Shown here: piece by piece, positions 1 to 64,000 of the stretch | Position numbering within the stretch: position 1 is the stretch's first letter | Layout of the letters: each line of letters opens with the position of its first letter | DNA from: a candidate division CSSED10-310 bacterium | Lineage (GTDB): Bacteria; CSSED10-310 | DNA length: 64,000 bases | Direction: 5' to 3' | Assembly (NCBI GenBank): GCA_016931515.1 | Contig: JAFGEQ010000019.1 | Span: 160,700-224,699 of the forward strand | Position numbers and translations under genes: made by a program | The notes under the pieces: model-generated | The model's database searches: none | Told to the model about the DNA's origin: nothing | Seen by the model: the letters and a program-made list of their open reading frames with translations, nothing else

Positions 1-1166
1 AACTCGATTTATCGCTGATCCGGGATTTGAAAGAGGAGCAGCAGTCTTTACGGCAGAAATCAGACGAAATCAGGCGGGATTGGCGAATGGAGATGGTCGA
101 CCAACCGGTAATGGTTGGTGTTGATGATGTATCTCAGGTTGTCAGCCAGTGGACGGGGGTCCCATTACGGAGGCTTCAGGAATCCGAATCTCAGAAATTG
201 CTGCAGATGGAGGAGGATATCCATCGACGGATTATTGCTCAGGATGAAGCAATCGGAGCGGTTGTCAGAGCCATCAGACGATCCCGATCGGGCTTAAAAG
301 ACCACACGAAGCCGATTGGATCATTCATCTTCCTCGGACCGACAGGCGTCGGGAAGACGGAACTCGCGCGAGCACTTGCGGAGAACCTATTTGGGGATGA
401 AAAGGCCATGATTTCCATTGATATGTCGGAGTTTATGGAGAAGCACTCTGTATCCCGCCTTGTGGGTTCTCCTCCTGGATATGTCGGATATGGGGAAGGC
501 GGACAGTTGACAGAAAAAGTCAGACGGCGACCGTATTCGGTTGTACTGCTGGATGAGATTGAAAAGGCAAGTCCGGAAATTTTCAATATTCTGCTTCAGG
601 TGATGGAGGAAGGTCACCTGACAGATGGCATGGGGCGGCAAGTCGACTTCCGGAATTGTATTTTGATTATGACCTCCAACATCGGAGCCAAATTTATACG
701 AACTGGCACGATGCTTGGATTCTCTCCGGATCAGGAAGCCGATCGGCGCTCCTATAATAAGATGAAGGAAACTGTATTGCAGGAGATGAAAACGACATTC
801 AGTCCTGAATTTTTAAACCGGGTGGATGAGATCGTTGTTTTTCATCAATTGACCCGTGATCATATCCGGGAAATCATGGATTTGAATTTGTCCCGCCTGA
901 ACAAGCAGCTCCAGGAAATTGGTCTCGAGATGGAGGTTACCCCAGCTGCGCGTGACTGGCTGGTGGAGAAGAGTTTTCAGCCTGCATATGGCGCTCGCCC
1001 CGTTAAACGTACGATCCGCCGGTATATCGAGAATCCGCTGTCGGAGGAGTTATTGAAACATCGCGAGGGTATGAAAGATACCAGTGTGAAAATATCCCTG
1101 ATGAAGAACCAACTGAAATTCAGTATCGAAATCGGAAATCAGTGTTTCGTTGTGACAGGTAGCTGA
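1..1166 (+). CDS. Clp/Hsp100 AAA+ ATPase (ClpC/ClpB family), C-terminal part; 5' end lies outside the window
   Basis: Walker A motif GPTGVGKTE and the conserved D2-domain block SVSRLVGSPPGYVGY...LLDEIEKA...ILIMTSN. The ORF is open to the window start. Confidence 0.85.
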   Translation, partial: LDLSLIRDLKEEQQSLRQKSDEIRRDWRMEMVDQPVMVGVDDVSQVVSQWTGVPLRRLQESESQKLLQMEEDIHRRIIAQDEAIGAVVRAIRRSRSGLKDHTKPIGSFIFLGPTGVGKTELARALAENLFGDEKAMISIDMSEFMEKHSVSRLVGSPPGYVGYGEGGQLTEKVRRRPYSVVLLDEIEKASPEIFNILLQVMEEGHLTDGMGRQVDFRNCILIMTSNIGAKFIRTGTMLGFSPDQEADRRSYNKMKETVLQEMKTTFSPEFLNRVDEIVVFHQLTRDHIREIMDLNLSRLNKQLQEIGLEMEVTPAARDWLVEKSFQPAYGARPVKRTIRRYIENPLSEELLKHREGMKDTSVKISLMKNQLKFSIEIGNQCFVVTGS

Positions 1167-1262
1167 GATGAGTTTTCTTGACCTGTCGACTGAGACATCC
1201 TAAACTACGGCTCGTTTCCGGACACCGTTGATGTTCGTAATTCCTTCAGGACTGGTTGAATA

Positions 1263-3641
1263 TTGAAGTATTTTGCTGAAATAAAACGATTTCTAAGCTT
1301 TATGATCGTGCTGGTCGGCATCGCTTCAGTGGCTGTCTATGCCGATTCGACAACTCCCAACTTCATCCAGGATATCTCCATTCAGGGGAATGTGACGACG
1401 AGCCTTGAAACAATGAATTATCTGATCAAGGTGAAAAAAGGCGCCAGACTTGATCCGAAGTTTGTTCGCAGAGACATCGAAACACTCTATGCATCAGGTC
1501 TTTTTGACGATGTTCGTGTGGATGTTGAAACTGTTGAAGATGGGTATCGCCTGATTTACGTGGTAAAGGAACGCCCGATGATAACCGATGTAGTGATTAC
1601 GGGCGCCAGAGAAATCGGTCTAAATACTTTGCGGGAGGAACTCACCGTATCGTCCGGCGACAGGTATGACCCGGTGAAAGTGCGTGAGAGTACGACTAAG
1701 CTGGAGGAAAAATATCGTCAGAAAGGATATCATTTCGTTGTTGTTACGCCGCGTCTTACGGGGTCTCAGCCAGGTATGGCATCATTGATTTTCGATGTAG
1801 ATGAAGGGACAAAACTAAAGATACGAGATATCACTATCAATGGTAACGATCACATCAATACGGGTACCCGGCTCTGGGGATTAAAATCTCAATTCAAGAA
1901 CAATCAGGAATGGTGGTGGTTTTCTTTCATTTCAGACGCCGGAATCTATCAGGAGCAAATGCTGACAGAAGATCTCCGCGCCATCGAAAAATACTACAAG
2001 GATCGGGGTTATCTCCGGGTCGCTGTCAGCGAGCCGAGAATAACGTTAAATCGACCTGAAGATGCTGGAAAATCAGCGACATTGAGCATTGCCATCGACA
2101 TCGATGAAGGGGATGTGTATACCTTGGAGAATATCGATATCGAGGTCAGTGATCCGGAGATCATTCCGAAAGAAGTGGTGCAAAAGGTTGTCCATTCGGT
2201 TCGATTGGAAAGCTATCAGAAGTATTTTGGCGGATCCGCTTTTTTTGGAGCAGGCCCACGCTTTGAAAAAGGCAGAAGATACTCCCTCGCGCTTGAAGAT
2301 GAGGTAGTAAAAAGCCTGAGTGATCTGTATGGTTCGATAGGTTATATTTACGTATTTATCGATCCGGTCAAGGTTGTCAATGATTCAGCCCATACACTCG
2401 ATATCACTTTTAAAATCATCGAAGGCAAACAGGCATTCCTACACCGCCTTGAGTTCGTTGGTAACTATCGTACAAAAGACAGGGTCCTTCGCCGCAATTT
2501 CGCGATACCCGAAGGGGAGATTTTCAACATCTCTCTGATAAAATCATCAATCTCACGCATTCAGTATCTGGCATATATTGATGAAGTTGTACCTGATATC
2601 CAACCACAGGTAGACTCGTCTCAGGTCGATGTTATGATCTCTCTGGCGGATAACCGTCAGACTGAAGTGCAACTTTCAGGTGGTTACTCCGGATACAACA
2701 AGCTCTATGGCACTTTGGGTTTATCCGAGCACAATCTCTTCGGCAGGGGTCAGGAGCTCAGTGTATCAGCGACATCCGGCAGCCGGAGTGAAACATTTCG
2801 CTTTTCATTTTCGGATGAGTGGATCATGGATCGGCCTTATTACGGCTCGATATCTGTCTGGAATTCACGGGAGCGATATGATTACTCGAACCAGCGAAAA
2901 CTGGGTGGGAGTTTGTTTACTGGTCGGGCGCTTGGCAGGTATTTTTCGACGCGCCTGGGATATACGCTGGAACGAAACAAAGTGTTTGATATTGCTGATA
3001 ATGCCGATGAGTCGGTTAAAGAACTGGAAGGAATCCAGATTACGTCAAGTCTGACTCATATGTGGATTTTTAACAGTCTAAATAATCGTCTTGACCCAAC
3101 AGATGGTTTTTACAGTTCTGTGTCATTTGAAATTGCCGGCGGATTTCTTGGGGGAGACAACGATTTTTACAAAACCGCCCTTTCCATGTCCAATTATTGG
3201 GAACTTCCCCGAAAACTGGTTTTTTCACTTCAGGGAAAAGTCAGTTACGCGGAGGGACTTCGTGGAAAAAAACTGCCGTTTTACGAAAGATATCGTCTTG
3301 GAGGACCGCAATCCATCAGAGGATATTCGGACTACAGCGTCGGTCCGGTCGGTGAGGATGGCGACAATCTGGGCGGTAACAAATCGATGCAGGTTTCTGC
3401 TGAGCTTCAGATACCGATTGCTCAGCCCCTGAAACTTGTGTTTTTTGTTGATGCCGGGGATACATGGGCAGCCGATGATAAGATGGATATCCGCACTTTA
3501 CGGCCCAGCACGGGATTTGAAGTCCGTTTCTTTATGCCGGGATTCGGGATACCGCTGCGCTTTATCTGGGGATATAATCTGGATCCTTATGAAAACGAAA
3601 ATAAAAACGATTTCCAATTTACAATGGGACGTTCATTCTAA
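1263..3641 (+). CDS. bamA: Outer membrane protein assembly factor BamA (Omp85/D15); likely TTG start
   Basis: 792 aa with a signal peptide, POTRA-like repeats and a C-terminal Omp85 barrel ending in an aromatic residue (...FTMGRSF). It sits directly upstream of skp-lpxD-lpxA. Confidence 0.85.
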   Translation: MKYFAEIKRFLSFMIVLVGIASVAVYADSTTPNFIQDISIQGNVTTSLETMNYLIKVKKGARLDPKFVRRDIETLYASGLFDDVRVDVETVEDGYRLIYVVKERPMITDVVITGAREIGLNTLREELTVSSGDRYDPVKVRESTTKLEEKYRQKGYHFVVVTPRLTGSQPGMASLIFDVDEGTKLKIRDITINGNDHINTGTRLWGLKSQFKNNQEWWWFSFISDAGIYQEQMLTEDLRAIEKYYKDRGYLRVAVSEPRITLNRPEDAGKSATLSIAIDIDEGDVYTLENIDIEVSDPEIIPKEVVQKVVHSVRLESYQKYFGGSAFFGAGPRFEKGRRYSLALEDEVVKSLSDLYGSIGYIYVFIDPVKVVNDSAHTLDITFKIIEGKQAFLHRLEFVGNYRTKDRVLRRNFAIPEGEIFNISLIKSSISRIQYLAYIDEVVPDIQPQVDSSQVDVMISLADNRQTEVQLSGGYSGYNKLYGTLGLSEHNLFGRGQELSVSATSGSRSETFRFSFSDEWIMDRPYYGSISVWNSRERYDYSNQRKLGGSLFTGRALGRYFSTRLGYTLERNKVFDIADNADESVKELEGIQITSSLTHMWIFNSLNNRLDPTDGFYSSVSFEIAGGFLGGDNDFYKTALSMSNYWELPRKLVFSLQGKVSYAEGLRGKKLPFYERYRLGGPQSIRGYSDYSVGPVGEDGDNLGGNKSMQVSAELQIPIAQPLKLVFFVDAGDTWAADDKMDIRTLRPSTGFEVRFFMPGFGIPLRFIWGYNLDPYENENKNDFQFTMGRSF

Positions 3642-3661
3642 TCAGATCAAAGGAGTTCGCG

Positions 3662-4186
3662 ATGAAAAAACTTGTATGTCTGCTGTTAACAGCCGGATTT
3701 ATGACTTGTCTGGGTAATGTCGTTCAGGGCCAGGACATAAAGATCGGGTTTATCCGTACGCAGAAGGTGATCCTGGACACTAAAGCCGGCAAGGACGGAT
3801 ATTCGACACTGGAAAAACTGGTTGAGCAGCACCGCATCTCAATGCAGCAGAAAGAAGATGAAATCAAGAAGATGGAAGAGGAATTGTCCAATCAGGGTAA
3901 AATGTTGTCGGAAGATGCACGCCTGGAAAAGAGAGAATCGTTACAGAAGGCATACAAAGATTTCAGTCGGATGAAGGAAGATGCAAAAGCTGAAGTCAAT
4001 GCACGTGAGAAAGCGCTTCTGGATAAGATCATCGATCAATTGGCTAAGGTCATCGAGAAGATTGGTAAAGACCAGGGGTATACTCTGATTCTCGATGCAG
4101 AAGGCCCATCGGTACTTTATTCAACGGATACTCTGGATATTTCATCTCTGGTCGTGACTGAATTCGATAAGGTCTATCAGCCTTAA
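3662..4186 (+). CDS. skp: Periplasmic chaperone Skp/OmpH
   Basis: 174 aa with a signal peptide and a charged coiled-coil, K/E-rich composition. Canonical position between bamA and lpxD; RBS AAAGGAG upstream. Confidence 0.8.
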   Translation: MKKLVCLLLTAGFMTCLGNVVQGQDIKIGFIRTQKVILDTKAGKDGYSTLEKLVEQHRISMQQKEDEIKKMEEELSNQGKMLSEDARLEKRESLQKAYKDFSRMKEDAKAEVNAREKALLDKIIDQLAKVIEKIGKDQGYTLILDAEGPSVLYSTDTLDISSLVVTEFDKVYQP

Positions 4187-4260
4187 AGGTCAAGCCGGAT
4201 GCCACGATCAGGATTGGATAAAGCAATCCGAGCAGGTGATATCAGGAACCGGGAAGTCAT

Positions 4261-5370
4261 ATGAGTAGTCAAAAACCACCTGAATCCTTGACCCTGTCAG
4301 CTCTTGCTGAATGGCTTAATGCCGAGTTGACGGGGGAGGGTCCGGATCTACTCATAACAGGTATGGGAACTTTGGATTGTGCGAATTCAACGGATATTTC
4401 TTTTCTGAGCAATATGAAATATCGGCACCTGTTGGCTAAAACCAAAGCTTGTGCTGTACTGGTTCCTATTGATTTCGAAGAAAAAACTTCTTGTCGATTG
4501 ATAAAAGTCCGGGATGCCTATCTGGCTGTGGCCCGGTTGACGGCACTCTTCTATCCTCCTGTCCTGCCATCGAAAGGCATTCATCCATCTGCAATCATCA
4601 GTGATGATGCGATGATAGCTGATGATGTATGTATCAATGCCTTTGCTGTTGTAGAGTGCGGTGCCAGGATCGGAGCAAATACGACCCTCTTTCCCGGAGT
4701 TTATGTCGGTCGTGATACGACGATCGGGAATAACTGCATCCTCTATCCAAACGTAACGGTGTATCACGGCGTTACTATTGGTGATAATGTGATTGTTCAC
4801 GGAGGAGCAGTATTGGGCTCCGATGGGTTCGGATATGCTAAAGATGGGACTCGGTATTTCAAGGTTCCACAAATTGGAAGTCTGGTGATTAGCGATGATG
4901 TGGAAATCGGTGCCAATACAACCATTGATAGAGGCAGTCTCGGAGCGACTGTCGTTGCCCGTGGTGTTAAACTGGATAACCTTGTTCATCTGGCCCACAA
5001 TGTCAAAGTCGGCGACGATGTTGCCATCGCTGCCCAAAGCGGGATTGCGGGGAGCAGCGCAATCGGGCACCGCACGATAATGGGGGGTCAGTCAGGGATT
5101 AGCGGTCACGTCAAAGTGGGCGATGATGTAATCATGACAGCCCGTTCGGCTGCTCTAAAAGATATCCCTGACGGTTCGATGATATCGGGTTTCCCTCCAA
5201 TGCCACATCGCGAATGGAAGCGCAACCAGGTTGCCCTCAGAAACATTGAGAAACTCGAGAATACAGTTAAAAACCTGTCTGAAATTGTGAACCGACTCGA
5301 AAAGAGAATTGAAGAGATTGATCATCCTGGAAAGGAGAATTCAGGTGATTGCGAAAACCGCAATAATTGA
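4261..5370 (+). CDS. lpxD: UDP-3-O-(3-hydroxyacyl)glucosamine N-acyltransferase
   Basis: 369 aa with left-handed beta-helix hexapeptide repeats (IGDNVIVHGGAVLG..., IGANTTIDRGS...) and the LpxD N-terminal domain. Confidence 0.85.
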   Translation: MSSQKPPESLTLSALAEWLNAELTGEGPDLLITGMGTLDCANSTDISFLSNMKYRHLLAKTKACAVLVPIDFEEKTSCRLIKVRDAYLAVARLTALFYPPVLPSKGIHPSAIISDDAMIADDVCINAFAVVECGARIGANTTLFPGVYVGRDTTIGNNCILYPNVTVYHGVTIGDNVIVHGGAVLGSDGFGYAKDGTRYFKVPQIGSLVISDDVEIGANTTIDRGSLGATVVARGVKLDNLVHLAHNVKVGDDVAIAAQSGIAGSSAIGHRTIMGGQSGISGHVKVGDDVIMTARSAALKDIPDGSMISGFPPMPHREWKRNQVALRNIEKLENTVKNLSEIVNRLEKRIEEIDHPGKENSGDCENRNN

Positions 5371-6115
5371 TCCAGGCGCTAAAATAGCTGAAGATGTTAC
5401 GATTGGGCATTACTCGATTGTTGGTCCGGAGGTTGAAATCGGTCCGGGTTGTGAAATCGGTTACCACACCGTATTGGAAGGTCCAATGAAAATAGGTGCT
5501 CGGAACCGGATCTTTCATCATGCATATGTCGGTGGGATGCCTCAGGATATATCCTTCCAGGGTGAGAGAAGCGTGGTTGAAATTGGAGATGATAATGTTA
5601 TTCGTGAGTATGTAACGGTTCATCGCGGAACAATGAAGCAGAATTGTGTGACTCGAATCGGCAACCATAATTTGATTATGGCATATGCTCATATTGCGCA
5701 TGATTGCCAGATAGGAAATAACTGCATTATTGCCAACGCCGTCAATATGGCAGGTCATGTCATCGTGGAAGATTTTGCTGCTCTTGGCGGGATGGTGGCT
5801 ATTCACCAGTTTGTCAGAATAGGGAAATACTCTTTCATTGGAGGTTTTACAGCCATCACCCAGGATGTTCTTCCATTCAGTCTGATTGCAGGTGAACGGG
5901 GTACGCTTCGCGGTGTGAATAAAGTGGGGCTCCAGCGCAGGGGCTTCGATGCAGCCCAGCGAGGAAAAATCCATAAGGCAATGCGCTATATCATGAACCG
6001 TGAATTTCTCACCTCCACAGCCATAGAAAAAATACTGGAAGATTTTGGTGATGATCCCGATATTCTGGAGATCGTGAATTTTATCAGGAGTTCTGAACGG
6101 GGTGTTACGCTCTGA
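5345..6115 (+). CDS. lpxA: Acyl-ACP--UDP-GlcNAc O-acyltransferase
   Basis: Hexapeptide repeats plus the LpxA C-terminal helical domain. The preferred start is GTG at 5345, preceded by GGAGA; the ORF-track start at 5309 is probably an upstream extension overlapping lpxD. Confidence 0.8.
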   Translation: MIAKTAIIDPGAKIAEDVTIGHYSIVGPEVEIGPGCEIGYHTVLEGPMKIGARNRIFHHAYVGGMPQDISFQGERSVVEIGDDNVIREYVTVHRGTMKQNCVTRIGNHNLIMAYAHIAHDCQIGNNCIIANAVNMAGHVIVEDFAALGGMVAIHQFVRIGKYSFIGGFTAITQDVLPFSLIAGERGTLRGVNKVGLQRRGFDAAQRGKIHKAMRYIMNREFLTSTAIEKILEDFGDDPDILEIVNFIRSSERGVTL

Positions 6116-6128
6116 TATGCTATTACCG

Positions 6129-7058
6129 TTATTTAACGGATTCTCTCTCTAACCCCTTACGAACATCTCTCCCTAAAAATAATATCTCGGGATCATTCGC
6201 AGTACCTCTAACCGTCACAGGTATATACATGTCTTCAGAGAAGGGTTGAGTATCGCTGATCAAGTGTATTCTGACATCCAGATCAAGCTTCGAATAGTCA
6301 GCGGGAATTTTCTGTTGAATCCGTCCGAGGATTCGAAGGATTGTATCCGGTGAATTTAAGCGGACATCATCGAATTGGATTTGATCATAGTTAAGCGTAC
6401 ATCGGGCTGAGAGAGAGTTAAATTCAGGGATATCAAACCCGGATACCATGTTCTGGGGGAAATCGAGATAAGTCTTTTCAACGATTAAATCGATTGGGCC
6501 TTCATAGCTGAAAGTCCGGGAAAAGTCTGACTTCAGCCTGGCAGTGCCGCTGGAAATACCGGTTTTGAGATAGAGACTCCGGTAATCGACCGAGAGAAGA
6601 GAAAGGTTGATCGCGTCCCATTGCAGATTGACATTCAGAACGGCATTTTCTTTCCTGATCGGAGACTCAAGGGATCCGGAAAATGTGCCATCATAAGCTT
6701 TTCCCGAGAATTGGAGGGATGAAATTCCTTCGAATAAACGTGTTGGTGCGATCCGGATGGACAGGTAGTCAGCGGATAAAAATGTTTTCCGATCGGACGT
6801 GTCTTGGGGCGATTGACCCATTGTTGTATCCGGAGTCTGTTGTACCGTTAACTGCTTTAGAGTTATGCTTCCCATCAGATTCATCTGCACGTCTGAGTAT
6901 TTGATGGCAATACCTGTTCGTTCCTCGATCTGACCGGTCAGATGTCTTACAAGGTATTCGGCCGGGTTGAATATCCACATCAATAGGTAGAAAAAGATAA
7001 TCGGAAGAACAATCCAACTGATTATTTTCCTTGAAATATAGCGGATGACGCGTTTCAC
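6129..7058 (-). CDS. Hypothetical membrane-anchored protein (N-terminal TM; GspN/AsmA-like?)
   Basis: 309 aa with a single N-terminal TM helix. It overlaps the glgA stop by 4 nt, suggesting translational coupling. No motif I can recognise. Confidence 0.5.
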   Translation of the reverse strand: MKRVIRYISRKIISWIVLPIIFFYLLMWIFNPAEYLVRHLTGQIEERTGIAIKYSDVQMNLMGSITLKQLTVQQTPDTTMGQSPQDTSDRKTFLSADYLSIRIAPTRLFEGISSLQFSGKAYDGTFSGSLESPIRKENAVLNVNLQWDAINLSLLSVDYRSLYLKTGISSGTARLKSDFSRTFSYEGPIDLIVEKTYLDFPQNMVSGFDIPEFNSLSARCTLNYDQIQFDDVRLNSPDTILRILGRIQQKIPADYSKLDLDVRIHLISDTQPFSEDMYIPVTVRGTANDPEILFLGRDVRKGLERESVK

Positions 7059-8524
7059 TCAGTCGCGTCCTGTTGCTGAAGCTTTTGATAGAGTTCCAGA
7101 TAACCTGTCGCCGAGCGTCTCCATGAGAAGTCCTGGGCCATTGCATCCCTCATAATTGCCCTCCACGTCTCCGGTTGTGCATATGCTGCCAACGCCCGGT
7201 CCAGAGTCGTCAGCAGGGATTCCGGCGTATAATTGTCAAACTTGAATCCGGTTCTCAAATCAGGATGATCCGGTTCGCAATCACAAACCGTGTCATCCAG
7301 TCCGCCCGTTCGATGAACGATAGGAATCGTTCCAAATCGGAGAGCATAGATCTGATTCAGCCCACATGGTTCGAATCTGGATGGTTTTAACAAAAAATCA
7401 GCACCTGCAATCATCCGCTGCGAGATATCCTGATCGAGATTGTGAATGAAAGCAAAATGACCGGGGTTCGTTTCGGCGAGATTAGTGAAAATATGGACAT
7501 AATTTCGATCACCAATCCCCTGAAGGATAACCCGAATACCTTTTTGAATCATCTCTGACAGACTGAATTCCAGCAGGTCCAATCCTTTCCGACTGTATAA
7601 AGGAGTTATCATTGCGAGGATCGGTCCATCTTCGGCGGCATCAAGTGATGATTCAGCGATGATTGCACGTTTGCAGACAGCCTTACCTGTCAGGTTGTCC
7701 GGAGAGTATTCAGCGGGGATGATTGGATTTCTGATAGGACTCCATCGAGTATAGTCAGCACCGTTGATGATTCCGTACAGTTTCTTTTGCATCGTCTGAA
7801 GAACGCCTTCGAGACCGCATCCGAACTCGGTTGTCTGTATTTCCCGGCAGTAACGCGGTGATACCGTGTTGATTGCATCCGAGTAAAGCAATCCCGCTTT
7901 TAACAGGTTGAGATCTCCGTAAAATTCGATCCCTTCCGACGTGAAAAACTCCCAGGGTAAACCGGTCAGATGCATATCGAATCGCCAGAACAAACCTTGG
8001 TACGCCAGATTGTGCACAGTAAAAAGGCTTTTAACATGCTCGAATGCCGGATGATTTTCCCTGAATAGTTTTAAATAGAGAGGTACCAGGCCGGTTTGCC
8101 AATCGTTGCAATGGATAATGGATGGTTTATCCGGGAGGTTGGGAAGCATCTCGATAACAGATCTGGCGAAGAAGATAAACCGCTCGGCATTGTCGGGATA
8201 GTCACCGCTGTCAGTTTTATATAATGATTCGCGATTAAAATAATCGGGTTGATCGACTAGATAGACGGGGAGTTGATCCAGGAAAGTGCGATATAGATCT
8301 GCGTGTTTATAACGATCACCAATGGGAATGGAAACGCGGGTGGCAATTCTGTCCTGTTTGTAACGATCGGGAATTAAACTGTAACGAGGTATTATTAGAG
8401 ACGCATGAATGCCCAGTTCAAGCAAGGCTTTGGGCAGAGCGGAAACCACGTCTCCCATATAGGATGTACGGGCAAGAGGCGTGGCTTCAGATGCGGCAAC
8501 TAAAATATGCAAAGGATGATTCAA
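7055..8524 (-). CDS. glgA: Glycogen/starch synthase (GT5, ADP-glucose type); TTG start
   Basis: 489 aa. N-terminus HILVAASEATPLARTSYMGDVVSALPKAL corresponds to the KTGGL region, and the typical GlgA C-terminal blocks are present (PSRFEPCGLNQIYALRFGTIPIVHRTGGLDDTV). Confidence 0.8.
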   Translation of the reverse strand: MNHPLHILVAASEATPLARTSYMGDVVSALPKALLELGIHASLIIPRYSLIPDRYKQDRIATRVSIPIGDRYKHADLYRTFLDQLPVYLVDQPDYFNRESLYKTDSGDYPDNAERFIFFARSVIEMLPNLPDKPSIIHCNDWQTGLVPLYLKLFRENHPAFEHVKSLFTVHNLAYQGLFWRFDMHLTGLPWEFFTSEGIEFYGDLNLLKAGLLYSDAINTVSPRYCREIQTTEFGCGLEGVLQTMQKKLYGIINGADYTRWSPIRNPIIPAEYSPDNLTGKAVCKRAIIAESSLDAAEDGPILAMITPLYSRKGLDLLEFSLSEMIQKGIRVILQGIGDRNYVHIFTNLAETNPGHFAFIHNLDQDISQRMIAGADFLLKPSRFEPCGLNQIYALRFGTIPIVHRTGGLDDTVCDCEPDHPDLRTGFKFDNYTPESLLTTLDRALAAYAQPETWRAIMRDAMAQDFSWRRSATGYLELYQKLQQQDATE

Positions 8525-8631
8525 TGCTGATCCCTACCGGTTTGCGACGCGAGTCGCATGGTACGAAGGCTCAACCAAGTTGTCAAGCCGGGGGGTGTAC
8601 CTTACAATATCAGCAGGAGGTGGACGGCATC

Positions 8632-9021
8632 ATGGAGAATACTAACAACAAGGCTTTACGGGGTCCCATATGTTGCATTGTGATGGTCGGTCTGCTGCTG
8701 ATAACGGGGTGTGCCTGTCATCATCCCAGAACACACGAGGATCTGATACGTTATGGCGTGACGCTTGCCGAGAATGGGTACTGGAATGAAGCCGGAATGC
8801 AGTGGCGCATGGTGCTGAATGAAGATCCGAACAATGTTGCTGCTCTCAATAACCTGGGTATAGCAGCGGAAGTTCTGGACAGTATTGACACGGCATCCCG
8901 TTTTCTGAACAAGGCGCAACACTTGAGACCTGATGATAAACAGATCAGAAAGAATATTAAATCCCTTCAGCAGAGATTGTCAGAAAAGGGAAGCGGAGCC
9001 GGTCATGAAGAAGACAAATAA
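8632..9021 (+). CDS. TPR-repeat lipoprotein
   Basis: Lipobox LITGCA after a hydrophobic segment, then TPR-like repeats (ALNNLGIAAEV...). The start is an internal Met of the listed ORF, chosen on the RBS AGGAGG. Confidence 0.6.
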   Translation: MENTNNKALRGPICCIVMVGLLLITGCACHHPRTHEDLIRYGVTLAENGYWNEAGMQWRMVLNEDPNNVAALNNLGIAAEVLDSIDTASRFLNKAQHLRPDDKQIRKNIKSLQQRLSEKGSGAGHEEDK

Positions 9022-9706
9022 CAGATTGTTTGTTGTGTCGATTTGTTGCCTGCCAATCATAATGTTGTTTTTTTGCTTGATGATCACCGGGTGTGCTTCA
9101 TATAAAAAGATACCAATCATATATCGGATGTCACCTGTTTTAACCGACCTTGGTTCACGCTCATTAGAAATAGGTACTTTTTATCAGAAAAGCAGCGGAT
9201 TTCAGGCGGTGACGGATACAATTCGTATTTTACAGCGGAAATTGGAGAAGGAGAAAGTCTTCCGGGACATCCATTATACTCTGGACGTCAAAACAATACC
9301 TGACGAATCAACAACCATTCAGGAAATGATGGACACGCTGGCCGCAACTGACTGGACGTCGATGTCTCAAGATGTTGATCTCCTGCTGACCGGCGCTGTT
9401 ATATATGTCGCCCGGGATAGATCGGGATACGATTCCGAATGGCAGTTGAATCAATATGGATACAGGGTTCCTAAAAAAGTCTACAAGGATCGCCTTTCCT
9501 TCGAACTGGAGCTGGGTTTATTGCTTGTTGAGCCTGGAAGCGGAACCGTTATTATTCGGGAAGTCTACGAAGATAAAGGGTTGGCCGAAGGAGCAGCGGA
9601 TGAGATCGCTGTATTTTACGAACTCATTGAAAAACAACTCAAGAAATTTCTTGATAACCTTCAGGGAAAAGAAATCAGGAGCAAACAATATCTGCTGTAC
9701 CGATGA
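9005..9706 (+). CDS. Hypothetical lipoprotein
   Basis: MKKTNNRLFVVSICCLPIIMLFFCLMITGCAS signal/lipobox. ATGA overlap with the previous gene. Confidence 0.55.
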   Translation: MKKTNNRLFVVSICCLPIIMLFFCLMITGCASYKKIPIIYRMSPVLTDLGSRSLEIGTFYQKSSGFQAVTDTIRILQRKLEKEKVFRDIHYTLDVKTIPDESTTIQEMMDTLAATDWTSMSQDVDLLLTGAVIYVARDRSGYDSEWQLNQYGYRVPKKVYKDRLSFELELGLLLVEPGSGTVIIREVYEDKGLAEGAADEIAVFYELIEKQLKKFLDNLQGKEIRSKQYLLYR

Positions 9707-9725
9707 TGTTCGAAGAGGAGCCGTT

Positions 9726-12590
9726 ATGAGAATAATCAATAGGTTGAGTATTATCGCTTTAGTCATCGGATATGCTTGTGTTAATCTCCCATCAGCCGGT
9801 GCATTCGGAAAGAACAAAGTCACATATTCCAGATTCCATTGGCAGGTTCATCAAACAGAGCATTTCGAGTATTATTATTATCCTGAAGAAGCAGAACTTA
9901 TCCCCACGGTCATCGGCTATTTCGAGACTGCATATGCCAGAATATCAGACGATCTGGGAACAGAGTTAACCGGGCATATCCCGGTTATTCTATATCGCAC
10001 TTATTCTGATTTTCAGCAAACCAATGTTCTGATGGAGTTCATACCGGGAGGTGTTGGGGGTTTTTCAGAGCCTTTAAAACGCCGTATTGTCATACCGCTT
10101 CAGAATTCTATGAGTGACCTGGAGTCACTGATCAATCATGAATTAGTGCATTCCTTCCAATTCGAGATCTTCTTCCAGAATCGTATTAATCGGATTGCTC
10201 CTATCCCGGACTGGGTAATGGAAGGATCTGCCGAACATTTCGCTGCTGACTGGGATGCGGTAGGCCGGATGGTTCTGCGCGATGCAGTTATCAGTGGATA
10301 TCTACCTGGCCTTGACCGCCTGGACGATTTTAACACTCTTCCATCGGCATATATCGGGTATAAAATTTCGCAATCCGCCGTTGATTATCTTCAGAGGGAA
10401 TATGGCAACGAAAAATTGAGGGCTTTCCTTTGGGAGATAAGGAAAACATTAAAATCAACGAATTACTTTAAAAAAGTGGTCGAGGAAATTTTTGGGATAT
10501 CGCTCGAGGAGTTATCCGCCAGATGGCAGAATGATCTGCGACGTCGGATTATAGAAATTGAACGCAGGCGGGAGAGTATCATCCAATTTGAGAAGGTGGT
10601 TTCGCCGTCTCAGGAGTATTACCGCAGGATGTCGCCTGTTTTTGGAGTCGGTAATGAAGTCATTCATTTTATGGAAGTAAACAACGACGGATTTAACGTT
10701 TACACAGGGGCGATTCGTGATCCGGAGAAAAAACCACTCAATCAGTGTTTGACTTGTGATTTGAGTATGCGGAAGTACCGGCAGGTTGTAACCGACGGAA
10801 GATCTCTCTCCTCGTGTCTTGACGATGGTCGACTCGTATTCATCGGTAAATATGAAAACAAAAACTACCTCCAGATAATTGATCCGGCAGTGGGGGGGAT
10901 GGTTCAAAGGGTTCTGATACCGGAAGATGCTCCGACATCACCCGCATTCAGTCCTGACGGCCGATATGTTGCTTATTCTGCATGGTCGGGCACGCAATCC
11001 GATATTTTTGTTTATGATCTCACCTTAGAGTCCAGCCGGAATATCACAAACGATTCCTTTGTCGATCGAACACCTTTCTGGTCACCTGACGGTTCATTCC
11101 TCGTTTATTCATCCGAACGGGATGGTCAGTTTGATCTCTATGTGGAAAATGTTGGATCCGGGTTCAAGCAGATTCTTCTGACTGCAGCGGGTGATGAAAT
11201 CACCCCGGCATGGTCTCCTGACGGTAAAAAGATAGTCTACATATCGGATCTCCAGGACGGCATCCTCGATCCATATATCATTGATCTTGAGACATCCAAT
11301 GTGCGAAGACTGGCAGCTCCGGTAACGGGTTGCATGACACCGTCATTCTCAATCGACAGTAAAAATGTTGTTCTCTCATATTTTTACAAAGGATCGGAGA
11401 GAATAGTGGTGATTCCCGCAGACCGGATCCCCGAGATACCGGAGGTAGGGAAAGATATCGAACCTCTCGGTGTCGGAGGTGAAAGTGATTACACAAAAAT
11501 GCGGGACGTCGAGCCGACGGGCGAATTTCCGAAATCGACGCAGGACTTGAATGCAGGCCCTGTCCGCTTCCACCTTGTTCCGGATTACGCCGTTGGAATG
11601 ATCAGCTACGGTACGGGTGGCGATTTTGTGTTTGAGGGAGGTCTGGTCGTATCGGATATTCTTGGCGATCACCGGATAGAACTGATCGGTCGAAAGCGCG
11701 ATAATGCCAATGGTCTTCTGGCTCAATATTTGTATTTACGGAACCGCATCGACTACGGCATCCTGTTCAGCCAGGACAGTGATTATTACTATGTCTATAA
11801 CCCGTTAATCGGATACTACCAGAAGGTCAATTGGGATGAATACTGGGGCGATGTGGTTATGGAATACCCTTTTTCCACCTACTATCGTGCGGAGCTTCAT
11901 GCGGGGTATCAGCATCTTGAGTATGAATCTGGAATCTCGGCATATAATGGTCTGGGTGAAAAATTCGCATATATAGAACCGGCGTTCGCAGGTGATACCG
12001 TTCGCTACAAATGGATGATGGGATACCCGGAAATTTATAAAGGATGGCGGTTTAGATTGAATACCCGGATTCCGGTAGCTGTCAGCGATGACCTGGAAAA
12101 CTACTGGAACACTTATTTCGACTTCAGAGAATATATGCCTTTGTCCGAGAGAGTTGTTTTCGCTGCTCGTCAATGGGGCGCTTTCTCTCATGGCGAGGAT
12201 CCCAGATATTTTGGAATCGGTGGTTTTGGAACCATCAGAGGATATGAATATAAGCGCCTGGTTGGAAGCCGGGTCGTTATAGCGAATGCCGAACTTCGTT
12301 TCCCGATTCTTGACTCAATCAGATTCCCTGGGGGTATAGCCTTTTATGGATTCAGGGCCAAAATGTTCATCGATGCTGCTGCTGTCTGGTCGGAAGACGA
12401 TAATTACAAATCGAAATTTGATGATCCGGACACATCGGAACGTGAAGGGTCGCTGGCCGCTTCGTACGGTCTTGGGATTAACTTTTGGCTGATCGGTGTG
12501 GAATGGCATTTCGAATGGGCTCGTAAAACGGATTTTCAGAACTCATCAGGCGATTGGTTCTATGAATGGTCTATTCGACGCAGTTTCTAA
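9726..12590 (+). CDS. Large outer-membrane protein: N-terminal HExxH zinc-peptidase-like domain + TolB-like WD40/beta-propeller repeats + C-terminal Omp85/surface-antigen-like beta-barrel
   Basis: Signal peptide MRIINRLSIIALVIGYACVNLPSAGA. HELVHSFQ...EGSAEH gluzincin-like motif. Repeated SPDG(R/S/K)x(V/L)(A/V)Y(S/I)... propeller blades. C-terminus ...WSIRRSF is a typical beta-signal. RBS GAGGAG before the ATG at 9726. Confidence 0.65.
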   Translation: MRIINRLSIIALVIGYACVNLPSAGAFGKNKVTYSRFHWQVHQTEHFEYYYYPEEAELIPTVIGYFETAYARISDDLGTELTGHIPVILYRTYSDFQQTNVLMEFIPGGVGGFSEPLKRRIVIPLQNSMSDLESLINHELVHSFQFEIFFQNRINRIAPIPDWVMEGSAEHFAADWDAVGRMVLRDAVISGYLPGLDRLDDFNTLPSAYIGYKISQSAVDYLQREYGNEKLRAFLWEIRKTLKSTNYFKKVVEEIFGISLEELSARWQNDLRRRIIEIERRRESIIQFEKVVSPSQEYYRRMSPVFGVGNEVIHFMEVNNDGFNVYTGAIRDPEKKPLNQCLTCDLSMRKYRQVVTDGRSLSSCLDDGRLVFIGKYENKNYLQIIDPAVGGMVQRVLIPEDAPTSPAFSPDGRYVAYSAWSGTQSDIFVYDLTLESSRNITNDSFVDRTPFWSPDGSFLVYSSERDGQFDLYVENVGSGFKQILLTAAGDEITPAWSPDGKKIVYISDLQDGILDPYIIDLETSNVRRLAAPVTGCMTPSFSIDSKNVVLSYFYKGSERIVVIPADRIPEIPEVGKDIEPLGVGGESDYTKMRDVEPTGEFPKSTQDLNAGPVRFHLVPDYAVGMISYGTGGDFVFEGGLVVSDILGDHRIELIGRKRDNANGLLAQYLYLRNRIDYGILFSQDSDYYYVYNPLIGYYQKVNWDEYWGDVVMEYPFSTYYRAELHAGYQHLEYESGISAYNGLGEKFAYIEPAFAGDTVRYKWMMGYPEIYKGWRFRLNTRIPVAVSDDLENYWNTYFDFREYMPLSERVVFAARQWGAFSHGEDPRYFGIGGFGTIRGYEYKRLVGSRVVIANAELRFPILDSIRFPGGIAFYGFRAKMFIDAAAVWSEDDNYKSKFDDPDTSEREGSLAASYGLGINFWLIGVEWHFEWARKTDFQNSSGDWFYEWSIRRSF

Positions 12591-12656
12591 TTGATCCGGA
12601 CAGTTCCCAATCGGACTCCCGGATTCAGATAATATGCGATCCACGGTCCATCAACA

Positions 12657-14018
12657 TCAGTGAAGCATGATCAAAATCTGCCGGGAGAATTCCGATAAAG
12701 AGGGATCCCGGGCACCCATTACAATCACCCAATCACCCGTCTCTGTGGAATGTGAAATTTCGTCGATGATGTTTGCACGGTCCAGAACCTGTGCTTTTCG
12801 CCCACCGGCTAGGATCTGTGCAGCGAGATCCTCGGATCGGACATCTTGTTGAGTTGTTCCGCCGGCATAGAAAATTGGAGTTAAAATCAAGCGATCATGC
12901 GGTCTCAATCCGGATATAAACTGGTCGATGAGTTCATTGAATAGAAATCGTGTGGGACCGAAACCGTGGGGTTGATACACATAGATAACCCGATTGGACA
13001 ATTGTCTGGATACCGACATGGTCGCCCGGATTTTATCAGGATTATGGGCGAAGTCATCGACGACGGTAACTCCGTTTTTTTGACCGGTAATCTGGAAACG
13101 CCGATGGATTCCGCGGAACGTTTCCAGCGCGGAAATACAATCTTTCGGAGCTTTTCCAAGGTAACGCAACAGAGTATAGGCGGCCATGGCATTTTGAAGA
13201 TTGTGTACTCCGGGTATGGCAATCTGTAAACGGCATCCCTCCACGGTACATGCAGCCTGTAATCCCATCGTGGTGATGTCGGACATTCTGAAACGGGCAC
13301 TCGGGTGTTCTCCGAAAGTGATGGATCGACTGGTTTCACCAGACAGTTCCCGTGTCAAAGGACAATCTGCATTGGCTATTAGAACGTCCTTGATGTTTGC
13401 GATATATTGCCTGAAGATGCTCAGCAGATCGTCAATCGGCAGATGATCCTTTGAAATATTGGTCAAAATGCCTATTGAGGGTTTGAATCGAACGAGACTC
13501 CCATCACTCTCATCAGCCTCGAATACTGACAGAGGACTTTTCCCCAACAGGATATCCGAGTCAACTCCGGTGCTGATCAAATCGAGGATTCTGGCACCAT
13601 TAATGACTGTGGGACTAAATCCGGCCTGTTGTAAAGCCCATGCACACAGTCCTGTAACGGTACTTTTACCGGAGGTTCCTGCAACTGCAATATTTCGGTA
13701 GGAAGCCATCAATTCCATCAGGATTTCAGATCTATGGATGATTGGCAATTCGAGGCGTTTCGCAGCAAGAACATCCGGAATTGATGATTCGACCGCCGTG
13801 GAAATGATGACCTGATCCAGTTGATCATGAATGCCGGATCCATCTTGTGGAAACAACGTGATCCCTGCAGCGGTCAATTCACGGAAAAAATCACGCTGGT
13901 GCCCACGATCATTCTCACGGTCCGAACCGCTGATTTGATGACCCTGCAGATTCATCAGACGAGCGATACCGTTCATCCCGGATCCACCTATCCCGACAAA
14001 AAAAAGCGACTTTTTCAT
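12657..14018 (-). CDS. Mur ligase, MurC/Mpl type (UDP-N-acetylmuramate--L-alanine ligase or murein peptide ligase)
   Basis: FFVGIGGSGMNGIA...ISGSD N-terminal Rossmann; IAVAGTSGKST P-loop; VFEADESDGS; DDFAHNP C-terminal block. It lies outside a dcw cluster, so Mpl is possible. Confidence 0.7.
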   Translation of the reverse strand: MKKSLFFVGIGGSGMNGIARLMNLQGHQISGSDRENDRGHQRDFFRELTAAGITLFPQDGSGIHDQLDQVIISTAVESSIPDVLAAKRLELPIIHRSEILMELMASYRNIAVAGTSGKSTVTGLCAWALQQAGFSPTVINGARILDLISTGVDSDILLGKSPLSVFEADESDGSLVRFKPSIGILTNISKDHLPIDDLLSIFRQYIANIKDVLIANADCPLTRELSGETSRSITFGEHPSARFRMSDITTMGLQAACTVEGCRLQIAIPGVHNLQNAMAAYTLLRYLGKAPKDCISALETFRGIHRRFQITGQKNGVTVVDDFAHNPDKIRATMSVSRQLSNRVIYVYQPHGFGPTRFLFNELIDQFISGLRPHDRLILTPIFYAGGTTQQDVRSEDLAAQILAGGRKAQVLDRANIIDEISHSTETGDWVIVMGARDPSLSEFSRQILIMLH

Positions 14019-14272
14019 ACCGTCTATCCCTGATTGATCCTCACATACCTTGGATCTGAAAATACATCAAATATAATTGTCGATCCACAAAATAAGAGAT
14101 TCTCACGTACAATCAGAGGTTAACGCACAATACCGTGCGATTGATCCGATTTAAGTGAAAAAGAAGAACTCTGCAACCTCTTACTGAAGATCGCAGAGTC
14201 GCCAAAACACTTGAATGATTTTATCATGTAACGTAAGCTTGAACATGAAGCAGCCCAATGGAGGATCCCATT

Positions 14273-15460
14273 TTGAAAATCCATGAGTATCAAGCTAAAA
14301 ACCTGATGAAGCAGTTCGGTATCCCTGTTATGGACAGTCGGGTGGCGGAGTCGATGGACGATGGTATTGCGATTGTGCAAGACATGTTTGATTCCGGTAT
14401 TAAACGCATGTTCATCAAGGCTCAGATCCATGCGGGTGGACGCGGAAAGGCAGGCGGAATCGCTGAAATTCGATCGATGGATGATGCGGTCAAAGCGCTG
14501 AACCGAATTCTCGGCATGCGTCTAGTGAACAATCAAACCGGACCTGAGGGAAAAATCGTGCATAAGGTTATGATTGTGGAGGCTGACAGGGCCATCGTGC
14601 AGGAACTGTACGCCGGGATTATTCTGGACAGGGAACACGAACTTCCACTCCTTTTGGTTTCAGCAAAGGGGGGCGTAGATATCGAGGAACTTGCCGTGAA
14701 GCATCCAGAGGCTATTCTCAGACAATCAATTGATCCATGGCTTGGATTGATGGATTTCCAAGCGAGAAATTTGGCGGTAGATCTCGGCCTGACAGGTAAA
14801 ACCGTGGATTTCGCGATTCGGACTTTTACGGGTATGTATCACATGTTCATGAATCTCGATTGTTCACAGATTGAGATAAACCCTCTGGCAATTGATCCGG
14901 ACAGCAACATGTTTGCATTGGATGCCAAAGTCGCTTTAGATGAATCAGCATTTTTCAAACATCCTGAGTTGAAGCTTCTGCACGATCCTTTGGAAGAATC
15001 TCCGCTGGAGATATGGGCAGCAAAAAACAAGTTGAACTATGTAAAACTGGATGGTGAGATCGGTTGCATGGTTAATGGCGCGGGTCTTGCGATGGCGACG
15101 ATGGACACGATTAATCATTTTAGAGGTAAACCAGCCAATTTCCTTGATGTGGGAGGCGGTGCCAATACGGAGACGATAACTGAGGCTTTTAAAATTCTCC
15201 TTAGTGACAACTCGGTTCGAGCTGTGCTCATTAATATCTTTGGCGGTATCGTCAGGTGTGACAGGGTTGCTGAAGGGATTATTCGAGCAGCCCAAGATTC
15301 GGCCATCGATCGTCCCTTAGTCATCCGACTGGCGGGAACCAATGCTGCTCAGGGAATGGATCTGTTGCGCCGATCCGGACTCTCGCTGGAAACCGCGTGC
15401 TGTCTCGATGAAGCTGCTGAAAGAGTTGTTGCGCTGGCAAATGAAGGAGTCAATCGATGA
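14273..15460 (+). CDS. sucC: Succinyl-CoA synthetase beta subunit (ADP/GDP-forming)
   Basis: [19 protein letters not shown]... ATP-grasp N-terminus. Preferred start is TTG at 14273, 7 nt after GGAGGA; the listed ATG at 14258 is an alternative. Confidence 0.85.
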
Positions 15461-16329
15461 GTATTCTTGTCAGTCGTGATTCAAAGGTTATTGTTCAGGG
15501 TATTACAGGCAGGGAAGGTACTTTTCACACGGAAAGCATGAAAAAATATGGAACTCGGATTGTTGCCGGCGTAACGCCAGGCAAAGGCGGTACCCGGATA
15601 ATGGATATTCCAATATTCGATTCAATGAAAAAAGCCGTTCAGACAACCGATGCCGATACATCAATCATTTTCGTCCCGCCTCGTTTTGCAACGGATGCAA
15701 TTTTCGAAGCGGCTGATTCAGGAATCACCCTAATTGTCTGTATCACCGAAGGAATCCCGGCCATTGATATGATGAAAGTCAAAAAGCATTTAAAATCAAT
15801 TGGTGTAAGATTAATCGGCCCCAATTGTCCGGGTCTGATTACCCCAGGGGAATGCAAAATTGGGATCATGCCATCTCCCATACATCGTCCAGGTCGGGTC
15901 GGTGTGGTCAGTCGCAGTGGTACGCTGACGTATGAAGTGATTTCACAGATAACGGAAGTCGGCCTGGGTCAATCCACCGCTGTTGGAATCGGCGGAGATC
16001 CAATTCCGGGAACGGATTTTGTCGATTGTCTGGAATTGTTCCAAAATGATCCGGGGACGGATGCGGTCGTTTTAATCGGCGAAATCGGTGGCAACTCCGA
16101 AGAACGAGCAGCCATGTTTGTTCATGATCACATGTCAAAACCTGTCATCGGGTTTATAGCAGGGAAGACAGCGCCTCCGGGAAAACGCATGGGGCATGCT
16201 GGAGCGATCATTGCAGGAGGAAAAGGCACAGCTTCCGAGAAGATTAAGGCGATGGAATCCGCTGGCGTACATGTGGTCAGTCGACTCAGCGAAGTCGGGA
16301 AAACATTACTCCGGAGTCTTGATCATTAA
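15457..16329 (+). CDS. sucD: Succinyl-CoA synthetase alpha subunit
   Basis: CoA-binding N-terminus [11 protein letters not shown] and the phospho-histidine region GHAGAII. Overlaps sucC by 4 nt. Confidence 0.85.
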
Positions 16330-16444
16330 ATTGTAATATGCTTCAATCCGTCGTTGATATCCGGATCCTGATGTGATACTCCACTAAAGAATGTCAATTA
16401 TCTCCGGAGAATTAAAAACGACATAGAAATATGGGGGAATTAGC

Positions 16445-16678
16445 TTGAGCGCATCATCAAGGAAAGTTAAGGAAATCAGAATTCGCGCGGAGTGGTGTAA
16501 GGGTTGTGGAATCTGCGTTTATGTCTGCCCCAAAAATGTATTTGAAATGAATAGATTCAAAGCGATCGTCGCGAGACAGGATGATTGCATTGTCTGCGGC
16601 AGATGTGAAGAAGCATGCCCCGATTTTTGCCTTGAAATCATACCGGATGATTCAAGTAATCAGGATGTAGAACAATGA
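16445..16678 (+). CDS. korD: 2-oxoacid:ferredoxin oxidoreductase delta subunit (2x[4Fe-4S] ferredoxin)
   Basis: 77 aa with two CxxCxxCxxxCP clusters (CKGCGICVYVCP, CIVCGRCEEACP). Confidence 0.8.
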   Translation: MSASSRKVKEIRIRAEWCKGCGICVYVCPKNVFEMNRFKAIVARQDDCIVCGRCEEACPDFCLEIIPDDSSNQDVEQ

Positions 16679-17814
16679 GCAACAAGATAAAACCCGTCTT
16701 CGTTCAGGGGAATCATGCCTGTGTGCTTGGCGCTTTGAAAGCGGGATGCCGATTTTTTGCCGGTTACCCAATCACACCGTCATCGGAAATAGCTGAAATT
16801 CTCGCAATTGAGTTACCTAAAATTGGTGGCCGCTTTATCCAGATGGAGGATGAAATCGCAGCCATGGGGGCTGTCATAGGTGCATCACTCACCGGGATGA
16901 AAGCTCTCACTGCAACGAGCGGCCCCGGATTTTCATTGAAGCAGGAAAACATCGGATACGCTGTGATGACCGAAGTGCCGTGTGTGATTGTCAATGTCCA
17001 GCGTGGTGGCATGAGTACCGGACTCCCGACTCAGTCTGCCCAGGGAGATGTCTTACAATCCCGTTGGGGAACTCATGGAGACCATGAAATCATCGTGCTG
17101 ACACCCTCAACAATTCCGGAAATATATCGGTTGACAATTCGAGCGTTCAACCTGGCGGAGAAGTACAGAACTCCTGTTATACTGCTCCTCGATGAGATTA
17201 TCGGTCATATGCGAGAGGTTCTTGTTGAATACGATGATGCCGATGTCGAAAGAATAGAACGGGTCCGCCCCGATTGTCCACCGGATCAGTATTTGCCTTT
17301 CAAACCTGATGAAACAGATATTCCTCCGATGGCAGATTTCGGATCCGGTTATCGATACCATGTCACAGGGCTGTGCCATGATGAAACGGGATTTCCAACA
17401 AACGATCCCGTAAAAATCGATAAAATGATGCAACGCCTGAATAGAAAAATCTCCCGGTACACGGATGATATCGTGGAATATCAATTGGATGGAAATTCTG
17501 ATGCTCCCGTGTTGCTGATGGCGTATGGTTCATCCGCACGGTCAGCCCGACAGGCTCTTCGCATCGGTGATGAAAGAGGCATCTCAATGTCTTTGTTTCA
17601 GCCTTTGACAATCTGGCCATTTCCTGAGACCGCATTTCAGGCAGCTGCCGCCGGCAAGAAGAAAATTATAGTTGTGGAGGCTAATGCAGGACAGATGAAA
17701 CGAGAAATTGAGAGACTTGTAAATCGAGATATCCAGGTGCAACTGATCGGGTCTCTTAATGGTGAACCGATTCATCCGGAGAAAATTTTGCTGGCAGCAG
17801 GGGAGGTCGGCTGA
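16675..17814 (+). CDS. korA: 2-oxoacid:ferredoxin oxidoreductase alpha subunit (probably 2-oxoglutarate, given adjacent sucCD)
   Basis: 379 aa of the KorA/PorA family; coupled to the delta and beta genes by overlapping stop/start codons. Confidence 0.8.
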   Translation: MSNKIKPVFVQGNHACVLGALKAGCRFFAGYPITPSSEIAEILAIELPKIGGRFIQMEDEIAAMGAVIGASLTGMKALTATSGPGFSLKQENIGYAVMTEVPCVIVNVQRGGMSTGLPTQSAQGDVLQSRWGTHGDHEIIVLTPSTIPEIYRLTIRAFNLAEKYRTPVILLLDEIIGHMREVLVEYDDADVERIERVRPDCPPDQYLPFKPDETDIPPMADFGSGYRYHVTGLCHDETGFPTNDPVKIDKMMQRLNRKISRYTDDIVEYQLDGNSDAPVLLMAYGSSARSARQALRIGDERGISMSLFQPLTIWPFPETAFQAAAAGKKKIIVVEANAGQMKREIERLVNRDIQVQLIGSLNGEPIHPEKILLAAGEVG

Positions 17815-18629
17815 TGTTCAATTATGAAAAATATCTCAGGGTCAAAAAATTTCCCCATATCTGGTGTGCCGGATGCGGAGATGGAACGATCCTAAAGAGC
17901 CTGCTCAGGGCTGTCGATCATCTTAATTTAAGTAAGGATGAGGTTGTATTGGTATCCGGTATCGGTTGTTCATCCAGGACGCCGGGCTATGTCGATTTCA
18001 ATACATTACATACAACGCATGGTCGAGCTCTTGCGTTTGCGACCGGTGTAAAACACGCCAAGCCTGATCTTCATGTTATTGTAGTTTCCGGCGATGGTGA
18101 TGCTACTGCGATTGGTGGTAATCACTTTATCCATGCTGCACGACGCAATATCGACATCACAATGATCTTATTTAACAACTTCATATACGGTATGACGGGA
18201 GGTCAGGCGTCACCGACAACTCCACTTGGCGCGATGGCGAGCACGGCTCCTTACGGTTCGATTGAACCAAATTTCAATGTCAGTGAACTGGCGAAATCAG
18301 CTGGAGCATCTTTTGTCGCGCGCACAACTGCATTCCATACTGGGCAGATGGAGAATCTGTTCATCAAAGCCATATCGAAAAAGGGGTTCAGCCTTGTAGA
18401 AGTGATTGTCCAGTGCCCGACTGCATATGGACGCAGAAACAAGTTGCGCTCACCAGTTGATATGCTGAAATGGCAAAAAGACCATGCAGTTCCGGTCAGC
18501 GCTGCTGCAAAGATGACGCCGGAGCAGCTGGAGGGTAAATTTACAACCGGAGTACTCTGGGATATAGATCGCCCGGAATATACGGATCAATATCGGAGGT
18601 TGATCGAAAAAGCCTCCGGTCAGTGTTAA
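17814..18629 (+). CDS. korB: 2-oxoacid:ferredoxin oxidoreductase beta subunit (TPP-binding)
   Basis: GCGDG...SGIGCS TPP/[4Fe-4S] motifs and GDGD thiamine-PP binding. Confidence 0.8.
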   Translation: MFNYEKYLRVKKFPHIWCAGCGDGTILKSLLRAVDHLNLSKDEVVLVSGIGCSSRTPGYVDFNTLHTTHGRALAFATGVKHAKPDLHVIVVSGDGDATAIGGNHFIHAARRNIDITMILFNNFIYGMTGGQASPTTPLGAMASTAPYGSIEPNFNVSELAKSAGASFVARTTAFHTGQMENLFIKAISKKGFSLVEVIVQCPTAYGRRNKLRSPVDMLKWQKDHAVPVSAAAKMTPEQLEGKFTTGVLWDIDRPEYTDQYRRLIEKASGQC

Positions 18630-18655
18630 TCGGAAAATGAGCGGAGATATACACG

Positions 18656-19198
18656 ATGAGATATGAAGTACGTCTGAGCGGAGCTGGTGGGCAGGGAATG
18701 ATTCTGGCCGGAGTGATCCTGGCGGAAGCCGCCGCAATATATGATGACAAGAATGCCACTCAGAGTCAGTCATATGGACCGGAAGCCCGTGGAGGCGCCA
18801 GTAAATCTGAAGTAATTATAAGCGATGAGGATATCTTTTATCCCAAAGCGACCAACATTGATCTGCTTCTGGCGCTGACTCAGGAAGCATGCCAGAAATA
18901 TGTGGGAGATCTGAAACCAGACGGCATCTTGGTCATTGACGAGGATCTCGTTCAGACAATACCGGACGGTACTTTCAGTGTTTTCCGCGTGCCGATTACA
19001 AAAATCGCTCAGGAAAAAGTCGGGAAGGTAATTGTTGCCAATATCGTGGCATTGGGCGTTATCGTTGGTCTATCGAAGGTTGTCAGTGAGACCGCTATCG
19101 AAAGTGCTGTGCTGGCGAGAGTTCCGCGCGGAACAGAAGACCTGAACCGAAAAGCGCTCCGCGCCGGTTTTGAAGCAGTGAAAGACTTATCGAAATAA
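18656..19198 (+). CDS. korC: 2-oxoacid:ferredoxin oxidoreductase gamma subunit
   Basis: 180 aa with GxGGQG (SGAGGQGMILAG), typical of the gamma subunit. Confidence 0.8.
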   Translation: MRYEVRLSGAGGQGMILAGVILAEAAAIYDDKNATQSQSYGPEARGGASKSEVIISDEDIFYPKATNIDLLLALTQEACQKYVGDLKPDGILVIDEDLVQTIPDGTFSVFRVPITKIAQEKVGKVIVANIVALGVIVGLSKVVSETAIESAVLARVPRGTEDLNRKALRAGFEAVKDLSK

Positions 19199-19273
19199 AG
19201 TCCTGTTCATAGCTTTAATGCCCTTCGACACTGATTTTGCCCGCACGCTCCCGGAATGCCTGATAACGCAAAT

Positions 19274-20737
19274 TTAGATAAAACTGAACGTGACGCTGTC
19301 GACATCACCGATCAGCGTACCCGCTGGATCCAACATCCCTGCCCAGATTGTCACCGGACCGAAAACGGGCATGTTCTGCGGAACGAGAAACTGAAGTATC
19401 GACTGCTCTATATCGCTTTCGGGACCCACTATCAGGTATTTGGAGTCAACTGAGCCGGACCATGACGGCCAGAAGTAGAACCTGTCGCTGCCAAAACTCT
19501 CACCGATATCCAGAATTATATACTCATACAGACTGACTGATGAATCTCCCGGATTCGTCAGGGTTGCACTGCAGAGAAAATAGTTACCGGGAGAATAAGA
19601 TGATTCGTTGGTTGTTATCTCGATGGTGGGTGTACGATCTCCGGGTTCATAACCATAATAATTTTTATAAAATTCATTATAATATGCTTCCGCAATCACC
19701 TGATCGTGGATGAACAAGGTATTTTCATCGTTTGATACCTGGGCAGCCAGAGTCCAGTTATAGGAACCGGTTACAACTGATGCATCCGGTGATTGATAAT
19801 CAAAGACTGCGAATTTATGGTGGAGCAGATTTCCATGAGGTGACACCTCATCATCAAGTATAACGTCGATGTTATTGCTTTTTATGTAATCATAAACCGA
19901 ATAGCTGCTTTGTGCCTGAAGATCATCCATCACTCCCCGGACAGTGAGTCCGGTATTCAATACTTGAATCAGTTTTCCTGCAAGATTGGATTGAGTGAAG
20001 GTGTACATACAGAAGTGAATACTATTTTCAGTCTGATCGATCCGGTTCATTATGGCATCGTAAGCCGTATTCGGGAATTCGTCTTTTGTCGGGGAAAAAT
20101 AAAGATCCAGGTTAACACCGTTGCAGGTGTAATGATGATTTATCACTGTATTTTTATTGGTCGAAAAATGGCAATCACCATGCGGGCCGGATGTTCCACC
20201 CCACATCTCATTGAACTCGGTGAGATAGGCTTCTGCCAGGTCCTCGCATTCTATAGCAACTGCATTGTTATTATTGTATATGGAACCAGAATTGGTTGTG
20301 TTATAGGAACCGGTCCAGACTTTTATACCATCAACAACGCAAAATTTATTATGAACCTGGATACTGTCGTTACTCCAGCCGTCGCACGTTTCATCGATTA
20401 TATACAGACCTGCATCTTCCATACGCTGACATCCCGATAGTCCGCGGTAATTCGCATCGGTGATAATCCGAACATTATCAACACCCAGACGGGTAGCTGC
20501 CGCAATGAAAGCATCTGCCACAACCGAACGGTCAATCGAGTAAAAAGCGCCTGCTACTGTTTCGTTTGCACTGTTTATGAAGGCAGCCAATGCGGTGTCG
20601 ATTCCATTGGTGCTACTATGCTGGGCATCGTTAAAATATACTTCGAAGCCATCCGGAATTTCCGCCGCTGAAAGGTCACAGGTTCCTCCAATGATTGCCA
20701 TCGTGAGAAAGCATGCTATAAATGAGTGTTGTTTCAT
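19274..20737 (-). CDS. Secreted phospholipase D-family protein (two HKD motifs; phospholipase/nuclease-like)
   Basis: Two HxKxxxxD motifs (VHNKFCVVDGIKVWTGSYN and LLHHKFAVFDYQ...VTGSYNWT). N-terminal signal peptide MKQHSFIACFLTMAIIGGTCDLSAAE. The start is an internal Met with a strong RBS, AGCAGGAGG. Confidence 0.75.
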   Translation of the reverse strand: MKQHSFIACFLTMAIIGGTCDLSAAEIPDGFEVYFNDAQHSSTNGIDTALAAFINSANETVAGAFYSIDRSVVADAFIAAATRLGVDNVRIITDANYRGLSGCQRMEDAGLYIIDETCDGWSNDSIQVHNKFCVVDGIKVWTGSYNTTNSGSIYNNNNAVAIECEDLAEAYLTEFNEMWGGTSGPHGDCHFSTNKNTVINHHYTCNGVNLDLYFSPTKDEFPNTAYDAIMNRIDQTENSIHFCMYTFTQSNLAGKLIQVLNTGLTVRGVMDDLQAQSSYSVYDYIKSNNIDVILDDEVSPHGNLLHHKFAVFDYQSPDASVVTGSYNWTLAAQVSNDENTLFIHDQVIAEAYYNEFYKNYYGYEPGDRTPTIEITTNESSYSPGNYFLCSATLTNPGDSSVSLYEYIILDIGESFGSDRFYFWPSWSGSVDSKYLIVGPESDIEQSILQFLVPQNMPVFGPVTIWAGMLDPAGTLIGDVDSVTFSFI

Positions 20738-20810
20738 TCGGTACCTCCTGCTTATGATGTACCGTAGGATGAGTGTTTCGTCAAGATTACGAGGGCGACT
20801 GTAATGCATA

Positions 20811-22844
20811 TTGAGTGTCAGTGATAAGGAACAACATCACGTGAGAAATAATGTCAGAGATGCTGCATTTCTGGGCATGATAGCGCTCGTTCTCAGATTG
20901 GGTCATTTTTTCTTAATCGGAAACGATCCCGTTGCCGATATTCTGGTGCTCGATAGCTGGTCATACGATCGGATTGCGCGATTAATAATCTCGGGTGAAA
21001 TGCCGAATAAAGTGTATTTTCAGGCACCCTTCTATCCCTATTTTCTTGCTGCTTTTTATAAAATATTTAACGGTAGTATTGATTCCGTTCGTATTGCTCA
21101 AATCATTCTCGATACTATCTCAGCTGTTGCTGTTTTTCGAATTACACGTATCTTGTTCGGATGCCGTTCTGCATGGATTGCCGGGGTCTTTATGGCTGTG
21201 TATCCGGTATCTATATTTCAAAGTGGTCTGATACTGAAGACAACGTTGAATATCTTTTTTGCCGCATCGATGATCTGGTTGATTATCGAGAAACCCCGTT
21301 TCCCAGATAGCATTCGCATGATAATGCTGGGTCTCATAAGCGGATGGGCGGCTGCAACACAGGGATCCGTACTACTGCAACTGCCTATTCTTCCGATTTG
21401 GATTATTGTCGATAGTGGATGGCGATGTCTGCCGACATGGATCAAACGAATCGCGCTGTTTGGTCTGGGTTTGAGTATTGGTATCGGACCGTTCACATTA
21501 AGGAACTACCTTGTCAGCGGAAGATTCGTTCTTCTGACATCGCAGGGAGGAGCGAATTTTTATCTCGGTAACAGTCCATATTCCGATGGAACAAGCAAAC
21601 GACCGCCCAGGGTGAGGATGACGCCTGAATATGAAGAGGAGGATTTTCATCGGGAAGCAGAATATGCTGCAGGACAATCGCTCACACCTGAAGATGCGGG
21701 TCGGTACTGGCGGGATGAGGCTCTTAAATGGATGCGCGACCATCCTGGAGATGCATTGAAACTGGAGGCCAGGAAATTCGCCTTGTTTTGGAACCGGGTC
21801 GAAATACCCGACAACTATGATTTTGATTTTTACCGGCGCTATTCCTGGTTGATTCGGTATCCAAGATATCCATTCTGGATCATCGGCTCATTAGGATTGG
21901 CAGGAATGATATTTCTCACGGCATCATGGAGGAAAACCTGGTTCCTGTATGCATGGTCATCATCCTATTGTTTTATCTGGGTGATGTTCCATATTTATTC
22001 CAGGTACAGGTTACCGATGATTATCTTTCTGGCACCATTTGCCGCTGAATTCATCAGCAAAGTGATCGATTTGACTAAAACCGGTCGGTATACATCACTG
22101 GCGGGTCATTACCTGCTATGGATCGGCATTGTACTGTTCCAGGCAATTCCACTGACGGCCTATTCATCTGCTCAGCCCCTGTTCAATCTTGGTTCCGGTC
22201 TGACGCGTCTTGGCCGGCTGGATGAAGCCAGGACAGCTTATCTTGAGGCATTGGATGCATTGCCGGGCTATGAACCCGCAATGGTTAATCTGGGGAAATT
22301 GGCATGGTCTCAGGGTAATCCTGCTGAAGCGATTTTATGGTGGGAAAAAGCAATTGATACCAATCCAAAAGCCGTCGAAGCCCATTCCAATCTGGGTAGT
22401 TTGCTGGCCATGCAGGGAAAGATGATGGAAGCGAAAGGCCATTTCCTCGTCGCAACTCAAGAACAACCGTATTACTTCCTGGGGTGGCTGCATCTGGCTC
22501 AAACAGAAGAGTCTCTTCAAGAATATGAGAAGGCATTGGAAGCCTATAAGAAGGCCATTGATTTAAAACCTCATGATGTACAGGCTTTGTACGGCAGGGC
22601 AAAGGTGCTTGAAAAAATCGGTGGTGGGGAATCAGCACTGGCAGCATGGCGCATTTATTTAGACGAAGCGGACGACATGTTGGAAGAAAGAATCTACATT
22701 GACGAGGCAAAAACAAGAGTTGAATTGCTTTCGCATGAGATTCCTGTGGCCGGCGTGGAATCAATGGAAGGGGGATTAGCTCATTCGGATGAAACGTCGG
22801 ATCAGCGGGGACCGGCCGAACATCCATCGGATCGTATGCAGTAA
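20811..22844 (+). CDS. Polytopic membrane protein, GT-C fold (ArnT/PMT_2, GT39/83-like), with C-terminal TPR repeats
   Basis: Multi-TM N-terminal about 450 aa, then TPR repeats (AYLEALDALPGYEPAMVNLGKLAWSQGNPAEAILWWEKAIDTNPKAVEAHSNLG...). Confidence 0.65.
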   Translation: MSVSDKEQHHVRNNVRDAAFLGMIALVLRLGHFFLIGNDPVADILVLDSWSYDRIARLIISGEMPNKVYFQAPFYPYFLAAFYKIFNGSIDSVRIAQIILDTISAVAVFRITRILFGCRSAWIAGVFMAVYPVSIFQSGLILKTTLNIFFAASMIWLIIEKPRFPDSIRMIMLGLISGWAAATQGSVLLQLPILPIWIIVDSGWRCLPTWIKRIALFGLGLSIGIGPFTLRNYLVSGRFVLLTSQGGANFYLGNSPYSDGTSKRPPRVRMTPEYEEEDFHREAEYAAGQSLTPEDAGRYWRDEALKWMRDHPGDALKLEARKFALFWNRVEIPDNYDFDFYRRYSWLIRYPRYPFWIIGSLGLAGMIFLTASWRKTWFLYAWSSSYCFIWVMFHIYSRYRLPMIIFLAPFAAEFISKVIDLTKTGRYTSLAGHYLLWIGIVLFQAIPLTAYSSAQPLFNLGSGLTRLGRLDEARTAYLEALDALPGYEPAMVNLGKLAWSQGNPAEAILWWEKAIDTNPKAVEAHSNLGSLLAMQGKMMEAKGHFLVATQEQPYYFLGWLHLAQTEESLQEYEKALEAYKKAIDLKPHDVQALYGRAKVLEKIGGGESALAAWRIYLDEADDMLEERIYIDEAKTRVELLSHEIPVAGVESMEGGLAHSDETSDQRGPAEHPSDRMQ

Positions 22845-24179
22845 ACCTCCAGTGCGGATGTTGTTCATGATCGAAGCATGATAGTGCCTTGAAACGGCTT
22901 TCAATTTTTGAAAACTGTTTTCATTGACCAGTGAATCCGAATGGTCCGGTGCGCGAAGGGGATTTCTGACCCATTCGATCAAAGGCTTAGTAGTGGCAGA
23001 GACTGAAAAATGTGAATCGCAGTAAACGAATGCCCGTTCCGCATTCGATTTGATAAATTCCGGATTATGTATGGCTTCCGTAATCACACTAACAAGGCCC
23101 TCTGTATCCTCAGGCTGAAACGTTGATCCCAGGGCTTCCTGGCGAATAACTCGAGACAATTCGCATAATTCCGACGTGACAATCGGTAGTCTCATCTGCA
23201 TCCAATCCATCAGTCGATTCCGGCTCCCAAGAATGCCTTCGTAAGAAAACAGATCGATATTTATTCCGATATCTGATTCCTGGACACAGGCTGGAACCTC
23301 GTTAAACGGTATCCACCCACGCATAACAAAGCGATTCCGGAATTCAGACCCTTCGATTCGATTAAGAAAATGCTTGTATGTCAGTTCATCATGCGAGGCA
23401 ATTTCCCCGCCGGTACTGACAAAATAAACTTGCGGGAATCGCTGGAACACGCGTTCCAAGGCTTCAAACAACGTATTCACATCAGTCCACGTATTGTATC
23501 CGCCACTCCACAAAATGATAAATGCATCCCGAGGTACAAGGACACCTCGAAGCACCGGTTCGGACGGAGGGTCCAACGGCAGATTCTCATTCATTGAACA
23601 GGGTATAACCCTCGTAAACTGATAACCGGTTGTGGCACGGTTGAGTCGAAACCGTGTGCCGAGTTCGCCAATTGTTGCATATGATTGCGGATTTGAGACA
23701 ACTGACAGCACATCCGCTCTGTCGAGGATGGATTCTTCCTGTCTCCATAATTGCGAGATGTAGTAATTATCTCTGAATACCTGTGATTTGGTTTGAGCTT
23801 CAGCCATGACATGTCCAAAAAGATCTGCCCAGATAGGGCGGTCGGTTATCAGTTGTGTGGCCATATAAGATGGAAAGATTGTCGCTCCGACAATGCAATC
23901 CGGCTCGAAGTTGTCATGAATCCTTTGGAGCCAGGCGCTGTTTTCGAATATTTCCTGTCGGACCGAGTAGTAAATGAGATTGCCATGTTCTTCTGCCATG
24001 GCTGGTTCTGTCGTAACGTTTTTATAAGCAGCGAGGTGGCGACTGCAGATCAGGCAGAGTCGGTTCCCGTCCTCCAGCAGAGGGCGAACGAATTGCCAGG
24101 TTCGTTTACCAGGCGCCAGTGTACACGTATCGTTTTCAGTAGGCAGCGGACTCAATCCCAACACCAGAACACGTTTCAT
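22776..24179 (-). CDS. Glycosyltransferase, GT4-like (GT-B) domain; paralogue of the N-terminal half of the next gene
   Basis: N-terminus MKRVLVLGLSPLPTEN... parallels MTRLLVFGFAPLPFEN... in the next gene. Shared WSGGYNTWTD motif. Preferred start is the Met giving an ATGA overlap with the upstream gene. Confidence 0.65.
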   Translation of the reverse strand: MKRVLVLGLSPLPTENDTCTLAPGKRTWQFVRPLLEDGNRLCLICSRHLAAYKNVTTEPAMAEEHGNLIYYSVRQEIFENSAWLQRIHDNFEPDCIVGATIFPSYMATQLITDRPIWADLFGHVMAEAQTKSQVFRDNYYISQLWRQEESILDRADVLSVVSNPQSYATIGELGTRFRLNRATTGYQFTRVIPCSMNENLPLDPPSEPVLRGVLVPRDAFIILWSGGYNTWTDVNTLFEALERVFQRFPQVYFVSTGGEIASHDELTYKHFLNRIEGSEFRNRFVMRGWIPFNEVPACVQESDIGINIDLFSYEGILGSRNRLMDWMQMRLPIVTSELCELSRVIRQEALGSTFQPEDTEGLVSVITEAIHNPEFIKSNAERAFVYCDSHFSVSATTKPLIEWVRNPLRAPDHSDSLVNENSFQKLKAVSRHYHASIMNNIRTGGLLHTIRWMFGRSPLIRRFIRMS

Positions 24180-26530
24180 CCCATTAGTTTTCCTTTCAGG
24201 GTCTTGATACTCAACCATGCGATTCGATGGGATACGCAGATATAGGCGATGCATAGGGGTAACCACTGTTCACGGGGTGCGTACTTCCGGAACCATGTCA
24301 ACTCCGACCGAAGGAAACATCCCCAGAAGTATCTGAAAGTAAAATGCTTTAATATTAGTTTCAATCGGTTCCGATGGTACAATCGATAGAATCGGGGACT
24401 GAATTTGCCGGTGGATGTAGACTCATGGTGCAAGGCTTCTGCTCGATGGCAATACCGAATTCGATAACCTGACCGAGATGCCCGGATACAATAATCGAGT
24501 TCCTCATAATATGCGGGATGAAATCGGCGATCGAACAGACCGATCTCATCGATGAGTGATCGTTTGAAGGCAAAAACCGCTCCGGTCACATAATCAACAT
24601 CACGGTCCTGGTCATATTGGCCCGTATCAATTTGACCTGCGCCATAATGATCGGTTAAACCATTTTCGTGCAGAATACCACCTGCGTGTTGAAGGGTTTT
24701 TCCATCGATATTATAGATTTTGCATCCTGCGATTGCGATTGTGTCGTCTTCAAGAACTTCAATCAGTTCTTTCAAAAGACCGGGCATCATCACCGCATCC
24801 TGATTTAGAAGAAAGATAACATCTCCTTTGGTCGCCAGGATACCCTGATTGACGCCACCGGTAAATCCTTGATTTTTTTTGTTTCGGATTAAATGAATAT
24901 CGGAAAAATTCGTCTCGATGAACTCCGGTGTCCCATCTCTAGATCCGTTATCGACAACCACACACTCCACATGTGGGTAATCTTGATCCTTTGCCGAACG
25001 AATACAGGCTTCGATGTCCTTCACACCGTTCCATGTAACCACGACAATACTCACGAGTGCTTGTTCCGGCAGCTTAAGCGGCCGCCCGTTGAGAGCGGGT
25101 CTATTTACAGGGAGCTGATTATATGGATTCTCCGCCGGGTTTCGTTTGCGAAGTTCACTTTCGAGATGTCGAATATAATGTTCCAGCGATTGGAGATGCC
25201 GGTTTTTCCCATCCAACTCGCTCTCAAGTTTTCTAATGTAGGATTGGTCACTCCATTGAAGCGGATCTTTATGAGCCAGTGTCTTTCTTTTTTGTCTGTG
25301 ATCCGGTGCTGTGACCGGATTCGACAGCCAGTTCTGGAATGGTTGAGTTGTTGCATCGAAGGAAAGGTGTTTCAGACCATAATCACGGGCTCTTTTTCCA
25401 GTTTCAGCGACTGCCTCCGGATCCTTTGTGAGAGCGAGTATTTTACTCGCGAGAGCTTCTGGATTGCCAAGGGGGTAACTGTATGCCAGTCCTCTTTCCG
25501 GGAGATCCAGCGAGAGCTCACACAACTCGCCGATAAGTGATGGCAGCCCGGCTCGCAGCCAGTCAAGCACACGATTTTTGCTGCCAAATACTCCCTCATA
25601 CATATATCGATCAATATTGATTCCGATATCCGCTTCAAAATAATAGTTATGGACATCCTCTTTGGGAACCCATCCTTTCAGGACAAATCGACTGGCAAAA
25701 TGCGATTTCTTTACCCGGTTTACGAAGGCGGGATACGTGATTTCGTCGTGACCGTCAATCTGCCCGCCTGTGCTGACGAACCAAATATCTGAATTCTGGG
25801 CCATTGCCTGTTCCAGTCCATCGACCAGCGTTTCTGTGTCCGTCCAGGTATTAAAACCTCCGGACCACAAAACGATGAAAGCATTGTCCGGCACTTCGCG
25901 ACCTCGGATAACGCATTTATCGTGTGTGTATAAGGTGGATTCCATTGCACAGGGAATAGGATCACAGAAAGAATAGCCGGTAGTCGCTGCGGTTAATCGT
26001 CCGATTAAACCCAATTCTCCGACAGTTGCTGATGCCTGGGCGCGGGAGACCGTAGAAAACTTATCTCCGGATTGTAGAGCCAGAAGGGCATGCCGTCGAA
26101 AATGATCCAGGAATTCGTCGTTCTGATAACGGTATGCTTTTGCTTGAGCTTCAGCCATCACATGCCCAAATAAATCGAACCAGATCGGACTGTCGGTACG
26201 AATATGGGACAGTGGAGTACCGGCAAAAACAGTTGCTACAAGTATCGCATCCGGTTTGAATTGGTCGTGAATTTCCTGGATTCGATGTGTATTGGCAAAT
26301 TCACTGTCCGACATATTGTAATAGGAAAATCCATGCTCATGACTGAATACTTCCGGAAATGTCTCGGCAGGATAGATGAATGGAATCCGATTCGCGATCA
26401 GGGTTACATCGGCTGATCCTGTGCTCAGCAGTGGCTTGATAAACTGCCAGGCGCGAATTCCGGGACCGAAGTTTTTCAGTGTGTTTTCAAAGGGCAATGG
26501 TGCAAAACCGAATACTAATAGACGTGTCAT
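24176..26530 (-). CDS. Bifunctional glycosyltransferase: N-terminal GT4-like domain + C-terminal GT2 (family 2, DxD) domain
   Basis: The C-terminal half has a GT2 signature (VSIVVVTWNG...VVDNGSRDGT...NKKNQGFTGGVNQG...LLNQDAV). The N-terminal half is paralogous to 22776..24179. Confidence 0.7.
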   Translation of the reverse strand: MTRLLVFGFAPLPFENTLKNFGPGIRAWQFIKPLLSTGSADVTLIANRIPFIYPAETFPEVFSHEHGFSYYNMSDSEFANTHRIQEIHDQFKPDAILVATVFAGTPLSHIRTDSPIWFDLFGHVMAEAQAKAYRYQNDEFLDHFRRHALLALQSGDKFSTVSRAQASATVGELGLIGRLTAATTGYSFCDPIPCAMESTLYTHDKCVIRGREVPDNAFIVLWSGGFNTWTDTETLVDGLEQAMAQNSDIWFVSTGGQIDGHDEITYPAFVNRVKKSHFASRFVLKGWVPKEDVHNYYFEADIGINIDRYMYEGVFGSKNRVLDWLRAGLPSLIGELCELSLDLPERGLAYSYPLGNPEALASKILALTKDPEAVAETGKRARDYGLKHLSFDATTQPFQNWLSNPVTAPDHRQKRKTLAHKDPLQWSDQSYIRKLESELDGKNRHLQSLEHYIRHLESELRKRNPAENPYNQLPVNRPALNGRPLKLPEQALVSIVVVTWNGVKDIEACIRSAKDQDYPHVECVVVDNGSRDGTPEFIETNFSDIHLIRNKKNQGFTGGVNQGILATKGDVIFLLNQDAVMMPGLLKELIEVLEDDTIAIAGCKIYNIDGKTLQHAGGILHENGLTDHYGAGQIDTGQYDQDRDVDYVTGAVFAFKRSLIDEIGLFDRRFHPAYYEELDYCIRASRSGYRIRYCHRAEALHHESTSTGKFSPRFYRLYHRNRLKLILKHFTFRYFWGCFLRSELTWFRKYAPREQWLPLCIAYICVSHRIAWLSIKTLKGKLMG

Positions 26531-27675
26531 GGTTTGTGTTGTCCGGATACTATTTGAGCGAGCAGTTGAGTGAATTTTGCCTGTAGATCCGTGATAATCC
26601 TATCTTTTTCTGTGAGAGTTGTTTCCAAATGCAAAGCATAAGATTCGAGTTGATCATAAACGGCCGATTCCGATTGGGCCCGAATCGCTTCCTCGGCCAG
26701 CAGCCTGATTCTTTCGGTTAGATCGTTGTTTGATATCTCTAACATGTTGTTGCGATCCCGATACTGATCCAGTTCTTTTTGAATTTTCCTGGCGTGATCT
26801 TCCAGGTAATGAAATGACTGTGAGATACTTTTATGTTCAGCTTCCACGCGGCGAACGTATTGATGGATGGTTTGCAGTGCCTCTTGAATTCGCTCAAAAG
26901 ATTCAACGGTGTCTGAATTGATGTAATCCTCTTCCGGCAGTGACAGATGGTCATTCGAGAATTCCGGATGCTCATGATGACGGCTTGCGATGATAAAGGT
27001 TCTATAGGCACTATGTTCATTCCCGGTAATGATGGGTAGGTGATTGATGCATCGGAATAAGTTGTCTCGCATTTTCGATGTTTCCGGCAGTAATCCAAGA
27101 GTGTAATCCACAACATGCGCCAAGGCCCAGAGTTGCAGGGGGAATGTATGATAAACTCTGATAAAAGGGAACTTGAGAGCAAGAAAATCGATGATGGTTT
27201 TCCAGTCTATCAGCCCGTTTTCCCGATGTTCATCCAAGAACCGGTAACTTTCTCCAGCAAATTTCAGGTGGATTGCCGCCAAATATGTCTCATGGGCTAC
27301 CGTTTTCGGTTTATCCATGGGAAAGGAAATTATGGCTGTGTCACTCGTAATTCTGTCGATTTCCTGCAGAAGCAAGTTTCGATTGAAGGAATCAACATGC
27401 TCTAGTACATCCAGGCAGACCGTAAAATCGAAACAACCGGATGGGAAAGGTGTCCTTTCCGCCATGCTCTGAACGAATCGCCCGGAAACTCCTTTTCGCG
27501 ATATATCGGACTGTATGACCGTCTGATCATCCAGAAAGAGGGTCAAGATGTTTTCAGTGGAGCCCAGATCGAGTATTCTCCGCTCTCCGAATCCATCGGG
27601 GCAGAGGGCCCTGAGATATCGGGCGGTGAAGAAAAATCGATTGAATCGGTCGGGTGCCGTTTGGGTCAAGGTCAT
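26527..27675 (-). CDS. Class I SAM-dependent methyltransferase with C-terminal coiled-coil
   Basis: RILDLGSTEN...FDFTVCLDVLEHV methyltransferase motifs I and post-I. The C-terminal about 120 aa are heptad-rich. 4-nt overlap with the downstream GT gene. Confidence 0.65.
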   Translation of the reverse strand: MTLTQTAPDRFNRFFFTARYLRALCPDGFGERRILDLGSTENILTLFLDDQTVIQSDISRKGVSGRFVQSMAERTPFPSGCFDFTVCLDVLEHVDSFNRNLLLQEIDRITSDTAIISFPMDKPKTVAHETYLAAIHLKFAGESYRFLDEHRENGLIDWKTIIDFLALKFPFIRVYHTFPLQLWALAHVVDYTLGLLPETSKMRDNLFRCINHLPIITGNEHSAYRTFIIASRHHEHPEFSNDHLSLPEEDYINSDTVESFERIQEALQTIHQYVRRVEAEHKSISQSFHYLEDHARKIQKELDQYRDRNNMLEISNNDLTERIRLLAEEAIRAQSESAVYDQLESYALHLETTLTEKDRIITDLQAKFTQLLAQIVSGQHKP

Positions 27676-27786
27676 AACTTGATTATTCTAGCAGAAATAT
27701 GGATACTTTTGCATCAGTAATGCGTCGCAGATGACGTAGCCGGCATTATTGCCGTTTAAGACTCAGAATGTTGTAGTGGAGGGTGC

Positions 27787-28206
27787 ATGATGAAGAATTG
27801 GATGTATATATTGATGACTCTGGTTATGGTTTCAGGTTTTGACGTTTTCGCTGAGGAGACAAAAACCCTTGATTCGGGTTGGATCGACGTAACGCGAGAA
27901 GTTGCCGCTAATCCAGCTGATGCCGGCGGATGGGTCAAAGACGAGACGGGTAAAGTCTTCCGATCATCGGATGGTAATTTTATCAAGATTCAGCATGCGA
28001 CATTCGGAGTGTTCAAGGTTGATCTTCCCGGTGCCAAGGTTTTTCGGATTGACGGCGATAAGGACGTCCTGCAGGACGGATCCAGTCTGTTACAACGCGA
28101 TGCGGGCCAGACCTTGGTTATCAAATTGAAAGACTACAAATTCAAGGTGCAATTTACAGAAAAAATTGAAGGCATGAAATCAATACCCGGTATCAAGGGG
28201 ATGTAA
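27787..28206 (+). CDS. Small secreted hypothetical protein
   Basis: 139 aa with an N-terminal signal peptide (MMKNWMYILMTLVMVSGFDVFA/EE). Confidence 0.45.
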   Translation: MMKNWMYILMTLVMVSGFDVFAEETKTLDSGWIDVTREVAANPADAGGWVKDETGKVFRSSDGNFIKIQHATFGVFKVDLPGAKVFRIDGDKDVLQDGSSLLQRDAGQTLVIKLKDYKFKVQFTEKIEGMKSIPGIKGM

Positions 28207-28306
28207 AAACGAGTTTTTTTATGAATCACCGGATTCGAATCATGGAGACCGGATCGGTTCGGGCGTCGTTATTGAGCAGATGGAACGGATATGATAGTGT
28301 GAAAAT

Positions 28307-30193
28307 ATGATTTTTCCCCGTTCAGTTTTTAGCCGATCGCTTCTATGCGCTATCATGCTGGCAGGCTGTTTCCCGGCCTTTGCACAAGATGATCTGGGTG
28401 CCTCTGCGGGGATCTCCCAACTTTGGGCCCGCCAGCTGGAATCATTTGAAAAGGGCACTGAAACTGCGGATTGTGGCGAGAGCCAACTGGATATACTAGA
28501 ATTTCTTCTGGACAACGGCATTCAGCGCGCACCCGAGATCGGAGCGGCATATACCTTGTTAGGTCTGGAAGCGGAAAAACAGGGTCGATGGAGTGATGCA
28601 CAATGGGCGTTCGATGCTGCTCTCCAGGTGGATAAACTCAATGTCCCTGCTGCCAGGGCAGCACTGGCGAATGCCAGGCACCTGGGTATCGGTGAGGGAT
28701 TCAACCGGTTGAATCTAAGTATACGATTAGCAATTCAGCGAATGCTTGATATTGGTGTTCGTCATATCCTCATTGGAAACACTGCCCTTGCATTGATCGT
28801 GGCGTTCGTTCTTTTCGGGGTTACTACAATCTGCGTGATCAGCATCCGACAACTTGCACTGGCCATCTTTGAACTCCATTCAAGGATTAGTTTCATCAGC
28901 GATATACGAATAACAGGAACGGCGTTAATCCTCGCATTGATTTTGCTCGCCATTTCTCCTATCGGGTTACCGGGATTGCTGATCTTGCTCCTGATGATCG
29001 CATTCGCGTTCGGTGAGAGGAAACAAAGAACCACTCTCTGGATCGCATGGCTTTTAATGCTCGCTGTTTTTCCCCTGTCAATCATTCATATAGCATCGAT
29101 CATTTTAGAAAATAACCATTTTTTTAGAGTCTCCCGTTATACTCTTACAGGTGGATATTCCGAGCCGGCTGTATCTGATTTGAAACGATTGGCGGAGAGG
29201 GAGACGAATCAGGAAAAACGGGCACGTATCAGTTTTGTTCTGGGTATGCTTTATAAAAAAGGTGGTTTTTTCAATGACGCGCATCGGGAACTGGAACGTT
29301 ATCAGGAAGTAAATCCCAGGGATGCAGGTGTCTATATAAATCTGGGCAACATCGAGTTTATCAATGACAGGATCAAGACGGCAACGGAGATGTATCGTAA
29401 AGCTGAAAGTCTGGACCCGCAAAATCCGTTGATATATTTTAATTTATCCAAGGCTTATCTGAGTCAGTTCAGATTTGAGGAAGCGAAGGATATGCAGAAT
29501 CGGGCTGCGAAACTCGATCCGATCATGACGGGAAAACTGAATGCAGTCCACAGCTCCAAGCCGGTTCGCATGGTCGTTGACATAGATATACCCAAAACCT
29601 GGATGTTCGAAGAAGCGATCAATGCGTTAAAGGCATCAATCAATCATGCCGATGATTACTGGCGATTTCGTTTGATTCAGACTGACTTCAAACAATCGCT
29701 TATTATATGGGCAATCATATCGCTGATTTTGCTGCTGCTGCCCCTTTTGTCACACTCCGTCGTGCTGAGCCGGTTCTGTCTCAAATGTGGTAAGCCGATG
29801 AAACCGGATGTTTTGAGTGGAGGAACGGATCACATTTGTGTGACGTGCCACATGGTGTATTTTAAAAAGTCTGAGGGCGCGAAAATACGGCAGGCAGGAT
29901 CGGAAGCAACATCGGGATTGCGATTGAACTGGGACTCAATCATGCATCGCGTTCTATCATGTGTATTGCCGGGTGCGGGACGTCTGTACAGCGGATACAT
30001 GATCAGCGGGCTGATCATGATTTTGTTTTGGACGGTTGCTGCCGGGATTCTGTTGGCATCAGTGCGTTTCATCCCATCTTTTTATCGCATTCCATCAGGG
30101 ATCCTTGGAATCGGTCGTTACCTTCTCATCGGTGTCATCATTCTCGACTATGTTATTTCCATCCGTTGGGGCTTGTTGGAGGAGGATGTGTGA
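28307..30193 (+). CDS. TPR-repeat integral membrane protein with embedded zinc-ribbon
   Basis: Signal/TM at the N-terminus, about 6 TM segments, and TPR-like repeats (EVNPRDAGVYINLGNIEF..., QNPLIYFNLSKAYL...). CxxC...CxxC motif: CLKCGKP...CVTCH. Confidence 0.55.
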   Translation: MIFPRSVFSRSLLCAIMLAGCFPAFAQDDLGASAGISQLWARQLESFEKGTETADCGESQLDILEFLLDNGIQRAPEIGAAYTLLGLEAEKQGRWSDAQWAFDAALQVDKLNVPAARAALANARHLGIGEGFNRLNLSIRLAIQRMLDIGVRHILIGNTALALIVAFVLFGVTTICVISIRQLALAIFELHSRISFISDIRITGTALILALILLAISPIGLPGLLILLLMIAFAFGERKQRTTLWIAWLLMLAVFPLSIIHIASIILENNHFFRVSRYTLTGGYSEPAVSDLKRLAERETNQEKRARISFVLGMLYKKGGFFNDAHRELERYQEVNPRDAGVYINLGNIEFINDRIKTATEMYRKAESLDPQNPLIYFNLSKAYLSQFRFEEAKDMQNRAAKLDPIMTGKLNAVHSSKPVRMVVDIDIPKTWMFEEAINALKASINHADDYWRFRLIQTDFKQSLIIWAIISLILLLLPLLSHSVVLSRFCLKCGKPMKPDVLSGGTDHICVTCHMVYFKKSEGAKIRQAGSEATSGLRLNWDSIMHRVLSCVLPGAGRLYSGYMISGLIMILFWTVAAGILLASVRFIPSFYRIPSGILGIGRYLLIGVIILDYVISIRWGLLEEDV

Positions 30194-31482
30194 ACCAGCA
30201 TTTTCCAGCAGACGGGCGGCTTGAAGACTATCCAGTATTCAGGATTTTAGCGGAAATTGGAACGAATCGGCTGTCCGGAGTCCTGACTGTCTTTAGCGAA
30301 GCGGATACCATTGATCTCTTCTTTGATTCCGGTGCATGTGTTTTCGCAGAATCGCATTATCCTCGAGAGGAACTCCACTTGGGTCAATTGCTGGTCAACA
30401 GGGGATACTGCGATCAGGATCAACTCAAAAACTTGCTGAATGAACAGAAAACCAAAATGCTGAAACTGGGACGAATGGCACGTGATGCCGGATGGTTGAC
30501 CGATACGGAATTAATGCGCGTTCTCGAGGATCAGGTCCTGCTGATACTGTTTCCGAGCCTGACTTGGACGCATGGAATCTATTTTTTCAAATCGTCTGAT
30601 TGTATGCCCTATGATAAAACATTGTTCCGGCCTGTTGATCTCAAACCGGTATTTCGATCAGGACAGAAAATACTGAAAACCTGGTCATGGATGCAGGAAC
30701 GAATGCCGAATGAAACACTCGTTCCCAGCAGAACTGAGGCAAAGGAAGTCATCCCGGAAGGTGTCAAACTCGAGCATAGCGATGCGTCATCCAATACATT
30801 CGTGATGACCAGAATTCAGGAAAAAGTCTATGAATTGATAGATGGAAATCGAACGATTCGTGAAGTTCTGGATGGTGTTCACCTTTTTGAGTGGTTTGCT
30901 CGAATAGCACTTCTCGATCTTGAGGATGCCGCTGTGATCACGATCCAGGAGATGAAGGCAAAAACGAAGAAAAAGGCTTCAGCACAAAGAGAAAAACAAC
31001 CGATTAATCTTATCATTTTCCTTCGTACGCATGCCCAGGTTCTAATGAAAGTTCTGGCAGGAACACTCGGGTTACTTGTTGTCGGATACCTGATCTCTCA
31101 CGTTTCATTTAAAAATATGATGATGCCGAAAAAGATATATAATCGGGCATTTACACCAAAATCATCAACCATTACTTTAATGGAAGGCAATGCGATACGA
31201 TCAGCAATTGTCGTATTTTATCTGAACAGAGATAGTTTTCCCGAAACGCTTGACGATATGGTCCGAGCCGGGTTGCTGGCAACGGGCACTATGATGGATG
31301 GATGGGATAACAGGTTCGAATATCGGAAAATCGACGATAGGTATGAACTGAGAAGTCCCGGCCCGGATGGCGAATTGTCCACGAGTGACGATGTCGTTCT
31401 GACCGGACAGATCAGTGATCACATTTTTGGTTGTTATTATCCACAATCTCCGGCCCTGCCGCCGGAAAGTATCCAACAATGA
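30190..31482 (+). CDS. DUF4388-like N-terminal domain + TM + C-terminal T2SS pseudopilin GspG-like domain protein
   Basis: GTG start overlapping the upstream stop (GTGTGA), preceded by GGAGGA. The C-terminus AIVVFYLNRDSFPETLDDMVRAGLL...DGWDNRFEYRKIDDRYELRSPGPDGELSTSDD resembles the GspG C-terminal domain. Confidence 0.5.
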   Translation: MNQHFPADGRLEDYPVFRILAEIGTNRLSGVLTVFSEADTIDLFFDSGACVFAESHYPREELHLGQLLVNRGYCDQDQLKNLLNEQKTKMLKLGRMARDAGWLTDTELMRVLEDQVLLILFPSLTWTHGIYFFKSSDCMPYDKTLFRPVDLKPVFRSGQKILKTWSWMQERMPNETLVPSRTEAKEVIPEGVKLEHSDASSNTFVMTRIQEKVYELIDGNRTIREVLDGVHLFEWFARIALLDLEDAAVITIQEMKAKTKKKASAQREKQPINLIIFLRTHAQVLMKVLAGTLGLLVVGYLISHVSFKNMMMPKKIYNRAFTPKSSTITLMEGNAIRSAIVVFYLNRDSFPETLDDMVRAGLLATGTMMDGWDNRFEYRKIDDRYELRSPGPDGELSTSDDVVLTGQISDHIFGCYYPQSPALPPESIQQ

Positions 31483-31496
31483 TTGGGGGATTTGTC

Positions 31497-32522
31497 ATGA
31501 AGAAAGTATCATCAATAGTATTTATGGCGTTAATTCTTGTTTGGGTATCCGGATGCGCTGAAGTTGGACCTCAGGAAGCAGGGATCCGAACAACGATGAT
31601 CGGTCTTGACAAAGGTTTTGGGCAGGCGGAGTGGTTCAAGCAGGGCATAAAAACAAAACCTCTTTCTCCTGGATTGTATTTCAGTATTCCTCATCTGACG
31701 AATGTCGATAAATATCCGGTACAGGAATTGCGATACAACATGTTCAAGGACACACCAAGTGGTCGCAACGATATCTCTTTCAAAACAAAAGATGGACAGA
31801 TTGCCTGGATCGATGCTACCATCCGCTACCGGTTGATCTTTGAAAAAATCCCGGTTCTTCACCGTGAATATGGCCATCAATACCTGGAAAATGTCCTCCT
31901 GCCAACGGTGCGTTCTTTGGTCAATAACAAACTGGGAGAATACAGTGCAGAAGAAATATATGATGGTAAAACACGCCAACAGGTATCAGAGGAGATAGCG
32001 GATATAATCAATATGGGATCAGAGGGACAACGCGGTACAATGGATATCGGACTCGAAGTGATTGATGTATTGCTAAGGCGGTTCGAATTTACTGACGAAT
32101 ATCAAGCTGCTATTGAGCAGAAAAAAATTGCTTCGGAGCAGCATCTGGCTGCGGTGGAATGGGCAAAGAAAAGAGAAGCCGAAGCGCGGGGGGAAAAACT
32201 AGCTGTGATTCAGGAAGCGGAAGGTAAGGCGGAACGAATCCGAAAAGAGGCTGATGCAGATCTTTATGCGCGTCTGAAGGAGGCGGAAGGGGTTTTACAG
32301 ATGGGTCTGTCTCAGGCGGAAGCCCAGGCAGCCATGGTAAAAGCGATGGGGAGTGGAGATGTGCTGGTTCGGATGGAATTCGCGAAAAATCTGAGTCCCA
32401 AATTGCAAGTCTGGGGTGTTCCGACCGGTCAGCAGAATAACTCCATTATGGACCTTTCAGGTGTTTTCGGATCTATGTTCCCACAATCCGAAACCAGCCA
32501 GCGAACTCTCGTCGAACCGTAA
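31497..32522 (+). CDS. SPFH/Band-7 (prohibitin/HflKC-like) domain lipoprotein
   Basis: Lipobox LVWVSGCAE. SPFH core followed by an Ala/Glu-rich coiled coil (AAVEWAKKREAEARGEKLAVIQEAEGKAERIRKEADADLYARLKEAEG). Confidence 0.65.
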   Translation: MKKVSSIVFMALILVWVSGCAEVGPQEAGIRTTMIGLDKGFGQAEWFKQGIKTKPLSPGLYFSIPHLTNVDKYPVQELRYNMFKDTPSGRNDISFKTKDGQIAWIDATIRYRLIFEKIPVLHREYGHQYLENVLLPTVRSLVNNKLGEYSAEEIYDGKTRQQVSEEIADIINMGSEGQRGTMDIGLEVIDVLLRRFEFTDEYQAAIEQKKIASEQHLAAVEWAKKREAEARGEKLAVIQEAEGKAERIRKEADADLYARLKEAEGVLQMGLSQAEAQAAMVKAMGSGDVLVRMEFAKNLSPKLQVWGVPTGQQNNSIMDLSGVFGSMFPQSETSQRTLVEP

Positions 32523-32553
32523 CGGACGGTTAGAGCGGGATTTTTTTCAGCGC

Positions 32554-32973
32554 ATGTCGGTATTGACCCGTCATATCTCGATTCGGACAGAAGGTTTCGG
32601 CCAGGTATCCGATCTGACGGCATTCATCCGGAATGAGCTCGCCATCAGCGGTTTAACGGCAGGGACTGTCCTGATTTTTGTTCCAGGCTCCACGGCCGGG
32701 GTCACAACGATTGAATTTGAATCTGGAGTTATCGAGGACTTCAGGGAATCCACGGAGCGATTAATACCCGAATCCGGTCACTATGAGCACAACGCGCGAT
32801 GGGGAGATGGAAATGGTTTTTCACATGTTCGGGCGGCATGGATTGGTCCTTCTCTGACTGTACCGTTTGAGAACTGTTCTTTGCTGCTTGGCACCTGGCA
32901 ACAGGTCGTTCTCGTTGATTTTGATAATCGTTCCAGGCAGCGGGAGATCATCGTTCAAATGAGCGGGGAGTAA
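32554..32973 (+). CDS. YjbQ/UPF0047 family protein (secondary thiamine-phosphate synthase-like)
   Basis: 139 aa with the conserved blocks TGxxxIFVPGSTAGVTTIE...HVRAA..G.SLTVP...G.LLLGTWQ.V.L. Confidence 0.7.
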   Translation: MSVLTRHISIRTEGFGQVSDLTAFIRNELAISGLTAGTVLIFVPGSTAGVTTIEFESGVIEDFRESTERLIPESGHYEHNARWGDGNGFSHVRAAWIGPSLTVPFENCSLLLGTWQQVVLVDFDNRSRQREIIVQMSGE

Positions 32974-32977
32974 CCGA

Positions 32978-33400
32978 TTGATGGCGGACCGACAGTCTGA
33001 AGGCAAATATCGAATTTCAGCAATTGCCGTCATGCTGGGCATTCACCCACAGACCATTCGCACGTACGAAAGAATGGGCTTTATCCATCCTGCTCGAAGT
33101 CGGGGAAACAACAGGTTGTTTTCTGATCGGGATGTCGAGATTATTGAGAGGATTCAAAGTTTGACGCAGGACATGGGAGTCAATCTTGCAGGTGTTGAAA
33201 TAATAATGAGAATGCGGAATCAGATTGAGGTGATGCAGACAGAAATACATCAATTATTAGACGCAGTAAAAGCAGGATTAGAAGGCATTGATGAGGATAA
33301 ATATCAATATATAGCTGCAGTAATAAAGCGCTGCAGGTATTTGGAAGGTACAAAAAGATCCGGCGACGACCCGGTAAAAGAGTTAAATGATGAATCATGA
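32978..33400 (+). CDS. hspR: MerR-family heat-shock repressor HspR-like
   Basis: HTH YRISAIAVMLGIHPQTIRTYERMGFIHPARSRGNNRLFSDRDVEIIERI, with a C-terminal coiled-coil. Confidence 0.7.
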   Translation: MMADRQSEGKYRISAIAVMLGIHPQTIRTYERMGFIHPARSRGNNRLFSDRDVEIIERIQSLTQDMGVNLAGVEIIMRMRNQIEVMQTEIHQLLDAVKAGLEGIDEDKYQYIAAVIKRCRYLEGTKRSGDDPVKELNDES

Positions 33401-34223
33401 CAGGGAAAATCTGCGGAGTTATTTGAAAGAGATCAGAAAATATCCTGAATTGTCACGTGAACGTGAATTGGAATTAGCGGAGCGCATACAAAGGGATGGT
33501 GATGAGGATGCCGTTAAAGAGTTGGTGGAAGCCAACCTGAGATATGTGACATTGATTGCGAGAAAATACATAAAGTCAGGTATTCCATTATCGGATTTAA
33601 TCAACGAAGGCAATATCGGTCTGATGGCTGCGGCCCGACGGTTTGAACCGGACCGGGGTGTAAAATTTATAACCTACGCTGTGTGGTGGATTCGCCAGGC
33701 CATCCTGTTTGCAATCTCGACAAAAAGCCGAATGATCCGACTCCCTCCCAAGCAGGAGACATTGCTTCATAACATCAATAAAACAAGAATCCGCCTGATG
33801 CAGGAACTTGGCAAGGAACCCGGAGTCCAAGAAATAGCATCGGAATTGGGTGTTGAAGTGACAGAAGTTGAAAACCTGATTCAACTTGGTTGGAACTCGG
33901 TCAGTCTTGAGCCGGTTGACGATGACAAGGACACCCGGGAGTCGGGAATCGATATCCCTGATGATCGAATCATTGTCGATGACAAGGTGATCAAGGATGA
34001 GTTTGTCGATGATGTTGAGTTATTACTCACGTGCCTTCCGGAGAGGGAGAAGGAAATTTTGCGGCTTCACTTTGGATTCGATGGGGATCCATATACACTT
34101 CAACAAATTGGTGATCGTTTTAACCTGACACGGGAGCGGATTCGTCAGATCGAACGGCGTGCTATTGAGAAATTACGCAACAAGGCGATCACAAGAAATC
34201 TGAAAGATTATCTAATTGAATGA
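33387..34223 (+). CDS. Sigma-70 family RNA polymerase sigma factor (group 2/3-like)
   Basis: Region 2 is DLINEGNIGLMAAARRFEPDRGVKFITYAVWWIRQAI; region 4 HTH is TLQQIGDRFNLTRERIRQIERRAIEKLR. Overlaps hspR by 14 nt. Confidence 0.8.
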   Translation: MMNHDRENLRSYLKEIRKYPELSRERELELAERIQRDGDEDAVKELVEANLRYVTLIARKYIKSGIPLSDLINEGNIGLMAAARRFEPDRGVKFITYAVWWIRQAILFAISTKSRMIRLPPKQETLLHNINKTRIRLMQELGKEPGVQEIASELGVEVTEVENLIQLGWNSVSLEPVDDDKDTRESGIDIPDDRIIVDDKVIKDEFVDDVELLLTCLPEREKEILRLHFGFDGDPYTLQQIGDRFNLTRERIRQIERRAIEKLRNKAITRNLKDYLIE

Positions 34224-35158
34224 TAGGAAATATCAAAATGTACAAAGAAAATTCGTTATCGTCAGTTCTGATTGTTGGATCGGTTGCTCTTGATTCAGTA
34301 AAGACACCTTATGGTCATCACAAGGACATGTTGGGTGGTTCTGCCACGTATTTCAGTATGGCTGCATCACATTTTGTTCCGGTCAGGCTGGTTGCCGTAG
34401 TCGGAACGGACTTTCCGGAGACCGCTCGAAATCTTTTGATTTCAAAGCATGTGGATCTGTCGGGTTTGCAGGTTGTCGAAGGCAGGACATTTCGTTGGGC
34501 CGGGGAATATCGTGGAAGTATGAATGAAGCGATAACCCATGAAACGCAATTGAATGTCTTCCAGAATTTTGAGCCATGTCTGCCGGACATCTATGCCGAT
34601 ACGAAGTACGTGTTCCTTGGAAACATTGATCCGGCACTGCAGCTCCGCGTTCTTTCGCAGATCTCAAAACCAGAGTTGGTGGCGCTGGACACAATGAATT
34701 TTTGGATCGAAAGTGCACGGGATACTTTACTGGATGTGCTTAAGAAAATTGATTTACTGATAATCAACGAAGGAGAACTACGTCTTTTAACCGGAGAGAA
34801 TCGATTGCCCGACGGCGTGCGACGTTTGTGCGACATGGGTCCGCGTTCACTCGTGATAAAACGCGGGGAATATGGATCGATTCTTTACCATGATCAGGAG
34901 TGGTTTTTTGTTCCGGGTTATCCGGAACCGATGGTTGTCGATCCAACAGGGGCGGGTGATTCCTTTGCCGGCGGATTCATGGGTTCAATTGCCCGGGATG
35001 CAGTTGTGTCACGGGAATCACTCAGGCGTGCGATGGTATCTGGTTCGGTCATGGCATCGTATAACATCACCGATTTCGGTCCATGGAAACTCGCTGGTCT
35101 GACCGGTACCCAAATCGACGAAAGATTCAATCAGTTTGTCCAACTGGTTACTATCTGA
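34220..35158 (+). CDS. PfkB-family carbohydrate/nucleoside kinase
   Basis: Ribokinase-like fold with the C-terminal anion-hole motif DPTGAGDSFAGGF. Confidence 0.75.
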   Translation: MIGNIKMYKENSLSSVLIVGSVALDSVKTPYGHHKDMLGGSATYFSMAASHFVPVRLVAVVGTDFPETARNLLISKHVDLSGLQVVEGRTFRWAGEYRGSMNEAITHETQLNVFQNFEPCLPDIYADTKYVFLGNIDPALQLRVLSQISKPELVALDTMNFWIESARDTLLDVLKKIDLLIINEGELRLLTGENRLPDGVRRLCDMGPRSLVIKRGEYGSILYHDQEWFFVPGYPEPMVVDPTGAGDSFAGGFMGSIARDAVVSRESLRRAMVSGSVMASYNITDFGPWKLAGLTGTQIDERFNQFVQLVTI

Positions 35159-35168
35159 AGCAAGTATT

Positions 35169-37568
35169 TCAGTTTAAAGCATGCTTGAGAACATCCGTTA
35201 TCCGGCTAACCGGAATAAAGGTGATCTTTTCCCTGACAAAAGCCGGGACCTCCTCCAGATCCTTTTCATTTCGGCTCGGCAGAATAATCGTTCGGATGCC
35301 TGATCGATACGCGGCCAGGCATTTCTCTTTGATGCCCCCTACCGGAAGTACATCTCCTCGAAGCGTAATTTCTCCAGTCATGGCAACCATTTTCCGCGGC
35401 ATTCTGGCCGTCAGAAGAGATACAAGGGCGGTGGCGATGGTGACACCTGCCGATGGTCCGTCTTTTGGTACTGCCCCTTCCGGAACATGAATATGAATGT
35501 CAGATGTTTCGAAAAAATCCGGGTCAATTCCAAGATCGCACGCCATGGATCGAATGAACGAGAGTGCTGCCTGTGCGGATTCCTTCATCACATCTCCCAG
35601 TTGTCCAGTCAGGATTAACTGTTTCTTTCCTGTCATACGTGTGGCTTCAATGAACAGAACATCTCCGCCGTAAGGTGTATAAGCCAGGCCAATAGCGATG
35701 CCGGGTTGTTGGGTTCTCGTATCGATATCGGAGAAAAACTTCAGAGGCCCGAGAAACGAATGGAGTTTCGCTCGAGTAATTACCACAGGCTCAGTTCGTC
35801 CCTCGACAACCTCACGCGCGACGGCTCTGCAGATCGTGGAAATTTCACGTTCAAGATTTCTGACACCTGCTTCGAGGGTGAAACCCCGGATTATATCGCT
35901 GATGGCACTCGGATGAAAACGAAGTTGCTTCCGAGTCAGCCCGTGTTCTGTCAATTGTCTTGGAATTAAGTGGCTTTTTGCAATTTCCAGTTTTTCTTCA
36001 ATCGTGTAACCGGATAATCGAAGAACTTCCATTCGGTCCTGTAAGGCAGGAGGAATAGTCTCGAGGATGTTGGCGGTTGTAATAAAAATAACTCTGGATA
36101 AATCGCAATTGACGTTCATATAATGATCCGCGAAGCTGTTATTCTGTTCAGGATCCAGAACTTCCAGCAATGCGGACGCGGGATCCCCCCGGAAGTCCAT
36201 GCCGATCTTATCCACTTCATCAAGCATGAACACAGGATTGTTCGATCCTGCTTTTCTCAATCCCTGGATAATCCGACCCGGAAGTGCTCCGACATACGTT
36301 CGTCGATGTCCCCTGATTTCGGCTTCATCCTTGACTCCACCCACTGATATCCTGTGAAATTTGCGGTTCATTGCCCGGGCGATACTTTTTCCCAGGGAGG
36401 TCTTTCCGGTTCCGGGCGGTCCGACGAAACAGAGGATCGGACCTTTCATGTCCTTCTTCAAATGCCTGACAGCAATGTATTCAACAATCCGCTTCTTGAT
36501 TTTTGCCAGACCGAAATGGTCGTCATCGAGTATCTGCTGGACTTTACGCGTATCCAGATTGTCTTCGGTACTGTTATTCCATGGAAATTCAATCAGCCAG
36601 TCCAGGTAGGTCCGGGAAACAGTGTATTCAGCAGCCGCAGGAGGCATCCTTTTCAATCTGTCCAGCTCCTTTGTGGCTGCTTCCAGGACATCCAGGGGAA
36701 GATTCGCTTCCGCAATCTGATGTTCCAGCTCTTCTATTTCATTGCTCCGGTCATCCGATTCCCCTAACTCCTTCTGAAGAGCTCTCATCTGTTGACGAAT
36801 GAAGTATTCCTTCTGGGATTTGTCCATCTCATCCTTGATCTGTGTTTGGATTCGATTGCCCAATTCTTGTATCTCTATTTCACGATTCAACAGGATATTT
36901 AACTTTTTCAGCCGATTTCCAACATCGAAGATTTCAAGGACCTCCTGCCGCTCCTCCAACGATAAGTTCAGGCTGGAGGTGATGATATCCGCCAGCTTCC
37001 CCGGTTCTGAGATGCCCTGAATAATTAAATTGAGTTCATTGGGCAGGTTGGAGGACATCGAGACCAGTTTTTTAAACAGATCGCGAATATTCCGGCACAT
37101 CGCATCCAGCCGTTTGGATTCTTTTCGTGTCTCATATATCGGTTCGATCCGGGCTGAAAAAAATGGCTCCGCAGTCACGAACTCTTCAACGCGTATCCTG
37201 CAGATCGCTTCAATCATTATCCTGATGGCATCGTCCGGCATCTTGATCATCTTTACAATCTGGGCAGCGACTCCAACAGCATAAATATCCTCCGGATTCG
37301 GATTTTCCTGCTCGGGATACTTTTGTGCGACCAGCCCCAACATCCGGTCGCCTTCAAGGATTTCCCGGATCATCTGAACGGATTTTTCCCGCGCAACCAG
37401 AAGTGGAATGACCATTGTCGGATATATCACCGTTCCGCGTATCGGCAGAACTGGCAATACATACGGTATCGTTTTATCATTTACTGTGAACACGGAGGGT
37501 TCGATTCTCGCGCCATTCCGTTTAGTCATCTTTTTTTCCTTATCTTGTGAAACCTTCGACTTTTTCAT
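35169..37568 (-). CDS. lon: ATP-dependent protease Lon (La)
   Basis: LON N-domain, AAA+ module (GPPGTGKTS) and protease domain with Ser-Lys dyad (PKDGPSAGVTIATAL). The start is an internal Met (MKKSKV...) chosen by RBS context. Confidence 0.85.
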   Translation of the reverse strand: MKKSKVSQDKEKKMTKRNGARIEPSVFTVNDKTIPYVLPVLPIRGTVIYPTMVIPLLVAREKSVQMIREILEGDRMLGLVAQKYPEQENPNPEDIYAVGVAAQIVKMIKMPDDAIRIMIEAICRIRVEEFVTAEPFFSARIEPIYETRKESKRLDAMCRNIRDLFKKLVSMSSNLPNELNLIIQGISEPGKLADIITSSLNLSLEERQEVLEIFDVGNRLKKLNILLNREIEIQELGNRIQTQIKDEMDKSQKEYFIRQQMRALQKELGESDDRSNEIEELEHQIAEANLPLDVLEAATKELDRLKRMPPAAAEYTVSRTYLDWLIEFPWNNSTEDNLDTRKVQQILDDDHFGLAKIKKRIVEYIAVRHLKKDMKGPILCFVGPPGTGKTSLGKSIARAMNRKFHRISVGGVKDEAEIRGHRRTYVGALPGRIIQGLRKAGSNNPVFMLDEVDKIGMDFRGDPASALLEVLDPEQNNSFADHYMNVNCDLSRVIFITTANILETIPPALQDRMEVLRLSGYTIEEKLEIAKSHLIPRQLTEHGLTRKQLRFHPSAISDIIRGFTLEAGVRNLEREISTICRAVAREVVEGRTEPVVITRAKLHSFLGPLKFFSDIDTRTQQPGIAIGLAYTPYGGDVLFIEATRMTGKKQLILTGQLGDVMKESAQAALSFIRSMACDLGIDPDFFETSDIHIHVPEGAVPKDGPSAGVTIATALVSLLTARMPRKMVAMTGEITLRGDVLPVGGIKEKCLAAYRSGIRTIILPSRNEKDLEEVPAFVREKITFIPVSRITDVLKHALN

Positions 37569-37766
37569 ATGTATTCCTGTGCGATCACTGATTGAACCGG
37601 ACAGCGCATCCAATGCCATCCAGTAGAGTGGAACAAAGATATTATGGAAATCGACAGGGAAGAGCAACTGCAATCATGATTTCATCTTGCCATGCTCCCA
37701 CTTCTCTGTTAGCGTAATGCATCGCTGATTAATAGCTTCTTTCGCTGGTCGGGAAAGGGCACGGGA

Positions 37767-38435
37767 TTGCGCGGTTTGTTTATTACATTTGAGGGCATAG
37801 AAGGTTGCGGTAAGTCAACCCAGGTTCAACGATTGGGTAATCATCTGACCCGGCAAGGTTACCGGGTCATCACGACTCGCGAACCAGGGGATGGTGAACT
37901 CGGCAGCAAGATCAGGGAATTGCTTCTCTCGGTTTCCAGTAACCTGGATCCCAGAACGGAACTTTTCCTTCTGGCCGCAGACAGAACCCGTCATGTCATA
38001 GAAATCATCGAACCTGAATTGGCTGCCGGCGCAATCGTTATCTCCGACCGCTATACAGATTCGTCAGTCGCGTATCAGGGTCATGGAAGAGGACTCGCAC
38101 TCGATTTCATCCACTCGATCAACCAGTCTGCAACCAGAGGACTGGATCCGGATCTGACTTTTGTGATGGATATTGCACCGGAGATTAGTGTTGAACGATC
38201 CCAAATTCGCTTGCGACAACAGAATATGTTTGAAGCAGAGGGACGATTTGAGAACGAAAATCTTCAATTTCATCACCGGGTTCGAGATGGGTACAGATCA
38301 ATCGCCCGGGAAGAACCCGGCAGAGTAAGGTTGATCGATGCGGGACACAGTATCGAAGCGATCAGCTCCTCAATCGAAGTAATGGTCGATCAGCAAATAA
38401 TTCAGTGGCGGAAAGCGGCAAACAGCCATGCTTGA
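37767..38435 (+). CDS. tmk: Thymidylate kinase (TTG start)
   Basis: FITFEGIEGCGKSTQ P-loop and DRY motif (SDRYTDSSVAYQG). Confidence 0.85.
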   Translation: MRGLFITFEGIEGCGKSTQVQRLGNHLTRQGYRVITTREPGDGELGSKIRELLLSVSSNLDPRTELFLLAADRTRHVIEIIEPELAAGAIVISDRYTDSSVAYQGHGRGLALDFIHSINQSATRGLDPDLTFVMDIAPEISVERSQIRLRQQNMFEAEGRFENENLQFHHRVRDGYRSIAREEPGRVRLIDAGHSIEAISSSIEVMVDQQIIQWRKAANSHA

Positions 38436-39597
38436 AGTAGTGGATATTCTGGTCAGGGGTGAAACATTTTCTTCCCGATTTAATACGCAAAAGATTCCTG
38501 TGAAGGCTGGAGATTCATGTCTTGTCGAGTCCACTATCGGCATTCAGATAGGGAAAGTGATCAGTAATGCGAGAGTCGTAAAGGCGCGATGTGCAGGAAA
38601 TAACTTGCCGAAAATAATTCGTAAAACATCAGAAGCCGATCTGGATATACTCAAACAGCTGCAAGTGCTCGAGCGGGAATCACACCGCCTCTGCGTCCAG
38701 AAAATACAGTCTTATCGACTGGAAATGAAACTGGTTAAGGTCCTGTTTTCATTCGATCGCTCCAAAGGTCTGTTCATGTTTACATCAGAAGGGCGCGTCG
38801 ATTTCAGAGAATTGGTAAGGGATCTGGCGCAGCATTTCAAAACACGCATCGAGATGAAACAGATCGGTATTCGTGATGAAGCCCGGATATTGGGCGGTAT
38901 CGGCAATTGCGGCTGCCCGTTATGTTGCGTCACTTTCCTCAGGGATTTTCACCCCGTGTCTATTAAGATGGCCAAAGATCAGGGCCTGAGTTTGATTCCA
39001 AGCAAAATTTCCGGATTGTGCGGAAGACTGATGTGTTGCTTGCAATATGAACATGAACATTATGCCAGTCAGGCAAAATCACTGCCGAAAGTCGGAAAGA
39101 GAGTAATGACTCCCGCCGGTGAAGGCAGGGTCAGGCAACTTGGCATCTTAAAAAATACTGTTCTCGTTGAGTTGCACGATGGTAAACTGGAGGAGTTCAA
39201 AGCAGTTGATGTTATACCGATGCACAAATATCTCGAAGGAATAGAGCTGGCGGAAGAGTCGGCTGCGTCTGTAAGTCAGGACGAGGACAGTGATTCCGAC
39301 GATCTCAACTCGAATGACTCCGGACCCGTTCTGAAACCGGATACAAGTGACATGGAGCCAGACAAACTGGCGGATAAACCGGATCCCGAAGGCATGGATT
39401 CCGATGCATCGGATGTTCCGCCGACTGAACAGGATTCCCGGATTGCGGGATCCGAAGCAAAGACTGGATCAACAGATATGTCTCCCGACACTCCAAACCA
39501 GATCACATCTCGTAATGACAATGGTTATGGACGCCGCTTCGGAGGAAACCGACGGAACCGACCCCGATCCGGTCTGTCTGATACCCCAACACGGTAA
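38428..39597 (+). CDS. PSP1 C-terminal domain protein (RicT/YaaT-like) with long acidic Ser/Asp-rich tail
   Basis: PSP1 core with Cys cluster GNCGCPLCC...LCGRLMCCLQYEH. About 110 aa D/E/S-rich C-terminal tail. Overlaps tmk by 8 nt. Confidence 0.7.
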   Translation: MLEVVDILVRGETFSSRFNTQKIPVKAGDSCLVESTIGIQIGKVISNARVVKARCAGNNLPKIIRKTSEADLDILKQLQVLERESHRLCVQKIQSYRLEMKLVKVLFSFDRSKGLFMFTSEGRVDFRELVRDLAQHFKTRIEMKQIGIRDEARILGGIGNCGCPLCCVTFLRDFHPVSIKMAKDQGLSLIPSKISGLCGRLMCCLQYEHEHYASQAKSLPKVGKRVMTPAGEGRVRQLGILKNTVLVELHDGKLEEFKAVDVIPMHKYLEGIELAEESAASVSQDEDSDSDDLNSNDSGPVLKPDTSDMEPDKLADKPDPEGMDSDASDVPPTEQDSRIAGSEAKTGSTDMSPDTPNQITSRNDNGYGRRFGGNRRNRPRSGLSDTPTR

Positions 39598-39726
39598 ACG
39601 GGACATTCAATCCCTTCTAGTGTTGTATCCCAATCACTCTTGACAGGGTCTGTCAGGGGACACAACACATCCATAGGGGCTCTGCCCCTCTGGTGCCTGC
39701 ATGAGGCGGGCTGTCACACCGGGAAA

Positions 39727-39806
39727 GCGGAGAAGTCACTTCCCCGCACCCTTTTCTGTGCTGTCCAGATGCTTCGGAAATGTCAAGCATTTTCTGGGAC
39801 AGCACA
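39727..39806. terminator. Two adjacent strong hairpins in the convergent gap between the PSP1/RicT protein gene and murF; possible bidirectional terminator
   Basis: GCGGAGAAG-tca-CTTCCCCGC (39727-39747) followed by ACCCTTTTCT. Then GTGCTGTCC...GGACAGCAC (39758-39805), a 9-bp perfect stem with an internal TGCTT/AAGCA sub-stem, ending 2 nt from the murF stop. Confidence 0.4.
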
Positions 39807-41153
39807 CTAGTTTACCAGATGTTCAACAATCATTTCGGCATGCATTGAGCGAGATGCTTTTACAAGGATGACATCCCCTGTTTTCAGGAGATCGGCAACC
39901 GCGTTCGCAGTGTGCCGGTTATCCGTGAAGTAGTGGCAAATGACACCCCGACGCGTCGCTTCTTCAACCGCATAAAGCATTTCAGGACCGAACGCGATCA
40001 ACATGTCAATCCCGAAGTCGGCAATACTGATTCCAAGGCGCTTATGAGCTTCAACACTTCCTTCCCCCAATTCGAGCATATCCCCCAAAATCGCAATGCG
40101 GCGTCCGTGCGCAGGATATTCGGCAAGCAATCGAAATGCACATCGCATGGAACTGGGTGCCGCATTGTACGTATCGTCTATGACCGTCCGCTCATCCAGT
40201 TTGATGATCTGTGAACGATGAGGGGACAGTATAAACGTATCCATGCCGGTCTGGATAAAATGATCCGGTACGCCGATGAGGTGTGCTGCACAGACCGCTC
40301 CAAGTGCATTGTAAATATTATGCCTTCCATGACAGGGTATATTGAATGTCGTTCTATACTCGAAAGGCCCAAGAACTTCGAATTCGGTTCCCCGCGGTTC
40401 CGAAACCAGGATTCGGGCACGATAGTCTCCGGAATCGAGACCAAAGGTCACGCCTTCGGATATCTGGCAGTCTCTCATTATCATCGGATCATCCGCATTC
40501 AGAATCGCCTTGCCTCCAGGTTTTAAATGTTCAAACAGCTGTTTTTTTTCATCAATGATTGCTTTCAATGTTGGCATGAACTGGCTATGTGCCGGAGCAA
40601 CACATGTAAATATCGCGTGAGTGGGTTTTACAATACTTGCCAGTTTCTTCATCTCGCCCGGAACGGAAACACCGACTTCGATGACCAGTGTTTTGTGTGT
40701 TTCATCCAGTTGTAAAAGCGTGAGTGGCACACCTATCAAACCATTTAGATTTTGGTATGTGGCGAGTGTTCGCCGGTTCTGACTCATGATGGCAGCCAGA
40801 ATATCCTTGGTAGTTGTTTTTCCGTGACTGCCGGTAATGGCAATAACCGGAATATCAACCCGGCTGCGAGCATACCCGGCTAATGCCTGCATCGCTGATA
40901 ATGGATCGTCTACCTCTATTCTGGGTTGTACGTCTACACATTTCCCACGTGCTGTAACCGCCGCCGCTGCGCCTTTTGAAATGGCGGCCGCAGCATAGTC
41001 GTGGCCATCGAATCGTTCTCCTGCAAGCGCAAAATACAGCTCCCCTGGTTTGATTGTCCGTGAATCAGTAGCGGCACCATTAAAGCCGGTTGTCGGAGTG
41101 CCGTATAATTTCCCCAGCATCGACCGTATGATTACATCCCAATCCATCTTCAT
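39807..41153 (-). CDS. murF: UDP-N-acetylmuramoyl-tripeptide--D-alanyl-D-alanine ligase
   Basis: 448 aa of Mur ligase; ITGSHGKTTTKD P-loop and the MurF-type N-terminal domain. Confidence 0.8.
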   Translation of the reverse strand: MKMDWDVIIRSMLGKLYGTPTTGFNGAATDSRTIKPGELYFALAGERFDGHDYAAAAISKGAAAAVTARGKCVDVQPRIEVDDPLSAMQALAGYARSRVDIPVIAITGSHGKTTTKDILAAIMSQNRRTLATYQNLNGLIGVPLTLLQLDETHKTLVIEVGVSVPGEMKKLASIVKPTHAIFTCVAPAHSQFMPTLKAIIDEKKQLFEHLKPGGKAILNADDPMIMRDCQISEGVTFGLDSGDYRARILVSEPRGTEFEVLGPFEYRTTFNIPCHGRHNIYNALGAVCAAHLIGVPDHFIQTGMDTFILSPHRSQIIKLDERTVIDDTYNAAPSSMRCAFRLLAEYPAHGRRIAILGDMLELGEGSVEAHKRLGISIADFGIDMLIAFGPEMLYAVEEATRRGVICHYFTDNRHTANAVADLLKTGDVILVKASRSMHAEMIVEHLVN

Positions 41154-41186
41154 CTGAAAACCCTCTCCCTACCATGATTATGCAAC

Positions 41187-43412
41187 TCAGGCGGCCCGAC
41201 GCAATAGGAAACTTCCGGAAATTAGTATGAGCCCTCCGAAGAAGAATCCCGTCATCGGGATACCCGCCACCGGTAGAAAGAATATGGCGACTATCAGTGC
41301 TGAGACTGCCGCTCCGGCGAGGTCCATAAAATAGAGACACGGCAGGTGATCGGGATACTCTCTGGAAGCGAGAACGAATTGGCTTCCGCACAAGGCGGCA
41401 CAAAGCAGGGACGATAAGAAAATGATTTCCACAGGGATGTCCCTTCTTTGGTTGGTTGTGATCATCAGGCCAATTAACAGGAGACCGAGACCGAACTGGA
41501 CCAGGGCGATTCTACTGGGTCTGATCGATGTTAGACGACCGGTTAATGCGCTGCCGATCGACAATCCAAGGGCGAAGAGACCGATCAGCAGACCTGCTTC
41601 ATGATACAGAGCGCCTGTTCGGAGTTGCAGCATGAACATCAGCAAAATTTGGGTGATCATTGCGACTGAACCGGTGATGCTGACTGCTAGCATTACTTTT
41701 GCTTTCCGGCGATTCAGGAGGAAATGCAGGGGGATGGCGATGAACAGCGTTATGAGGGCGACACTTCGAATATGGGTCAACCATAAATGGGATCGTGAAT
41801 TTATGGAGGATTGCCACTGGGAGTGCCATAAGTTCAGATAAACGGGTAAGATAAGCGGTCGAAGATCGGTAGAACAATCCGAGAACGTATCTTCATCCAG
41901 GGCGGATTGAAATGTCTGCAATGCCTGAGGACTCATTGTATAGGGGAGATATGCGTCGATGGGATACAGGGAGGAAATTCCAGATTGAGCAATCCGGTGG
42001 AGAATCGTCTCAACCGGTACAGGACCGGTGGTATCTGGATGGATGAAAATATGAATTGTATCTCCGGGGATAACAGTCATGGCATCATGTGAAAATACGC
42101 TCCGGATTGATCGAAATACCATGCCGGCAAAACGAACCTGTTCGGGACTCATCATGTTCTCAGATCCGGAAATGGTCATTCCGAAAATTCCGTTTGTTGC
42201 CAGAACCCGCTCGATCTCACGGTAAAAATCTATGGAGTAATAACGAGAGGCATTCAATGAAAGGGGTAGGGGTGCACATGAGATGATGATATCAAACCGG
42301 TGATCCGGTGCCGAATCCAGGGCGATGCGGGGATCCTGAGAATGAAAACGTAAATTCGTCATCTCATCCCGGGGTAGAACTCTGGCAAGATCTTCAGGTT
42401 TCAGGCGAGTTAACGGGAACATATCCAGTGCCACTGCCTCAACATCTGCTCCCGGAAATTGACCGGTTATTGTTGCCATGTGAGTCCAGACTCCATCCAG
42501 GAGGAGAATATTAACTGGATTTGGATGCAACGCCAGGGCGACTACAGCAGTTTCTTCGTCAGGACGGGTTATCGCACCATGTGTGATTAATGTTCTATTG
42601 TAAAAAAGACTCAAACCATCCTGGTATTCGATCAGGTGCCAGCGCCCGTAAACGGAATCAAAAACCTGGCGGATAGTATGACCGGGCCAGGCCGATGCAT
42701 CAAGGGTCAGGCTGAGATGCTGTCCATAATGAACTAATGTAGTACCGATCATCAGTATCGGCACAACAGAAAGTATTGAGCTGTTAAGCAGTTTAAAACG
42801 AACTGAAACGCCGTGCATCCCAATTCCGGCAAGTAGAGGTATTCCCATGATCAGAACCACGCCTGCCAGTATCAGAGTGCTGGATGAAAGTGGATGGATC
42901 AGATGGGTCAGGACAGCACCCGTCAGAGCACCGAGTGATTCAGATATGTAGATAATGCCCGGGTGGTTGGAACCCGAGCGACGGATCAGGTTAACAGTCA
43001 GCGCAAACAGCATTCCGTTTAACAAACAGAAAGGGATCATTGTTATCAAAGGGATTATGGTGAAATTCCGGATTCCCGGTATTTCTCCGGGTGTCGACTT
43101 CAACCATGCCGGAGCGGCCCGGAACGCAGCCAGAGTGAAAGGTAACAGCACGGCGAGGAGCAGTGGAAGATTCCGGATTATTCGCGGTGACAGCGACAGT
43201 CGACTCCCAGCAAAACTACCTGCGCCTGTTGCGATCAGCCAGAGACCCAGAACGACAGCTATGCAGAGTTCGTTGTTTCTGCCGGCAGCCAGGCTTTCCT
43301 GCAGAAGCAGTATCTGGAGTGTTGTGCCGAAATATCCTGCCGCTGCCGCGATGAGGCAGGATTGTACGCTCAATGAGGAAGGTTTCACTTTATCACTCCA
43401 TCTGTGATACAA
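41187..43412 (-). CDS. Fused polytopic membrane domain / spermidine-synthase-like (PABS) protein
   Basis: About 12 TM helices at the N-terminus and further TMs at the C-terminus flank a spermidine-synthase-like Rossmann domain (LLLDGVWTHM..., FDIIISCAP). Confidence 0.65.
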   Translation of the reverse strand: MYHRWSDKVKPSSLSVQSCLIAAAAGYFGTTLQILLLQESLAAGRNNELCIAVVLGLWLIATGAGSFAGSRLSLSPRIIRNLPLLLAVLLPFTLAAFRAAPAWLKSTPGEIPGIRNFTIIPLITMIPFCLLNGMLFALTVNLIRRSGSNHPGIIYISESLGALTGAVLTHLIHPLSSSTLILAGVVLIMGIPLLAGIGMHGVSVRFKLLNSSILSVVPILMIGTTLVHYGQHLSLTLDASAWPGHTIRQVFDSVYGRWHLIEYQDGLSLFYNRTLITHGAITRPDEETAVVALALHPNPVNILLLDGVWTHMATITGQFPGADVEAVALDMFPLTRLKPEDLARVLPRDEMTNLRFHSQDPRIALDSAPDHRFDIIISCAPLPLSLNASRYYSIDFYREIERVLATNGIFGMTISGSENMMSPEQVRFAGMVFRSIRSVFSHDAMTVIPGDTIHIFIHPDTTGPVPVETILHRIAQSGISSLYPIDAYLPYTMSPQALQTFQSALDEDTFSDCSTDLRPLILPVYLNLWHSQWQSSINSRSHLWLTHIRSVALITLFIAIPLHFLLNRRKAKVMLAVSITGSVAMITQILLMFMLQLRTGALYHEAGLLIGLFALGLSIGSALTGRLTSIRPSRIALVQFGLGLLLIGLMITTNQRRDIPVEIIFLSSLLCAALCGSQFVLASREYPDHLPCLYFMDLAGAAVSALIVAIFFLPVAGIPMTGFFFGGLILISGSFLLRRAA

Positions 43413-43495
43413 TTAATACTCTTCGGTTGAATGGAAAGCATCGCTGGACCAGTGCTCGATGAACGTGAAGGTAATGGGGGACGGGAAACAAGAGA

Positions 43496-44602
43496 ATGAG
43501 CTGCATCGTTTGTGAACCAGTTCGTAAATACTTCATTCATGTCTTTATTTTATACCTGATGATAGCCGGATTCACCAGAAGTAACGGTGCCGATAACATT
43601 TCCGTCAGACAATCGGATGATGTTGAAACGGGAGTCATTCCGGTATCGCTTATCGATGGAACTGAGATGATCAGCCTGACACGCTGGGCAGCCCTGCTTG
43701 ATGCCGATCTGAACTGGGATTATGTTCTCGGTGTTGCGGAGATGCGGTTTCGGGATAACAGACTGCGTTTTGCTGATGGCGGACGGGGTATCTGGGTGAA
43801 TGGACGAATGCAGTCTCTTCCCGCAGCTGTGCGCCAGCAGAACGGAGATATCTGGGTCCCTTTGAAAATTCTGGATGATCTTGTGGATCCGTTATGGGAA
43901 GGGGATCTGATCTGGAATGATTCATCCCGAAGTTTGACCCGGTTTTCACGGGGAGCGGAAGGAAAAGGAACTCAAGCATTTGGCAGGCAGGATGACGGTT
44001 CCCTGGTGATTGTTATTGATCCCGGTCACGGTGGCACTGATCCCGGCTGTATAGATCTTGGTGGAACTCTGGAAAAAGATGCCACTCTTCAGATCGCCTT
44101 GAGAATTTCGGATATTTTAATGAACAGACTGGGTGCACAGGTTATCCTGACCCGTTCAGGCGATTCGGACGTATCGGGCGAACAGCGTGTTGCATTGGCG
44201 AACAGATCCAATGCAGACATTTTTTTGGCTGTTCACATTGCGCCTCCCCAGGAAATGCCTGGGCGGAGCTTTTATGTTTACCATTTGCCGGATACACCCG
44301 GTCAGGATTCGGACACAGGTTTGGATTTGTGGGGAGATCGTCCTGAAGCGGTTGTCAGGCGAACCGGGGAATACACGCGGTATTTCGCTGAGAGTCTGGC
44401 GTCAACAGCCGCAATCCGGGAGTTTTCAATGCAGACGGCTCAATTATCGGGATTGAAAGGTTTGATGATGCCGGCGTTTTACGTGGAGCTATCATGGAAT
44501 GCAATGTTTTATGGTGAGATTGGGATCACAGAGGAGAGTGGCCGGAACCGCGCTGCGGAGGCTATTTTCGATGGCATTCAGGAATGCCTGAAAATGGAGT
44601 GA
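43496..44602 (+). CDS. N-acetylmuramoyl-L-alanine amidase (Amidase_3, AmiC-like) with N-terminal targeting domain
   Basis: VIVIDPGHGGTDPG...ADIFLAVHIA, the zinc-amidase signature. Confidence 0.8.
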   Translation: MSCIVCEPVRKYFIHVFILYLMIAGFTRSNGADNISVRQSDDVETGVIPVSLIDGTEMISLTRWAALLDADLNWDYVLGVAEMRFRDNRLRFADGGRGIWVNGRMQSLPAAVRQQNGDIWVPLKILDDLVDPLWEGDLIWNDSSRSLTRFSRGAEGKGTQAFGRQDDGSLVIVIDPGHGGTDPGCIDLGGTLEKDATLQIALRISDILMNRLGAQVILTRSGDSDVSGEQRVALANRSNADIFLAVHIAPPQEMPGRSFYVYHLPDTPGQDSDTGLDLWGDRPEAVVRRTGEYTRYFAESLASTAAIREFSMQTAQLSGLKGLMMPAFYVELSWNAMFYGEIGITEESGRNRAAEAIFDGIQECLKME

Positions 44603-44606
44603 AAGA

Positions 44607-45191
44607 ATGCAGAACGAATTTTCACCGTCGCCACGGGATACATTGCTGAGCAAATTTGTGCTGGTTCTTCCATTCCTGATTGTCGCGATTATTGCTGGAT
44701 TTCTTTGGGCGGAATGGCGAAACAGACCGGCACGCCCGACTGAAGTAACCTGGACAGGGGCTCTTAAGGAGAATGCGAGGATCGAGAGGGAGTTTAACCT
44801 GGTGTTCCCGGTGATGTCGGGTGAATGGCTGACTGAGAAGCGGATCATCAGGGGATTTGAATCGGAGCGCCAGGAAATCCAGAGTTGCCTGGAAGCTTTT
44901 ATGGTTGGACCCAAAGATGCAAATAACCGGTTGCCGGGCGCGGAGCGAATAACTGTTGACGGTGTGTATCTTGATGGCAGACAAGGTCTTATCGTCGATC
45001 TGAAACCTCTCGTTCATCCACTTAATCTGGGCGGTATCCAAGCAGAAATAGCCTTTATTGGAGCACTGACGCAGACCGTCCGCATCAATTTTCCTGATCT
45101 GAATTGGATGATAATTCTGGTCGATGGTGAAATGCGTGAAACTTTGGCTGGACACATCGATATACGGGATCCGTTTTTACTGAATGGTTGA
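44607..45191 (+). CDS. GerMN domain protein (amidase-associated)
   Basis: N-terminal TM helix, then a GerMN-like C-terminus (VDGVYLDGRQGLIVDL...MIILVDGEMRETLAGHIDI). Immediately downstream of the amidase gene. Confidence 0.6.
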   Translation: MQNEFSPSPRDTLLSKFVLVLPFLIVAIIAGFLWAEWRNRPARPTEVTWTGALKENARIEREFNLVFPVMSGEWLTEKRIIRGFESERQEIQSCLEAFMVGPKDANNRLPGAERITVDGVYLDGRQGLIVDLKPLVHPLNLGGIQAEIAFIGALTQTVRINFPDLNWMIILVDGEMRETLAGHIDIRDPFLLNG

Positions 45192-45227
45192 TTAATATCA
45201 TCCGATCGTCTGAAATAGGTTTTATAG

Positions 45228-45866
45228 GTGAACAAGGATAGAATGCCGCGCTGTCAGATCGATAAGACAACCATTGTGATTGCATCGGGCAATGCGCATA
45301 AGATTCAGGAAATCAAAACCATCATGGGACCGATCGGCATTCGCTGGCTCAGTGGTAATACCCTGGATATCGGGCAGGTTGACGAGTCCGGTTCCTCATA
45401 TCTTGAGAACGCTGTCATCAAAGCCACAGCATATAGCAGGGCATCCGGGAAATTGGCTCTTGCAGATGATTCCGGTTTGGAGGTTGATGCGTTGGGCGGA
45501 TTGCCCGGGATTCGCTCCAATCGGCTATTCGGTGAGAACAAGACTCAGGAGGAAAAAATACTTGAGCTTCTCCGAAGGCTAAAGCAGGTTCCGTTTGAAA
45601 AAAGAACGGCTCGTTTCATCTGCCATGCAGTTCTGTTATCGGACGAGCAACTGCTTGTGTCGGTTCAAGGAGTGCTTGACGGTGTGATTCTGTCTGAATC
45701 CAGAGGCAAAGCCGGTTTCGGTTATGATCCGGTTTTTCTCGTTCCGGGGATTGGAAAAACGTTGGCACAAATGAGTGATGCCGAGAAAAACATTTGCAGT
45801 CATCGAGGCAGTGCCATGCGACAAATTCGAGATTTTCTGTTGCGTTGGCAGGATCAAACATGGTAA
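45228..45866 (+). CDS. rdgB: Non-canonical purine NTP pyrophosphatase (RdgB/HAM1, dITP/XTP diphosphatase)
   Basis: IVIASGNAHKIQE...FGYDPVF...HRG motifs. Confidence 0.8.
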   Translation: MNKDRMPRCQIDKTTIVIASGNAHKIQEIKTIMGPIGIRWLSGNTLDIGQVDESGSSYLENAVIKATAYSRASGKLALADDSGLEVDALGGLPGIRSNRLFGENKTQEEKILELLRRLKQVPFEKRTARFICHAVLLSDEQLLVSVQGVLDGVILSESRGKAGFGYDPVFLVPGIGKTLAQMSDAEKNICSHRGSAMRQIRDFLLRWQDQTW

Positions 45867-45906
45867 TAACTCTGATCTGCGTACCGGCGGACCGTATGAG
45901 CGCGTT

Positions 45907-45982
<76 letters not shown>

Positions 45983-46009
45983 TCGATTAGAAGGTAAGCT
46001 GGTTCAAAA

Positions 46010-46083
<74 letters not shown>

Positions 46084-46132
46084 ATCGACAGGAATCCCTG
46101 GCGATATGTCCTCGGGATTCAGAGTAGTGGAA

Positions 46133-46208
46133 TGGTGAGTGTAGCTCAGTTTGGTTAGAGCGCCTGACTGTGGATCAGGAGGTCGAGGGTTCAAATCCCT
46201 TCACTCAC
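46133..46208 (+). tRNA. tRNA-His (anticodon GTG), with encoded G-1
   Basis: Acceptor GTGAGTG/CACTCAC with an extra 5' G pairing to discriminator C. Anticodon loop CTGTGGA. Confidence 0.75.
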
Positions 46209-46250
46209 CCTGTTTGTTTTGCACACGGGTCCCCAGGTCCTTGTGTGCCA

Positions 46251-46324
<74 letters not shown>

Positions 46325-46338
46325 ACATCTTATTTGCT

Positions 46339-46420
46339 CGCGAGGATGGCGAAATTGGCAGACGCCCTGGACTTAGGATCCAGTGCCGCAAGGCGTGGGG
46401 GTTCGACTCCCCCTCCTCGC
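46339..46420 (+). tRNA. tRNA-Leu (anticodon TAG), long variable arm
   Basis: Acceptor GCGAGGA/TCCTCGC, anticodon loop CTTAGGA, variable arm TGCCGCAAGGCGTG, T-arm GGGGGTTCGACTCCCCC. Confidence 0.75.
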
Positions 46421-46492
46421 ATGCTGGTGATCCCGAACGAGTCCCCTTACGGAACTCCTGCAATAAATAAAAATGATGGATGAGGTAATGAT

Positions 46493-47839
46493 ATGAAACA
46501 TAGTGTTGAAAAAATTTCTGAAACCACACGAACTGTTCGGGTGGAAATCCCGGTTGATCGGGTAACGAGCGAATTCGAAAAAATTTATATCGATCTTACC
46601 GAGAAAGCGGTCATACCCGGTTTCCGGAAAGGCAAAGTTCCGCGCTCGATGTTGAGATTGCGGATGGGAGATGACATTGCCTCTCAGATCGGTATTGATC
46701 TGATAAAGGAATCACTGCCTGAAGCTATGAAGTCGATAGAAGAACAGACGGTTGGTTATCCGGAGTTCAACGAGTGGAAAGTGGAGGAGGGCCAGCCGTT
46801 TATATATGAAGCGCGAATAGAGATTCTGCCTCCATTCGAGCTGAAAGATTATAAGGGTATTGAAGTTCCGAAAAATACGCCTGACATTTCGGACGAGGAA
46901 ATCATAGCCGGACTTGAACGGATTCGGGCTGGTCAAACAACCTACGAAGTTGTGTCCGGTCGGCCTGCGCAAAAGGAAGACAGGATCTATGGTCGGATTA
47001 CGCTTTCGATGGATGGTCAGGCGGTACCTGGATGGACGAATCGCCATATAGAAGTCGATCTTGGAAAAAATTCGTTTTTCCCGGATTCACCGATGGAGGA
47101 GCGATTGATTGGTGCGGAGGCAGACAAAGAGCACTGCTTTACTGTTGATTTTCCCGCGGATTATACATATTACCGGGATGTTGCCGGCAAGAGTGTTTCG
47201 GTTCAGCTTCGCCTGAATGACATAAAAACACGCAAAATGCCCGATATTGATGATGATCTGGCGAAGGACCTGGGTCTTGAAACGGTTGATGAGCTTAAAA
47301 AAATGGTTCGTGACGATATCGAACGGAAGCGTCAGCATGAAATTGATGAAGCATTTGAATCAGCGATCATCGACAAGATAGAGTCAGCAAATTCCATTCC
47401 AGCGCCCGGACCGATGGTTACATCGGAAGCTGAGTTCATTGTGGACAATTATTTTAAATACCAGAACCAGCTCAGTGATGAGCGGAAGGCGCAGTTGATG
47501 GAAACGATGAAACCGATGGCTGAAAAGCGAGTCCGGCAGCGGTTAATCCTGCAAAGAGTGGCTGAGCTGGAAAACATCGAAGTGACGGACGATGACGTCA
47601 AGAAAGCGTTCGAGGAGATGGCGGAACAGGAAAAGGCTGATCCGGAAGAACTCCGAAGTCAGTGGGAGAAGGATGATCTTATCGATAACCTGAAGCGCCA
47701 ATTGAGACGTTCCAGGGCGTTGGATTGGTTAAAGCAGAATGTTGTGCCGGTGGATGCGCCGATAAATCAGGCAGACGATGTAGATCAGAAGACTCAGGAC
47801 GAATCGGAGACAATGACGGAATCAGGTTCGGACGAATAA
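46493..47839 (+). CDS. tig: Trigger factor
   Basis: 448 aa with the ribosome-binding signature region GFRKGKVP in the N-terminal domain. Canonical position upstream of clpP. Confidence 0.85.
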
Positions 47840-47855
47840 TCCAGGGAGATTAACA

Positions 47856-48458
47856 ATGAAAGAACCGAGGATGCAGTTAATACCGATGGTCATTGAACAG
47901 ACGAGTCGGGGAGAGCGTGCGTATGACATCTACTCACGGCTTCTGAAAGAGAATATCCTGTTCATTGGGACTCCGATCGATGACCAGGTGGCTAATCTCG
48001 TGATTGCCCAGCTGTTGTATCTGGCGGCCGAGGATCCTGACAAAGATATTCATCTGTACATCAATTCACCGGGTGGACATGTCATGGCCTGTATGGCGAT
48101 TTACGATACGATGCAATATGTGAAGCCTGATGTTTCCACGATATGCGTCGGTCACGCCGACAGCGCTGCGGCGGTACTGCTGGCTGCGGGTGCACACGGG
48201 AAGCGCTTCGCACTAAAAAATGCACGGATCATGATTCATCAGCCCTGGGGAGGATTTCAGGGGCAGGCATCTGATATTGATATTCATGCCCAGGAGATTC
48301 TCAGGATGCGACGGGATTTAAATCAGATTATGGCGGAACACACCGGTCAACCCGTTGAGAAAATCGCCAAGGATACGGACCGGGATTTTTTCATGTCTGC
48401 GGAAGAGTCGATTCAGTACGGGATAATCGACAAAATTCTGGAGCATGCGAAGAAATAG
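47856..48458 (+). CDS. clpP: ATP-dependent Clp protease proteolytic subunit
   Basis: 200 aa with the catalytic Ser/His/Asp context (GMAASMA-like: ...[16 protein letters not shown]..., IMIHQP). Confidence 0.85.
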
Positions 48459-48464
48459 TCAGCA

Positions 48465-49106
48465 ATGAAGATTAAAAGCGCCGAGTTCATCAAGAGCGCT
48501 ACTGATCCCGGTGGCTATCCGGTTACCGATCTGCCTGAGATCGCGTTTGTCGGACGATCCAACGTCGGCAAATCCTCCCTGATAAACAATCTCGTTCAAC
48601 GAAAAAAACTAGCCAAAACAAGTTCTACTCCCGGAAAAACACAAACCATAAATTTTTACAGGGTGAATGACTGCATGCTTCTCGTCGATCTGCCTGGATA
48701 CGGTTTCACAAAAGCTCCTGAAAAAACAAACCTGCAGTGGCGCCAATTCATCGATACGTACTTACGCACCCGGGAGAACCTGCGCGGTGTCATTCAATTG
48801 ATCGACTGCAGACATGAACCGACAGCCATGGACCGCAGGGTGTTTGTCTGGTTGATGGAAACGGATCTGATTGGCGGGATATGTGCCGTGAAGTCTGATA
48901 AACTCAGTCGAAGCCGATTGATTCAATCCCTGCATACCATCCGGGGCGATCTAATGATGCCTGATACGATCTCGTTAATATCCCATTCAGCAGTTTCGGG
49001 AAAGGGTCGGCTGGAATTGTGGAAGCACCTGACCAGCCTGGCTGGATTCAGCGGACGGGATTCCGGGACAAAGGAACAATCGTCTGAAGAGACCACTGAT
49101 TGCTGA
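48465..49106 (+). CDS. engB: Ribosome-biogenesis GTPase EngB/YihA/YsxC
   Basis: G1 GRSNVGKSS, G3 DLPGYG, and the characteristic early KTSSTPGKTQ block. Confidence 0.8.
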   Translation: MKIKSAEFIKSATDPGGYPVTDLPEIAFVGRSNVGKSSLINNLVQRKKLAKTSSTPGKTQTINFYRVNDCMLLVDLPGYGFTKAPEKTNLQWRQFIDTYLRTRENLRGVIQLIDCRHEPTAMDRRVFVWLMETDLIGGICAVKSDKLSRSRLIQSLHTIRGDLMMPDTISLISHSAVSGKGRLELWKHLTSLAGFSGRDSGTKEQSSEETTDC

Positions 49107-49140
49107 CCCTTTGATTCAGCCTAATTTGACCCGGGTTTTT

Positions 49141-49914
49141 TCATCGAGGACTTGATGCCGGGGCAGATCGTTGCTTTCTCAGCATCAGGGCAGCCGCATA
49201 CCCCGCACCAAAACCATTGTCGATATTGACAACAGTGACTCCGCTGGCACAAGAATTCAACATTGCCAGAAGTGCAGTGATTCCGCCGAATGACGTCCCA
49301 TATCCGACGGATGTCGGAACGGCAATCACCGGGCAATCGACAATCCCGGCGATAACACTGGGCAAAGCGCCTTCCATTCCCGCGACTGCAATGATTACAT
49401 CGGCGTTTTGAAGACTCTCAATGTGCCCTAAAAGGCGATGCAGACCTGCGATCCCGATATCTGTGATACGGGTCACCGGATGGCCCATGGTCTCCAGTGT
49501 GATTGCGGCTTCTTCAGCGACAGGCAGGTCTGATGTGCCGGCAGTGCAGACGAGAATCCGACCGGGGTGATTCGGGGGTGATGTTTGAAATGAGGCACAC
49601 CGTGCAGTGTCGGAGTATGAAAGGTAAGGTGTTTTTGCCTTTATGAGCGACCACTTCTCCGAATCCAACCGGGTAATCAGTACGGGATCTCCCTGAGCTC
49701 TCAACGTGTCTGCAATGATTACCAGCTGCTCAGGCGTTTTCCCTTCTCCGAACACCACTTCAGGGAGTCCTCTTCGGAGGACACGATGATGATCGATTGT
49801 GGCGAAGCCGAGGTTATCAAAGATAACTCTTTTCAGCTGATCCGCACCATCCTGGGGCTGTATTTCTCCAGAGGCGACAGCTTTCATCAGATGCAGTATT
49901 TTATCACGTGTCAT
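49141..49914 (-). CDS. PurE-like LarB family protein (pyridinium-3,5-biscarboxylic acid mononucleotide synthase-like)
   Basis: PurE/AIR-carboxylase fold (VAGMEGALPSVIAGIVDCPVIAVPTSVGYG) with the LarB-type N-terminal extension. The start overlaps the folD stop (TGATG). Confidence 0.6.
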   Translation of the reverse strand: MTRDKILHLMKAVASGEIQPQDGADQLKRVIFDNLGFATIDHHRVLRRGLPEVVFGEGKTPEQLVIIADTLRAQGDPVLITRLDSEKWSLIKAKTPYLSYSDTARCASFQTSPPNHPGRILVCTAGTSDLPVAEEAAITLETMGHPVTRITDIGIAGLHRLLGHIESLQNADVIIAVAGMEGALPSVIAGIVDCPVIAVPTSVGYGTSFGGITALLAMLNSCASGVTVVNIDNGFGAGYAAALMLRKQRSAPASSPR

Positions 49915-50846
49915 CACAAGGTAATCCCATTTCGTTTTTTGGCAAGAATCAACGTGTTTTTTATAAGCATGGCTACTGTCATGGGTCCAACACCACCGGG
50001 AACCGGTGAATACCATGCAGCAACTCCATCGACAGCAAGCGGATCCACATCACCGATTAAAGCAAACCCTTTGGCCGCCAGTTTTGCTCCGATTTCAGTA
50101 TCGGGATCCCGCCAGGCTGCCCGAGCATTATCCAGTGTGATGCGATTGATGCCAACATCGATCACAGCGGATCCTGGTTTTATGTGTTCGCGGCCAAGCA
50201 GTCCGGGTTTGCCGACTGCAGCAACCAGAATATCTGCTTGTCTGCAGATCGATGGAAGATCGACTGACCGAGAATGGGCTATCGTCACAGTGGCATGTTC
50301 TCGCAGGAGAAGTGCAGCCATAGGTTTCCCAACTATATTGCTGCGACCGACTATAACGGCGGATTTTCCAGCGATAGGCACTCCATAGGATTTCAGCAAT
50401 TCCATGACACCGGCCGGTGTGCATGGTGCGATTATTCCAGCACCGGACCAGAGGTTTCCAATGGATTCCGGATGGAATCCATCCACATCTTTTGCAACGG
50501 CAATCCGGTGGATCACTTCGTTTTCATTGAACTCAGGCGATGGGAGCGGCAGTTGGACAAGAAGGCCGTCACAGGAATCCATCTCGTTCAACCGGTCGAT
50601 GGCTGCCAGAATTGTTTCCGGGGACGCCGTATCCGGCAGATCGATCAACCGGAAGTCGATCCCAACTGATTTACATGCTTTCTGCTTGTTTTTAACATAT
50701 ACGGCTGAAGCGGGATCCGACCCGGCGTGGATAACTGCCAGACCGGGTTGTCGTCCTGTCAACTCAGTAAACTCCATGACGTCTTCTCTGATTGTTTCGA
50801 GCACCTGTCCTGAAATTTTTCGACCATCAAGAATCATTGTGTTCAT
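49914..50846 (-). CDS. folD: Bifunctional methylene-THF dehydrogenase / methenyl-THF cyclohydrolase
   Basis: ILDGRKIS..., VGxDPASxxYV, and the GxSxxVGxP Rossmann loop (VGRSNIVGKPMA). Start chosen at MNTMILDG, preceded by GGAGG. Confidence 0.8.
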   Translation of the reverse strand: MNTMILDGRKISGQVLETIREDVMEFTELTGRQPGLAVIHAGSDPASAVYVKNKQKACKSVGIDFRLIDLPDTASPETILAAIDRLNEMDSCDGLLVQLPLPSPEFNENEVIHRIAVAKDVDGFHPESIGNLWSGAGIIAPCTPAGVMELLKSYGVPIAGKSAVIVGRSNIVGKPMAALLLREHATVTIAHSRSVDLPSICRQADILVAAVGKPGLLGREHIKPGSAVIDVGINRITLDNARAAWRDPDTEIGAKLAAKGFALIGDVDPLAVDGVAAWYSPVPGGVGPMTVAMLIKNTLILAKKRNGITL

Positions 50847-50967
50847 ACCAGTCGCTCCTTCCAGCAGCATGGAAAATTATTTATTATCTTTTCATTGCTG
50901 AAACATCAACTTTTTTACATGTCGAGATGATGCCAAAGTGATATGATCGGAAAGGAGAATCAAATCG

Positions 50968-53106
50968 ATGATAAGGAATAAAATTGTTAGGGCATCAGTC
51001 ATTATACCTGTTGAGCTTATAGCATTTTCAGTTTTTCTCGCACTGGCTACCGGGTTGATCTCGCAATCCGACAGGCAATTCGCCGCTGGAGAACCCGTAT
51101 GGGGGATTCTTCGGCCAGTGATGGAATTACTGAGAACAACCGGTTTGTTGATGTGCCATATTCAGAAAGATTTTTACGCAGTGCTCATCGCCGGATTATC
51201 CTTATCCGTATTCCTTGCTGCCATTGCCACATTTAGATGGAGCCGCTGGTCGGGTCTTTTTCTGGCCGCTGCCCTGTCGATTTATTGTGCGGCCAGACTC
51301 TCGCTAATCGGCAATACATCTGTCGCAGCAATCCACTGGTTGCTTTTGGGCATATCATTCAGTGTTGCAGTCATATCGGCAGCATGTCGTAAACGATCCG
51401 ATTTGTCGGCTCCGCAGCAGGGAACGGATGAATGTGAGGACAGGGTCTCTATCGGTACATCCATGAATTTGATGTATTTTGTGAATCTTTTGATTATTCT
51501 TTCAATCGCTTTTGCATTCCGGATGTATCGAATCGATATTTTACCTCCGGGCGAGGCGCAGCACACGGCTGAGTGGGGGATGCTGGGCGCTGTGCAGGCA
51601 GCGGAACATTCACCGGGAATTCGTGATACCCAAGACAGGTCTTTTTTTCTGGAGCAGTTACGTCTTCGGCTGATTGTAGAACCTCATCAACAGGGTCTGA
51701 ATATACTTGCGGATTGGCTGCTGGCGGGCTGGTTCAGGCCGTCAATTGTTGTTCAACGATCAGCAACGGCGGTGATGGGTCTTGTCAGTGTCCTGGTGTC
51801 ATATTGGGTCGGCTGGTTGTTGTTTGGTCCGTTTGTGGCGAATGCAACTGCTTTTTTGATGGCTGTTTCACCGTGGCATGTCACGCATTCGCGTTATTCA
51901 AGCATCGAACATATAATTGCTATTCTCCTTGTTACACTGACAATGGTATTCCTGTTGCGTTTTCTAAAAAACAGGTCGATATGGACATTAGCAGGTCTGA
52001 TATTGCTTCTGGCTGCGGATTTTCATGTATATGTTACCGCACAATTCATTGTTCCTGTGGTCATTCTGGTTTGGCTTTTATCGATAATCAAGTGTCGGAA
52101 AAAACGCTGGATGTCTTTCGTTGTCATGCTAGTCTCACTGCTGATAGTAAGTGTAGTGATTGCTCCTAAAACCGGTCTTTATGGGTTGAAGGATAACGTG
52201 AAGTTACTCAATACACAGATTGAGGAACATCCGGATTATGCAATTCAGAATGACTGGGTTGTCATGCAAAACGCGGTCAAATTGGCAAGGGGGTTATTTT
52301 TAGATGGTCCTGGTGATGCCTGGTATGACAAACGTGGTTACCTGGTCTGGCCGGTATCAATGCTGTTGGTCATCGGATTAGGCTACGCATTGACATTTAT
52401 CGGAAAATTTCGTTATCAGGCTGTTCTGATCTGGTTTTGTATCGGACTGATTCCGACACTGCCTTCAGCGGTTGTCGCGCCTCGACGAATTTTATGTGCC
52501 ATGCCGGCTATCTATTGCCTGGCAGGGATCGGCGCAGAGTATATTGGGGTGACGCTACTGGCAAAAATAACTAAGGGGAGAATTTTAAAGTGGATCATTA
52601 TTCCTGTTTTGGCTCTTGCGATCGCTTCGGGAGCATGGGTTGTTATTGAGGACAATGTCGTGGTTGCAGAAGTACTGTGTAATGGACAGGAGAGGCGATT
52701 GGCGGAGATTGCCTGTACTTACGTGAACAACTATCGAGTTATCATGTTGTTTGAGCCGCATACACGTCGGGAGAAAATATGGATGGCGTGCGGTGACGCC
52801 GGATTGGAGGCTATGAAACGCATCGAATTTTATCCAAGTTTGGAAGCGTTTGAATCCGCTTTAAGCCAACCTGTTTCGTCCGACCTGGAACGGATTCCCA
52901 GTTCCAGCGTTGTCATTATTTTTCCGGAGAGTGATTCGGTTCAGACAAAGATTACTATTCTACAGACACTTTTTCCGGGTGGAGCGCTTCGGGAATATCG
53001 TTTTGATCCACATTTTAAAGATCATGCGCAAGGTCAGCCCTGCTGCAGGGCATGGGTTGTTCCAGCGAGTGTGACATCCGGTATTGAGCCAGGTTTGCAG
53101 AATTGA
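50968..53106 (+). CDS. Polytopic membrane protein, GT-C-fold glycosyltransferase-like (ArnT/PMT-like)
   Basis: 712 aa with at least 12 predicted TM helices and a soluble C-terminal domain. It is the first of a run of GT-C-like genes. Confidence 0.5.
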   Translation: MIRNKIVRASVIIPVELIAFSVFLALATGLISQSDRQFAAGEPVWGILRPVMELLRTTGLLMCHIQKDFYAVLIAGLSLSVFLAAIATFRWSRWSGLFLAAALSIYCAARLSLIGNTSVAAIHWLLLGISFSVAVISAACRKRSDLSAPQQGTDECEDRVSIGTSMNLMYFVNLLIILSIAFAFRMYRIDILPPGEAQHTAEWGMLGAVQAAEHSPGIRDTQDRSFFLEQLRLRLIVEPHQQGLNILADWLLAGWFRPSIVVQRSATAVMGLVSVLVSYWVGWLLFGPFVANATAFLMAVSPWHVTHSRYSSIEHIIAILLVTLTMVFLLRFLKNRSIWTLAGLILLLAADFHVYVTAQFIVPVVILVWLLSIIKCRKKRWMSFVVMLVSLLIVSVVIAPKTGLYGLKDNVKLLNTQIEEHPDYAIQNDWVVMQNAVKLARGLFLDGPGDAWYDKRGYLVWPVSMLLVIGLGYALTFIGKFRYQAVLIWFCIGLIPTLPSAVVAPRRILCAMPAIYCLAGIGAEYIGVTLLAKITKGRILKWIIIPVLALAIASGAWVVIEDNVVVAEVLCNGQERRLAEIACTYVNNYRVIMLFEPHTRREKIWMACGDAGLEAMKRIEFYPSLEAFESALSQPVSSDLERIPSSSVVIIFPESDSVQTKITILQTLFPGGALREYRFDPHFKDHAQGQPCCRAWVVPASVTSGIEPGLQN

Positions 53107-53232
53107 GTCCATCTGTCGGAATTATGCTTCGAAATGCCGGTACAGATTGACAACATAAGGGTTTAAATGGTACCTTTAGCATTTGTTTTCGTGACTAAAA
53201 CTATATGTCCGGTTGAATAAAACAGGCGATTT

Positions 53233-56208
53233 GTGAGAGGAAACGATTCGATGGAAAATGAAACAACAACTTCAAGGGTCAATACCGGTGACAAATTTAT
53301 AGGTGGTCTGACATGGAGCACATGGCTCTGGATTGGACTTTTTGTTTTTGTGGCGTTCACTCGTTTTCATCATCTGGGTGACAAACCTTTTCACCATGAT
53401 GAGAGCCTTTATGCCAAATACATCTGGAACTTTCATACAGGACAGGGGTATCAGTATGATCCGATGCAGCATGGTCCATTTCTTTTTCATGTCAGTCAGC
53501 TTGTGCTGTTCCTGTTCGGAGTATCGAATTACACGATACGCATTGTTCCGGCTCTGACGGGTATCTGTTTGATCGGCCTGTTCTACCTGATCCGGCGACG
53601 ATTACCGCCGGGCGTTGCCTTGATGACCGGCTGGTTATTCGCAATCAACTCGGTATTCATGTACTTTCAGCGTTTTCTGCGCCATGATCCGCTGTTTTCT
53701 CTGTTTGCTGTTGTTCTAATCTATCTGGCTTTCCTGTGGTTCAAGGATCGAAAAGCATGGCAGTACTATACTTTCTGCGCGACTGCCGCCATTCTCTATT
53801 GTATTAAAGAGAACGCCTTTGTCCATTATCTCACGATGTATCTCTTTATGATTATTTTTGCCCTGTATTGGATGCTCGGACAGAAAAAGAAATTCCGGGA
53901 TCTACTGACCAACTATCCCTTATCCACAAAAACATTTGCCGCTGTCTCCTTCTGGGGTGTCTTTTTTGTCGTATATGCTCTGGTCAACCAGTTCGGAAAA
54001 GCATCATTCGACAACTGGGAAAAGGCGTTACATACATATTGGATTATCGTCTACGTTGTTTTCTTCACCCTGGTAGGGTTGATGGTTTATCTCGGAGAAC
54101 TGGTGCGGATTAAAACCGACAAAAAACCTATGGGGCTCTCACCTGAATTTTTCCGTGACAGTCATGTTTTTGCGATAGGAACCGTGATTTTTTTCGGAAT
54201 CATTATCATTCTATATACGACTCTGACATTCAACCCGAAGGGATTTTGGGGCGCGATGTACGAATGGTATACCTATTGGCTGCATCAACACTCCATCGCC
54301 CGTATCGCCGGTCCTTTTCATTACTACCATCACCAGATGCTGATCTATGCATTTCTGCCTCTGGCGGTAACGATTTTTGCAGTGCTTGGACGCGGTCTTC
54401 GTAGAAATCCGGTTATTTTTGCTGCTTACATCATCGGAACCATGATTCTATTCTATGGTTTTTCCAATCTTGACAGAGCGCTGCCGGGAACAAAAACGAA
54501 TCTCTTTACCAACGAGCATCTGGCGATAGCAATCTCCGCTTTCGTCGGAGGAGTGCTTATGATGCTGTCATATCTCCGTGAAAGAATGATTTTAAAGTCA
54601 TTTTTGATCTGGTGGATCACGATGGCTTATATCATGTACTCATACCTCCAGGAAAAAGTACCCTGGCTTGTTATGCATATCATCACTCCAATGATTTTAT
54701 ACGCTGCGCTTGTTCTCATGGAGGCATTTCAGGATCGGGACACCATAACCAGATGGATGCGCCGGGTCATCCAGTGCTTTTTTGCGATAATGGTCATATA
54801 TGCGCTTCATACCTCCTTCCAATTGTGCTGGTGGCATGAAGCCGATCCGGTGGAACAGATGGTTTATGTTCAAACCACATATGAAGTTCCAATGCTTGTC
54901 GAGGAGATGGAGAGGATTGCCTATTGGCAGAACACACTGTTGACCAAAGAGCTTCCGATGGTGATTAACGGTCATGCCACATGGCCGTTATATTGGTATC
55001 TTAGGGACTGGTCGGGAATCAGCTACGGCACGAATGTTAATCCTGCCACGCATCTGATGGTGATATGCAACTGGGAAGATCGGTACAAGTTTGCTGAAAA
55101 GTGCGGAGACCAATATGTAGCCCGGCAATACGGCCTGCGTGCGTGGTTTCTACCGAAATACGAAAACGTCGCCAAGGGAGGAAAATTCTGGCGCAACGCA
55201 TGGAAATGGATAGCCTTCAGAGAAAAATTCGATAAAACTCTCTATGGGTCACAGCAAATCTGTGTATTCACCCGAAAAGATGTCTCAATGTTTCAGAACA
55301 GTGTTGATCTGGGAACTCCTCCGAAACCTCCGGAAGAGAGAAAACCGCCTCGCACGACATCTATCCAGGCAGAAAGTGCGATGGAGTTCGGTCTTTACGG
55401 TTCGCAATCGGGACGTTTTAATACACCGAAAGATATCTCAGTCGATAGTTCCGGGAATATCTATGTGGCCGATATGTGGAACCACCGCATCCAGAAATTT
55501 GCTCCCGATGGAAAATTCCTTCTCCAATGGGGTTCGAAAGGGAGCGGCAACGGGGAATTCAACCAACCGACCGGTATTGGTATCGGATCAAAAGGTCAGG
55601 TGTTCGTTGCTGATACATGGAATCACAGGATTCAGAAGTTTGATGAGAACGGGAAATTCATCATGACGTTCGGTGATGACAAAATGCTATGGGCTCCCAA
55701 GGATGTCATGGAGGATGACGATGGGTACATTTACGTATCCAATACCGGCTTCCATAAAATAATGAAGTTTACACGGAGTGGCAGTCGTGTCTGGGAAGTC
55801 GGCGAGAAGGGCAGTGGGCCGAAGGAGTTCACGGAGCCGGTTGGGATGTGTATGGACAAACAGGGTCTGTTATATGTAGCGGATACTGCTAACAAAAGGA
55901 TTTCGGTCTTTGACAAAAGTGGTAATCATATGAAGCAGATCGCTGTATACGGATTGGAAGAATATTATTCAGAGCCGTTTATAATGGTAGACAGCAACAC
56001 TCAGCGGATCTACATGACGGATTCCAGGAATAACCGGATACAAATCTTTGATTTAAACGGCAATCTTCTGAATTTCTGGGGCTCTGAAGGGTCCGAAAAA
56101 GGGCAGTTCAGGTTACCGACGGGTATTTTTATAGCCCAGGACAAGGTCTATGTGACGGAAGCGCAGAATCACAGGGTGCAGGTCTTCAATGTCGCCTCAC
56201 TGAAGTGA
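53233..56208 (+). CDS. GT-C-fold (PMT_2/ArnT-like, TIGR03663-like) membrane glycosyltransferase fused to C-terminal six-bladed NHL-repeat beta-propeller
   Basis: DE motif after TM1 (FHHDESLYAKY), as in PMT/ArnT enzymes. About 600 aa polytopic. The C-terminal repeats have the NHL signature (GNIYVADMWNHRIQKFAPDGKF; GQVFVADTWNHRIQKFDENGKF; LYVADTANKRISVFDKSG; IYMTDSRNNRIQIFDLNG; VYVTEAQNHRVQVF). Confidence 0.7.
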   Translation: MRGNDSMENETTTSRVNTGDKFIGGLTWSTWLWIGLFVFVAFTRFHHLGDKPFHHDESLYAKYIWNFHTGQGYQYDPMQHGPFLFHVSQLVLFLFGVSNYTIRIVPALTGICLIGLFYLIRRRLPPGVALMTGWLFAINSVFMYFQRFLRHDPLFSLFAVVLIYLAFLWFKDRKAWQYYTFCATAAILYCIKENAFVHYLTMYLFMIIFALYWMLGQKKKFRDLLTNYPLSTKTFAAVSFWGVFFVVYALVNQFGKASFDNWEKALHTYWIIVYVVFFTLVGLMVYLGELVRIKTDKKPMGLSPEFFRDSHVFAIGTVIFFGIIIILYTTLTFNPKGFWGAMYEWYTYWLHQHSIARIAGPFHYYHHQMLIYAFLPLAVTIFAVLGRGLRRNPVIFAAYIIGTMILFYGFSNLDRALPGTKTNLFTNEHLAIAISAFVGGVLMMLSYLRERMILKSFLIWWITMAYIMYSYLQEKVPWLVMHIITPMILYAALVLMEAFQDRDTITRWMRRVIQCFFAIMVIYALHTSFQLCWWHEADPVEQMVYVQTTYEVPMLVEEMERIAYWQNTLLTKELPMVINGHATWPLYWYLRDWSGISYGTNVNPATHLMVICNWEDRYKFAEKCGDQYVARQYGLRAWFLPKYENVAKGGKFWRNAWKWIAFREKFDKTLYGSQQICVFTRKDVSMFQNSVDLGTPPKPPEERKPPRTTSIQAESAMEFGLYGSQSGRFNTPKDISVDSSGNIYVADMWNHRIQKFAPDGKFLLQWGSKGSGNGEFNQPTGIGIGSKGQVFVADTWNHRIQKFDENGKFIMTFGDDKMLWAPKDVMEDDDGYIYVSNTGFHKIMKFTRSGSRVWEVGEKGSGPKEFTEPVGMCMDKQGLLYVADTANKRISVFDKSGNHMKQIAVYGLEEYYSEPFIMVDSNTQRIYMTDSRNNRIQIFDLNGNLLNFWGSEGSEKGQFRLPTGIFIAQDKVYVTEAQNHRVQVFNVASLK

Positions 56209-56268
56209 TACAGTCGAATCGTTATTGGATAGGGACATATCGGCATTTGCAGCGGGAGGGCAGATAAC

Positions 56269-58647
56269 GTGGTACAGGGTATGCTTCTGGTCATCGCGTG
56301 GTGGCTTGGGATACAGGTGATCGGTTGGGTTGCCTGGCCCATATCTGCCAGATTTTTTCGCAGTTACCCCGATAGCGGATATACGCTGAACAAGGGATTG
56401 GGCCTGATCCTGGTGGCCTTTGTCAACTGGTTTCTGGTCTCCATTCACCTCTTGTCTTTCTCCCTATGGTCAATCCTTGCATCCATCCTGATTATCGCAG
56501 CGATCTCCTGGTATTTCAGAGCGGATACTCCTGAATTGATTAAAAATTTTCTCAAAGCAGGGCGACGGCAAATCCTGATCACCGAGTTCGTGTTTCTAGC
56601 GGCATTCATGGGTTTTGCGTTGGTGCGAATGGGCAATCCCGATATAGCCCAGACCGAAAAGATGCCGGATTTCGCATTCCTGACAGGGATCGTCACGAGT
56701 GATCATTTCCCGCCCAAGGATCCCTGGTTTGCTGATGGCAGTATCAATTATTTCTATTACGGCCATTATCTCATCGGTTTAATGACGAAAATGTCGGGTG
56801 TTGCGCCGGAGTTCGGTTACAACCTGGGGATTGCCTTTATTTTTGCCATGACTCTCCTGAATGCCATCGGTGTTTCGCTCGGGCTGATTCGCAGACTCTG
56901 GTACGGGATTCTGGGAGGATTATTTGTCGCATTTATAGGGAATCTCGATTGCGCTGTTCAGTTCTTTTCTAACCTGGGGGACTTCACATCCGGAGCAAAA
57001 AAGATCGTACCTTTTACATGGTTCAACTGGTGGATGAGTTCAAGGGTTATTCTCCGTGAAGGCATAGATATAACTATCAACGAGTTCCCGTTCTGGAGCT
57101 ATATTCTGGGTGACCTGCATGCGCACATGAATGTTGTGCCGATATCCCTGTTGGTTCTTGCAATCATTCTGGAGATGTTCCGTCAATCCGGAAGCGGTTT
57201 GGATATTCTGGGATCCGGCAGGGAAAAATGGTTCCGTCTGCCGATCATCGCCATCGTTCTGGGTGCTCTCCCGTGTGCCAATACCTGGGACCTTCCGACT
57301 TACTATGCATTGATTGTGGCTGCCCTGATACTCGGACGGCAGTTCATGCACCATGATGGCGTCTTATCCGTTTCTGAATCCGACGGGTCGGTATCTGTGC
57401 TGAAAATACTCCTGTCCCCCCTGATTGAGTTGATCCGGCGATTGAAAAATTCCATTAAAAACGGGTGGCAAAATCAGGGATGGTCGGAGCAGCTTTTTTC
57501 GTGGCTGGCGATCATTCTGGTCGTTGCACTCTCATTTATATTATACCTGCCGTTCCACCTTAATTTCCATCCGGCTGGTACGGAAGGTATACGCGTCGTC
57601 GATCCTAAACAATACACATTGGCCGGCGACTTTCTGACGATATATGGCTTCTTTTTTTACTGCATGCTGCCGTTTGCCACTGCCTTGGCCGTATCGCGTT
57701 TCAGCCGGCTCAATGACCGTCTGAAACCCTTGGCTGGAATAGTCCTTGGCGTTTTCTTCATTGTGTTGCTGGTGGGCTTTAACCGTCTGATGATTGCCCT
57801 TTGCATGATGTTCCTTTTTATGATTCTTGCCATTCCTTTGAAGCGAGACGATCCGGATATTAAAGAAAAGTTCTTCGTCCTGGCGTTATCGGTCACCGTG
57901 CTGTTGATTTTGCTGGGTTGTGAGTTTTTTTATATCAAGGATGCATATGGAAAAACCCTCGAAAGGCAGAATACAATTTTTAAATTCTATTACCAGGCAT
58001 GGATATTTTGTGGTATTGCATCGATATATGCGGTGTATTGGATTCAGAATCGGTCCAAACGGGTATTCAGCAATCTGTGGGAACCGGGTTATAGAATCCT
58101 GCTTCTCTGTGCATTGATGTTTCCATTCGTTGCGTCAGTGGTCAAAACCGGTAATTTCCGATCATTTACTGACCCGTCACCGTATTCCAGGGCGACGTTG
58201 GATGGAATATTTTATATGACATGGCAGTATCCCGGAGATCATGAAGCAATTAAATGGCTCAGGCGGCATGCTGATCCGGATCAGCGGGTTTTGGAAGCCA
58301 CTGGTCCGGCTTTTTCCCATTATGGACGGATCAGTGCCGGAACAGGAATGGCTACAATCCTGGGATGGGGTAACCATGAAAATATCTGGCGGGATGGATC
58401 CTGGAAAATCGTTACAGAAAGAACGAATGAAGTGAAACGCGTCTATTTGACCGGTAGCCAGACTGATATTCGTAATATACTCGATAAATACAAGATTGAT
58501 TATGTGTATTTTGGAAAACTGGAACGGGAACAATACCAGGATTCCGATCCGGATCGATTTTCCTTCCTGGAAAAGGTCTTGGAAACCAAGGATTCGGACC
58601 AGAAGATGACGTATCTATTCCGGTACAATCGGACCCCTGTACGATAA
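56269..58647 (+). CDS. DUF2298 / 'YYY' membrane protein (TIGR03662-like), partner of the upstream GT-C protein
   Basis: Hallmark motif DGSINYFYYGHYLIGLMTKMSGV, about 16 TMs and a C-terminal soluble domain. GTG start with GGGAGGG RBS. Confidence 0.7.
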   Translation: MVQGMLLVIAWWLGIQVIGWVAWPISARFFRSYPDSGYTLNKGLGLILVAFVNWFLVSIHLLSFSLWSILASILIIAAISWYFRADTPELIKNFLKAGRRQILITEFVFLAAFMGFALVRMGNPDIAQTEKMPDFAFLTGIVTSDHFPPKDPWFADGSINYFYYGHYLIGLMTKMSGVAPEFGYNLGIAFIFAMTLLNAIGVSLGLIRRLWYGILGGLFVAFIGNLDCAVQFFSNLGDFTSGAKKIVPFTWFNWWMSSRVILREGIDITINEFPFWSYILGDLHAHMNVVPISLLVLAIILEMFRQSGSGLDILGSGREKWFRLPIIAIVLGALPCANTWDLPTYYALIVAALILGRQFMHHDGVLSVSESDGSVSVLKILLSPLIELIRRLKNSIKNGWQNQGWSEQLFSWLAIILVVALSFILYLPFHLNFHPAGTEGIRVVDPKQYTLAGDFLTIYGFFFYCMLPFATALAVSRFSRLNDRLKPLAGIVLGVFFIVLLVGFNRLMIALCMMFLFMILAIPLKRDDPDIKEKFFVLALSVTVLLILLGCEFFYIKDAYGKTLERQNTIFKFYYQAWIFCGIASIYAVYWIQNRSKRVFSNLWEPGYRILLLCALMFPFVASVVKTGNFRSFTDPSPYSRATLDGIFYMTWQYPGDHEAIKWLRRHADPDQRVLEATGPAFSHYGRISAGTGMATILGWGNHENIWRDGSWKIVTERTNEVKRVYLTGSQTDIRNILDKYKIDYVYFGKLEREQYQDSDPDRFSFLEKVLETKDSDQKMTYLFRYNRTPVR

Positions 58648-58661
58648 TTTAAGGAGAGACC

Positions 58662-61600
58662 ATGGAATCTACCGACCGATGGACTGAGACAGTTTCCGGG
58701 AAACGACGCAATTGGCTGTTGTTCGTCCTGTTTCTCGCAGGTCTGGGATTGCGGTTGTACGGTTATGAATGGGGATTCCCTCATCACTTCCATCCGGATG
58801 AACGACAGATTGTCGATTTTCAAGCTCCCAAGGTGGAGCTGGATATACTGAATCCTGTGAAATCGATTCCTCCGCTCCTTCAGGGTGACTGGAAAACTCT
58901 GAATAATATGGTATTCAAAATGAATACCAAGTTTTTTGCCTATGGTCCGCTACCAATGTATACACTGGCCGTCATCGTGGAGTGTCAGGATGCGATCAAT
59001 ATGCAGATCCGGTCATTCTTCGCTGACCGTCCCGGAGTGAGCCTGGAAACCCGGACTAAAATCAATAAATGGTTTCCGAGGATCAAGGACGGAAAAGGTC
59101 GGATTGTAACAGGGCGGATACTTTCCGGAATTCTGTCTGCGTTGACAATTCTGATCATCTTCCGCCTGGGTGCCTACCTGTACAATTCAAAGGTCGGTCT
59201 CCTGGCGGCGGTCTTCTTCACGTTCACCGTGCTCTCGATCCAGCAAGCGCATTTCATGATTGTTGATGGACCTCAAACCTTTCTCGTGACCTGGGCGATG
59301 TACCATGTTGTTAGGATCGCCATGGGGGACCGCCGACGTGATTATTATCTGGCGGCGGTTTTTATCGGGCTTGCAATGGCAACCAAGTTCAGTACAGCAC
59401 CTATCGGCCTGGCTTATATTCTCGCTCATTTTCTGTCGTTGCTGCGGGGCCGGCGTAAAGGCATGAATAACTGGTACCATTGGATTGCAGGCGGATTATT
59501 GGCGATTATCGTTATGACAATTGTCATGCCTTTCTGGATTCTCGATACCAATGAGTTTTTTCATGACATCCGCGAACAGAGAGATATGGTTACCGGCGTG
59601 GCGGATCTGCCTTACACAATCCAGTTCGAAGGAACCGCTCCATTTGTTTATATGATAAAAAACATGATCCTATGGTCTCTGGGTCTTCCACTCGGATTGG
59701 CTGCCTACATCGGCTTGATCGCAGCTGTCCGACGGATTTGGAAAAAACCTGAAGATCTTGGAAATATGGTCATACTCGCACTGGTAATTCCGCTTCTATA
59801 TTTTAACGGAATTTTCTTTGCGAAATTTTTAAGATATACCCTGGTTACCATTCCATTTTTTGTGATTTTTGCAGCACGCTGGCTGTACGGCATGAAATCA
59901 TGGGCCGGAAGAGGATGGGGAAGGTTTGTAACCGGCATTGTTCTCGTTGGTACAATCGGATGGGCTATGGCTTTCCAAACGATCTATCTGGATCCGCACA
60001 CCCGGTTGCAGGCATCCGACTGGATCTATCAGAATGTAGATAAGGGGAAACATATTGTCCAGGAAAGCGGTTGGGATGATGGTCTGCCCGTAAGTACAAA
60101 TAACGGAGATCCGGGGCGATATAGTATTCGGCAGCTCGGCATTTACAAGGAACCGGACAACGAGCAACGGGCGGATGTCATGGCTGAAATTCTGGAATGG
60201 GGTGACGTGATTGTTCTCTCATCCAGGAAGCATTATGGGTCCGTGACACGTGTTCCCGATCGATACCCCGTTTCATCGAATTTTTATAAATTGCTATTTG
60301 ACGAAAAATTGGGTTATCAACATGTGCAGACATTCGACAATCCTCCTGGACTCTGGAAACTTCGGTTTCGAGATGATGCGGCTGATGAAAGTTTCCGTGT
60401 GTATGAGCATCCCCGGGTTGATATTTTTATCAAGGAAAGCGGTTTAACGGAATCGCGTTTGTCCGCACTCCTTCTGGCGCCTCCACCCGAAGTCGCGGAC
60501 ATGACATATAATGAATTGATGACACGCCGACCGCCAACGGAGATCGGGTCACGCGTCAATTTCCCGATCATGAGATGGCTGCTGGTTCTTGAGATACTCG
60601 GGTTCATATGTATACCGTTTGCTTTCGTGGTTTTCACCCGGTTCGATCATAAGGGATATCCCTATACCAAACTGATCGGTTTGCTTCTTACCGCCTACAT
60701 GTGCTGGCTGTTACCGAGCCTGCAGTACCTGCCGTTTTCCCGAACCCTGATCATTGGAATGCTAGTCGTTCTGGCTTGGATCAATCATTCTATATACAGG
60801 ACTCACAGGGATGCTATTCGCACCATGGTCAGAGAGCGGTGGTGGAGTATTGCCGGGTACGAGATCCTTTTCCTGTCGGTATTTTGTATTTTCGGGTTAT
60901 TGAAGAGCTGGAATCCGGATATTTTCTGGAGTGAAAGCTCAATGGATTTCGGTTTTATTAATGCTGTGCTGCGATCAGACTATTTTCCGCCACAGGATCC
61001 ATGGGTTCAGGGTCAGGGCATTAATTATTACTACTATGGTCATTACCTTGCGGCTTTTATGACCAGACTTACTGGAGTGGAACCCCATTACGGGTATAAT
61101 CTGTTTTTTATTACGATTCCATCTTTGGTCGCGCTGACGATCGCGGGTATTCTGATGACTCTGACCCGCAGAATTTGGGTATCACTGTTCGGCGTGCTCT
61201 TTGCCATCTTCATCGGCAATCTGGATGGATTGCCTCAGATGGCCAATATCTGGGCCCGGCAGACCAGGGGAACTGAATGGTTCAGGTATGCCGATGCTTT
61301 TCAGAGTGCGGTCGGTCATGTTTTGAATCTGGGACGGCAAGATGCGCATTTCCGGTTCTTTCGATCCGCACATGAATTGATAAAACCAACTGTCCATGAG
61401 TTTCCTTATTGGAGTTATAACTTCATGGATTTGCACGCGCATACTATCGCGACGGTATTGAGTACATTCTTCCTGGCCTTACTGTTCGTTCTCCTGCGTA
61501 ACGCCGGAGGAGGGATCCGGATTTTCGGTGATCAGAAACAACAGCAGGTTGTTACTCTGATCATCCTGTGGGTGACGTATGGAGCAATGATATCGACAAA

Positions 61601-64000
61601 CTCCTGGGACATCCCGACTCAGATGGTTCTAATGATTTTGATATCCCTCTGGATTATGGTTTTTGCAGAACGAAAACCCCGAATCCGATTGCGTCCGATT
61701 GTTGACCTGGATGTCGAGCGGATGGTTGCAAACACTCCGTCTGCTGATGAACAAATCGATTCCTCGACGCCCATGGCGGATACAGATGCAGAAACACCTC
61801 AACTGGAAGATACGCTTGTGGCGGAGACTATTCCCGACCTGGTTGCCGGATCCGGGATGGACATGGAGGAAAAGCCTGGGGAAGATGAGGAACCATCGGT
61901 TGCCTCAGTGACTCAACGCAATGCTGTGATTGATGGAGATCTTGAATCGGATGATTCTCCTCCTGAAGCAGACATCTCTGATTCGGTTGAAAATCAAGTT
62001 TTACCGGAATCCGCCGGCAATGTTGATGAATTAGTGATTGAAGAATCTGATTTCGCTTCCATGGATGAAGAATCTGAGCTGATTGTCGGTTCTGAAATGG
62101 ACGTCGATGAAGAATCGGACATGTTGTCCGGTTCAGACTCGCAGGCGGAATCAGACGCGGAATCGGTGTCGGACACTGAATCGGACAGGCGACGATTCTC
62201 GATGCCACTGGATTCCATCAAGGATCATTCTGACGATCGAGAAGTTCCTGAATTCCAGGACTCCATCAAACGTCGCTGGCGTGCTGGTATTATCATCAAA
62301 TCGATCGAATGGCTTGGTAATCAGGTGTACAATGAGATAACAGGTTCTTGGAGATTTCTGTGGAATTTATTGTGGCCGGTCGCTTTAGTGATTCTGGGTG
62401 CCATGACACTTCATATGCCCTACCTGATGCATTTCCACCGAGCGGGTATGGGAGTCGGGACACTGTGGAAGTACAGGCAGACAACCAATCTTGATGGATT
62501 TCTGACAATGTTCGGTTTTTTCATTTTCATATTCATAACACAATTCATCCGCTGGTGGTGGGATGTTCAGAAGGAAAGGGGTCGCTCATCGGTACGCTCT
62601 GCAGGCATTCTACTGGGAATAATCATCTTGTTACTGATCGCCTGTCTGGGATTCATGCATTTCCCTGATGTTCCAGCGGACTTCTCCGTTCTGGCTATCA
62701 GTCTGTTCTTGATCTTATTGATCATTTCAATATTGATTGAGGGCTATCCGACGACATCCGAAGCATTTCCACTTATTCTTGCTCTGGCAGCGGTTGGAAT
62801 CACTGCAGGTTGCGAAATATTTTATATCCGTGATTTCTACCAGGGCGGTGATATGCGCCGATTCAACACAATTTTCAAATTTTATCTGCAGGCGTGGTTC
62901 ATGTTTTCCCTTGCATCCGGATACCTGATTGCACGACGAATGAGAATTCGTTCAAAACCTGCTCATATAAGCGGTGGCATGGCTTTCATGGCGCGGGTTT
63001 CATCATGGAGTTGGAATCTTGTATTCATATTTCTGCTGGGTGCGTCACTGATTTTTACATTCTGGGGAATTCATGCCAGGCATTATCATGATGAATACCG
63101 GAGGGTTAAGCTGCCGTTGACACTCGACGGCTGGGCATACATGAAGAAGGGTTTTAGAGAAGACATCATCAATGAGTACCGAGCCATTAACTGGCTCCAG
63201 CAGAATATTAAGGGCACACCGGTTATTCTGGAAGCCAGTGGCGCTGATTATCTCTATCAATATGGCGATATCTCTGCGAATACGGGACTTCCCACTGTAT
63301 TGGGATGGTGGAGTCATGTGGGCCAGAGAGAATATCTAATCAAGCGTAATCGGGGTAAAAACAGGAAAGACCGTGAAATAGATATCGGGAAGATAAAGCG
63401 AGATATCCTGACGATGTATAACAGCGCAGATATAGAGGAAGTATTATCGCTGCTCGGTCAATATAGAGTTCAGTATATATTCGTTGGCCCGACTGAAAAG
63501 TCAGAGTACAACTCATTGGGTCTGGAGAAATTTCGAGAGATGTCGGTTTTCATGACACCGGTTTATACCAATCCGGATGTTGTGATTTACAGGGTGAATG
63601 ATTACGGCCACAGTGTAGATCTATCGGATACGATCCAGGATAATGCCGCCCTTACTCGCCTTAAGGAGGAACTCACTGCCCGGGAAGAAGAAGAAACGAG
63701 GGCACAGAGAGCTGCTGAGATAGAGCGGGAGCGGAGAATGATGGAGCAGCCGCCGAAGAGCCTGCTCCGTGGAACTCAGGGCAAAGCCAGAGGCATGTTC
63801 GAAGAACCGCGATCAATGTGTGTCGCACCTGATGGATCTGTGTATGTTGCAGATTTCCGCAACCATCGCATTCAAAAGTACGGACCGGACGGCAATTGGC
63901 TTATGGCATGGGGTGAAACCGGTGATGAGCCTGGGCAGTTCAACGATATCTGTGATGTTGCTGCAAATACACGTTTTGTTTATGTTCTTGATACGTTCCA
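58662..64000 (+). CDS. Giant multidomain membrane protein: GT-C (PMT/ArnT-like) + DUF2298 'YYY' module + acidic linker + further TM/soluble DUF2298 C-region + NHL repeats; ORF still open at window end (>1779 aa)
   Basis: Not in the ORF track, which requires a stop. I translated it by hand in frame 0 from ATG 58662 (RBS AAGGAGAG) and spot-checked three codon stretches. It reads FHPDERQ (DE motif), then INYYYYGHYLAAF at about 61020, a D/E/S-rich tract at about 61700-62250, and an NHL blade VYVADFRNHRIQKYGPDGNW at about 63840. No in-frame stop was found. Confidence 0.7.
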   Translation, partial: MESTDRWTETVSGKRRNWLLFVLFLAGLGLRLYGYEWGFPHHFHPDERQIVDFQAPKVELDILNPVKSIPPLLQGDWKTLNNMVFKMNTKFFAYGPLPMYTLAVIVECQDAINMQIRSFFADRPGVSLETRTKINKWFPRIKDGKGRIVTGRILSGILSALTILIIFRLGAYLYNSKVGLLAAVFFTFTVLSIQQAHFMIVDGPQTFLVTWAMYHVVRIAMGDRRRDYYLAAVFIGLAMATKFSTAPIGLAYILAHFLSLLRGRRKGMNNWYHWIAGGLLAIIVMTIVMPFWILDTNEFFHDIREQRDMVTGVADLPYTIQFEGTAPFVYMIKNMILWSLGLPLGLAAYIGLIAAVRRIWKKPEDLGNMVILALVIPLLYFNGIFFAKFLRYTLVTIPFFVIFAARWLYGMKSWAGRGWGRFVTGIVLVGTIGWAMAFQTIYLDPHTRLQASDWIYQNVDKGKHIVQESGWDDGLPVSTNNGDPGRYSIRQLGIYKEPDNEQRADVMAEILEWGDVIVLSSRKHYGSVTRVPDRYPVSSNFYKLLFDEKLGYQHVQTFDNPPGLWKLRFRDDAADESFRVYEHPRVDIFIKESGLTESRLSALLLAPPPEVADMTYNELMTRRPPTEIGSRVNFPIMRWLLVLEILGFICIPFAFVVFTRFDHKGYPYTKLIGLLLTAYMCWLLPSLQYLPFSRTLIIGMLVVLAWINHSIYRTHRDAIRTMVRERWWSIAGYEILFLSVFCIFGLLKSWNPDIFWSESSMDFGFINAVLRSDYFPPQDPWVQGQGINYYYYGHYLAAFMTRLTGVEPHYGYNLFFITIPSLVALTIAGILMTLTRRIWVSLFGVLFAIFIGNLDGLPQMANIWARQTRGTEWFRYADAFQSAVGHVLNLGRQDAHFRFFRSAHELIKPTVHEFPYWSYNFMDLHAHTIATVLSTFFLALLFVLLRNAGGGIRIFGDQKQQQVVTLIILWVTYGAMISTNSWDIPTQMVLMILISLWIMVFAERKPRIRLRPIVDLDVERMVANTPSADEQIDSSTPMADTDAETPQLEDTLVAETIPDLVAGSGMDMEEKPGEDEEPSVASVTQRNAVIDGDLESDDSPPEADISDSVENQVLPESAGNVDELVIEESDFASMDEESELIVGSEMDVDEESDMLSGSDSQAESDAESVSDTESDRRRFSMPLDSIKDHSDDREVPEFQDSIKRRWRAGIIIKSIEWLGNQVYNEITGSWRFLWNLLWPVALVILGAMTLHMPYLMHFHRAGMGVGTLWKYRQTTNLDGFLTMFGFFIFIFITQFIRWWWDVQKERGRSSVRSAGILLGIIILLLIACLGFMHFPDVPADFSVLAISLFLILLIISILIEGYPTTSEAFPLILALAAVGITAGCEIFYIRDFYQGGDMRRFNTIFKFYLQAWFMFSLASGYLIARRMRIRSKPAHISGGMAFMARVSSWSWNLVFIFLLGASLIFTFWGIHARHYHDEYRRVKLPLTLDGWAYMKKGFREDIINEYRAINWLQQNIKGTPVILEASGADYLYQYGDISANTGLPTVLGWWSHVGQREYLIKRNRGKNRKDREIDIGKIKRDILTMYNSADIEEVLSLLGQYRVQYIFVGPTEKSEYNSLGLEKFREMSVFMTPVYTNPDVVIYRVNDYGHSVDLSDTIQDNAALTRLKEELTAREEEETRAQRAAEIERERRMMEQPPKSLLRGTQGKARGMFEEPRSMCVAPDGSVYVADFRNHRIQKYGPDGNWLMAWGETGDEPGQFNDICDVAANTRFVYVLDTF

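Follow-up and report, generated by a model that had tools for sequence, protein, structure and literature searches.

A zinc peptidase–propeller–Omp85 barrel protein of the WD40-like Omp85 subfamily, encoded with two small lipoproteins in a candidate division CSSED10-310 bacterium

In this work, we have analysed a stretch of 64,000 nucleotides (hereafter the window) from a candidate division CSSED10-310 bacterium, in which three consecutive genes encode two small lipoproteins and a large predicted outer-membrane protein (Table 1). Gene 3 is translated without interruption, has a GAGGAG ribosome-binding site 6 nt upstream of its ATG, and its 954-aa product occurs as an identical sequence in public databases (P0001). 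An earlier ATG at position 9456, which would give a 1044-aa ORF, was rejected because it overlaps gene 2 in another frame and because the homologues and the public annotation begin at the signal peptide. This signal peptide is followed by a mature N-terminus (FGKNK) that is near-invariant among relatives, and these features of the sequence show a product that is predicted to be exported by the Sec route. Pfam scanning placed Peptidase_MA_2 (residues 69–271, 44.7 bits versus a cut-off of 32.4), PD40 (78.4 versus 20.9) and Omp85 (PF01103, residues 772–919, 55.7 versus 24) on the product, all above the curated cut-offs, and the AlphaFold2 model, which is confident (pLDDT 88, pTM 0.85), agrees with these three assignments. 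The initial annotation had described a signal peptide, a peptidase, a propeller and an Omp85-like barrel on a single protein, and our results confirm this three-part predicted outer-membrane protein; its pTM also suggests that the domains have a defined arrangement in the model. A gene-fusion artefact was discarded, since the same full-length architecture is found in more than 1000 independent cluster representatives. No second paralogue was found within the window.

Table 1. Positions of the genes, domains and motifs in the window (position 1 is its first nucleotide; a slash marks the cleavage site).
Feature	Position	Strand	Extent	Basis or remark
Promoter-like site TTGTCA-17-TACAAT	8580..8608	+		24 nt 5' of gene 1; 10/12 consensus matches
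Gene 1, small TPR lipoprotein, lipobox LLITG/C	8632..9021	+	129 aa	weak TPR matches, homologues at distant loci
Gene 2, lipoprotein of TolB-N/LptE/PelC/FlgT-M fold, lipobox MITG/C	9005..9706	+	233 aa	AlphaFold2, Foldseek, weak Pfam
Gene 3, peptidase–propeller–Omp85 protein	9726..12590	+	954 aa	stop codon included
Signal peptide (...PSAGA/FGKNK)	9726..9803	+	residues 1–26	read from sequence; AlphaFold2 helix 2–19
Gluzincin (clan MA, Peptidase_MA_2) catalytic domain	9804..10580	+	residues 27–285	Pfam, profile search, AlphaFold2
HELVH, two zinc-binding His and catalytic Glu	10137..10151	+	residues 138–142	conservation, AlphaFold2 helix
EGSAEH, E166 as third zinc ligand, within WxMEG motif	10221..10238	+	residues 166–171	conservation, collagenase alignment
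Six-bladed TolB-type (PD40) beta-propeller	10593..11417	+	residues 290–564	
Linker without regular secondary structure	11418..11576	+	residues 565–617	AlphaFold2: no helix or strand, pLDDT 82–93
16-stranded Omp85 barrel, C-terminal residue Phe	11577..12587	+	residues 618–954	

The two small lipoprotein genes that had been noticed upstream of gene 3 are indeed present, with the true starts and lipoboxes given in Table 1; the start of gene 2 overlaps the end of gene 1. The promoter-like site in front of gene 1, being a consensus match only, is weak evidence. Taken singly, the products of genes 1 and 2 gave nothing above threshold with Pfam or NCBIfam. The gene 1 product has weak matches to the TPR lipoproteins Tgl, PrsT and PilW, and homologues of it, most of which keep the lipobox, lie two genes upstream of a gene 3 relative in five distant loci, a copy being adjacent in 38 of 68 species-level genome loci. 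The assignment of gene 2, which belongs to a family of more than 1385 proteins, relied on family-wide scanning and structure prediction: 61 family members gave weak Pfam matches to FlgT_M (50), DUF3280 (46), LpoB (39) and LptE (23), and the AlphaFold2 model of the gene 2 product (pLDDT 90) matched HpaA, PelC, FlgT, CsgG, GNA1162 and LptE in Foldseek. A gene 2 copy adjoins the gene 3 relative in 37 of the 68 loci. In Thermoanaerobaculia the lipobox of the gene 2 homologue is replaced by an ordinary cleavable signal peptide, which implies a soluble periplasmic protein. The whole cassette, with the TPR lipoprotein first, the LptE/PelC/FlgT-fold lipoprotein second and the barrel protein last, recurs in 37/68 loci, and its flanks are unrelated across the five loci of relatives for which gene tables were examined. 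A metagenome-assembled genome of a Thermoanaerobaculum sp. is among the carriers of the cassette. Since about half of the relatives are encoded without the cassette, the partners are not obligatory.

The N-terminal domain of the gene 3 product carries the HELVH and EGSAEH motif pair that had been likened to gluzincins from the sequence, and this pair is near-universal among 110 relatives of 27–76% identity: H138 and E139 are kept in 109 of them, and H142, W163, E166, G167 and Y212 in all 110. In the AlphaFold2 model HExxH lies in helix 129–150 and E166 in the following helix, 162–172, and not in a transmembrane or β-strand context; as modelled, this is the canonical gluzincin arrangement. As a single sequence the domain found no meaningful match among PDB sequences, and a profile of 17 sequences was required to reach the M9 collagenases (7esi, E 2.4e-4) and an M1 aminopeptidase (3cia, E 0.019). 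In these matches HExxH and W..EG.AEY align with the M9/M1 catalytic motifs, and E166 with the collagenase motif SEGIAEY. The Pfam Peptidase_M9 model remained below threshold on the gene 3 product, and no match to G.MEN, the M1 exopeptidase motif (GxMEN), occurs anywhere in it. With H138, H142 and E166 all present, aligned with the M9/M1 sites and conserved, the sequence evidence shows a gluzincin domain that is catalytically complete in its predicted ligand set. The retention of HExxH...E and Y212 at such identities would reflect selection rather than chance, and because the zinc site is invariant the proteins of this subfamily are almost certainly active peptidases.

The second domain contains five blade-like (S/T)PxF/W-SxDG motifs (residues 303, 405, 449, 493 and 538), in keeping with the five or more TolB/WD40-like repeats first counted, and TolB is its best structural match. 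With the TolB model (TIGR02800), whose cut-off is 343 bits, the score was 115 bits, and the match was confined to model positions 157–353, that is, to the propeller. This likeness, together with the TolB-N-like superfamily fold of the gene 2 product, some relatives of which are named ‘TolB-like protein’ by certain sources, would suit a tether of the Tol-Pal kind, in which the complex links the outer membrane to the cell wall, its propeller holding on to a lipoprotein that is Pal-like or peptidoglycan-associated, while gene 2 supplies the missing TolB N-terminal-like domain, and no protein is degraded. Such a tether is, in our view, very improbable: the TIGR02800 score is far from the family cut-off, the invariant zinc site would be left without a role, neither gene 1 nor gene 2 product has an OmpA/Pal-like domain, and the top fold matches of gene 2 are HpaA, PelC, FlgT and LptE rather than the N-terminal domain of TolB itself. 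In the linker that follows the propeller, residues 580–602 are a clade-specific insertion (75–85% gaps in relatives). AlphaFold2 shows no beta-alpha-alpha-beta-beta unit in residues 565–617, and Pfam gave no POTRA match in the gene 3 product.

The C-terminal region, suspected to be an outer-membrane β-barrel from its ending WSIRRSF, is a 16-stranded member of the Omp85 superfamily (PF01103). Its loop 6 bears IRGY (residues 837–840, nt 12234–12245), of which R838 is kept in 110/110 relatives and G839 in 103/110, and FIDAA (residues 881–885) represents the (F/G)xDxG motif. Here D883 is shared by 109/110, and Ala takes the place of the final Gly of the motif, which 90/110 relatives have. Both motifs align with the BamA of the window itself. 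These lid-lock motifs, and a final strand that is short in the model (945–950) next to a longer first strand, as in BamA, could point to a factor for assembly or translocation of the BAM/TAM kind. In that case the working part would be the barrel, as a lateral-gate insertase or channel, with the propeller and the TPR lipoprotein replacing POTRA, BamB and BamD as scaffolds and the peptidase only trimming or clearing clients. The TPR lipoproteins BamD, PilW and Tgl do aid outer-membrane protein assembly (the gene 1 matches to such proteins being weak), and the subfamily described below has been likened to a BamA–BamB fusion in the survey of Heinz and Lithgow (PMC4104836). However, the lid-lock motifs are structural and occur also in non-insertase Omp85 proteins, and a canonical BamA, with its five POTRA domains, is already encoded in the genome. 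The zinc site is absolutely conserved, which suggests proteolysis as the core activity, and no evidence points to any client. We regard an assembly factor as improbable.

The initial annotation had also stressed the position of gene 3 next to bamA/skp/lpx. The genes bamA (1263–3641), whose product is the canonical BamA, its neighbour skp, and lpxD and lpxA do lie nearby in the window, but two opposite-strand genes (6129–8524) separate them from the cassette, and hence gene 3 is outside the bamA-skp-lpxD-lpxA operon. In four other lineages (two metagenome lineages with 54% and 35% identity, Thermoanaerobaculia and Poribacteria) the outer flanks are unrelated; the upstream lpxA...glgA synteny is kept only in the 54%-identity relative and is absent in the three more distant lineages. 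The proximity is thus lineage-specific synteny, neither an operon nor a conserved link, and a functional link to these genes was rejected on both grounds. Other loci have a different kind of neighbour: in 10 loci of Vicinamibacterales type the immediate upstream neighbour is a divergent ECF sigma factor, accompanied by a zf-HC2 anti-sigma factor where that gene was scanned, and an ECF sigma factor is found upstream of the cassette in two further loci (L003/L004). Such neighbours, absent from this window, may be counted as a link to envelope regulation.

By its domain order and the kinds of its structural matches, the gene 3 product is a member of the ‘WD40-like’ (WD40-Omp85) subfamily. Its architecture had seemed impossible to assign to a named family, but Heinz and Lithgow named the subfamily in 2014, when they distinguished ten within Omp85/TpsB (PMC4104836). 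For about 95 members, Table S3 of that survey lists the barrel match, the TolB match and the ‘best aminopeptidase hit’; the aminopeptidase-like N-terminal domain was already recorded in this supplement, while the main text treats the WD40 portion only. Compared with Tables S2 and S3, the gene 3 product has PD40/WD40-like repeats, which precede a PF01103 barrel and match TolB best in structure, and an aminopeptidase/collagenase-like N-terminus without POTRA that finds M9/M1 templates of the kinds listed in Table S3. PMC11358297 and PMC11116518 both restate the subfamily; papers of 2024 still term it uncharacterised, and one of them, on PlpD (PMC11116518), flags it as a target for study. Literature searches for an experimentally characterised member returned only the 2014 survey and passing mentions. 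With 2239 representatives at 50% identity (E <= 1e-30) and relatives in at least 584 species-level genomes, gene 3 is, within this window, an ordinary member of a large family.

We propose, with a probability of roughly 0.55, that these proteins form a predicted outer-membrane-anchored zinc peptidase complex that faces the periplasm and acts on envelope proteins. The barrel would anchor the enzyme in the outer membrane, with peptidase and propeller hanging into the periplasm, and the propeller may serve to bind substrates or to gate them, like the propellers of tricorn, DPP-IV and prolyl-oligopeptidase-type enzymes. As accessory subunits, the two small exported proteins may dock at the periplasmic face, in the manner of BamD/BamE on BamA, LptE on LptD and PelC on PelB. 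The targets of such a complex would be unfolded polypeptides of the envelope, which it would cleave at the inner face of the outer membrane so that outer-membrane proteins or lipoproteins are quality-controlled or processed, a role comparable to that of the soluble protease BepA, which works with BAM. To our knowledge, all characterised N-terminal extensions of Omp85 barrels are on the periplasmic side, and TolB-type propellers are periplasmic. By Foldseek, the gene 2 product shares its fold with outer-membrane lipoproteins that face the periplasm and bind to barrels or rings.

The initial annotation had offered a surface-exposed protease beside a periplasmic propeller, and on our analysis the latter appears to fit the evidence better. 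For a surface location, peptidase and propeller would be threaded out through or alongside the barrel in a type V-like self-secretion, to degrade extracellular proteins for nutrition or in interaction with other cells. We consider this unlikely, even though M9 collagenases, to which the catalytic domain bears a resemblance, are secreted, and the subfamily is common in proteolytic heterotrophs, often with several paralogues per genome (Rhodothermus, Salinibacter and Caldithrix in the list of PMC4104836), a multiplicity that fits nutrient-acquisition proteases as well as housekeeping quality control. The option was raised by Heinz and Lithgow for enzyme-Omp85 fusions by analogy with PlpD (PMC4104836), but this analogy has been overturned, since the enzyme domain of PlpD, the only such fusion tested, stays periplasmic, contrary to the older type Vd model (PMC11116518). 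In addition, the AlphaFold2 model has no POTRA and no autotransporter-like linker helix, some 540 residues of folded peptidase and propeller would have to cross unfolded without an energy source, and the partner proteins have periplasmic-type folds and signals. A 16-stranded barrel, moreover, has both termini in the periplasm.

The periplasm-facing peptidase complex could be extended, tentatively, to an undescribed outer-membrane machine in which the cassette proteins couple an Omp85 lateral gate or channel to proteolysis. In it, the barrel with its fused peptidase and propeller would be joined by a mini-TPR lipoprotein of BamD-like type and by a subunit resembling LptE/PelC. One example of its work might be to pull out misassembled outer-membrane proteins or lipoproteins and degrade them, and in some lineages an ECF envelope-stress sigma factor might control it. 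Outer-membrane biogenesis depends centrally on the Omp85 superfamily and, PlpD excepted, we know of no characterised member that does not insert or translocate proteins. If such a machine exists, degradation would be a third Omp85 activity beside insertion and translocation. The WD40-like subfamily ranks among the large, uncharacterised branches of Omp85, and to its 2014 catalogue we add the invariance of the zinc site and the finding that, throughout a large clade, two exported partners accompany the gene, one BamD-like and one LptE/PelC-like; the passages searched in PMC4104836 mention neither zinc-site conservation nor a cassette with two accessory exported proteins. Together, these additions yield a concrete candidate three-protein complex.

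How does this protein compare with known systems? With the WD40-like subfamily it shares the order of aminopeptidase-like domain, TolB-like PD40 propeller and Omp85 barrel without POTRA, structural matches of the same kinds (TolB, BamA/TamA, M1/M9 peptidases) and overlapping taxa (Calditrichia/Caldithrix, Gemmatimonadota), although its source, candidate division CSSED10-310, is outside the 2014 set. With the gluzincins of clan MA (M9 collagenases, M1 aminopeptidases, Pfam Peptidase_MA_2) it has in common HExxH on one helix, the third-ligand Glu in W..EG.A(E)Y on the next and a conserved Tyr downstream, and differs in its HExxH-x23-E spacing. Unlike TolB of the Tol-Pal system, the gene 3 polypeptide is missing the TolB N-terminal domain, and its propeller is fused to a peptidase and a barrel.

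The BAM complex likewise combines a propeller and a TPR lipoprotein in one system, and BamA shares the 16-stranded barrel, L6 (V/I)RG(Y/F), FxDxG and the C-terminal aromatic residue. The suggestion of a BamA/TamA-like paralogue nevertheless does not hold in the strict sense, as the gene 3 product lacks POTRA domains and reaches 42 bits with the BamA model (TIGR03303), whose cut-off is 297. In addition, BamB is eight-bladed, whereas the propeller here is six-bladed, TolB-type and covalently fused; BamD has about 225 mature residues, against about 105 in the gene 1 TPR lipoprotein; and BAM lacks the zinc peptidase that the gene 3 product carries. PlpD and the patatin-like Omp85 proteins (formerly ‘type Vd’) also place an N-terminal enzyme domain on a 16-stranded Omp85 barrel, but PlpD is a homodimeric patatin lipase with one POTRA and no propeller, while the gene 3 product, a metallopeptidase with a propeller, has neither the patatin nor the POTRA of the type Vd pattern (patatin, POTRA and barrel). 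Finally, as in the LptD–LptE and PelB–PelC pairs, a protein of LptE/PelC fold (gene 2) is encoded beside a presumed barrel, and PelB likewise combines TPR repeats with a barrel. In contrast to those pairs, the 16-stranded barrel is too small for a plug of LptE size, the interaction of the gene 2 product with the barrel is deduced from gene order only, and the presumed substrate is a polypeptide, not LPS or a polysaccharide.

The 954-aa protein carries an export signal, a predicted gluzincin site, a TolB-type propeller and an Omp85 barrel free of POTRA units, and its gene keeps a conserved order with the genes of two exported partners. A GAGGAG ribosome-binding site can be read directly 5' of its start codon, and the identical sequence is already on public record as a 'PD40 domain-containing protein' of candidate division CSSED10-310. 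The motifs quoted in the initial annotation were all found (HELVH 138-142, EGSAEH 166-171 and the C-terminal ...WSIRRSF), the blade-like repeats were counted as five (S/T)Px(F/W)SxDG motifs, and in the HMM search its three domain calls were each borne out above the curated Pfam cut-off: Peptidase_MA_2 (residues 69-271, 44.7 bits against 32.4), PD40 (78.4 against 20.9) and Omp85 (772-919, 55.7 against 24). Pfam hits precomputed on the protein's family include both tricorn propeller models.

Features of the protein, its gene and their surroundings
Feature	Position	Strand	Remark
clpB fragment, bamA, skp, lpxD, lpxA, in order	upstream of the 954-aa gene	+	
bamA	1263-3641	+	five POTRA domains
GspN-like gene	6129-7058	-	309 aa; no Pfam match; NCBIfam
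Glycogen synthase	7055-8524	-	
First partner	8632-9021	+	129-aa TPR protein; lipobox LLITG↓C
Second partner	9005-9706	+	233 aa; lipobox MITG↓C
954-aa gene	9726-12590	+	open across 954 codons
Mur ligase, then sucCD, then 2-oxoacid:ferredoxin oxidoreductase	downstream of the 954-aa gene	- (Mur ligase)	
Signal-peptide helix	residues 2-19		AlphaFold2 secondary structure
Mixed beta/alpha catalytic domain	residues about 31-285		AlphaFold2
HExxH helix; next helix, bearing E166	residues 129-150; 162-172		AlphaFold2
Propeller	residues 290-564		24 strands, six four-stranded blades; AlphaFold2
Linker	residues 565-617		no regular structure, no POTRA unit; AlphaFold2
Barrel	residues 618-950		16 strands; AlphaFold2
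Loop 6	residues 824-848		long, bears IRGY; AlphaFold2
H138, E139			kept in 109/110 relatives
H142, W163, E166, G167, Y212			kept in 110/110 relatives
R838			kept in 110/110 relatives
G839			kept in 103/110 relatives
D883			kept in 109/110 relatives
Aromatic C-terminal residue			110/110 relatives
ECF loci L053, L058, L063, L067, L070, L078, L079, L080, L081, L084	about 0-550 bp upstream of relative		

That this architecture could not be placed in a named family, as had been supposed, is wrong. Heinz & Lithgow 2014 (PMC4104836) recognize ten Omp85/TpsB subfamilies, one of them 'WD40-like' (WD40-Omp85), whose Pfam profiles combine PF01103 with between one and five PF07676 repeats (their Table S2); Table S3 gives Phyre2 matches of about 95 members to BamA/TamA barrels and TolB, and a 'best aminopeptidase hit' (1z5h, 4kxd, 3qnf or collagenases 4ar1/4ar9) at about 99% confidence, while the main-text passages discuss the propeller only and draw a comparison to a BamA-BamB fusion. 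In later papers, 'divergent WD40 and peptidase domains' are ascribed to one subfamily (PMC11358297), and the metalloprotease, WD40-like and patatin-like subfamilies 'have not been well characterized' (PMC11116518). The architecture is thus known and named. No functional study of any WD40-like member was found in the literature searched, and the passages searched make no mention of the invariant zinc site or of the conserved cassette described below, which may be noted elsewhere. Our protein, from candidate division CSSED10-310, adds a new member to a known subfamily, large and uncharacterised, with 2239 representatives at 50% identity (E <= 1e-30), most of which measure 920-1140 aa and align over their full length.

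Structural modelling with AlphaFold2, based on a 110-sequence alignment, returned a confident model (mean pLDDT 88, pTM 0.85) with a six-bladed propeller and a 16-stranded barrel, matching TolB structures (E about 1e-12) and BamA barrels (E about 1e-10) in Foldseek. A Tol-Pal-like tether, a role for which the TolB-type propeller might speak, we hold to be highly improbable; the NCBIfam TolB model gave only a partial match, over the propeller and far under its family cut-off. With the C-terminal half of the BamA barrel encoded in the same window, our barrel shares only 21% identity, even though the two signature motifs can be aligned, and so it is an ancient rather than a recent paralogue; the NCBIfam BamA model likewise matched the barrel only, far under its cut-off. 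This kinship could suggest primarily a BAM-like assembly factor; with the peptidase site intact, we regard that role as unlikely. An insertion of about 23 residues (580-602; 11463-11531) in the linker from propeller to barrel is peculiar to the CSSED10-310-like clade, 75-85% of relatives having a gap there; even so, it is modelled at pLDDT 82-87.

The profile of the N-terminal domain alone matches M9 collagenases (7esi, E 2.4e-4) and the M1 aminopeptidase 3cia (E 0.019). Since HExxH and W..EG.AEY line up with the motifs of these peptidases in the profile alignments, the role of third zinc ligand is assigned to E166, which makes the protein a predicted gluzincin with the spacing HExxH-x23-E. 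Judged from conservation among 110 relatives (27-76% identity), this intact site is under strong purifying selection. The predicted mature N-terminus FGKNK (residues 27-31, 9804-9818) is nearly invariant in the same relatives (G28 invariant; F27, N30 and K31 at 90% or more), despite a pLDDT below 50 for segment 16-30. Conserved yet unstructured, it could be a docking motif; TolB binds TolA through its N-terminus, and TPR proteins bind short peptides.

The two small upstream reading frames of the initial annotation are real lipoprotein genes, here given corrected starts. They overlap each other, a gap of 20 nt separates the second from the 954-aa gene, and a weak promoter-like consensus match lies 24 nt 5' of the first. 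Gene tables around relatives at 54%, 35%, 30% (Poribacteria) and 27% (Thermoanaerobaculia) identity showed in every case a TPR protein, a protein of about 200-230 aa without Pfam match and the relative, in that order; both partners could be aligned across these loci, the outer flanks were mutually unrelated, and the upstream lpxA...glgA synteny was retained only in the 54% relative. Thus the cassette is conserved and the bamA neighbourhood is not. The proximity to bamA, skp and lpx genes pointed out earlier therefore carries no functional weight, all the more as two opposite-strand genes part the bamA block from ours. With one genome scanned per species, relatives turned up in at least 584 genomes, of Acidobacteriota (including Thermoanaerobaculia, Vicinamibacterales, Holophagales and Aminicenantes), Poribacteria, WOR-3, Gemmatimonadota, Calditrichia and Eisenbacteria. 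Both partners were directly adjacent on the same strand in 37 of 68 fetched loci that reach 1.5 kb or more upstream; those lacking the cassette were mainly from Vicinamibacterales, WOR-3, Gemmatimonadota and Calditrichia.

In ten such Vicinamibacterales-type loci (table), a divergent ECF sigma-70 factor lies right upstream of the relative, next to a zf-HC2 anti-sigma factor in the two where the neighbouring gene was scanned as well, and in L003/L004, other loci around relatives, one lies at 2835-3458, upstream of the cassette. None stands beside the gene in our window. These neighbours suggest envelope-stress regulation of the relatives in those lineages, and their recurrence fits an envelope-stress role.

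The family of the second partner numbers more than 1385 proteins; a scan of 61 of them gave weak Pfam hits to FlgT_M (50), DUF3280 (46), LpoB (39) and LptE (23). Its AlphaFold2 model (pLDDT 90) matches HpaA, PelC, FlgT, CsgG, GNA1162 and LptE in Foldseek, and is predicted to have the TolB-N-like fold of outer-membrane lipoproteins found under barrels or rings. The CSSED10-310-like clade has a lipobox, and so does the only Poribacteria homologue looked at (L007), whereas Thermoanaerobaculia have an ordinary cleavable signal peptide with a signal peptidase I site (PLxAFA↓GV), so the protein is anchored differently between lineages and would be periplasmic either way. The first partner has two TPR repeats and, in most homologues, a lipobox; it weakly resembles TPR lipoproteins, among them Tgl, PilW and PrsT.

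Elsewhere in the window, the GspN-like frame (type II secretion, Leptospira type; 85 bits against 50) lies by itself between lpxA and glycogen synthase, its surroundings containing no further T2SS gene, and a 318-aa protein holds its position in L001, the locus of the 54% relative. lpxA directly follows lpxD (4261-6115, +) without the fabZ of the common order lpxD-fabZ-lpxA, and its true start is probably later than listed, given an overlap of about 60 nt with lpxD. Three large PMT_2/DUF2298 glycosyltransferase-C-type membrane proteins (20811-22844, 53233-56208 and 56269-58647, all +; one TPR-fused, one of 991 aa with a fused NHL six-bladed propeller, and one DUF2298 protein), with a GT1/GT2 glycosyltransferase block at 22776-27675, suggest extensive envelope glycosylation. 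Two long frames, 41187-43412 (-, 741 aa) and 50968-53106 (+, 712 aa), have no Pfam match at E <= 1e-4.

What is the role of this protein in vivo? A 16-stranded barrel has its two ends in the periplasm, where TolB-type propellers also lie and, in all characterised cases known to us, the N-terminal extensions of Omp85 proteins; with the signals and folds of the partners, this argues that peptidase and propeller face the periplasm. PlpD, the sole enzyme-Omp85 fusion known to have been tested, keeps its enzyme periplasmic, against an older secretion model (PMC11116518). Surface exposure of our protein seems improbable to us. We propose instead, with a probability of roughly 55%, a periplasm-facing peptidase with docked partners, whose most likely job would be to cut unfolded polypeptides of the envelope where the outer membrane faces inward. 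Within its subfamily the gene is an ordinary one; its invariant active site and two-partner cassette offer a concrete complex for testing. The peptidase would differ from M1 aminopeptidases, whose GxMEN motif was absent on scanning the protein. The propeller probably binds or filters substrates, as propellers do in tricorn protease, DPP-IV and prolyl oligopeptidases, and both partners probably attach to the barrel in the way that BamD/BamE, LptE and PelC attach to theirs.

Follow-up and report, generated by a model that had tools for sequence, protein, structure and literature searches.

A possible polymerase-terminator glycan operon with a stalked methyltransferase in an uncultured bacterium of the phylum CSSED10-310

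Results and Discussion

Organization of the operon

The 64-kb window, i.e., the whole stretch of DNA analyzed here, stems from an uncultured bacterium of the phylum CSSED10-310 and carries three adjoining genes on its minus strand. They encode a methyltransferase with a coiled-coil tail (26527..27675, an ORF of 382 aa and the first gene of the operon), a bifunctional GT4-like/coiled-coil/GT2 protein (24176..26530, 784 aa by ORF and Pfam) and a second, stand-alone GT4-like protein, copy 2 (22776..24179, an ORF of 467 aa). The preliminary description had reported 4-nt ATGA-type overlaps between all three genes, and both junctions could be read directly from the minus strand, as cca-tga/ATG-ACA between the methyltransferase and fusion genes (26527..26530) and as gga-tga/ATG-AAA between the fusion and second GT4-like genes (24176..24179). 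The three genes were thus shown to be translationally coupled. The mechanically called ORF of the third gene begins at a GTG at 24266. The ATG at 24179, which gives MKRVLVLG..., was taken as the real start, in agreement with the start in all homologues. A promoter and terminator scan of positions 22300-28300 gave no usable signal, as the counts did not exceed those expected from shuffles. The domain analysis below agrees with the earlier assignment of a glycan-biosynthesis operon composed of a class I methyltransferase, a GT4-like (GT-B) and GT2 (GT-A) fusion and a paralogous GT4-like gene. None of the three proteins reached the cut-off of an NCBIfam equivalog, and matches to the mycofactocin proteins MftF and MftM were far under cut-off.

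The fusion protein, the stand-alone GT4-like protein and their family

The fusion protein starts with a GT4-like GT-B domain, copy 1 (residues 1-412; 25295..26530, minus strand), followed by a short coiled-coil linker of about 35 residues (residues about 430-463; 25142..25243, minus strand), identified by heptad scan and linker alignment, and by a GT2 (GT-A) domain assigned by Pfam (residues 493-707; 24410..25054, minus strand). A basic and aromatic C-terminal region runs on from there to 24179. The GT2 domain matched PF00535 with an E-value of 3e-31 and 109 bits (cut-off 23.3) over profile positions 1-167 of 168, and also PF13641 (E=4e-23), while its nearest solved relatives were chondroitin and heparosan synthase modules, over the first ~115 residues only. 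The longer gene had been credited with a complete GT2 domain containing a DxD site. The full-length match bears out the completeness, but the translation, from which alone the site was read, has NQD (LLNQDAV) and thus one Asp only in the position concerned, accompanied by DNGSRDG and EELDY.

The stand-alone copy 2 consists of a GT-B region (residues 1-412) and a helical basic/aromatic tail (residues 422-466; 22782..22916). It matched Pfam Glyco_trans_1_4 with 39.6 bits against a cut-off of 27; copy 1, with 23.0 bits, stays under this cut-off and keeps all family-invariant residues. The single GT4-like sequence found nothing significant in the PDB, so that profile and fold searches were needed. 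With the AF2 model of copy 2 (pLDDT 93.4), all of the best 50 of 565 Foldseek matches (E<=1e-3) were GT-B proteins, mostly GT4 with some GT5 and GT20. The top matches were the retaining GT4 enzymes SPS (6kih), MshA (3c4q), BshA and mycobacterial ManT (7qsg), which have the two-Rossmann GT-B fold in common with copy 2 (E-values of 2e-17 to 2e-13, target-normalised TM-scores of 0.69-0.76). The C-terminal domain was also recognisable by profile search (6kih, E=1e-8). As these nearest structural neighbours are retaining, the modeled enzyme is predicted to use a retaining mechanism and a nucleotide-sugar donor. However, the identity to the solved GT4 enzymes is merely 10-16%, and, unlike them, the GT4-like proteins have their own invariant motifs (PLPxEN, RTWQF, FGHxMAEAQ, WSGGYNTWTD and GINID...YE..LGS.NR) and carry a C-terminal module of a coiled coil and an amphipathic helix.

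The GT4-like proteins are an uncharacterised GT-B family. It occurs in 342 species genomes, and the 79 examined all belong to uncultured lineages; the family was found in CSSED10-310, Acidobacteriota, Chloroflexota, Actinomycetota, Omnitrophota and Sumerlaeota. Its members end in a variable coiled coil and an aromatic/basic amphipathic helix, and the sequences of these tails are consistent with membrane association. A GT2 match was present in 74 of the 82 fetched GT4-like loci, usually in a directly adjacent gene, often with a 4-nt overlap, or fused. This shows that the GT4-like and GT2 proteins form a unit conserved across phyla.

GT4 glycolipid synthases add sugars to lipid acceptors, and the operon could in principle make a membrane glycolipid or small glycoconjugate, with the GT4-like and GT2 enzymes adding successive sugars to a lipid, the methyltransferase modifying the head group and no polymer being formed. 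The GT-B fold is indeed closest to the small-acceptor GT4 enzymes SPS, MshA, BshA and GlgM, the amphipathic helices at the C-termini speak for a peripheral attachment to the membrane, and some lineages (L002) have just a two-gene GT2 and GT4-like cassette with no further glycan genes nearby. Nevertheless, we consider such a product improbable, as homologues are directly linked to Wzm/Wzt polysaccharide exporters in three phyla and embedded in large multi-GT clusters, and it is not obvious what a long stalk would do on a small-molecule methyltransferase.

Age of the duplication and the convergent gene

The two GT4-like sequences share 43% identity over 414 aa (E=6e-119) and are paralogues, as had been described. 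The DNA match quoted earlier in favor of a tandem duplication is real: 25 of 27 bases are common to positions 23793-23819 and 26144-26170, and none of 100 shuffles matched. This string encodes the family-invariant FGHVMAEAQ and is merely the most conserved protein motif. The N-terminal strings quoted were correct, and WSGGYNTWTD, said to be present in both proteins, occurs in the short copy, whereas the long copy reads WSGGFNTWTD, with one substitution. Beyond this string the two genes have very little in common at the DNA level, with blastn finding at best a segment of 63 nt at 79%, and the identities at the three codon positions are 55/65/32%. All sampled CSSED10-310 genomes have retained the two copies. 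In a neighbor-joining tree without support values they formed separate clades, each with all sampled CSSED10-310 genomes, and each copy was nearer to other phyla than to its paralogue. Judged by the third-codon identity of 32% and by the retention of the two genes throughout the sampled CSSED10-310 genomes, the duplication is ancient. A recent tandem duplication was rejected on the basis of these codon identities, with synonymous sites saturated, and of the separate clades.

Downstream of the operon lies a convergent gene on the plus strand (20811..22844), the 3' end of which overlaps that of the GT4-like gene by 69 nt. It encodes a membrane protein with a GT-C (PMT_2, PF13231) domain (E=2.5e-11, 44.5 bits) and matches to TPR families. 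It had been named GT39-like/TPR; the TPR part was confirmed, but the GT39 PMT model gave no match at E<=0.01 where PMT_2 did, and by its sequence the protein is best placed as a member of the GT-C superfamily. The gene stands beside the operon in loci L001 and L004-L011. Matches to it were confined to 10 CSSED10-310-type loci, six of them with the membrane domain, in which the whole region is syntenic. None was found beside the GT4-like family in the sampled loci of other phyla. The suggested link to the operon therefore holds as a neighborhood conserved within CSSED10-310, with a functional tie that is at most putative, and the GT-C/TPR protein was rejected as a conserved partner of the enzymes.

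As a whole, the preliminary description was right about the type of operon, the enzymes and the overlaps, and has to be revised in the tandem duplication, which holds as ancient paralogy, and in the GT39 naming. It missed the most telling features, namely the GT4-like and GT2 unit conserved across phyla, the varying length of the coiled coils and the transporter linkage of homologous loci. A reading based on it, in which a recent tandem duplication and a convergent GT39-like/TPR enzyme together yield a methylated glycoconjugate, draws on a real paralogy, a real DNA string and a neighbor conserved within the phylum. We regard it as highly improbable, given the third-codon identity and clades of the two copies and the restriction of the GT-C/TPR gene, a PMT_2 protein, to CSSED10-310-type loci.

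The methyltransferase and its coiled-coil stalk

The product of the first gene matched Pfam Methyltransf_11 with 32.8 bits (cut-off 21.2), and its AF2 model had a pLDDT of 93.7. AF2 secondary structure and Foldseek delimit a class I SAM methyltransferase domain (residues 1-231; 26983..27675, minus strand), which is followed by a coiled-coil stalk (residues 254-376; 26548..26916, minus strand). In the AlphaFold monomer model the stalk is a single unbroken helix of 123 residues with high pLDDT, corresponding to about 18 nm at a rise of 1.5 Å per residue. Coiled coils were called from such monomer AF2 helices and a home-made heptad score, and across residues 254-376 the methyltransferase family profile also matched solved coiled-coil proteins in the PDB. 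No kinase domain was matched in Pfam or NCBIfam, and between the methyltransferase fold (up to residue 231 of the model) and the helix (from residue 254) there is no space for a further domain. The C-terminus reads ...LLAQIVSGQHKP and has no amphipathic membrane helix, while the Acidobacteriota homologues end in a basic amphipathic stretch, HRLVRVLRRLLGR.

With the single methyltransferase sequence, too, nothing significant was found in the PDB, and profile and fold searches were needed. The top Foldseek matches were generic class I methyltransferases, including the sugar O-methyltransferases AtmM and RebM. In the profile search AtmM (3e-9) and RebM (1.5e-8) were among methyltransferases scoring 2e-9 to 1e-4, whereas the chain terminator WbdD (4ax8, 4azs) was reached only with an E-value around 0.01, in a match limited to 60 residues of the SAM-binding core that these enzymes share, and was not in the Foldseek top 50. 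Membership of the WbdD family was rejected, as the protein lacks any specific similarity to WbdD and has neither a kinase domain nor a membrane helix at its end. A word-indexed homologue search returned three proteins only, and it took an exhaustive HMMER scan to bring up 1468 relatives (E<=1e-3). Among 214 representatives (E<1e-10), the combination of methyltransferase and coiled coil was recurrent, and other members of 800-2000 aa continue after the coiled coil with GT2, GT4 or WsaF-type modules.

The stalks of the CSSED10-310 orthologues are about 105, 130, 215 and 275 residues long, while the methyltransferase domain keeps a constant size of about 240 aa, as does the fusion protein, with 777-801 aa wherever the CSSED10-310 locus is complete. 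Both ends of the stalk are conserved, and the sequence between them is variable and repetitive.

Near the end of the stalk lies a motif, YDQLESYALHLETTL (26614..26658, minus strand), that resembles the conserved H-x-x-x-L-E-x-Y-I-R-H-L-E motif of the fusion linker (25151..25195, minus strand). The latter was defined by aligning the linkers of 10 CSSED10-310 genomes with those of five fusions from other lineages. The linker HMM matched the stalk motif with 7.3 bits, a score reached by only 0.05% of 2100 composition-matched shuffles, and the motif beat such shuffles in 12 of 21 methyltransferase proteins. The methyltransferase stalk may thus dock on the fusion protein via a shared L-E-x-Y-x-x-H-L-E coiled-coil motif.

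Transporter context of homologous loci

Homologous loci of distant phyla, seven in all, are linked to ABC transporter genes. In Acidobacteriota (L014, L019 and L020) the order is wzm, wzt with a Wzt_C domain, a homologue of the methyltransferase-coiled-coil gene and a GT2 homologue (E=1e-79 in L020 and 4e-80 in L019), with a GT4-like homologue 4 kb downstream. In Omnitrophota (L082 and L055), wzm and wzt (Wzt_C, in two matched stretches) are followed by GT2 and by a GT4-like gene that bears a coiled coil of about 155-160 residues. The Chloroflexota loci (L037 and L058) have wzm-wzt without Wzt_C and without a long coiled coil. In the five informative loci, long coiled coils are thus found together with transporters that have a Wzt_C module. 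The Wzt_C module recognises capped glycan ends in characterised O-antigen systems. Because these homologous loci are wired to Wzm/Wzt with a cap-binding module, we favor a polymerase-terminator system over a generic pathway for a methylated glycan. An extended terminator coiled coil together with a cap-binding Wzt carbohydrate-binding module has been described as the hallmark of this strategy (PMC11231755).

In the 64-kb window itself, neither wzm/wzt nor a flippase nor an initiating phosphoglycosyltransferase was found (Pfam on 46 ORFs; tblastn with Wzm/Wzt), and no wzm/wzt lies within 8-10 kb on either side of the operon in any of roughly 10 CSSED10-310 loci. Such a lack of a transporter in cis would suit a generic glycan-decoration operon, in which the glycosyltransferases add a few sugars to a lipid- or protein-linked glycan, the methyltransferase places its O-methyl groups on internal residues, the coiled coils have no ruler function and serve just for oligomerisation or as an enzyme scaffold, and export takes another route (Wzx/Wzy, or periplasmic completion by the many GT-C enzymes of this genome). 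The surroundings of some homologues point the same way, with Wzy_C, YfhO and many GT genes in Omnitrophota L084 and a seven-GT cluster with an EamA protein in Actinomycetota, as do four more GT-C-like genes at 50968-64000 in addition to the convergent one, and the nearest solved relatives of the methyltransferase, which are small-molecule sugar O-methyltransferases. Decoration of this kind is possible but doubtful in our view, since it leaves unexplained the about 2.6-fold variation of the stalk with its ends and the catalytic domains conserved, the long coiled coils alongside Wzt_C-bearing transporters, and the repeated fusions of methyltransferase, coiled coil and GT modules.

A possible polymerase-terminator module

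We give an about even chance to the operon being an ABC-transporter-dependent polymerase-terminator module, an analogue of WbdD/WbdA with a methyltransferase that is not homologous to WbdD. The three gene products would then make up a membrane-associated glycan assembly module of the Wzm/Wzt pathway kind on the cytoplasmic face. The catalytic core would be the GT4-like and GT2 pair, here fused by a short coiled coil and supplemented with the old paralogue, and both kinds of domain, the GT4-like ones with their retaining-type GT-B fold and the GT-A domain of GT2, would lengthen a lipid-linked sugar chain. The SAM methyltransferase on its roughly 18 nm stalk would methylate the non-reducing end once the chain reaches it, and this methyl cap would stop polymerisation and set the chain length. 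By analogy with the cap-dependent export of characterised systems, the cap may also mark the glycan for export, from which we infer an export route via Wzm/Wzt in this organism. The methyltransferase could equally decorate internal residues.

In WbdD/WbdA (E. coli O9a/O8, equivalent to Klebsiella O3/O5), a chain-terminating methyltransferase(-kinase) on a coiled-coil ruler works with a multi-GT4 polymerase, and export is by Wzm/Wzt with a carbohydrate-binding module. Likewise, the candidate polymerase glycosyltransferases of the window are separate proteins, and an extended coiled coil, predicted from genes and models only (helix, heptads and PDB matches), is C-terminal to the methyltransferase domain. 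The WbdD stalk measures about 200 Å (PMC5082667). The wzm and wzt genes with Wzt_C adjoin the Acidobacteriota homologues, as in the known system, whereas none is in cis in the window. The methyltransferase of the window differs from WbdD in having neither a kinase domain (O9a type) nor a C-terminal amphipathic membrane-binding helix, and the proposed polymerase combines GT4-like and GT2 instead of the two GT4 modules of WbdA. In Klebsiella O7 ORF6 and O12 WbbB, the terminator, coiled coil and polymerase GT modules form one protein, and modules are distributed flexibly among polypeptides (PMC11231755). The order of catalytic module, coiled coil and GT2 in the 784-aa fusion follows this layout, as does that of methyltransferase, coiled coil and GT2, GT4 or WsaF in many distant members of the methyltransferase family. 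However, the fusion carries a GT4-like GT-B domain at its N-terminus and not a methyltransferase/kinase or GT99, its coiled coil is short, and the long stalk is on the separate methyltransferase, which gives two coiled-coil proteins per system.

A bolder idea, which we think unlikely, is that the GT4-like family represents an unrecognised, phylum-spanning class of coiled-coil-mounted glycan-assembly enzymes and is, in some lineages, the ruler-bearing terminator itself, and that CSSED10-310 has a two-stalk version in which the methyltransferase ruler docks on the polymerase through an L-E-x-Y-x-x-H-L-E code. If this were true, the variation of the stalk from 105 to 275 residues would tune the length of the surface glycan between species. 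Should the favored polymerase-terminator reading be right, the ruler and terminator logic of the E. coli and Klebsiella O-antigens would extend to a candidate phylum without a cultured member. This would also provide a working function for a well-conserved, uncharacterised GT-B family, and the stalks of naturally different length, conserved at their ends, would offer a ready test set for the ruler model. Otherwise, the locus would be an ordinary, neatly organised glycan operon. Most likely, this unstudied lineage has in it machinery of a known kind, by which a surface sugar chain is built and capped at a set length.

Genes and Junctions of the Operon

The operon, at 22776-27675 on the minus strand, consists of three genes. 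The first (26527..27675, minus strand) encodes a methyltransferase with a coiled-coil stalk (MT, 382 aa; Pfam Methyltransf_11). The second (24176..26530, minus strand) encodes a 784-aa fusion of a GT4-like domain, a short coiled coil and a GT2 domain, with a full-length Pfam GT2 match (PF00535, E=3e-31) and a sub-threshold match to Glyco_trans_1_4. The third (22776..24179, minus strand) encodes a stand-alone GT4-like protein of 467 aa that matches Glyco_trans_1_4 above threshold; its mechanical ORF starts at GTG 24266, and the ATG at 24179 agrees with the N-terminus of every homologue. This third protein has a 100% identical counterpart in a candidate division CSSED10-310 bacterium, encoded on a 364-kb contig. 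Direct reading of the sequence revealed an ATGA stop/start overlap at both junctions, and 4-nt overlaps were also present in two of the fetched loci, L001 (both junctions) and L005 (fusion/GT4-like junction). The ORFs, the Pfam matches and the junctions agree with the three overlapping genes of the preliminary description, and it is near certain that the operon serves glycan biosynthesis.

Genomic Neighborhood

According to Pfam analysis of the window ORFs, the rest of the window is largely housekeeping, including glycogen synthase, Mur ligases, succinyl-CoA synthetase, 2-oxoacid:ferredoxin oxidoreductase, Lon, ClpP and trigger factor. Since BamA, Skp, LpxD and LpxA are also encoded, the host is a diderm with lipid A. 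The glycogen/starch synthase gene (7055..8524, minus strand; Glyco_transf_5 and Glycos_transf_1), another GT-B gene, lies 14 kb away and is unrelated to the operon finding. Pfam gave no match for the ORFs 6129..7058 (minus, 309 aa), 8933..9706 (plus, 257 aa), 41187..43412 (minus, 741 aa), 44607..45191 (plus, 194 aa) and 27787..28206 (plus, 139 aa). The last of these, transcribed away from the operon, begins with what resembles a signal peptide and keeps its position in L001.

The convergent gene at 20811..22844 (plus strand), encoding a PMT_2 and TPR membrane protein (GT-C/TPR), had been proposed as a partner of the operon. Their adjacency is indeed conserved, but only inside CSSED10-310, where the whole region is syntenic, and the gene is at most a putative partner. 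Divergent from it is a gene for a secreted-looking PLD-family protein with two PLDc_2 domains (19274..20809, minus strand), which adjoins the cluster throughout CSSED10-310. Because a single base separates the two ORFs at their maximal extent, the GT-C/TPR gene probably starts downstream of its assigned TTG; its orthologues are 641-652 aa long, against 677 aa in the window. Four consecutive large GT-C-like membrane-protein genes occupy 50968..64000 (plus strand): 50968..53106 (weak PMT_2 match), 53233..56208 (PMT_2 and NHL propeller), 56269..58647 (DUF2298) and an ORF of more than 1779 aa running from ~58662 beyond the window end (PMT_2, DUF2298 and NHL). Together with the GT-C/TPR gene, they suggest a heavy investment in periplasmic glycosylation.

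The GT4-Like Family and the Age of the Duplication

The AlphaFold model of the GT4-like protein, built on 73 homologues, had a pLDDT of 93.4, and its Foldseek neighbors were retaining GT-B enzymes of 10-16% identity (sucrose-phosphate synthase, MshA, glycogen synthase, BshA, ManT, HepE, GlgM and OtsA). The family profile likewise hit sucrose-phosphate synthase (E=1e-8). The family has invariant motifs of its own, and none of the NCBIfam equivalogs matches the protein. It was present in 342 species-representative genome stretches of CSSED10-310, Chloroflexota, Acidobacteriota, Actinomycetota (Humimicrobiia, Hakubella), Omnitrophota, Sumerlaeota and Aminicenantes, all metagenome- or single-cell-derived (uncultured in all 79 carriers examined). 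A GT2 domain accompanies it in 74 of the 82 fetched loci and is usually either fused to the GT4-like domain or encoded next to it, upstream or downstream and frequently overlapping by 4 nt.

Beyond the GT-B fold, the family carries a variable coiled coil, which is absent from some database homologues, exceeds 135 residues in others and measures ~160 in two Omnitrophota loci, and a terminal aromatic/basic amphipathic helix (e.g., YRIYSYLKIIKRKI and KMWRLWMAYLAVRRWLL; TIRWMFGRSPLIRRFIR in the window protein). Five database homologues (P0028, P0030, P0040, P0064, P0097) and four loci (L012, L058, L064, L077) have a non-coiled C-terminal extension of ~190 residues in place of the coiled-coil tail. 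The five homologues share a conserved NLSYHW segment in it, and Pfam found no match in the extensions of the three of them that were scanned; the extension may represent a beta-rich binding module. In Omnitrophota and Acidobacteriota, genes for radical SAM/SPASM or B12-binding radical SAM proteins repeatedly lie beside the GT4-like gene (L055, 8001..10892; L020, 9536..11239; several genes in L084), and L055 has a single 963-aa protein in which GT4-like, coiled-coil and radical SAM/SPASM parts follow one another.

Residues 1-412 of the fusion (copy 1) and the third protein (copy 2) were 43% identical (E=6e-119), so the paralogy proposed in the preliminary description is real. The N-terminal peptides it quoted were correct, except that WSGGYNTWTD, assigned to both copies, reads WSGGFNTWTD in the longer one. 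The two occurrences of the shared DNA string, at 23793 and 26144, agree at 25 of 27 bases, none being expected by chance, and code for the invariant FGHVMAEAQ motif. Over 411 aligned codons, identity at the three positions was 55%, 65% and 32%, so synonymous sites are saturated. Both copies occur in all complete CSSED10-310 loci fetched (L001, L004, L005, L007-L011, L033) and form separate clades, each with all those genomes, in a neighbor-joining tree without support values. What had been described as a tandem duplication is older than the sampled radiation of the phylum, or else is a double acquisition of that age.

The Methyltransferase and Its Stalk

The AlphaFold model of MT (pLDDT 93.7) showed a class I methyltransferase fold (residues 1-231) and one unbroken helix (254-376), which corresponds to ~18 nm at 1.5 Å per residue; for comparison, the stalk of WbdD, the chain-terminating methyltransferase of E. 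coli, measures ~200 Å (PMC5082667). The nearest solved relatives were generic class I enzymes, including the sugar O-methyltransferases AtmM and RebM. Homology with WbdD was considered and rejected: the match (E ~0.01) is confined to the common SAM-binding core, and unlike WbdD, MT has neither a kinase domain nor a terminal membrane helix. Relatives of the MT domain were sought exhaustively with HMMER, which returned 1468 representatives at E<=1e-3, of which 214 reached E<=1e-10. The closest combine a methyltransferase and a coiled coil in 350-550 aa, and in the remoter ones (800-2000 aa) GT2, GT4 or WsaF-type modules follow the coiled coil.

Across CSSED10-310 genomes, the stalk spans ~105, 130, 215 or 275 residues, with L004 and L005 representing the 105-residue type and L001 and L008 the 275-residue one, while the lengths of the MT domain and the fusion remain constant; coiled coils were assigned by simple heptad scoring and from the monomer model. 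Both stalk ends are conserved and the middle is variable and repetitive. In the long stalks of L001 (6049..7656) and L008 (4021..5625), LE-x-x-Y-x-x-LE units (e.g., LETAYKKLETA, LESAYRDL, LESEYRDL and LETEYKKLESAY) are repeated in tandem in degenerate form, which suggests that stalks grow or shrink as repeat units are gained or lost.

Between the fusion's two domains lies a short coiled coil with a conserved motif, H-x-x-x-L-E-x-Y-I-R-H-L-E, which all CSSED10-310 genomes share and which recurs in fusions of other lineages. MT stalks scored above composition-matched shuffles (n=2100) with an HMM of this motif, and 12 of the 21 MT proteins were equaled by at most 0.2% of shuffles; the match in the window MT, YDQLESYALHLETTL, is close to the stalk end. 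This recurrence supports a physical coupling of the two proteins, and we infer that MT may dock to the fusion via the motif.

Proposed Role in Glycan Assembly

With moderate confidence, we propose that the operon is the polymerization-termination part of a glycan pathway of the ABC-transporter-dependent type. The GT4-like and GT2 domains would form a conserved unit extending the chain, and the stalked MT would act as its terminator, capping the chain and setting its length. In the O-antigen systems of Klebsiella and E. coli, this assembly strategy is typically marked by a long coiled coil on the enzyme that terminates the chain, and the carbohydrate-binding module of the ABC exporter component Wzt binds the terminal cap, restricting export to terminated chains (PMC11231755). 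An association with the exporter was seen in seven loci of phyla other than CSSED10-310. In Acidobacteriota (L014, L019, L020), wzm and wzt (ABC_tran and Wzt_C, the binding module) are followed by homologues of MT with its coiled coil and of GT2, the latter matching the window GT2 at E=1e-79; a GT4-like homologue is located 4 kb downstream. Omnitrophota (L082, L055) have wzm, wzt (Wzt_C in two matched stretches), GT2 and GT4-like genes and no MT, with a coiled coil of ~155-160 residues on the GT4-like protein. In Chloroflexota (L037, L058), the wzm-wzt pair lacks Wzt_C and there is no long coiled coil.

The main alternative, which we consider less likely, is that internal residues are decorated, the coiled coils are scaffolds and export takes another route. 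The scan of 46 window ORFs revealed neither an ABC transporter nor a flippase nor an initiating phosphoglycosyltransferase, and tblastn with the Wzm/Wzt pair gave no match in the window itself or, in any CSSED10-310 locus, up to 8-10 kb on either side of the operon. Elsewhere, the GT4-like and GT2 pair is part of large gene clusters for surface glycans: in Actinomycetota it lies amid seven GT genes and an EamA protein, and in Omnitrophota L084 its companions are Wzy_C, YfhO and radical SAM genes.

The type of system proposed is already known, and its enzymes come from common superfamilies. New features are the module arrangement, i.e., a separate MT stalk, a GT-B/coiled-coil/GT-A fusion and its paralogue; a widespread GT-B family without a characterized member, bearing a coiled coil and an amphipathic tail; and a natural series of stalk lengths.

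Follow-up and report, generated by a model that had tools for sequence, protein, structure and literature searches.

A GT-C/YYY/NHL gene cluster in a CSSED10-310 bacterium as a candidate periplasmic-face glycosylation machine

The question raised by this locus is which function is served by a run of large polytopic membrane proteins encoded one after the other in a bacterium of the uncultured phylum CSSED10-310. The window (the whole stretch of 64,000 nucleotides that was analysed) contains three consecutive polytopic open reading frames on the + strand (50968..53106, 53233/53251..56208 and 56269/56281..58647) ahead of a giant fusion gene, as the preliminary description had placed them. Public gene calls start genes 2 and 3 at ATG codons (53251 and 56281), the alternative upstream starts being GTG codons at 53233 and 56269. 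A public contig overlapping the window (L001) was used to read past the window edge. Genes 1 to 4 are co-directional, each has a GT-C fold, which is typical of transferases for lipid-linked sugars, and these membrane glycosyltransferase genes are probably organised as one operon; tig, clpP, a GTPase gene, purE and folD lie on the 5' side. Within the window, no gene for a polyprenyl-phosphate sugar synthase, a flippase or a candidate acceptor adjoins the cluster.

The N-terminal part of gene 2 (residues 1-689; 53251..55317, + strand) is a GT-C domain of the Agl23/TIGR03663 family with HHDES and HGP motifs. It scores 242.3 bits with the NCBIfam model TIGR03663, nearly twice the cutoff of 126.25, 37.8 bits with PMT_2 (cutoff 26.1) and 892 bits with an HMM built in this analysis. 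The TIGR03663 family is described by an invariant DE dipeptide, an HGP tripeptide and two arginines near the N-terminus, all of which are present in gene 2; across an alignment of 40 sequences, H49-D50-E51, G75-P76, R97 and R141 never vary, and H74 hardly does. The exact protein is recorded at NCBI as "TIGR03663 family protein", and the current NCBI name of the family is "flippase activity-associated protein Agl23".

The preliminary description held that the TIGR03662/TIGR03663 pair has no demonstrated function; this is outdated, since a TIGR03663 member, Agl23 of Haloarcula hispanica, has been characterised as a putative dolichol-phosphate-hexose flippase (PMC11182771). The purified protein translocates Man5GlcNAc2-PP-dolichol/-phytanol in (proteo)liposomes in vitro, it rescued yeast rft1-delta, and it is tied to the use of dolichol-phosphate-hexose in N- and O-glycan synthesis (PMC11182771). 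Gene 2 passes the same family model and has the invariant DE, HGP and Arg residues, but it is bacterial whereas Agl23 is haloarchaeal (the two being compared through the family model), carries a C-terminal NHL propeller, and has YYY and further GT-C genes as its neighbours.

This beta-propeller (residues ~701-985 of gene 2; 55351..56208, + strand; Pfam NHL, 130.6 bits) has the six blades that had been ascribed to it, located at 737, 784, 828, 874, 920 and 966 with a spacing of about 46 residues; five signatures are canonical and the one at 828 is degenerate. It matches six-bladed TRIM71 NHL structures (E = 1e-88), and the non-catalytic NHL domains of TRIM71, Thin and Brat are its best matches by far (E = 1e-88 to 1e-31); the extracellular sensor domain of PknD is matched at 9e-17. 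The propeller would be periplasmic: all of the stand-alone NHL homologues that were checked (8 proteins from 4 loci) carry an N-terminal signal-anchor helix, which argues for a location outside the cytoplasm.

Gene 3 (788 aa; 56281..58647, + strand) is a Chlor_Arch_YYY/DUF2298 protein, with 524.5 bits for TIGR03662 (cutoff 300.25) and 361.7 bits for DUF2298 (cutoff 27.8). The middle pair thus consists of a DE-motif GT-C protein followed by a YYY protein, both assignments lying above the curated thresholds in the profile-HMM search, as had been proposed from the letters. The YYYxG motif is present as INYFYYGHY in gene 3 and INYYYYGHY in the fusion, Y157 and Y159 being nearly invariant in the YYY family; TIGR03662/DUF2298 comprises 10,947 clusters at 50% identity. 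The structure model of gene 3 (pLDDT 94) has a GT-C-fold membrane core and a C-terminal globular domain, and the latter, as modelled, resembles the globular domain by which the oligosaccharyltransferases AglB, STT3 and PglB bind peptide. Foldseek TM-scores are low (0.28-0.42). No sequence-level similarity was found between YYY and any solved GT-C or the Agl23 family, and no profile-to-sequence similarity between YYY and STT3, AglB or PglB. The likeness to these GT66 enzymes is confined to the fold of the C-terminal domain; YYY proteins have some four helices more than these enzymes ahead of the conserved external loop and are not GT66 members. Gene 3 itself was rejected as a GT66 protein, with no STT3 match at E <= 0.01 in Pfam or NCBIfam and with the conserved YYY stretch reading GWxGHExxWR, without WWDYG. 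An invariant glutamate of the family, E126, stands at the start of the external loop and is plausibly the GT-C acidic first-loop residue.

The giant fusion (gene 4, + strand) starts at 58662 and combines PMT_2, DUF2298 and NHL domains in 1,980 aa, as read at full length in L001, where it ends 2,208 bases past the window. Residues 1-620 (58662..60521) form a PMT_2-type GT-C domain (53.5 bits) with an HPDER motif; all of 14 fused homologues, drawn from several phyla, keep its HPDE core, and 13 of them have R at the fifth position. The YYY/DUF2298 domain follows at residues 636-1646 (60567..63599; TIGR03662 427.9 bits, DUF2298 285.1 bits). It is matched in two stretches by both models, and a disordered, acidic insert of ~220 aa (residues ~1004-1226, window ~61671-62339; 55 D+E in 170 aa) interrupts it; relatives share the position of the insert but not its sequence. 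The C-terminal NHL propeller begins at residue ~1698 (63753..64000, the window edge), with 32 bits inside the window and 238 bits for the full propeller in L001. In gene 4 the GT-C/YYY partnership recurs within one polypeptide, where an HPDER GT-C is followed by YYY and NHL. The topology of the fusion is consistent in itself: from the periplasmic tail of its GT-C domain the chain enters YYY TM1, so that the C-terminal domain and the conserved loop of YYY would lie outside. Directly after gene 4, past the window in L001, lies a convergent fifth gene encoding a GT-C protein with PMT_2, a weak propeller and a weak PA14 match (18 bits, threshold 24).

Gene 1 (712 aa; 50968..53106, + strand) is a divergent membrane protein that is assigned to GT-C by the fold of its structure model. 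Its PMT_2 match is sub-threshold (22.3 bits, cutoff 26.1), and the residues aligned with the DE motif read A-Q (PPG[E/Q]AQHTAEW), the canonical acidic pair being absent. The NCBI name, a GT39 protein O-mannosyltransferase, was rejected on these two grounds and on the absence of MIR and PF02366, the latter giving no match in genes 1-3. The upstream position lacks gene 1 in two other loci (L002 and L003), and in L003 the gene is located 3' of the fusion. Judged from this gene order, gene 1 is not a part of the conserved module; it is lineage-restricted and, like the convergent fifth gene, a lineage-specific addition to the core.

Conservation was surveyed in 80 species-representative loci anchored on YYY. 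In 54 of them YYY has an Agl23-family gene beside it, encoded on the same strand, and the linkage is kept in CSSED10-310 relatives (52-65% identity), so the expectation that this neighbourhood would be conserved was borne out. Other taxa with the linkage include Chloroflexota, Methylomirabilis, Goldiibacteriota, Binatia, Sumerlaeia and FCPU426. About one third of the full-flank YYY loci lack an Agl23 gene within 10 kb. Matches came from at least 580 species representatives, and the core Agl23/YYY gene pair is widespread. NHL domains occur in 21/80 loci (fused in 12, stand-alone in 9), so that about one YYY locus in four has a fused or adjacent NHL domain, and the NHL fusion is not peculiar to the window. 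GT-C+YYY fusions were found in 27/80 loci and GT-C+YYY+NHL triple fusions in CSSED10-310, Binatia (L049) and Thermoanaerobaculia (L090); these fusions of GT-C with YYY and NHL support a functional link.

TIGRFAMs describes TIGR03662 and TIGR03663 as a co-occurring pair of Chloroflexi and Archaea, with double-YYY giants as part of the TIGR03662 description. The adjacency of both families on the same strand and the double-YYY giants were found here too, but the range of species extends well beyond that description, and NHL fusions and triple fusions are absent from the original description. DPM1-like GT2 genes, comparable to Agl22 of Haloarcula, adjoin the module in six bacterial loci (L005, L006, L013, L023, L054 and L077), which speaks indirectly for a polyprenyl-phosphate-linked sugar donor. 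The Methylomirabilis locus L013 reads GT9, YYY, Agl23, NHL, NHL, MOP/Wzx flippase, GT2, GT2, radical SAM, GT2, the layout of a full lipid-linked-glycan pathway. In the Aureabacteria locus L006, ABC-2 transporter, GT4, GT2 and sugar-nucleotide genes surround an Agl23-NHL gene.

Given the observed folds, motifs, fusions and conserved adjacency, the region is probably a periplasmic-face glycosylation machine that uses polyprenyl-phosphate sugars. A dedicated envelope glycosylation system, as first proposed for the whole row of genes, is still the best inference, with the linkage conserved, and gains strength from the GT-C folds shown for YYY and for gene 1 as well, with gene 1 corrected to a non-conserved component. 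The conserved core is an Agl23/TIGR03663-family enzyme (HHDES) paired with a YYY/DUF2298 enzyme. With donor type, membrane side, NHL role and division of labour as we infer them, a DPM1/Agl22-type GT2 would load sugars onto polyprenyl phosphate at the cytoplasmic face, the lipid-linked sugars would pass to the periplasmic face, perhaps aided by the Agl23-type protein, and the GT-C enzymes would transfer them to an extracytoplasmic acceptor (protein or glycan). For transfer or ligation the candidate is YYY, given its oligosaccharyltransferase-like C-terminal domain, and the DE-motif GT-Cs are candidates for single-hexose addition. The membrane-tethered NHL propellers may hold or select the acceptor, much as MIR, TPR and CBM domains do in PMT, TMTC and Emb/AftD. 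Invariant acidic first-loop motifs are D50-E51 for the Agl23 family and HPDE for the fused GT-C, with the invariant E126 of YYY as a plausible counterpart. The GT2 genes of the loading step, found beside the module in some lineages, have no Agl22-like counterpart adjoining the cluster in this window.

That the sole characterised relative, Agl23, is reported as a flippase counts against a transferase reading. It is nevertheless unlikely that Agl23-family proteins are ATP-independent scramblases moving polyprenyl-linked sugars to the outer leaflet, with YYY as the sole transferase of the pair. Translocation by purified Agl23 in proteoliposomes, rescue of yeast rft1-delta (PMC11182771) and the NCBI name of TIGR03663 speak for such a role, and a flippase tightly adjoining a GT-C would make functional sense. 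However, the family has an invariant H-D-E at the catalytic DE position of PMT-type GT-Cs and invariant arginines, residues that a scramblase would not obviously require; fusions of the family to an acceptor-type propeller are frequent, and in L013 a separate MOP/Wzx-type flippase lies beside the Agl23 gene. Moreover, many polytopic proteins scramble lipids in liposomes, and flippase and transferase roles are not mutually exclusive. For the propellers, a catalytic function (lyase, lactonase or amidating-lyase-type) coupling glycosyl transfer to a second chemical step is very improbable: SGL/gluconolactonase (44.5 bits), Vgb_lyase (39.6 bits, below the cutoff of 50) and peptidylglycine amidating lyase structures (E = 2e-19) are matched, but are outweighed by the far better matches to the non-catalytic NHL domains together with the PknD sensor.

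The acceptor could also be a polymer. Assembly of a polysaccharide or lipoglycan, in which the GT-Cs extend or branch a periplasmic-face envelope polymer as Emb/Aft build arabinan and the NHL and PA14-like domains are carbohydrate-binding modules, is possible, if on the doubtful side. It is consistent with the diderm organism (BamA and LpxD are present), with the neighbours of the Agl23-NHL gene in L006, typical of polysaccharide loci, and with the PA14 match of the fifth gene, PA14 being a carbohydrate-binding domain type; that match, however, is below threshold. The modelled YYY C-terminal domain points instead to the peptide-binding domain of protein oligosaccharyltransferases, the nearest NHL structures are protein- or RNA-binding propellers, and no Arabinose_trans or other polymerase-type Pfam match was obtained. 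The mycobacterial arabinosyltransferases (Emb/Aft) themselves were rejected as counterparts, with no family HMM match and a fold no closer than to other GT-C enzymes.

A broader form of the preferred glycosylation reading, which we regard as speculative and rather unlikely, is that DUF2298/YYY is an unrecognised and very large oligosaccharyltransferase-like GT-C family that forms, with Agl23-type GT-Cs and tethered NHL propellers, a glycosylation machine of the periplasmic face that is widespread in bacteria and archaea. If true, this machine would do in prokaryotes what ALG elongation plus OST transfer do in the ER lumen, and Agl23 would be primarily a hexosyltransferase, its reported flippase activity being secondary. 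ER-lumenal ALG3/9/12/6/8/10 plus OST, and mycobacterial Emb/Aft, are also among the closest known systems. With PMT (GT39) and TMTC enzymes the cluster shares the DE motif in the first external loop, the PMT_2 domain and a lumenal or periplasmic accessory domain appended to the GT-C core, which is an NHL propeller here and MIR or TPR there. A separate PMT_2-TPR gene is located elsewhere in the window (20811..22844).

The preliminary description had placed four GT-C-like genes in a row, and ORF calling on the window recovered its first three reading frames at exactly the positions it had assigned, all on the plus strand. They correspond to gene 1 (50968..53106), gene 2 (53251..56208, an Agl23-family GT-C with an NHL propeller) and gene 3 (56281..58647, a YYY or DUF2298 protein). 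Public gene calls start genes 2 and 3 at ATG 53251 and ATG 56281 instead of upstream GTGs; in an exact-sequence look-up, the ATG 53251 version of gene 2 matched a public record and the GTG-start version had no match. Its 985-aa product is recorded verbatim in the overlapping Logan contig (L001) and in one NCBI assembly, as 'TIGR03663 family protein [candidate division CSSED10-310 bacterium]'. The fourth gene, a giant fusion, begins 15 bases past gene 3 (at 58662) and continues beyond the window end. The extent of the row is larger than described: directly past the fusion, outside the window, lies a convergent fifth GT-C gene on the minus strand (L001 18193-19815; in a second locus, L008 18344-21532), so that the cluster reaches beyond both the window and the four genes. 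Its parts are a PMT_2 match (36 bits), a stretch resembling PA14 that stays below threshold, and a weak, degenerate propeller. What argues for an operon is the common strand and the short gaps (15 to 145 bp); in a scan of 50500..59500, promoter and terminator sites were no more frequent than in shuffled sequence, and intergenic terminators were not found.

The annotation of the cluster is solid. The gene pair recognised as TIGR03663-like and TIGR03662-like exceeds both curated cutoffs: gene 2 scores 242.3 bits with NCBIfam TIGR03663 (cutoff 126.25), together with 37.8 bits for PMT_2 (cutoff 26.1), and gene 3 scores 524.5 bits with TIGR03662 (cutoff 300.25) and 361.7 bits with DUF2298. The six-bladed NHL propeller claimed for the GT-C member is likewise present (NHL, 130.6 bits; six blades spaced by about 46 residues, one degenerate), and its match to the six-bladed NHL structures of TRIM71 has E = 1e-88. 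In an alignment of 40 homologues of gene 2, the HHDES/HGP motifs are conserved, with H49, D50, E51, G75, P76, R97 and R141 invariant and H74 nearly so.

Sequence searches of all PDB chains gave no meaningful match for gene 1, for the membrane domain of gene 2 or for YYY (as a single sequence and as a 58-sequence profile), and a comparison at the level of fold was therefore needed. The AlphaFold2 model of YYY, computed from the 58-sequence alignment, had a mean pLDDT of 94.2 and a pTM of 0.94. All 12 Foldseek matches of this model at E <= 1e-3 were GT-C enzymes, among them DPY19, AglB, yeast STT3, AftA and PglB, with low TM-scores (0.28-0.42). On this model, DUF2298 is a GT-C-fold protein whose C-terminal domain resembles that of oligosaccharyltransferases (OST). 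YYY is not a member of GT66, since gene 3 has no STT3 HMM match and lacks the WWDYG motif. Its comparison with the Agl23-family profile (hhalign) indicated no relationship (probability 0.6%), and the two partners are not recent paralogues. Equating the T-I-N-E stretch of YYY (E268) with the OST 'TIXE' motif of external loop 5 was rejected on model topology: E268 shares an external region with N221, with zero transmembrane helices between them, and the equivalents of these two elements in PglB are five helices apart. Mycobacterial arabinosyltransferases were judged a less close analogy than the OST, ALG and PMT enzymes.

Gene 1 is polytopic (about 13 hydrophobic segments) and belongs to a family of ten detectable members only. 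Its PMT_2 match is below threshold, and its profile aligns with the Agl23-family core with a probability of 94.5%. At the site of the DE motif of other GT-C enzymes (residues 190-205), the family carries a nearly invariant D-x-LPPG-x-AQHTAEWGM, in which the aligned DE positions are A-Q. Judging from this alignment, gene 1 may use another acid (D190 or E202) or may be non-catalytic.

The giant fusion is 1,980 aa long in L001. It opens with a PMT_2-type GT-C, followed by a YYY part that is interrupted by about 220 aa of acidic, disordered sequence; a charged linker then leads to the NHL propeller. The GT-C part has an HPDER motif, the HPDE core of which is invariant across phyla. The insert (window 61671-62339, residues about 1004-1226) splits YYY and is strongly acidic, Ser/Thr-rich and apparently disordered; the 170 aa richest in acidic residues contain 55 D+E. 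In CSSED10-310 relatives, the same YYY position holds an insert of unrelated sequence; Chloroflexota GT-C+YYY fusions have no insert of this type.

In CSSED10-310 relatives (52-65% identity), the order Agl23-NHL, YYY, GT-C-YYY-NHL is retained; gene 1 is either missing at the cluster or placed after the fusion. The same housekeeping genes precede the cluster in these genomes, namely tig, clpP, an EngB-like GTPase, purE where present, and folD (window 43496-50870, directly upstream), a block that is syntenic in the relatives L002 and L003 down to 52% protein identity. This synteny indicates a stable chromosomal position and not a mobile island.

For the wider distribution, one genome per GTDB species was scanned with the YYY alignment as query. 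YYY was found in at least 580 species representatives, mostly Chloroflexota; further lineages among the matches listed were KSB3, Methylomirabilis, Goldiibacteriota, Binatia, Terriglobales, Sumerlaeia and FCPU426. Five HMMs (Agl23 domain, NHL, YYY, gene 1 family, N-terminal GT-C of the fusion) were built and run on six-frame ORFs of the best 80 loci among these at least 580 species. The GT-C/YYY linkage, proposed earlier as a check, is kept: an Agl23-family gene was present in 56 of the 80 loci and adjoined the YYY gene on the same strand in 54. GT-C+YYY fusions occurred in 27/80 and two or more YYY genes in 33/80. NHL was present in 21/80, fused to an Agl23-like protein (12 loci), as stand-alone genes (9) or fused to YYY (2). 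Many loci are on short contigs, and all these counts are therefore lower bounds. The stand-alone NHL proteins checked (n=8; L013, L014, L023, L077) have a Lys-rich start followed by a single hydrophobic helix, that is, a signal anchor that would place the propeller outside the cytoplasm. Triple GT-C+YYY+NHL fusions were also found in Binatia (L049) and Thermoanaerobaculia (L090), and argue for the parts acting as one complex. A search of 1.84 billion cluster representatives with the YYY profile gave 10,947 proteins at E <= 1e-3; some are giants of 2,000-2,700 aa that contain YYY twice.

Genes for DPM1/Agl22-type GT2 enzymes adjoin the module in six loci (L005, L006, L013, L023, L054, L077). 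The most complete pathway context among the loci examined is that of a Candidatus Methylomirabilis MAG (L013, 9165-21210), with the order GT9, YYY, Agl23, NHL, NHL, MOP/Wzx-type flippase, GT2, GT2, B12-radical SAM, GT2, in which both NHL proteins are signal-anchored. In gene order, the locus is laid out like a pathway that assembles a lipid-linked glycan, flips it and transfers it, and the B12-binding radical SAM enzyme suggests a modified sugar. A Goldiibacteriota locus (L023) shares with it the core of YYY, Agl23 and two NHL genes as well as a DPM1-like GT2. Within the window, no DPM1-like GT2, flippase or similar pathway gene was found beside the cluster.

Four features together make extracytoplasmic sugar transfer from polyprenyl-phosphate donors a plausible mechanism: acidic motifs in the first loop are invariant, all members have a GT-C fold, periplasmic propellers are appended, and synthases for polyprenyl-phosphate sugars are encoded beside the module in some loci. 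The DE-motif GT-Cs would add single sugars and YYY would perform a transfer or ligation step. The predicted topology of the fusion is consistent with this: with the GT-C N-terminus inside and its tail periplasmic, the first YYY helix would start at the outer face of the membrane; four helices on, the conserved YYY loop (E126, FPPxDPW, YYY) would be outside again, as would the OST-like C-terminal domain, which runs into the NHL. The NHL domains would serve as acceptor-binding modules; a rival reading makes the propeller itself catalytic. The acceptor could also be a polysaccharide instead of a protein. In the Thermoanaerobaculia MAG, an SLH-domain (S-layer homology) protein (L090, 12340-13095) is encoded roughly 3 kb away from the triple fusion and the Agl23-NHL pair; this single occurrence may hint at a protein acceptor.

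Another rival regards Agl23 as a pure flippase. The present NCBIfam name of TIGR03663 is 'flippase activity-associated protein Agl23', and Haloarcula Agl23 is reported to have suppressed yeast rft1-delta and, when purified, to have translocated Man5GlcNAc2-PP-phytanol in proteoliposomes (PMC11182771). Agl23 has served to argue the route of lipid-linked oligosaccharides across membranes. Three observations bear on whether it is flippase, transferase or both: its DE motif is invariant, propellers of acceptor type are fused to members of its family, and the Methylomirabilis locus encodes a Wzx-type flippase separately. Under the sugar-transfer mechanism, Agl23-type proteins could additionally help to move the donor across the membrane.

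The window does not hold a new kind of system, since databases already define the pair as an association, and for one of its two families an archaeal member has been characterised. Literature searches on DUF2298/TIGR03662 function or GT-C-NHL fusions returned nothing relevant. New with respect to the searched literature is the model-based assignment of DUF2298 as an OST-like GT-C at fold level, which provides a concrete, testable biochemical hypothesis for this domain; new as well are the recurrent NHL partnership, fused or membrane-anchored, and the triple fusions and breadth of the module over bacterial phyla. GT-C enzymes make N-glycans, O-mannosyl glycans, lipid A modifications and mycobacterial arabinan; a multi-GT-C module conserved in at least 580 species representatives of many phyla, with major environmental lineages (Chloroflexota, Binatia, Methylomirabilota) among the carriers, points to an unstudied envelope glycoconjugate.

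The organism is diderm, as judged from a canonical BamA (POTRA x4 + Omp85, window 1263-3641) and LpxD (4261-5370). A 1,044-aa protein (9456-12590) has an unusual architecture, in which Peptidase_MA_2 and PD40 beta-propeller repeats are joined to an Omp85 barrel at the C-terminus. A second glycosylation-type locus (20811-27675) contains a PMT_2-TPR GT-C (677 aa, TMTC-like architecture). Beside it, minus-strand genes encode a GT4-type enzyme, a methyltransferase and a 784-aa protein that has a GT2 domain at its C-terminus.

Follow-up and report, generated by a model that had tools for sequence, protein, structure and literature searches.

In other GT-C enzymes, TPR or MIR domains hold the acceptor or a partner, and AftD, EmbA/B/C and the TMTC/PMT_2-TPR proteins are GT-C enzymes whose recognition domains outside the cytoplasm are large. 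The protein described here, hereafter the giant, differs from all of these in that two GT-C cores stand in tandem in one chain and in carrying an NHL propeller, whereas those enzymes bear carbohydrate-binding modules or TPR. Compared with ArnT and PMT (PMT_2, PMT; CAZy families GT83 and GT39), the giant lacks a sequence-level match to the solved proteins, contains two GT-C cores per chain and has the NHL propeller in the place of the MIR domain. With DPY19 C-mannosyltransferase, the giant has 9% identity, no motifs in common and low TM-scores (0.26–0.39). Agl23 of Haloarcula hispanica (TIGR03663) is, like the giant, a PMT_2-type GT-C-like membrane protein; it handles lipid-linked sugars and flips lipid-linked glycan in liposomes (PMC11182771). 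The most similar proteins are those of the YYY family (TIGR03662/PF10060, DUF2298, 'Chlor_Arch_YYY'), including database-annotated PMT_2-DUF2298(-NHL or -TPR) proteins, with which the giant shares the TIGR03662 match, the YYYxG motif and the module order. The YYY family comprises 6146 clusters at 50% identity (E ≤ 1e-3). In the searchable literature, we found no experimental study of the YYY family or of PMT_2-YYY fusions, and no functional work on DUF2298, TIGR03662/3, GT-C combined with NHL, or tandem GT-C.

The giant is encoded at the end of the window, i.e., the 64,000-nucleotide stretch of CSSED10-310 DNA analysed here, behind three genes of the same cluster. The features discussed below are the following (residues are those of the giant; all on the forward strand).

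50968..53106, +, divergent GT-C membrane protein of 712 aa whose gene opens the cluster (weak PMT_2 match, hhalign)
53251..56208, +, 985-aa protein with a TIGR03663 (Agl23-type) GT-C domain and a C-terminal NHL propeller (TIGR03663 and NHL HMMs)
56281..58647, +, 788-aa stand-alone YYY protein (TIGR03662, 5.6e-157)
58662..64000, +, giant ORF, of whose 1980 codons 1779 lie in the window (stop-free translation, ribosome-binding site, source contig)
58704..60041, +, transmembrane GT-C core of module 1, residues ~15-460 (PMT_2/PMT HMMs, AF2, Foldseek)
60042..60536, +, C-terminal soluble alpha/beta domain of module 1, residues ~461-625 (predicted secondary structure, conserved columns)
60567..61670, +, N-terminal half of module 2, residues 636-1003 (three extra transmembrane helices, then GT-C core)
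61671..62336, +, acidic disordered insertion, residues 1004-1225 (low pLDDT, alignment of relatives)
62337..63086, +, C-terminal transmembrane half of module 2, residues 1226-1475 (DUF2298 profile positions 328-488, invariant columns, model)
63087..63611, +, C-terminal globular domain of module 2 with AglB/STT3-like fold, residues 1476-1650
63621..63761, +, charged helical connector, residues ~1654-1700 (a single helix in the AF2 model, module residues 1043-1076)
63771..64000, +, first part of the six-bladed NHL propeller, which spans residues 1704-1972 and lies mostly beyond the window (NHL HMM, TRIM2/TRIM3 alignment)

The giant ORF is a genuine, conserved gene for a single-chain membrane protein and not an artefact. 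Translation from 58662 remains free of stops through the end of the window (1779 codons), for which the probability by chance is (61/64)^1779, or ~1e-37. The ATG at 58662 lies 7 nt 3' of the ribosome-binding site AAGGAGAG and 14 nt past the stop of the upstream gene. Promoter and terminator scans gave scores at chance level and carry no information. The true end was found on Logan contig SRR13394437_92269, reached via an ATG-start version of the upstream gene: the stop is located 603 nt (201 codons) outside the window, and the complete gene (L001:12269-18211 on this source contig) encodes 1980 aa with no in-frame stop along its length. The single reading frame claimed in the sequence-only reading held, as did its run past the window edge, and the motifs it quoted are present (FHPDERQ at residues 43-49, INYYYYGHY at 787-795, and the NHL sequence VYVADFRNHRIQKYGPDG at the window edge). 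That the long ORF might result from a misassembly or frameshift joining separate GT-C, YYY and NHL genes is conceivable in principle, given that all three families are encoded by separate genes directly upstream and an assembly can be chimeric, but this explanation is effectively refuted. The Logan contig is an independent assembly and is identical to the window across 17,607 shared bases; four independent MAGs from different projects, of which two bear the label candidate division CSSED10-310, have full-length orthologues that are 50-62% identical to the giant, each encoded by one ORF (1776-2012 aa) within a matching cluster whose gene order is kept; database relatives include 14 full-length protein clusters with 44-70% identity; the module junctions are conserved across the best 120 relatives; and the GC content is uniform. 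Furthermore, the paralogues are only ~30% identical and hence too divergent for mis-joining.

All three module families proposed for the giant were recovered above their curated cut-offs, with PMT_2 at 53.5 bits (cut-off 26.1) over the whole ORF, TIGR03662 at 427.9 (300.25), DUF2298 at 285 (27.8) and NHL at 32 (20). In residues 1-640, Pfam matches are to PMT_2 (9.5e-15) and PMT (4.4e-6). The AF2 model of module 1 has a pLDDT of 92.2 and a pTM of 0.91, and all 26 Foldseek matches to PDB with E ≤ 1e-3 are GT-C proteins, among them STT3, ALG12/9, AglB, ArnT, PglB, DPY19 and Pmt4; all are enzymes except for one GPI-transamidase subunit. Module 1 is a PMT_2-type GT-C domain, in agreement with the sequence-only reading. 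Its motif H44-P45-D46-E47, conserved to at least 90% across 93 sequences, is located in the predicted first external loop. The alpha/beta domain that follows the core contains the conserved motif DDxADESFxVYDHPKV (columns D571, D575, E576, H583 and P584) and is likely periplasmic, considering the topology of GT-C proteins and a K/R-rich loop behind the transmembrane helix that comes next. Topology here and below is based only on hydropathy, the positive-inside rule and AF2 helices. Assignment of module 1 to TIGR03663, the family of Agl23, was considered and rejected: there was no match at E ≤ 0.01, and the hhalign probability was 11%.

Module 2 is of the YYY type, consistent with the original assignment, and it too has the GT-C fold, with a C-terminal globular domain after the last transmembrane helix. 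The alignment used for structure prediction contained 40 sequences. In the N-terminal half, a putative periplasmic loop holds E758..D762..FPPxDPW..NYYYYG; within the YYYxG motif (N-Y789-Y-Y791-Y-G793), Y170, Y172 and G174 (module numbering) show no or almost no variation. The loop is followed by GNLDG (852-856), HEFPxW..D923-L-H925-A-H927 and W982, and the C-terminal transmembrane half has a conserved loop, D1391..R1400-x-N-T..K1406. As in STT3/AglB, the globular domain has an AglB-like fold. However, module 2 has no WWDYG motif, the motifs conserved in its globular domain being TLDGxAYM, EAxG and TGLPTVLGWxxH, and by our count it has three extra N-terminal transmembrane helices. STT3 HMMs matched neither module 2 (Pfam, E ≤ 10) nor the whole ORF (NCBIfam, E ≤ 0.01), and a lenient Pfam scan of the two halves (E ≤ 10) retrieved DUF2298 alone, with no match to any other GT-C family. 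The probability of the hhalign match between modules 1 and 2 is only 33.6%, so that their common origin is backed by fold rather than by sequence. For either membrane module, no relative among the solved GT-C proteins in PDB was detectable by sequence: whether the query was the single protein, a profile built from 40 sequences or one built from 46 NHL-less members, the searches gave NHL domains or noise and nothing else.

The DUF2298 match is interrupted by the acidic insertion. The acidic stretch itself had been recognised correctly (60 D+E within residues 1000-1200; 62 in 229 aa), but it is not a linker between modules, as it lies inside the YYY module. AF2 gives pLDDT < 50 over module residues 391-580, and a tandem-repeat scan of the ORF revealed nothing relevant, so the insert is no array of DNA repeats. 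The insertion is clade-specific, being confined to the 14 closest relatives (P0001-P0014), in 13 of which it spans 160-420 aa (78 aa in P0010); elsewhere, a loop of ~13 residues occupies this site (median 13 aa, 96 aligned sequences). With the insertion, proteins of the giant's clade exceed most NHL-bearing relatives in length by ~300-500 aa. The flanks are K/R-rich, and the insertion probably sits in a cytoplasmic loop of module 2.

The NHL module expected at the window edge is present in full on the source contig. The complete C-terminus scores 101.3 bits against the NHL HMM (cut-off 20; 1.2e-29, three stretches), and residues 1704-1963 align without a break to positions 14-273 of the TRIM2/TRIM3 NHL domains in PDB, which are six-bladed; the match to the NHL region of Thin has an E-value of 2.6e-35. 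An extracytoplasmic location of the propeller is supported by the predicted topology. In addition, a 969-977-aa protein of the cluster has a signal or lipobox sequence immediately ahead of its NHL domain, suggesting that the NHL domains of this locus reside in the periplasm.

Architectures of this kind are common among database proteins. The order GT-C, YYY, NHL is found in 52 of the best 120 database relatives, whereas GT-C followed by YYY without NHL, in some cases with TPR, is found in 66. These proteins are named 'YYY domain-containing', 'DUF2298 domain-containing' or 'glycosyltransferase family 39' in their sources. The earlier impression of novelty is therefore valid only in that the architecture is without a characterised member; by sequence, the giant is best regarded as a further member of the catalogued YYY-fusion family, in which its own clade amounts to only two full-length clusters at 50% clustering.

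The giant had also been thought to reunite the modules encoded separately upstream. The families are indeed shared, but the upstream genes do not correspond to the giant's parts. The GT-C protein two genes upstream is a true TIGR03663 member with an NHL propeller (TIGR03663 1e-71, 242 bits, cut-off 126; NHL 5.9e-39), and the N-terminal module of the giant is not. The stand-alone YYY protein is 32% and 30% identical to module 2 and is its old paralogue. The 712-aa protein has a weak PMT_2 match (1.6e-4) and is linked to the module 1 profile by hhalign with 91% probability. Orthologues of this protein are found in two related loci (L002, L005), and the 985-aa Agl23-type and 788-aa YYY proteins are kept in L002-L005. 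The latter loci also document a GT2 protein and an NHL-first GT-C protein (the source contig was read to L001 position 22254). The GT2 has two C-terminal transmembrane helices, and in NCBIfam it matches AglJ, Dol-P-hexose transferase, PpgS, PgfS and ArnC best; this GtrB/DPM1/AglJ-like protein is likely a polyprenyl-phosphate-sugar synthase. The related loci contain another four to five GT-C paralogues, several of which have NHL propellers. BamA is encoded at positions 1263-3641 of the window, suggesting that the host is a diderm.

The giant probably acts, with its two GT-C modules and propeller, in periplasm-facing glycosylation of an envelope acceptor that depends on polyprenyl-phosphate sugars. 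The single inner-membrane chain would consist of two complete GT-C-fold modules in tandem, each with its own periplasmic C-terminal domain, ending on the periplasmic side in the helical connector and the six-bladed propeller. The donor used by each module is most likely a polyprenyl-phosphate-linked sugar, which the module would pass to an acceptor on the periplasmic side of the inner membrane. The argument is drawn from all GT-C enzymes characterised so far and from the acidic residues and histidines conserved in the predicted periplasmic loops; both modules are putatively competent for catalysis. The propeller most likely grips the putative acceptor or a partner protein, as judged from the role of TPR and MIR domains elsewhere and from the swapping of NHL, TPR or nothing in the family. 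The GT2, the Agl23-type protein, the stand-alone YYY protein and the four to five GT-C paralogues supplied by the locus and its relatives may together build or decorate an envelope glycoconjugate in this diderm of candidate phylum CSSED10-310. The sequence-only reading had proposed that the giant glycosylates or anchors a surface polymer, which is likewise a hypothesis.

A different division of labour, in which one module is the transferase and the other a non-catalytic GT-C-fold translocator of lipid-linked sugar or a scaffold for donor delivery, would turn the fusion into a flip-and-transfer machine. We consider this unlikely: in both modules, acidic or histidine residues are invariant within the loops that hold the catalytic residues of GT-C enzymes, module 1 does not belong to TIGR03663, and the locus already has a dedicated Agl23-type protein. 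Rather doubtful is the possibility that the YYY module is an STT3/AglB-like oligosaccharyltransferase transferring a glycan en bloc from polyprenyl diphosphate to protein, with module 1 adding or priming with single sugars from polyprenyl phosphate; the AglB-like fold of the globular domain is in line with it, and the missing WWDYG motif and STT3 HMM match are not. It is very improbable that the propeller, instead of binding, acts on the product as an enzyme, be it a lyase, a lactonase or one of the amidating-lyase type. The SGL match exceeds its cut-off (40.2 versus 26.3), Vgb_lyase is matched weakly and below threshold (39.9 bits versus 50), and PDB matches include the peptidylglycine amidating lyase domain; but the top matches are binding-type NHL domains (Thin, TRIM71, TRIM2/3 and the PknD sensor), and relatives have TPR or nothing at the same position. 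We retain glycosylation by two GT-C transferases, assisted by a binding propeller, as the preferred reading.

The value of the giant gene lies mainly in an annotation correction and an extra example, not in a new type of system. The YYY family to which it belongs is large (6146 clusters), with its function absent from the searchable literature. A bolder proposal, which we regard as a long shot, is that YYY represents an unrecognised sister family of STT3/AglB/PglB and that PMT_2-YYY-NHL proteins together with Agl23-type translocators form a widespread, hitherto undescribed periplasmic protein-glycosylation system. The YYY module combines a GT-C core and an AglB-type C-terminal domain with TLDGxAYM in the place of WWDYG, and the hosts in question are uncultivated bacteria, Chloroflexi and some archaea. 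If this proposal is true, the fusion would be evidence that the co-occurring TIGR03663 and TIGR03662 proteins share one pathway. More generally, three results, namely, the fold, the fusion and the locus partners, provide a testable hypothesis for the whole family: the GT-C fold with the AglB-type C-terminal domain, the recurrent fusion to a PMT_2-type GT-C and the GT2 and Agl23 neighbours suggest that YYY proteins may function in periplasmic or extracellular glycosylation with lipid-linked donors.

The 1980-aa protein read from window position 58662 (+), which we call the giant, belongs to TIGR03662/PF10060, a catalogued family of uncharacterised function. Its frame holds 1779 stop-free codons at window 58662-64000 (+), opens with an ATG that has AAGGAGAG ahead of it and lies 14 nt past the stop of the upstream gene, and is absent from the ORF listing solely because it leaves the window. 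The source contig, L001 (Logan assembly SRR13394437_92269), was found by exact-match lookup with the upstream gene (ATG start at 56281) and is identical to the window at 17,607/17,607 shared bases. On L001 the frame stops after 1980 aa, 201 codons past the window end. The real single-frame ORF claimed by the sequence-only reading is thus confirmed, the true stop that it sought by extending the contig is found, and all motifs that it named occur in the translation. At L001:18190-18211 the 3' end of the gene shares 22 nt with that of a convergent gene for a GT-C of 1026 aa. Five consecutive tRNA genes lie at window 45908-46421 (Pro-TGG, Arg-TCT, His-GTG, Arg-TCG, Leu-TAG); the independent Logan contig starts at window 46394, within tRNA-Leu, and that assembly therefore broke at the tRNA cluster.

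The GT-C, YYY and NHL modules had been identified correctly. Pfam matches PMT_2 at residues 150-286, DUF2298 split in two stretches, and NHL, and the NCBIfam model TIGR03662 'Chlor_Arch_YYY' scores 427.9 bits (cut-off 300.25). The complete C-terminus matches NHL with 101 bits, the six-bladed NHL domains of TRIM2/3 align in a single piece to residues 1704-1963, and the top PDB match of the propeller is Thin (2.6e-35). Three genes lie upstream:

712-aa gene: divergent GT-C (Pfam, hhalign)
985-aa gene: genuine member of TIGR03663 (Agl23 type), itself equipped with an NHL propeller (Pfam/NCBIfam)
788-aa gene: stand-alone, full-length YYY protein (Pfam/NCBIfam)

The suggestion that the upstream modules recur in the giant holds for the families, which are shared, but not as a simple joining of neighbours, because the N-terminal GT-C (module 1) has no TIGR03663 match in NCBIfam, its hhalign probability against the membrane domain of the 985-aa neighbour is just 11%, and the YYY part (module 2) is 30-32% identical to the stand-alone YYY.

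The AF2 model of module 1 (residues 1-640), of very high confidence (pLDDT 92.2, pTM 0.91), has a soluble alpha/beta domain after the core, at about residues 461-625. All 26 significant Foldseek matches in the PDB are GT-C proteins, including STT3, ALG12/9, AglB, ArnT, PglB, DPY19 and Pmt4; a GPI-transamidase subunit is the only non-enzyme. At least 90% of 93 sequences keep H44-P-D46-E47, and the same holds for R152, Q194, H197, D202, K242 and R391-Y392. At the level of fold, and at no other, the YYY module is a GT-C core followed by a C-terminal domain of STT3/AglB type, judging by the figures listed with this assignment for ALG12 (17.6), ArnT (16.8), AglB (14.7), STT3B (14.6), Pmt4 (14.5), AftA (14.5, 487 aligned residues) and PglB (14.0). 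The module has no cross-match to other Pfam families and no match in the PDB by sequence or profile, and against module 1 hhalign gives a probability of only 33.6%. About 30 columns are invariant in 40 diverse members, among them E758, Y789, G793, E913, D923, H925, H927, W982, R1400, N1402, T1403, G1490, E1524 and H1552 (giant numbering, i.e. module 2 numbering + 619).

Topology was derived from AF2 helices, hydropathy and K/R counts, with the C-terminal domains of GT-C proteins taken as extracytoplasmic. Module 1 would accordingly end in the periplasm. Three extra TM helices open module 2, and their loops 659-670 and 715-726, being rich in K/R, are assigned to the cytoplasm. A 13-TM GT-C core comes next. 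This arrangement would place the YYY loop, GNLDG, HEFPxW..DLHAH, W982 and the D1391-K1406 loop in the periplasm, together with the AglB-like domain and the helix and propeller that come after it. The acidic stretch (window 61671-62336), previously taken for an inter-module linker, was misread: it falls inside the DUF2298 profile, splitting it between positions of about 305 and 328. It is predicted to be disordered and contains no DNA tandem repeats. Since its flanks are K/R-rich, as is the equivalent loop of relatives (median 13 residues), it is probably cytoplasmic, on a periplasm-facing enzyme. Only the 14 nearest relatives have a long acidic insertion here, which measures 160-420 aa in 13 of them and 78 aa in P0010; this insertion and the resulting size are the clade-specific features of the giant.

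The host, which carries a BamA gene at window 1263-3641, is diderm. Separate from this canonical BamA, a 1044-aa ORF (9456-12590, +) unites a Peptidase_MA_2 domain and PD40 propeller repeats with an Omp85 barrel at its C-terminus, an unusual outer-membrane fusion. A 741-aa ORF (41187-43412, -) has no Pfam match at E<=1e-4.

The architecture had also been regarded as unfamiliar, which was overstated, as it turns up commonly among metagenomic and MAG sequences. In a large protein collection 912 proteins match the giant at E<=1e-10, the best 14 being full-length proteins (44-70% identity, 1857-2126 aa). When six sub-modules were mapped onto the best 120 of these matches, 52 shared the order GT-C, C-domain, YYY, C-domain, NHL, and 66 had the same order minus NHL, some with TPR instead. 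Sources already name such proteins 'YYY domain-containing protein', 'DUF2298 domain-containing protein' or 'glycosyltransferase family 39 protein'. Searched exhaustively with HMMER, module 2 matched 6146 clusters at 50% identity (E<=1e-3), and for 1857 of these E was <=1e-30. Cluster lengths group at roughly 700-800, 1400-1700 and 2000-2700 aa, and the clade of the giant has only two full-length representatives in the whole set. We found no open-access paper on DUF2298/YYY function or on GT-C fusions with NHL.

A scan that covered one genome per species recovered full-length relatives as single ORFs in four MAGs (loci L002-L005; 50-62% identity, 1776-2012 aa), two of which are labelled candidate division CSSED10-310. 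The rival reading of the giant as an assembly artefact is thereby rejected. The order tig, clpP, GTPase, purE, folD, 712-aa GT-C, Agl23-NHL, YYY, giant is kept in L002 and L005, with most genes also in L003 and L004. Convergent to this run are a ~1020-1056-aa GT-C bearing NHL-like repeats, another GT-C of 714 aa, a ~970-aa NHL-first paralogue and, at the cluster end in all four loci, a GT2 of 320-324 aa with two C-terminal TM helices:

L002:23528-26437, -, NHL-first paralogue, 969-977 aa, orthologues in L003-L005
L002:26430-27392, -, GT2, last gene of cluster
L003:24039-25013, -, GT2 orthologue, last gene of cluster
L004:21934-22896, -, GT2 orthologue, last gene of cluster
L005:26900-27862, -, GT2 orthologue, last gene of cluster

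The paralogue has the reverse order, a signal/lipobox-like N-terminus followed by the NHL propeller and a PMT_2 GT-C; within this locus a GT-C core can thus carry its NHL propeller at either terminus, and a signal/lipobox directly ahead of the propeller agrees with periplasmic propellers. Elsewhere in the window, a second GT-C gene of other design (PMT_2 and TPR repeats, 677 aa, 20811-22844, +) lies near a 784-aa GT2 protein (24176-26530, -). GT-C enzymes bearing repeat-domain appendages seem to be plentiful in this genome.

In the best-supported reading, the giant would be a tandem glycosyltransferase in which both GT-C modules face the periplasm and draw on polyprenyl-phosphate-sugar donors, while the propeller recognises an acceptor or partner. 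Gene context favours a lipid-linked-donor pathway, because the top NCBIfam matches of the GT2 in the related loci L002-L005 are all polyprenyl-phosphate sugar synthases (AglJ at 1e-30, Dol-P-hexose transferase, PpgS, PgfS, ArnC), every one under its equivalog cut-off, and because an Agl23-family protein is encoded upstream, a relative of which, from H. hispanica, flipped a lipid-linked glycan in liposomes (PMC11182771). In rival readings, one module might instead be a translocator or scaffold, the YYY module might act as an OST-like en bloc transferase, or the propeller might itself be catalytic.

Glycosylation from lipid-linked donors stands as a testable hypothesis, and the giant matters as a member of a large uncharacterised family to which it applies, not as a new type of system. 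The most useful result is the fold assignment of YYY, a GT-C core plus a C-domain of AglB type.
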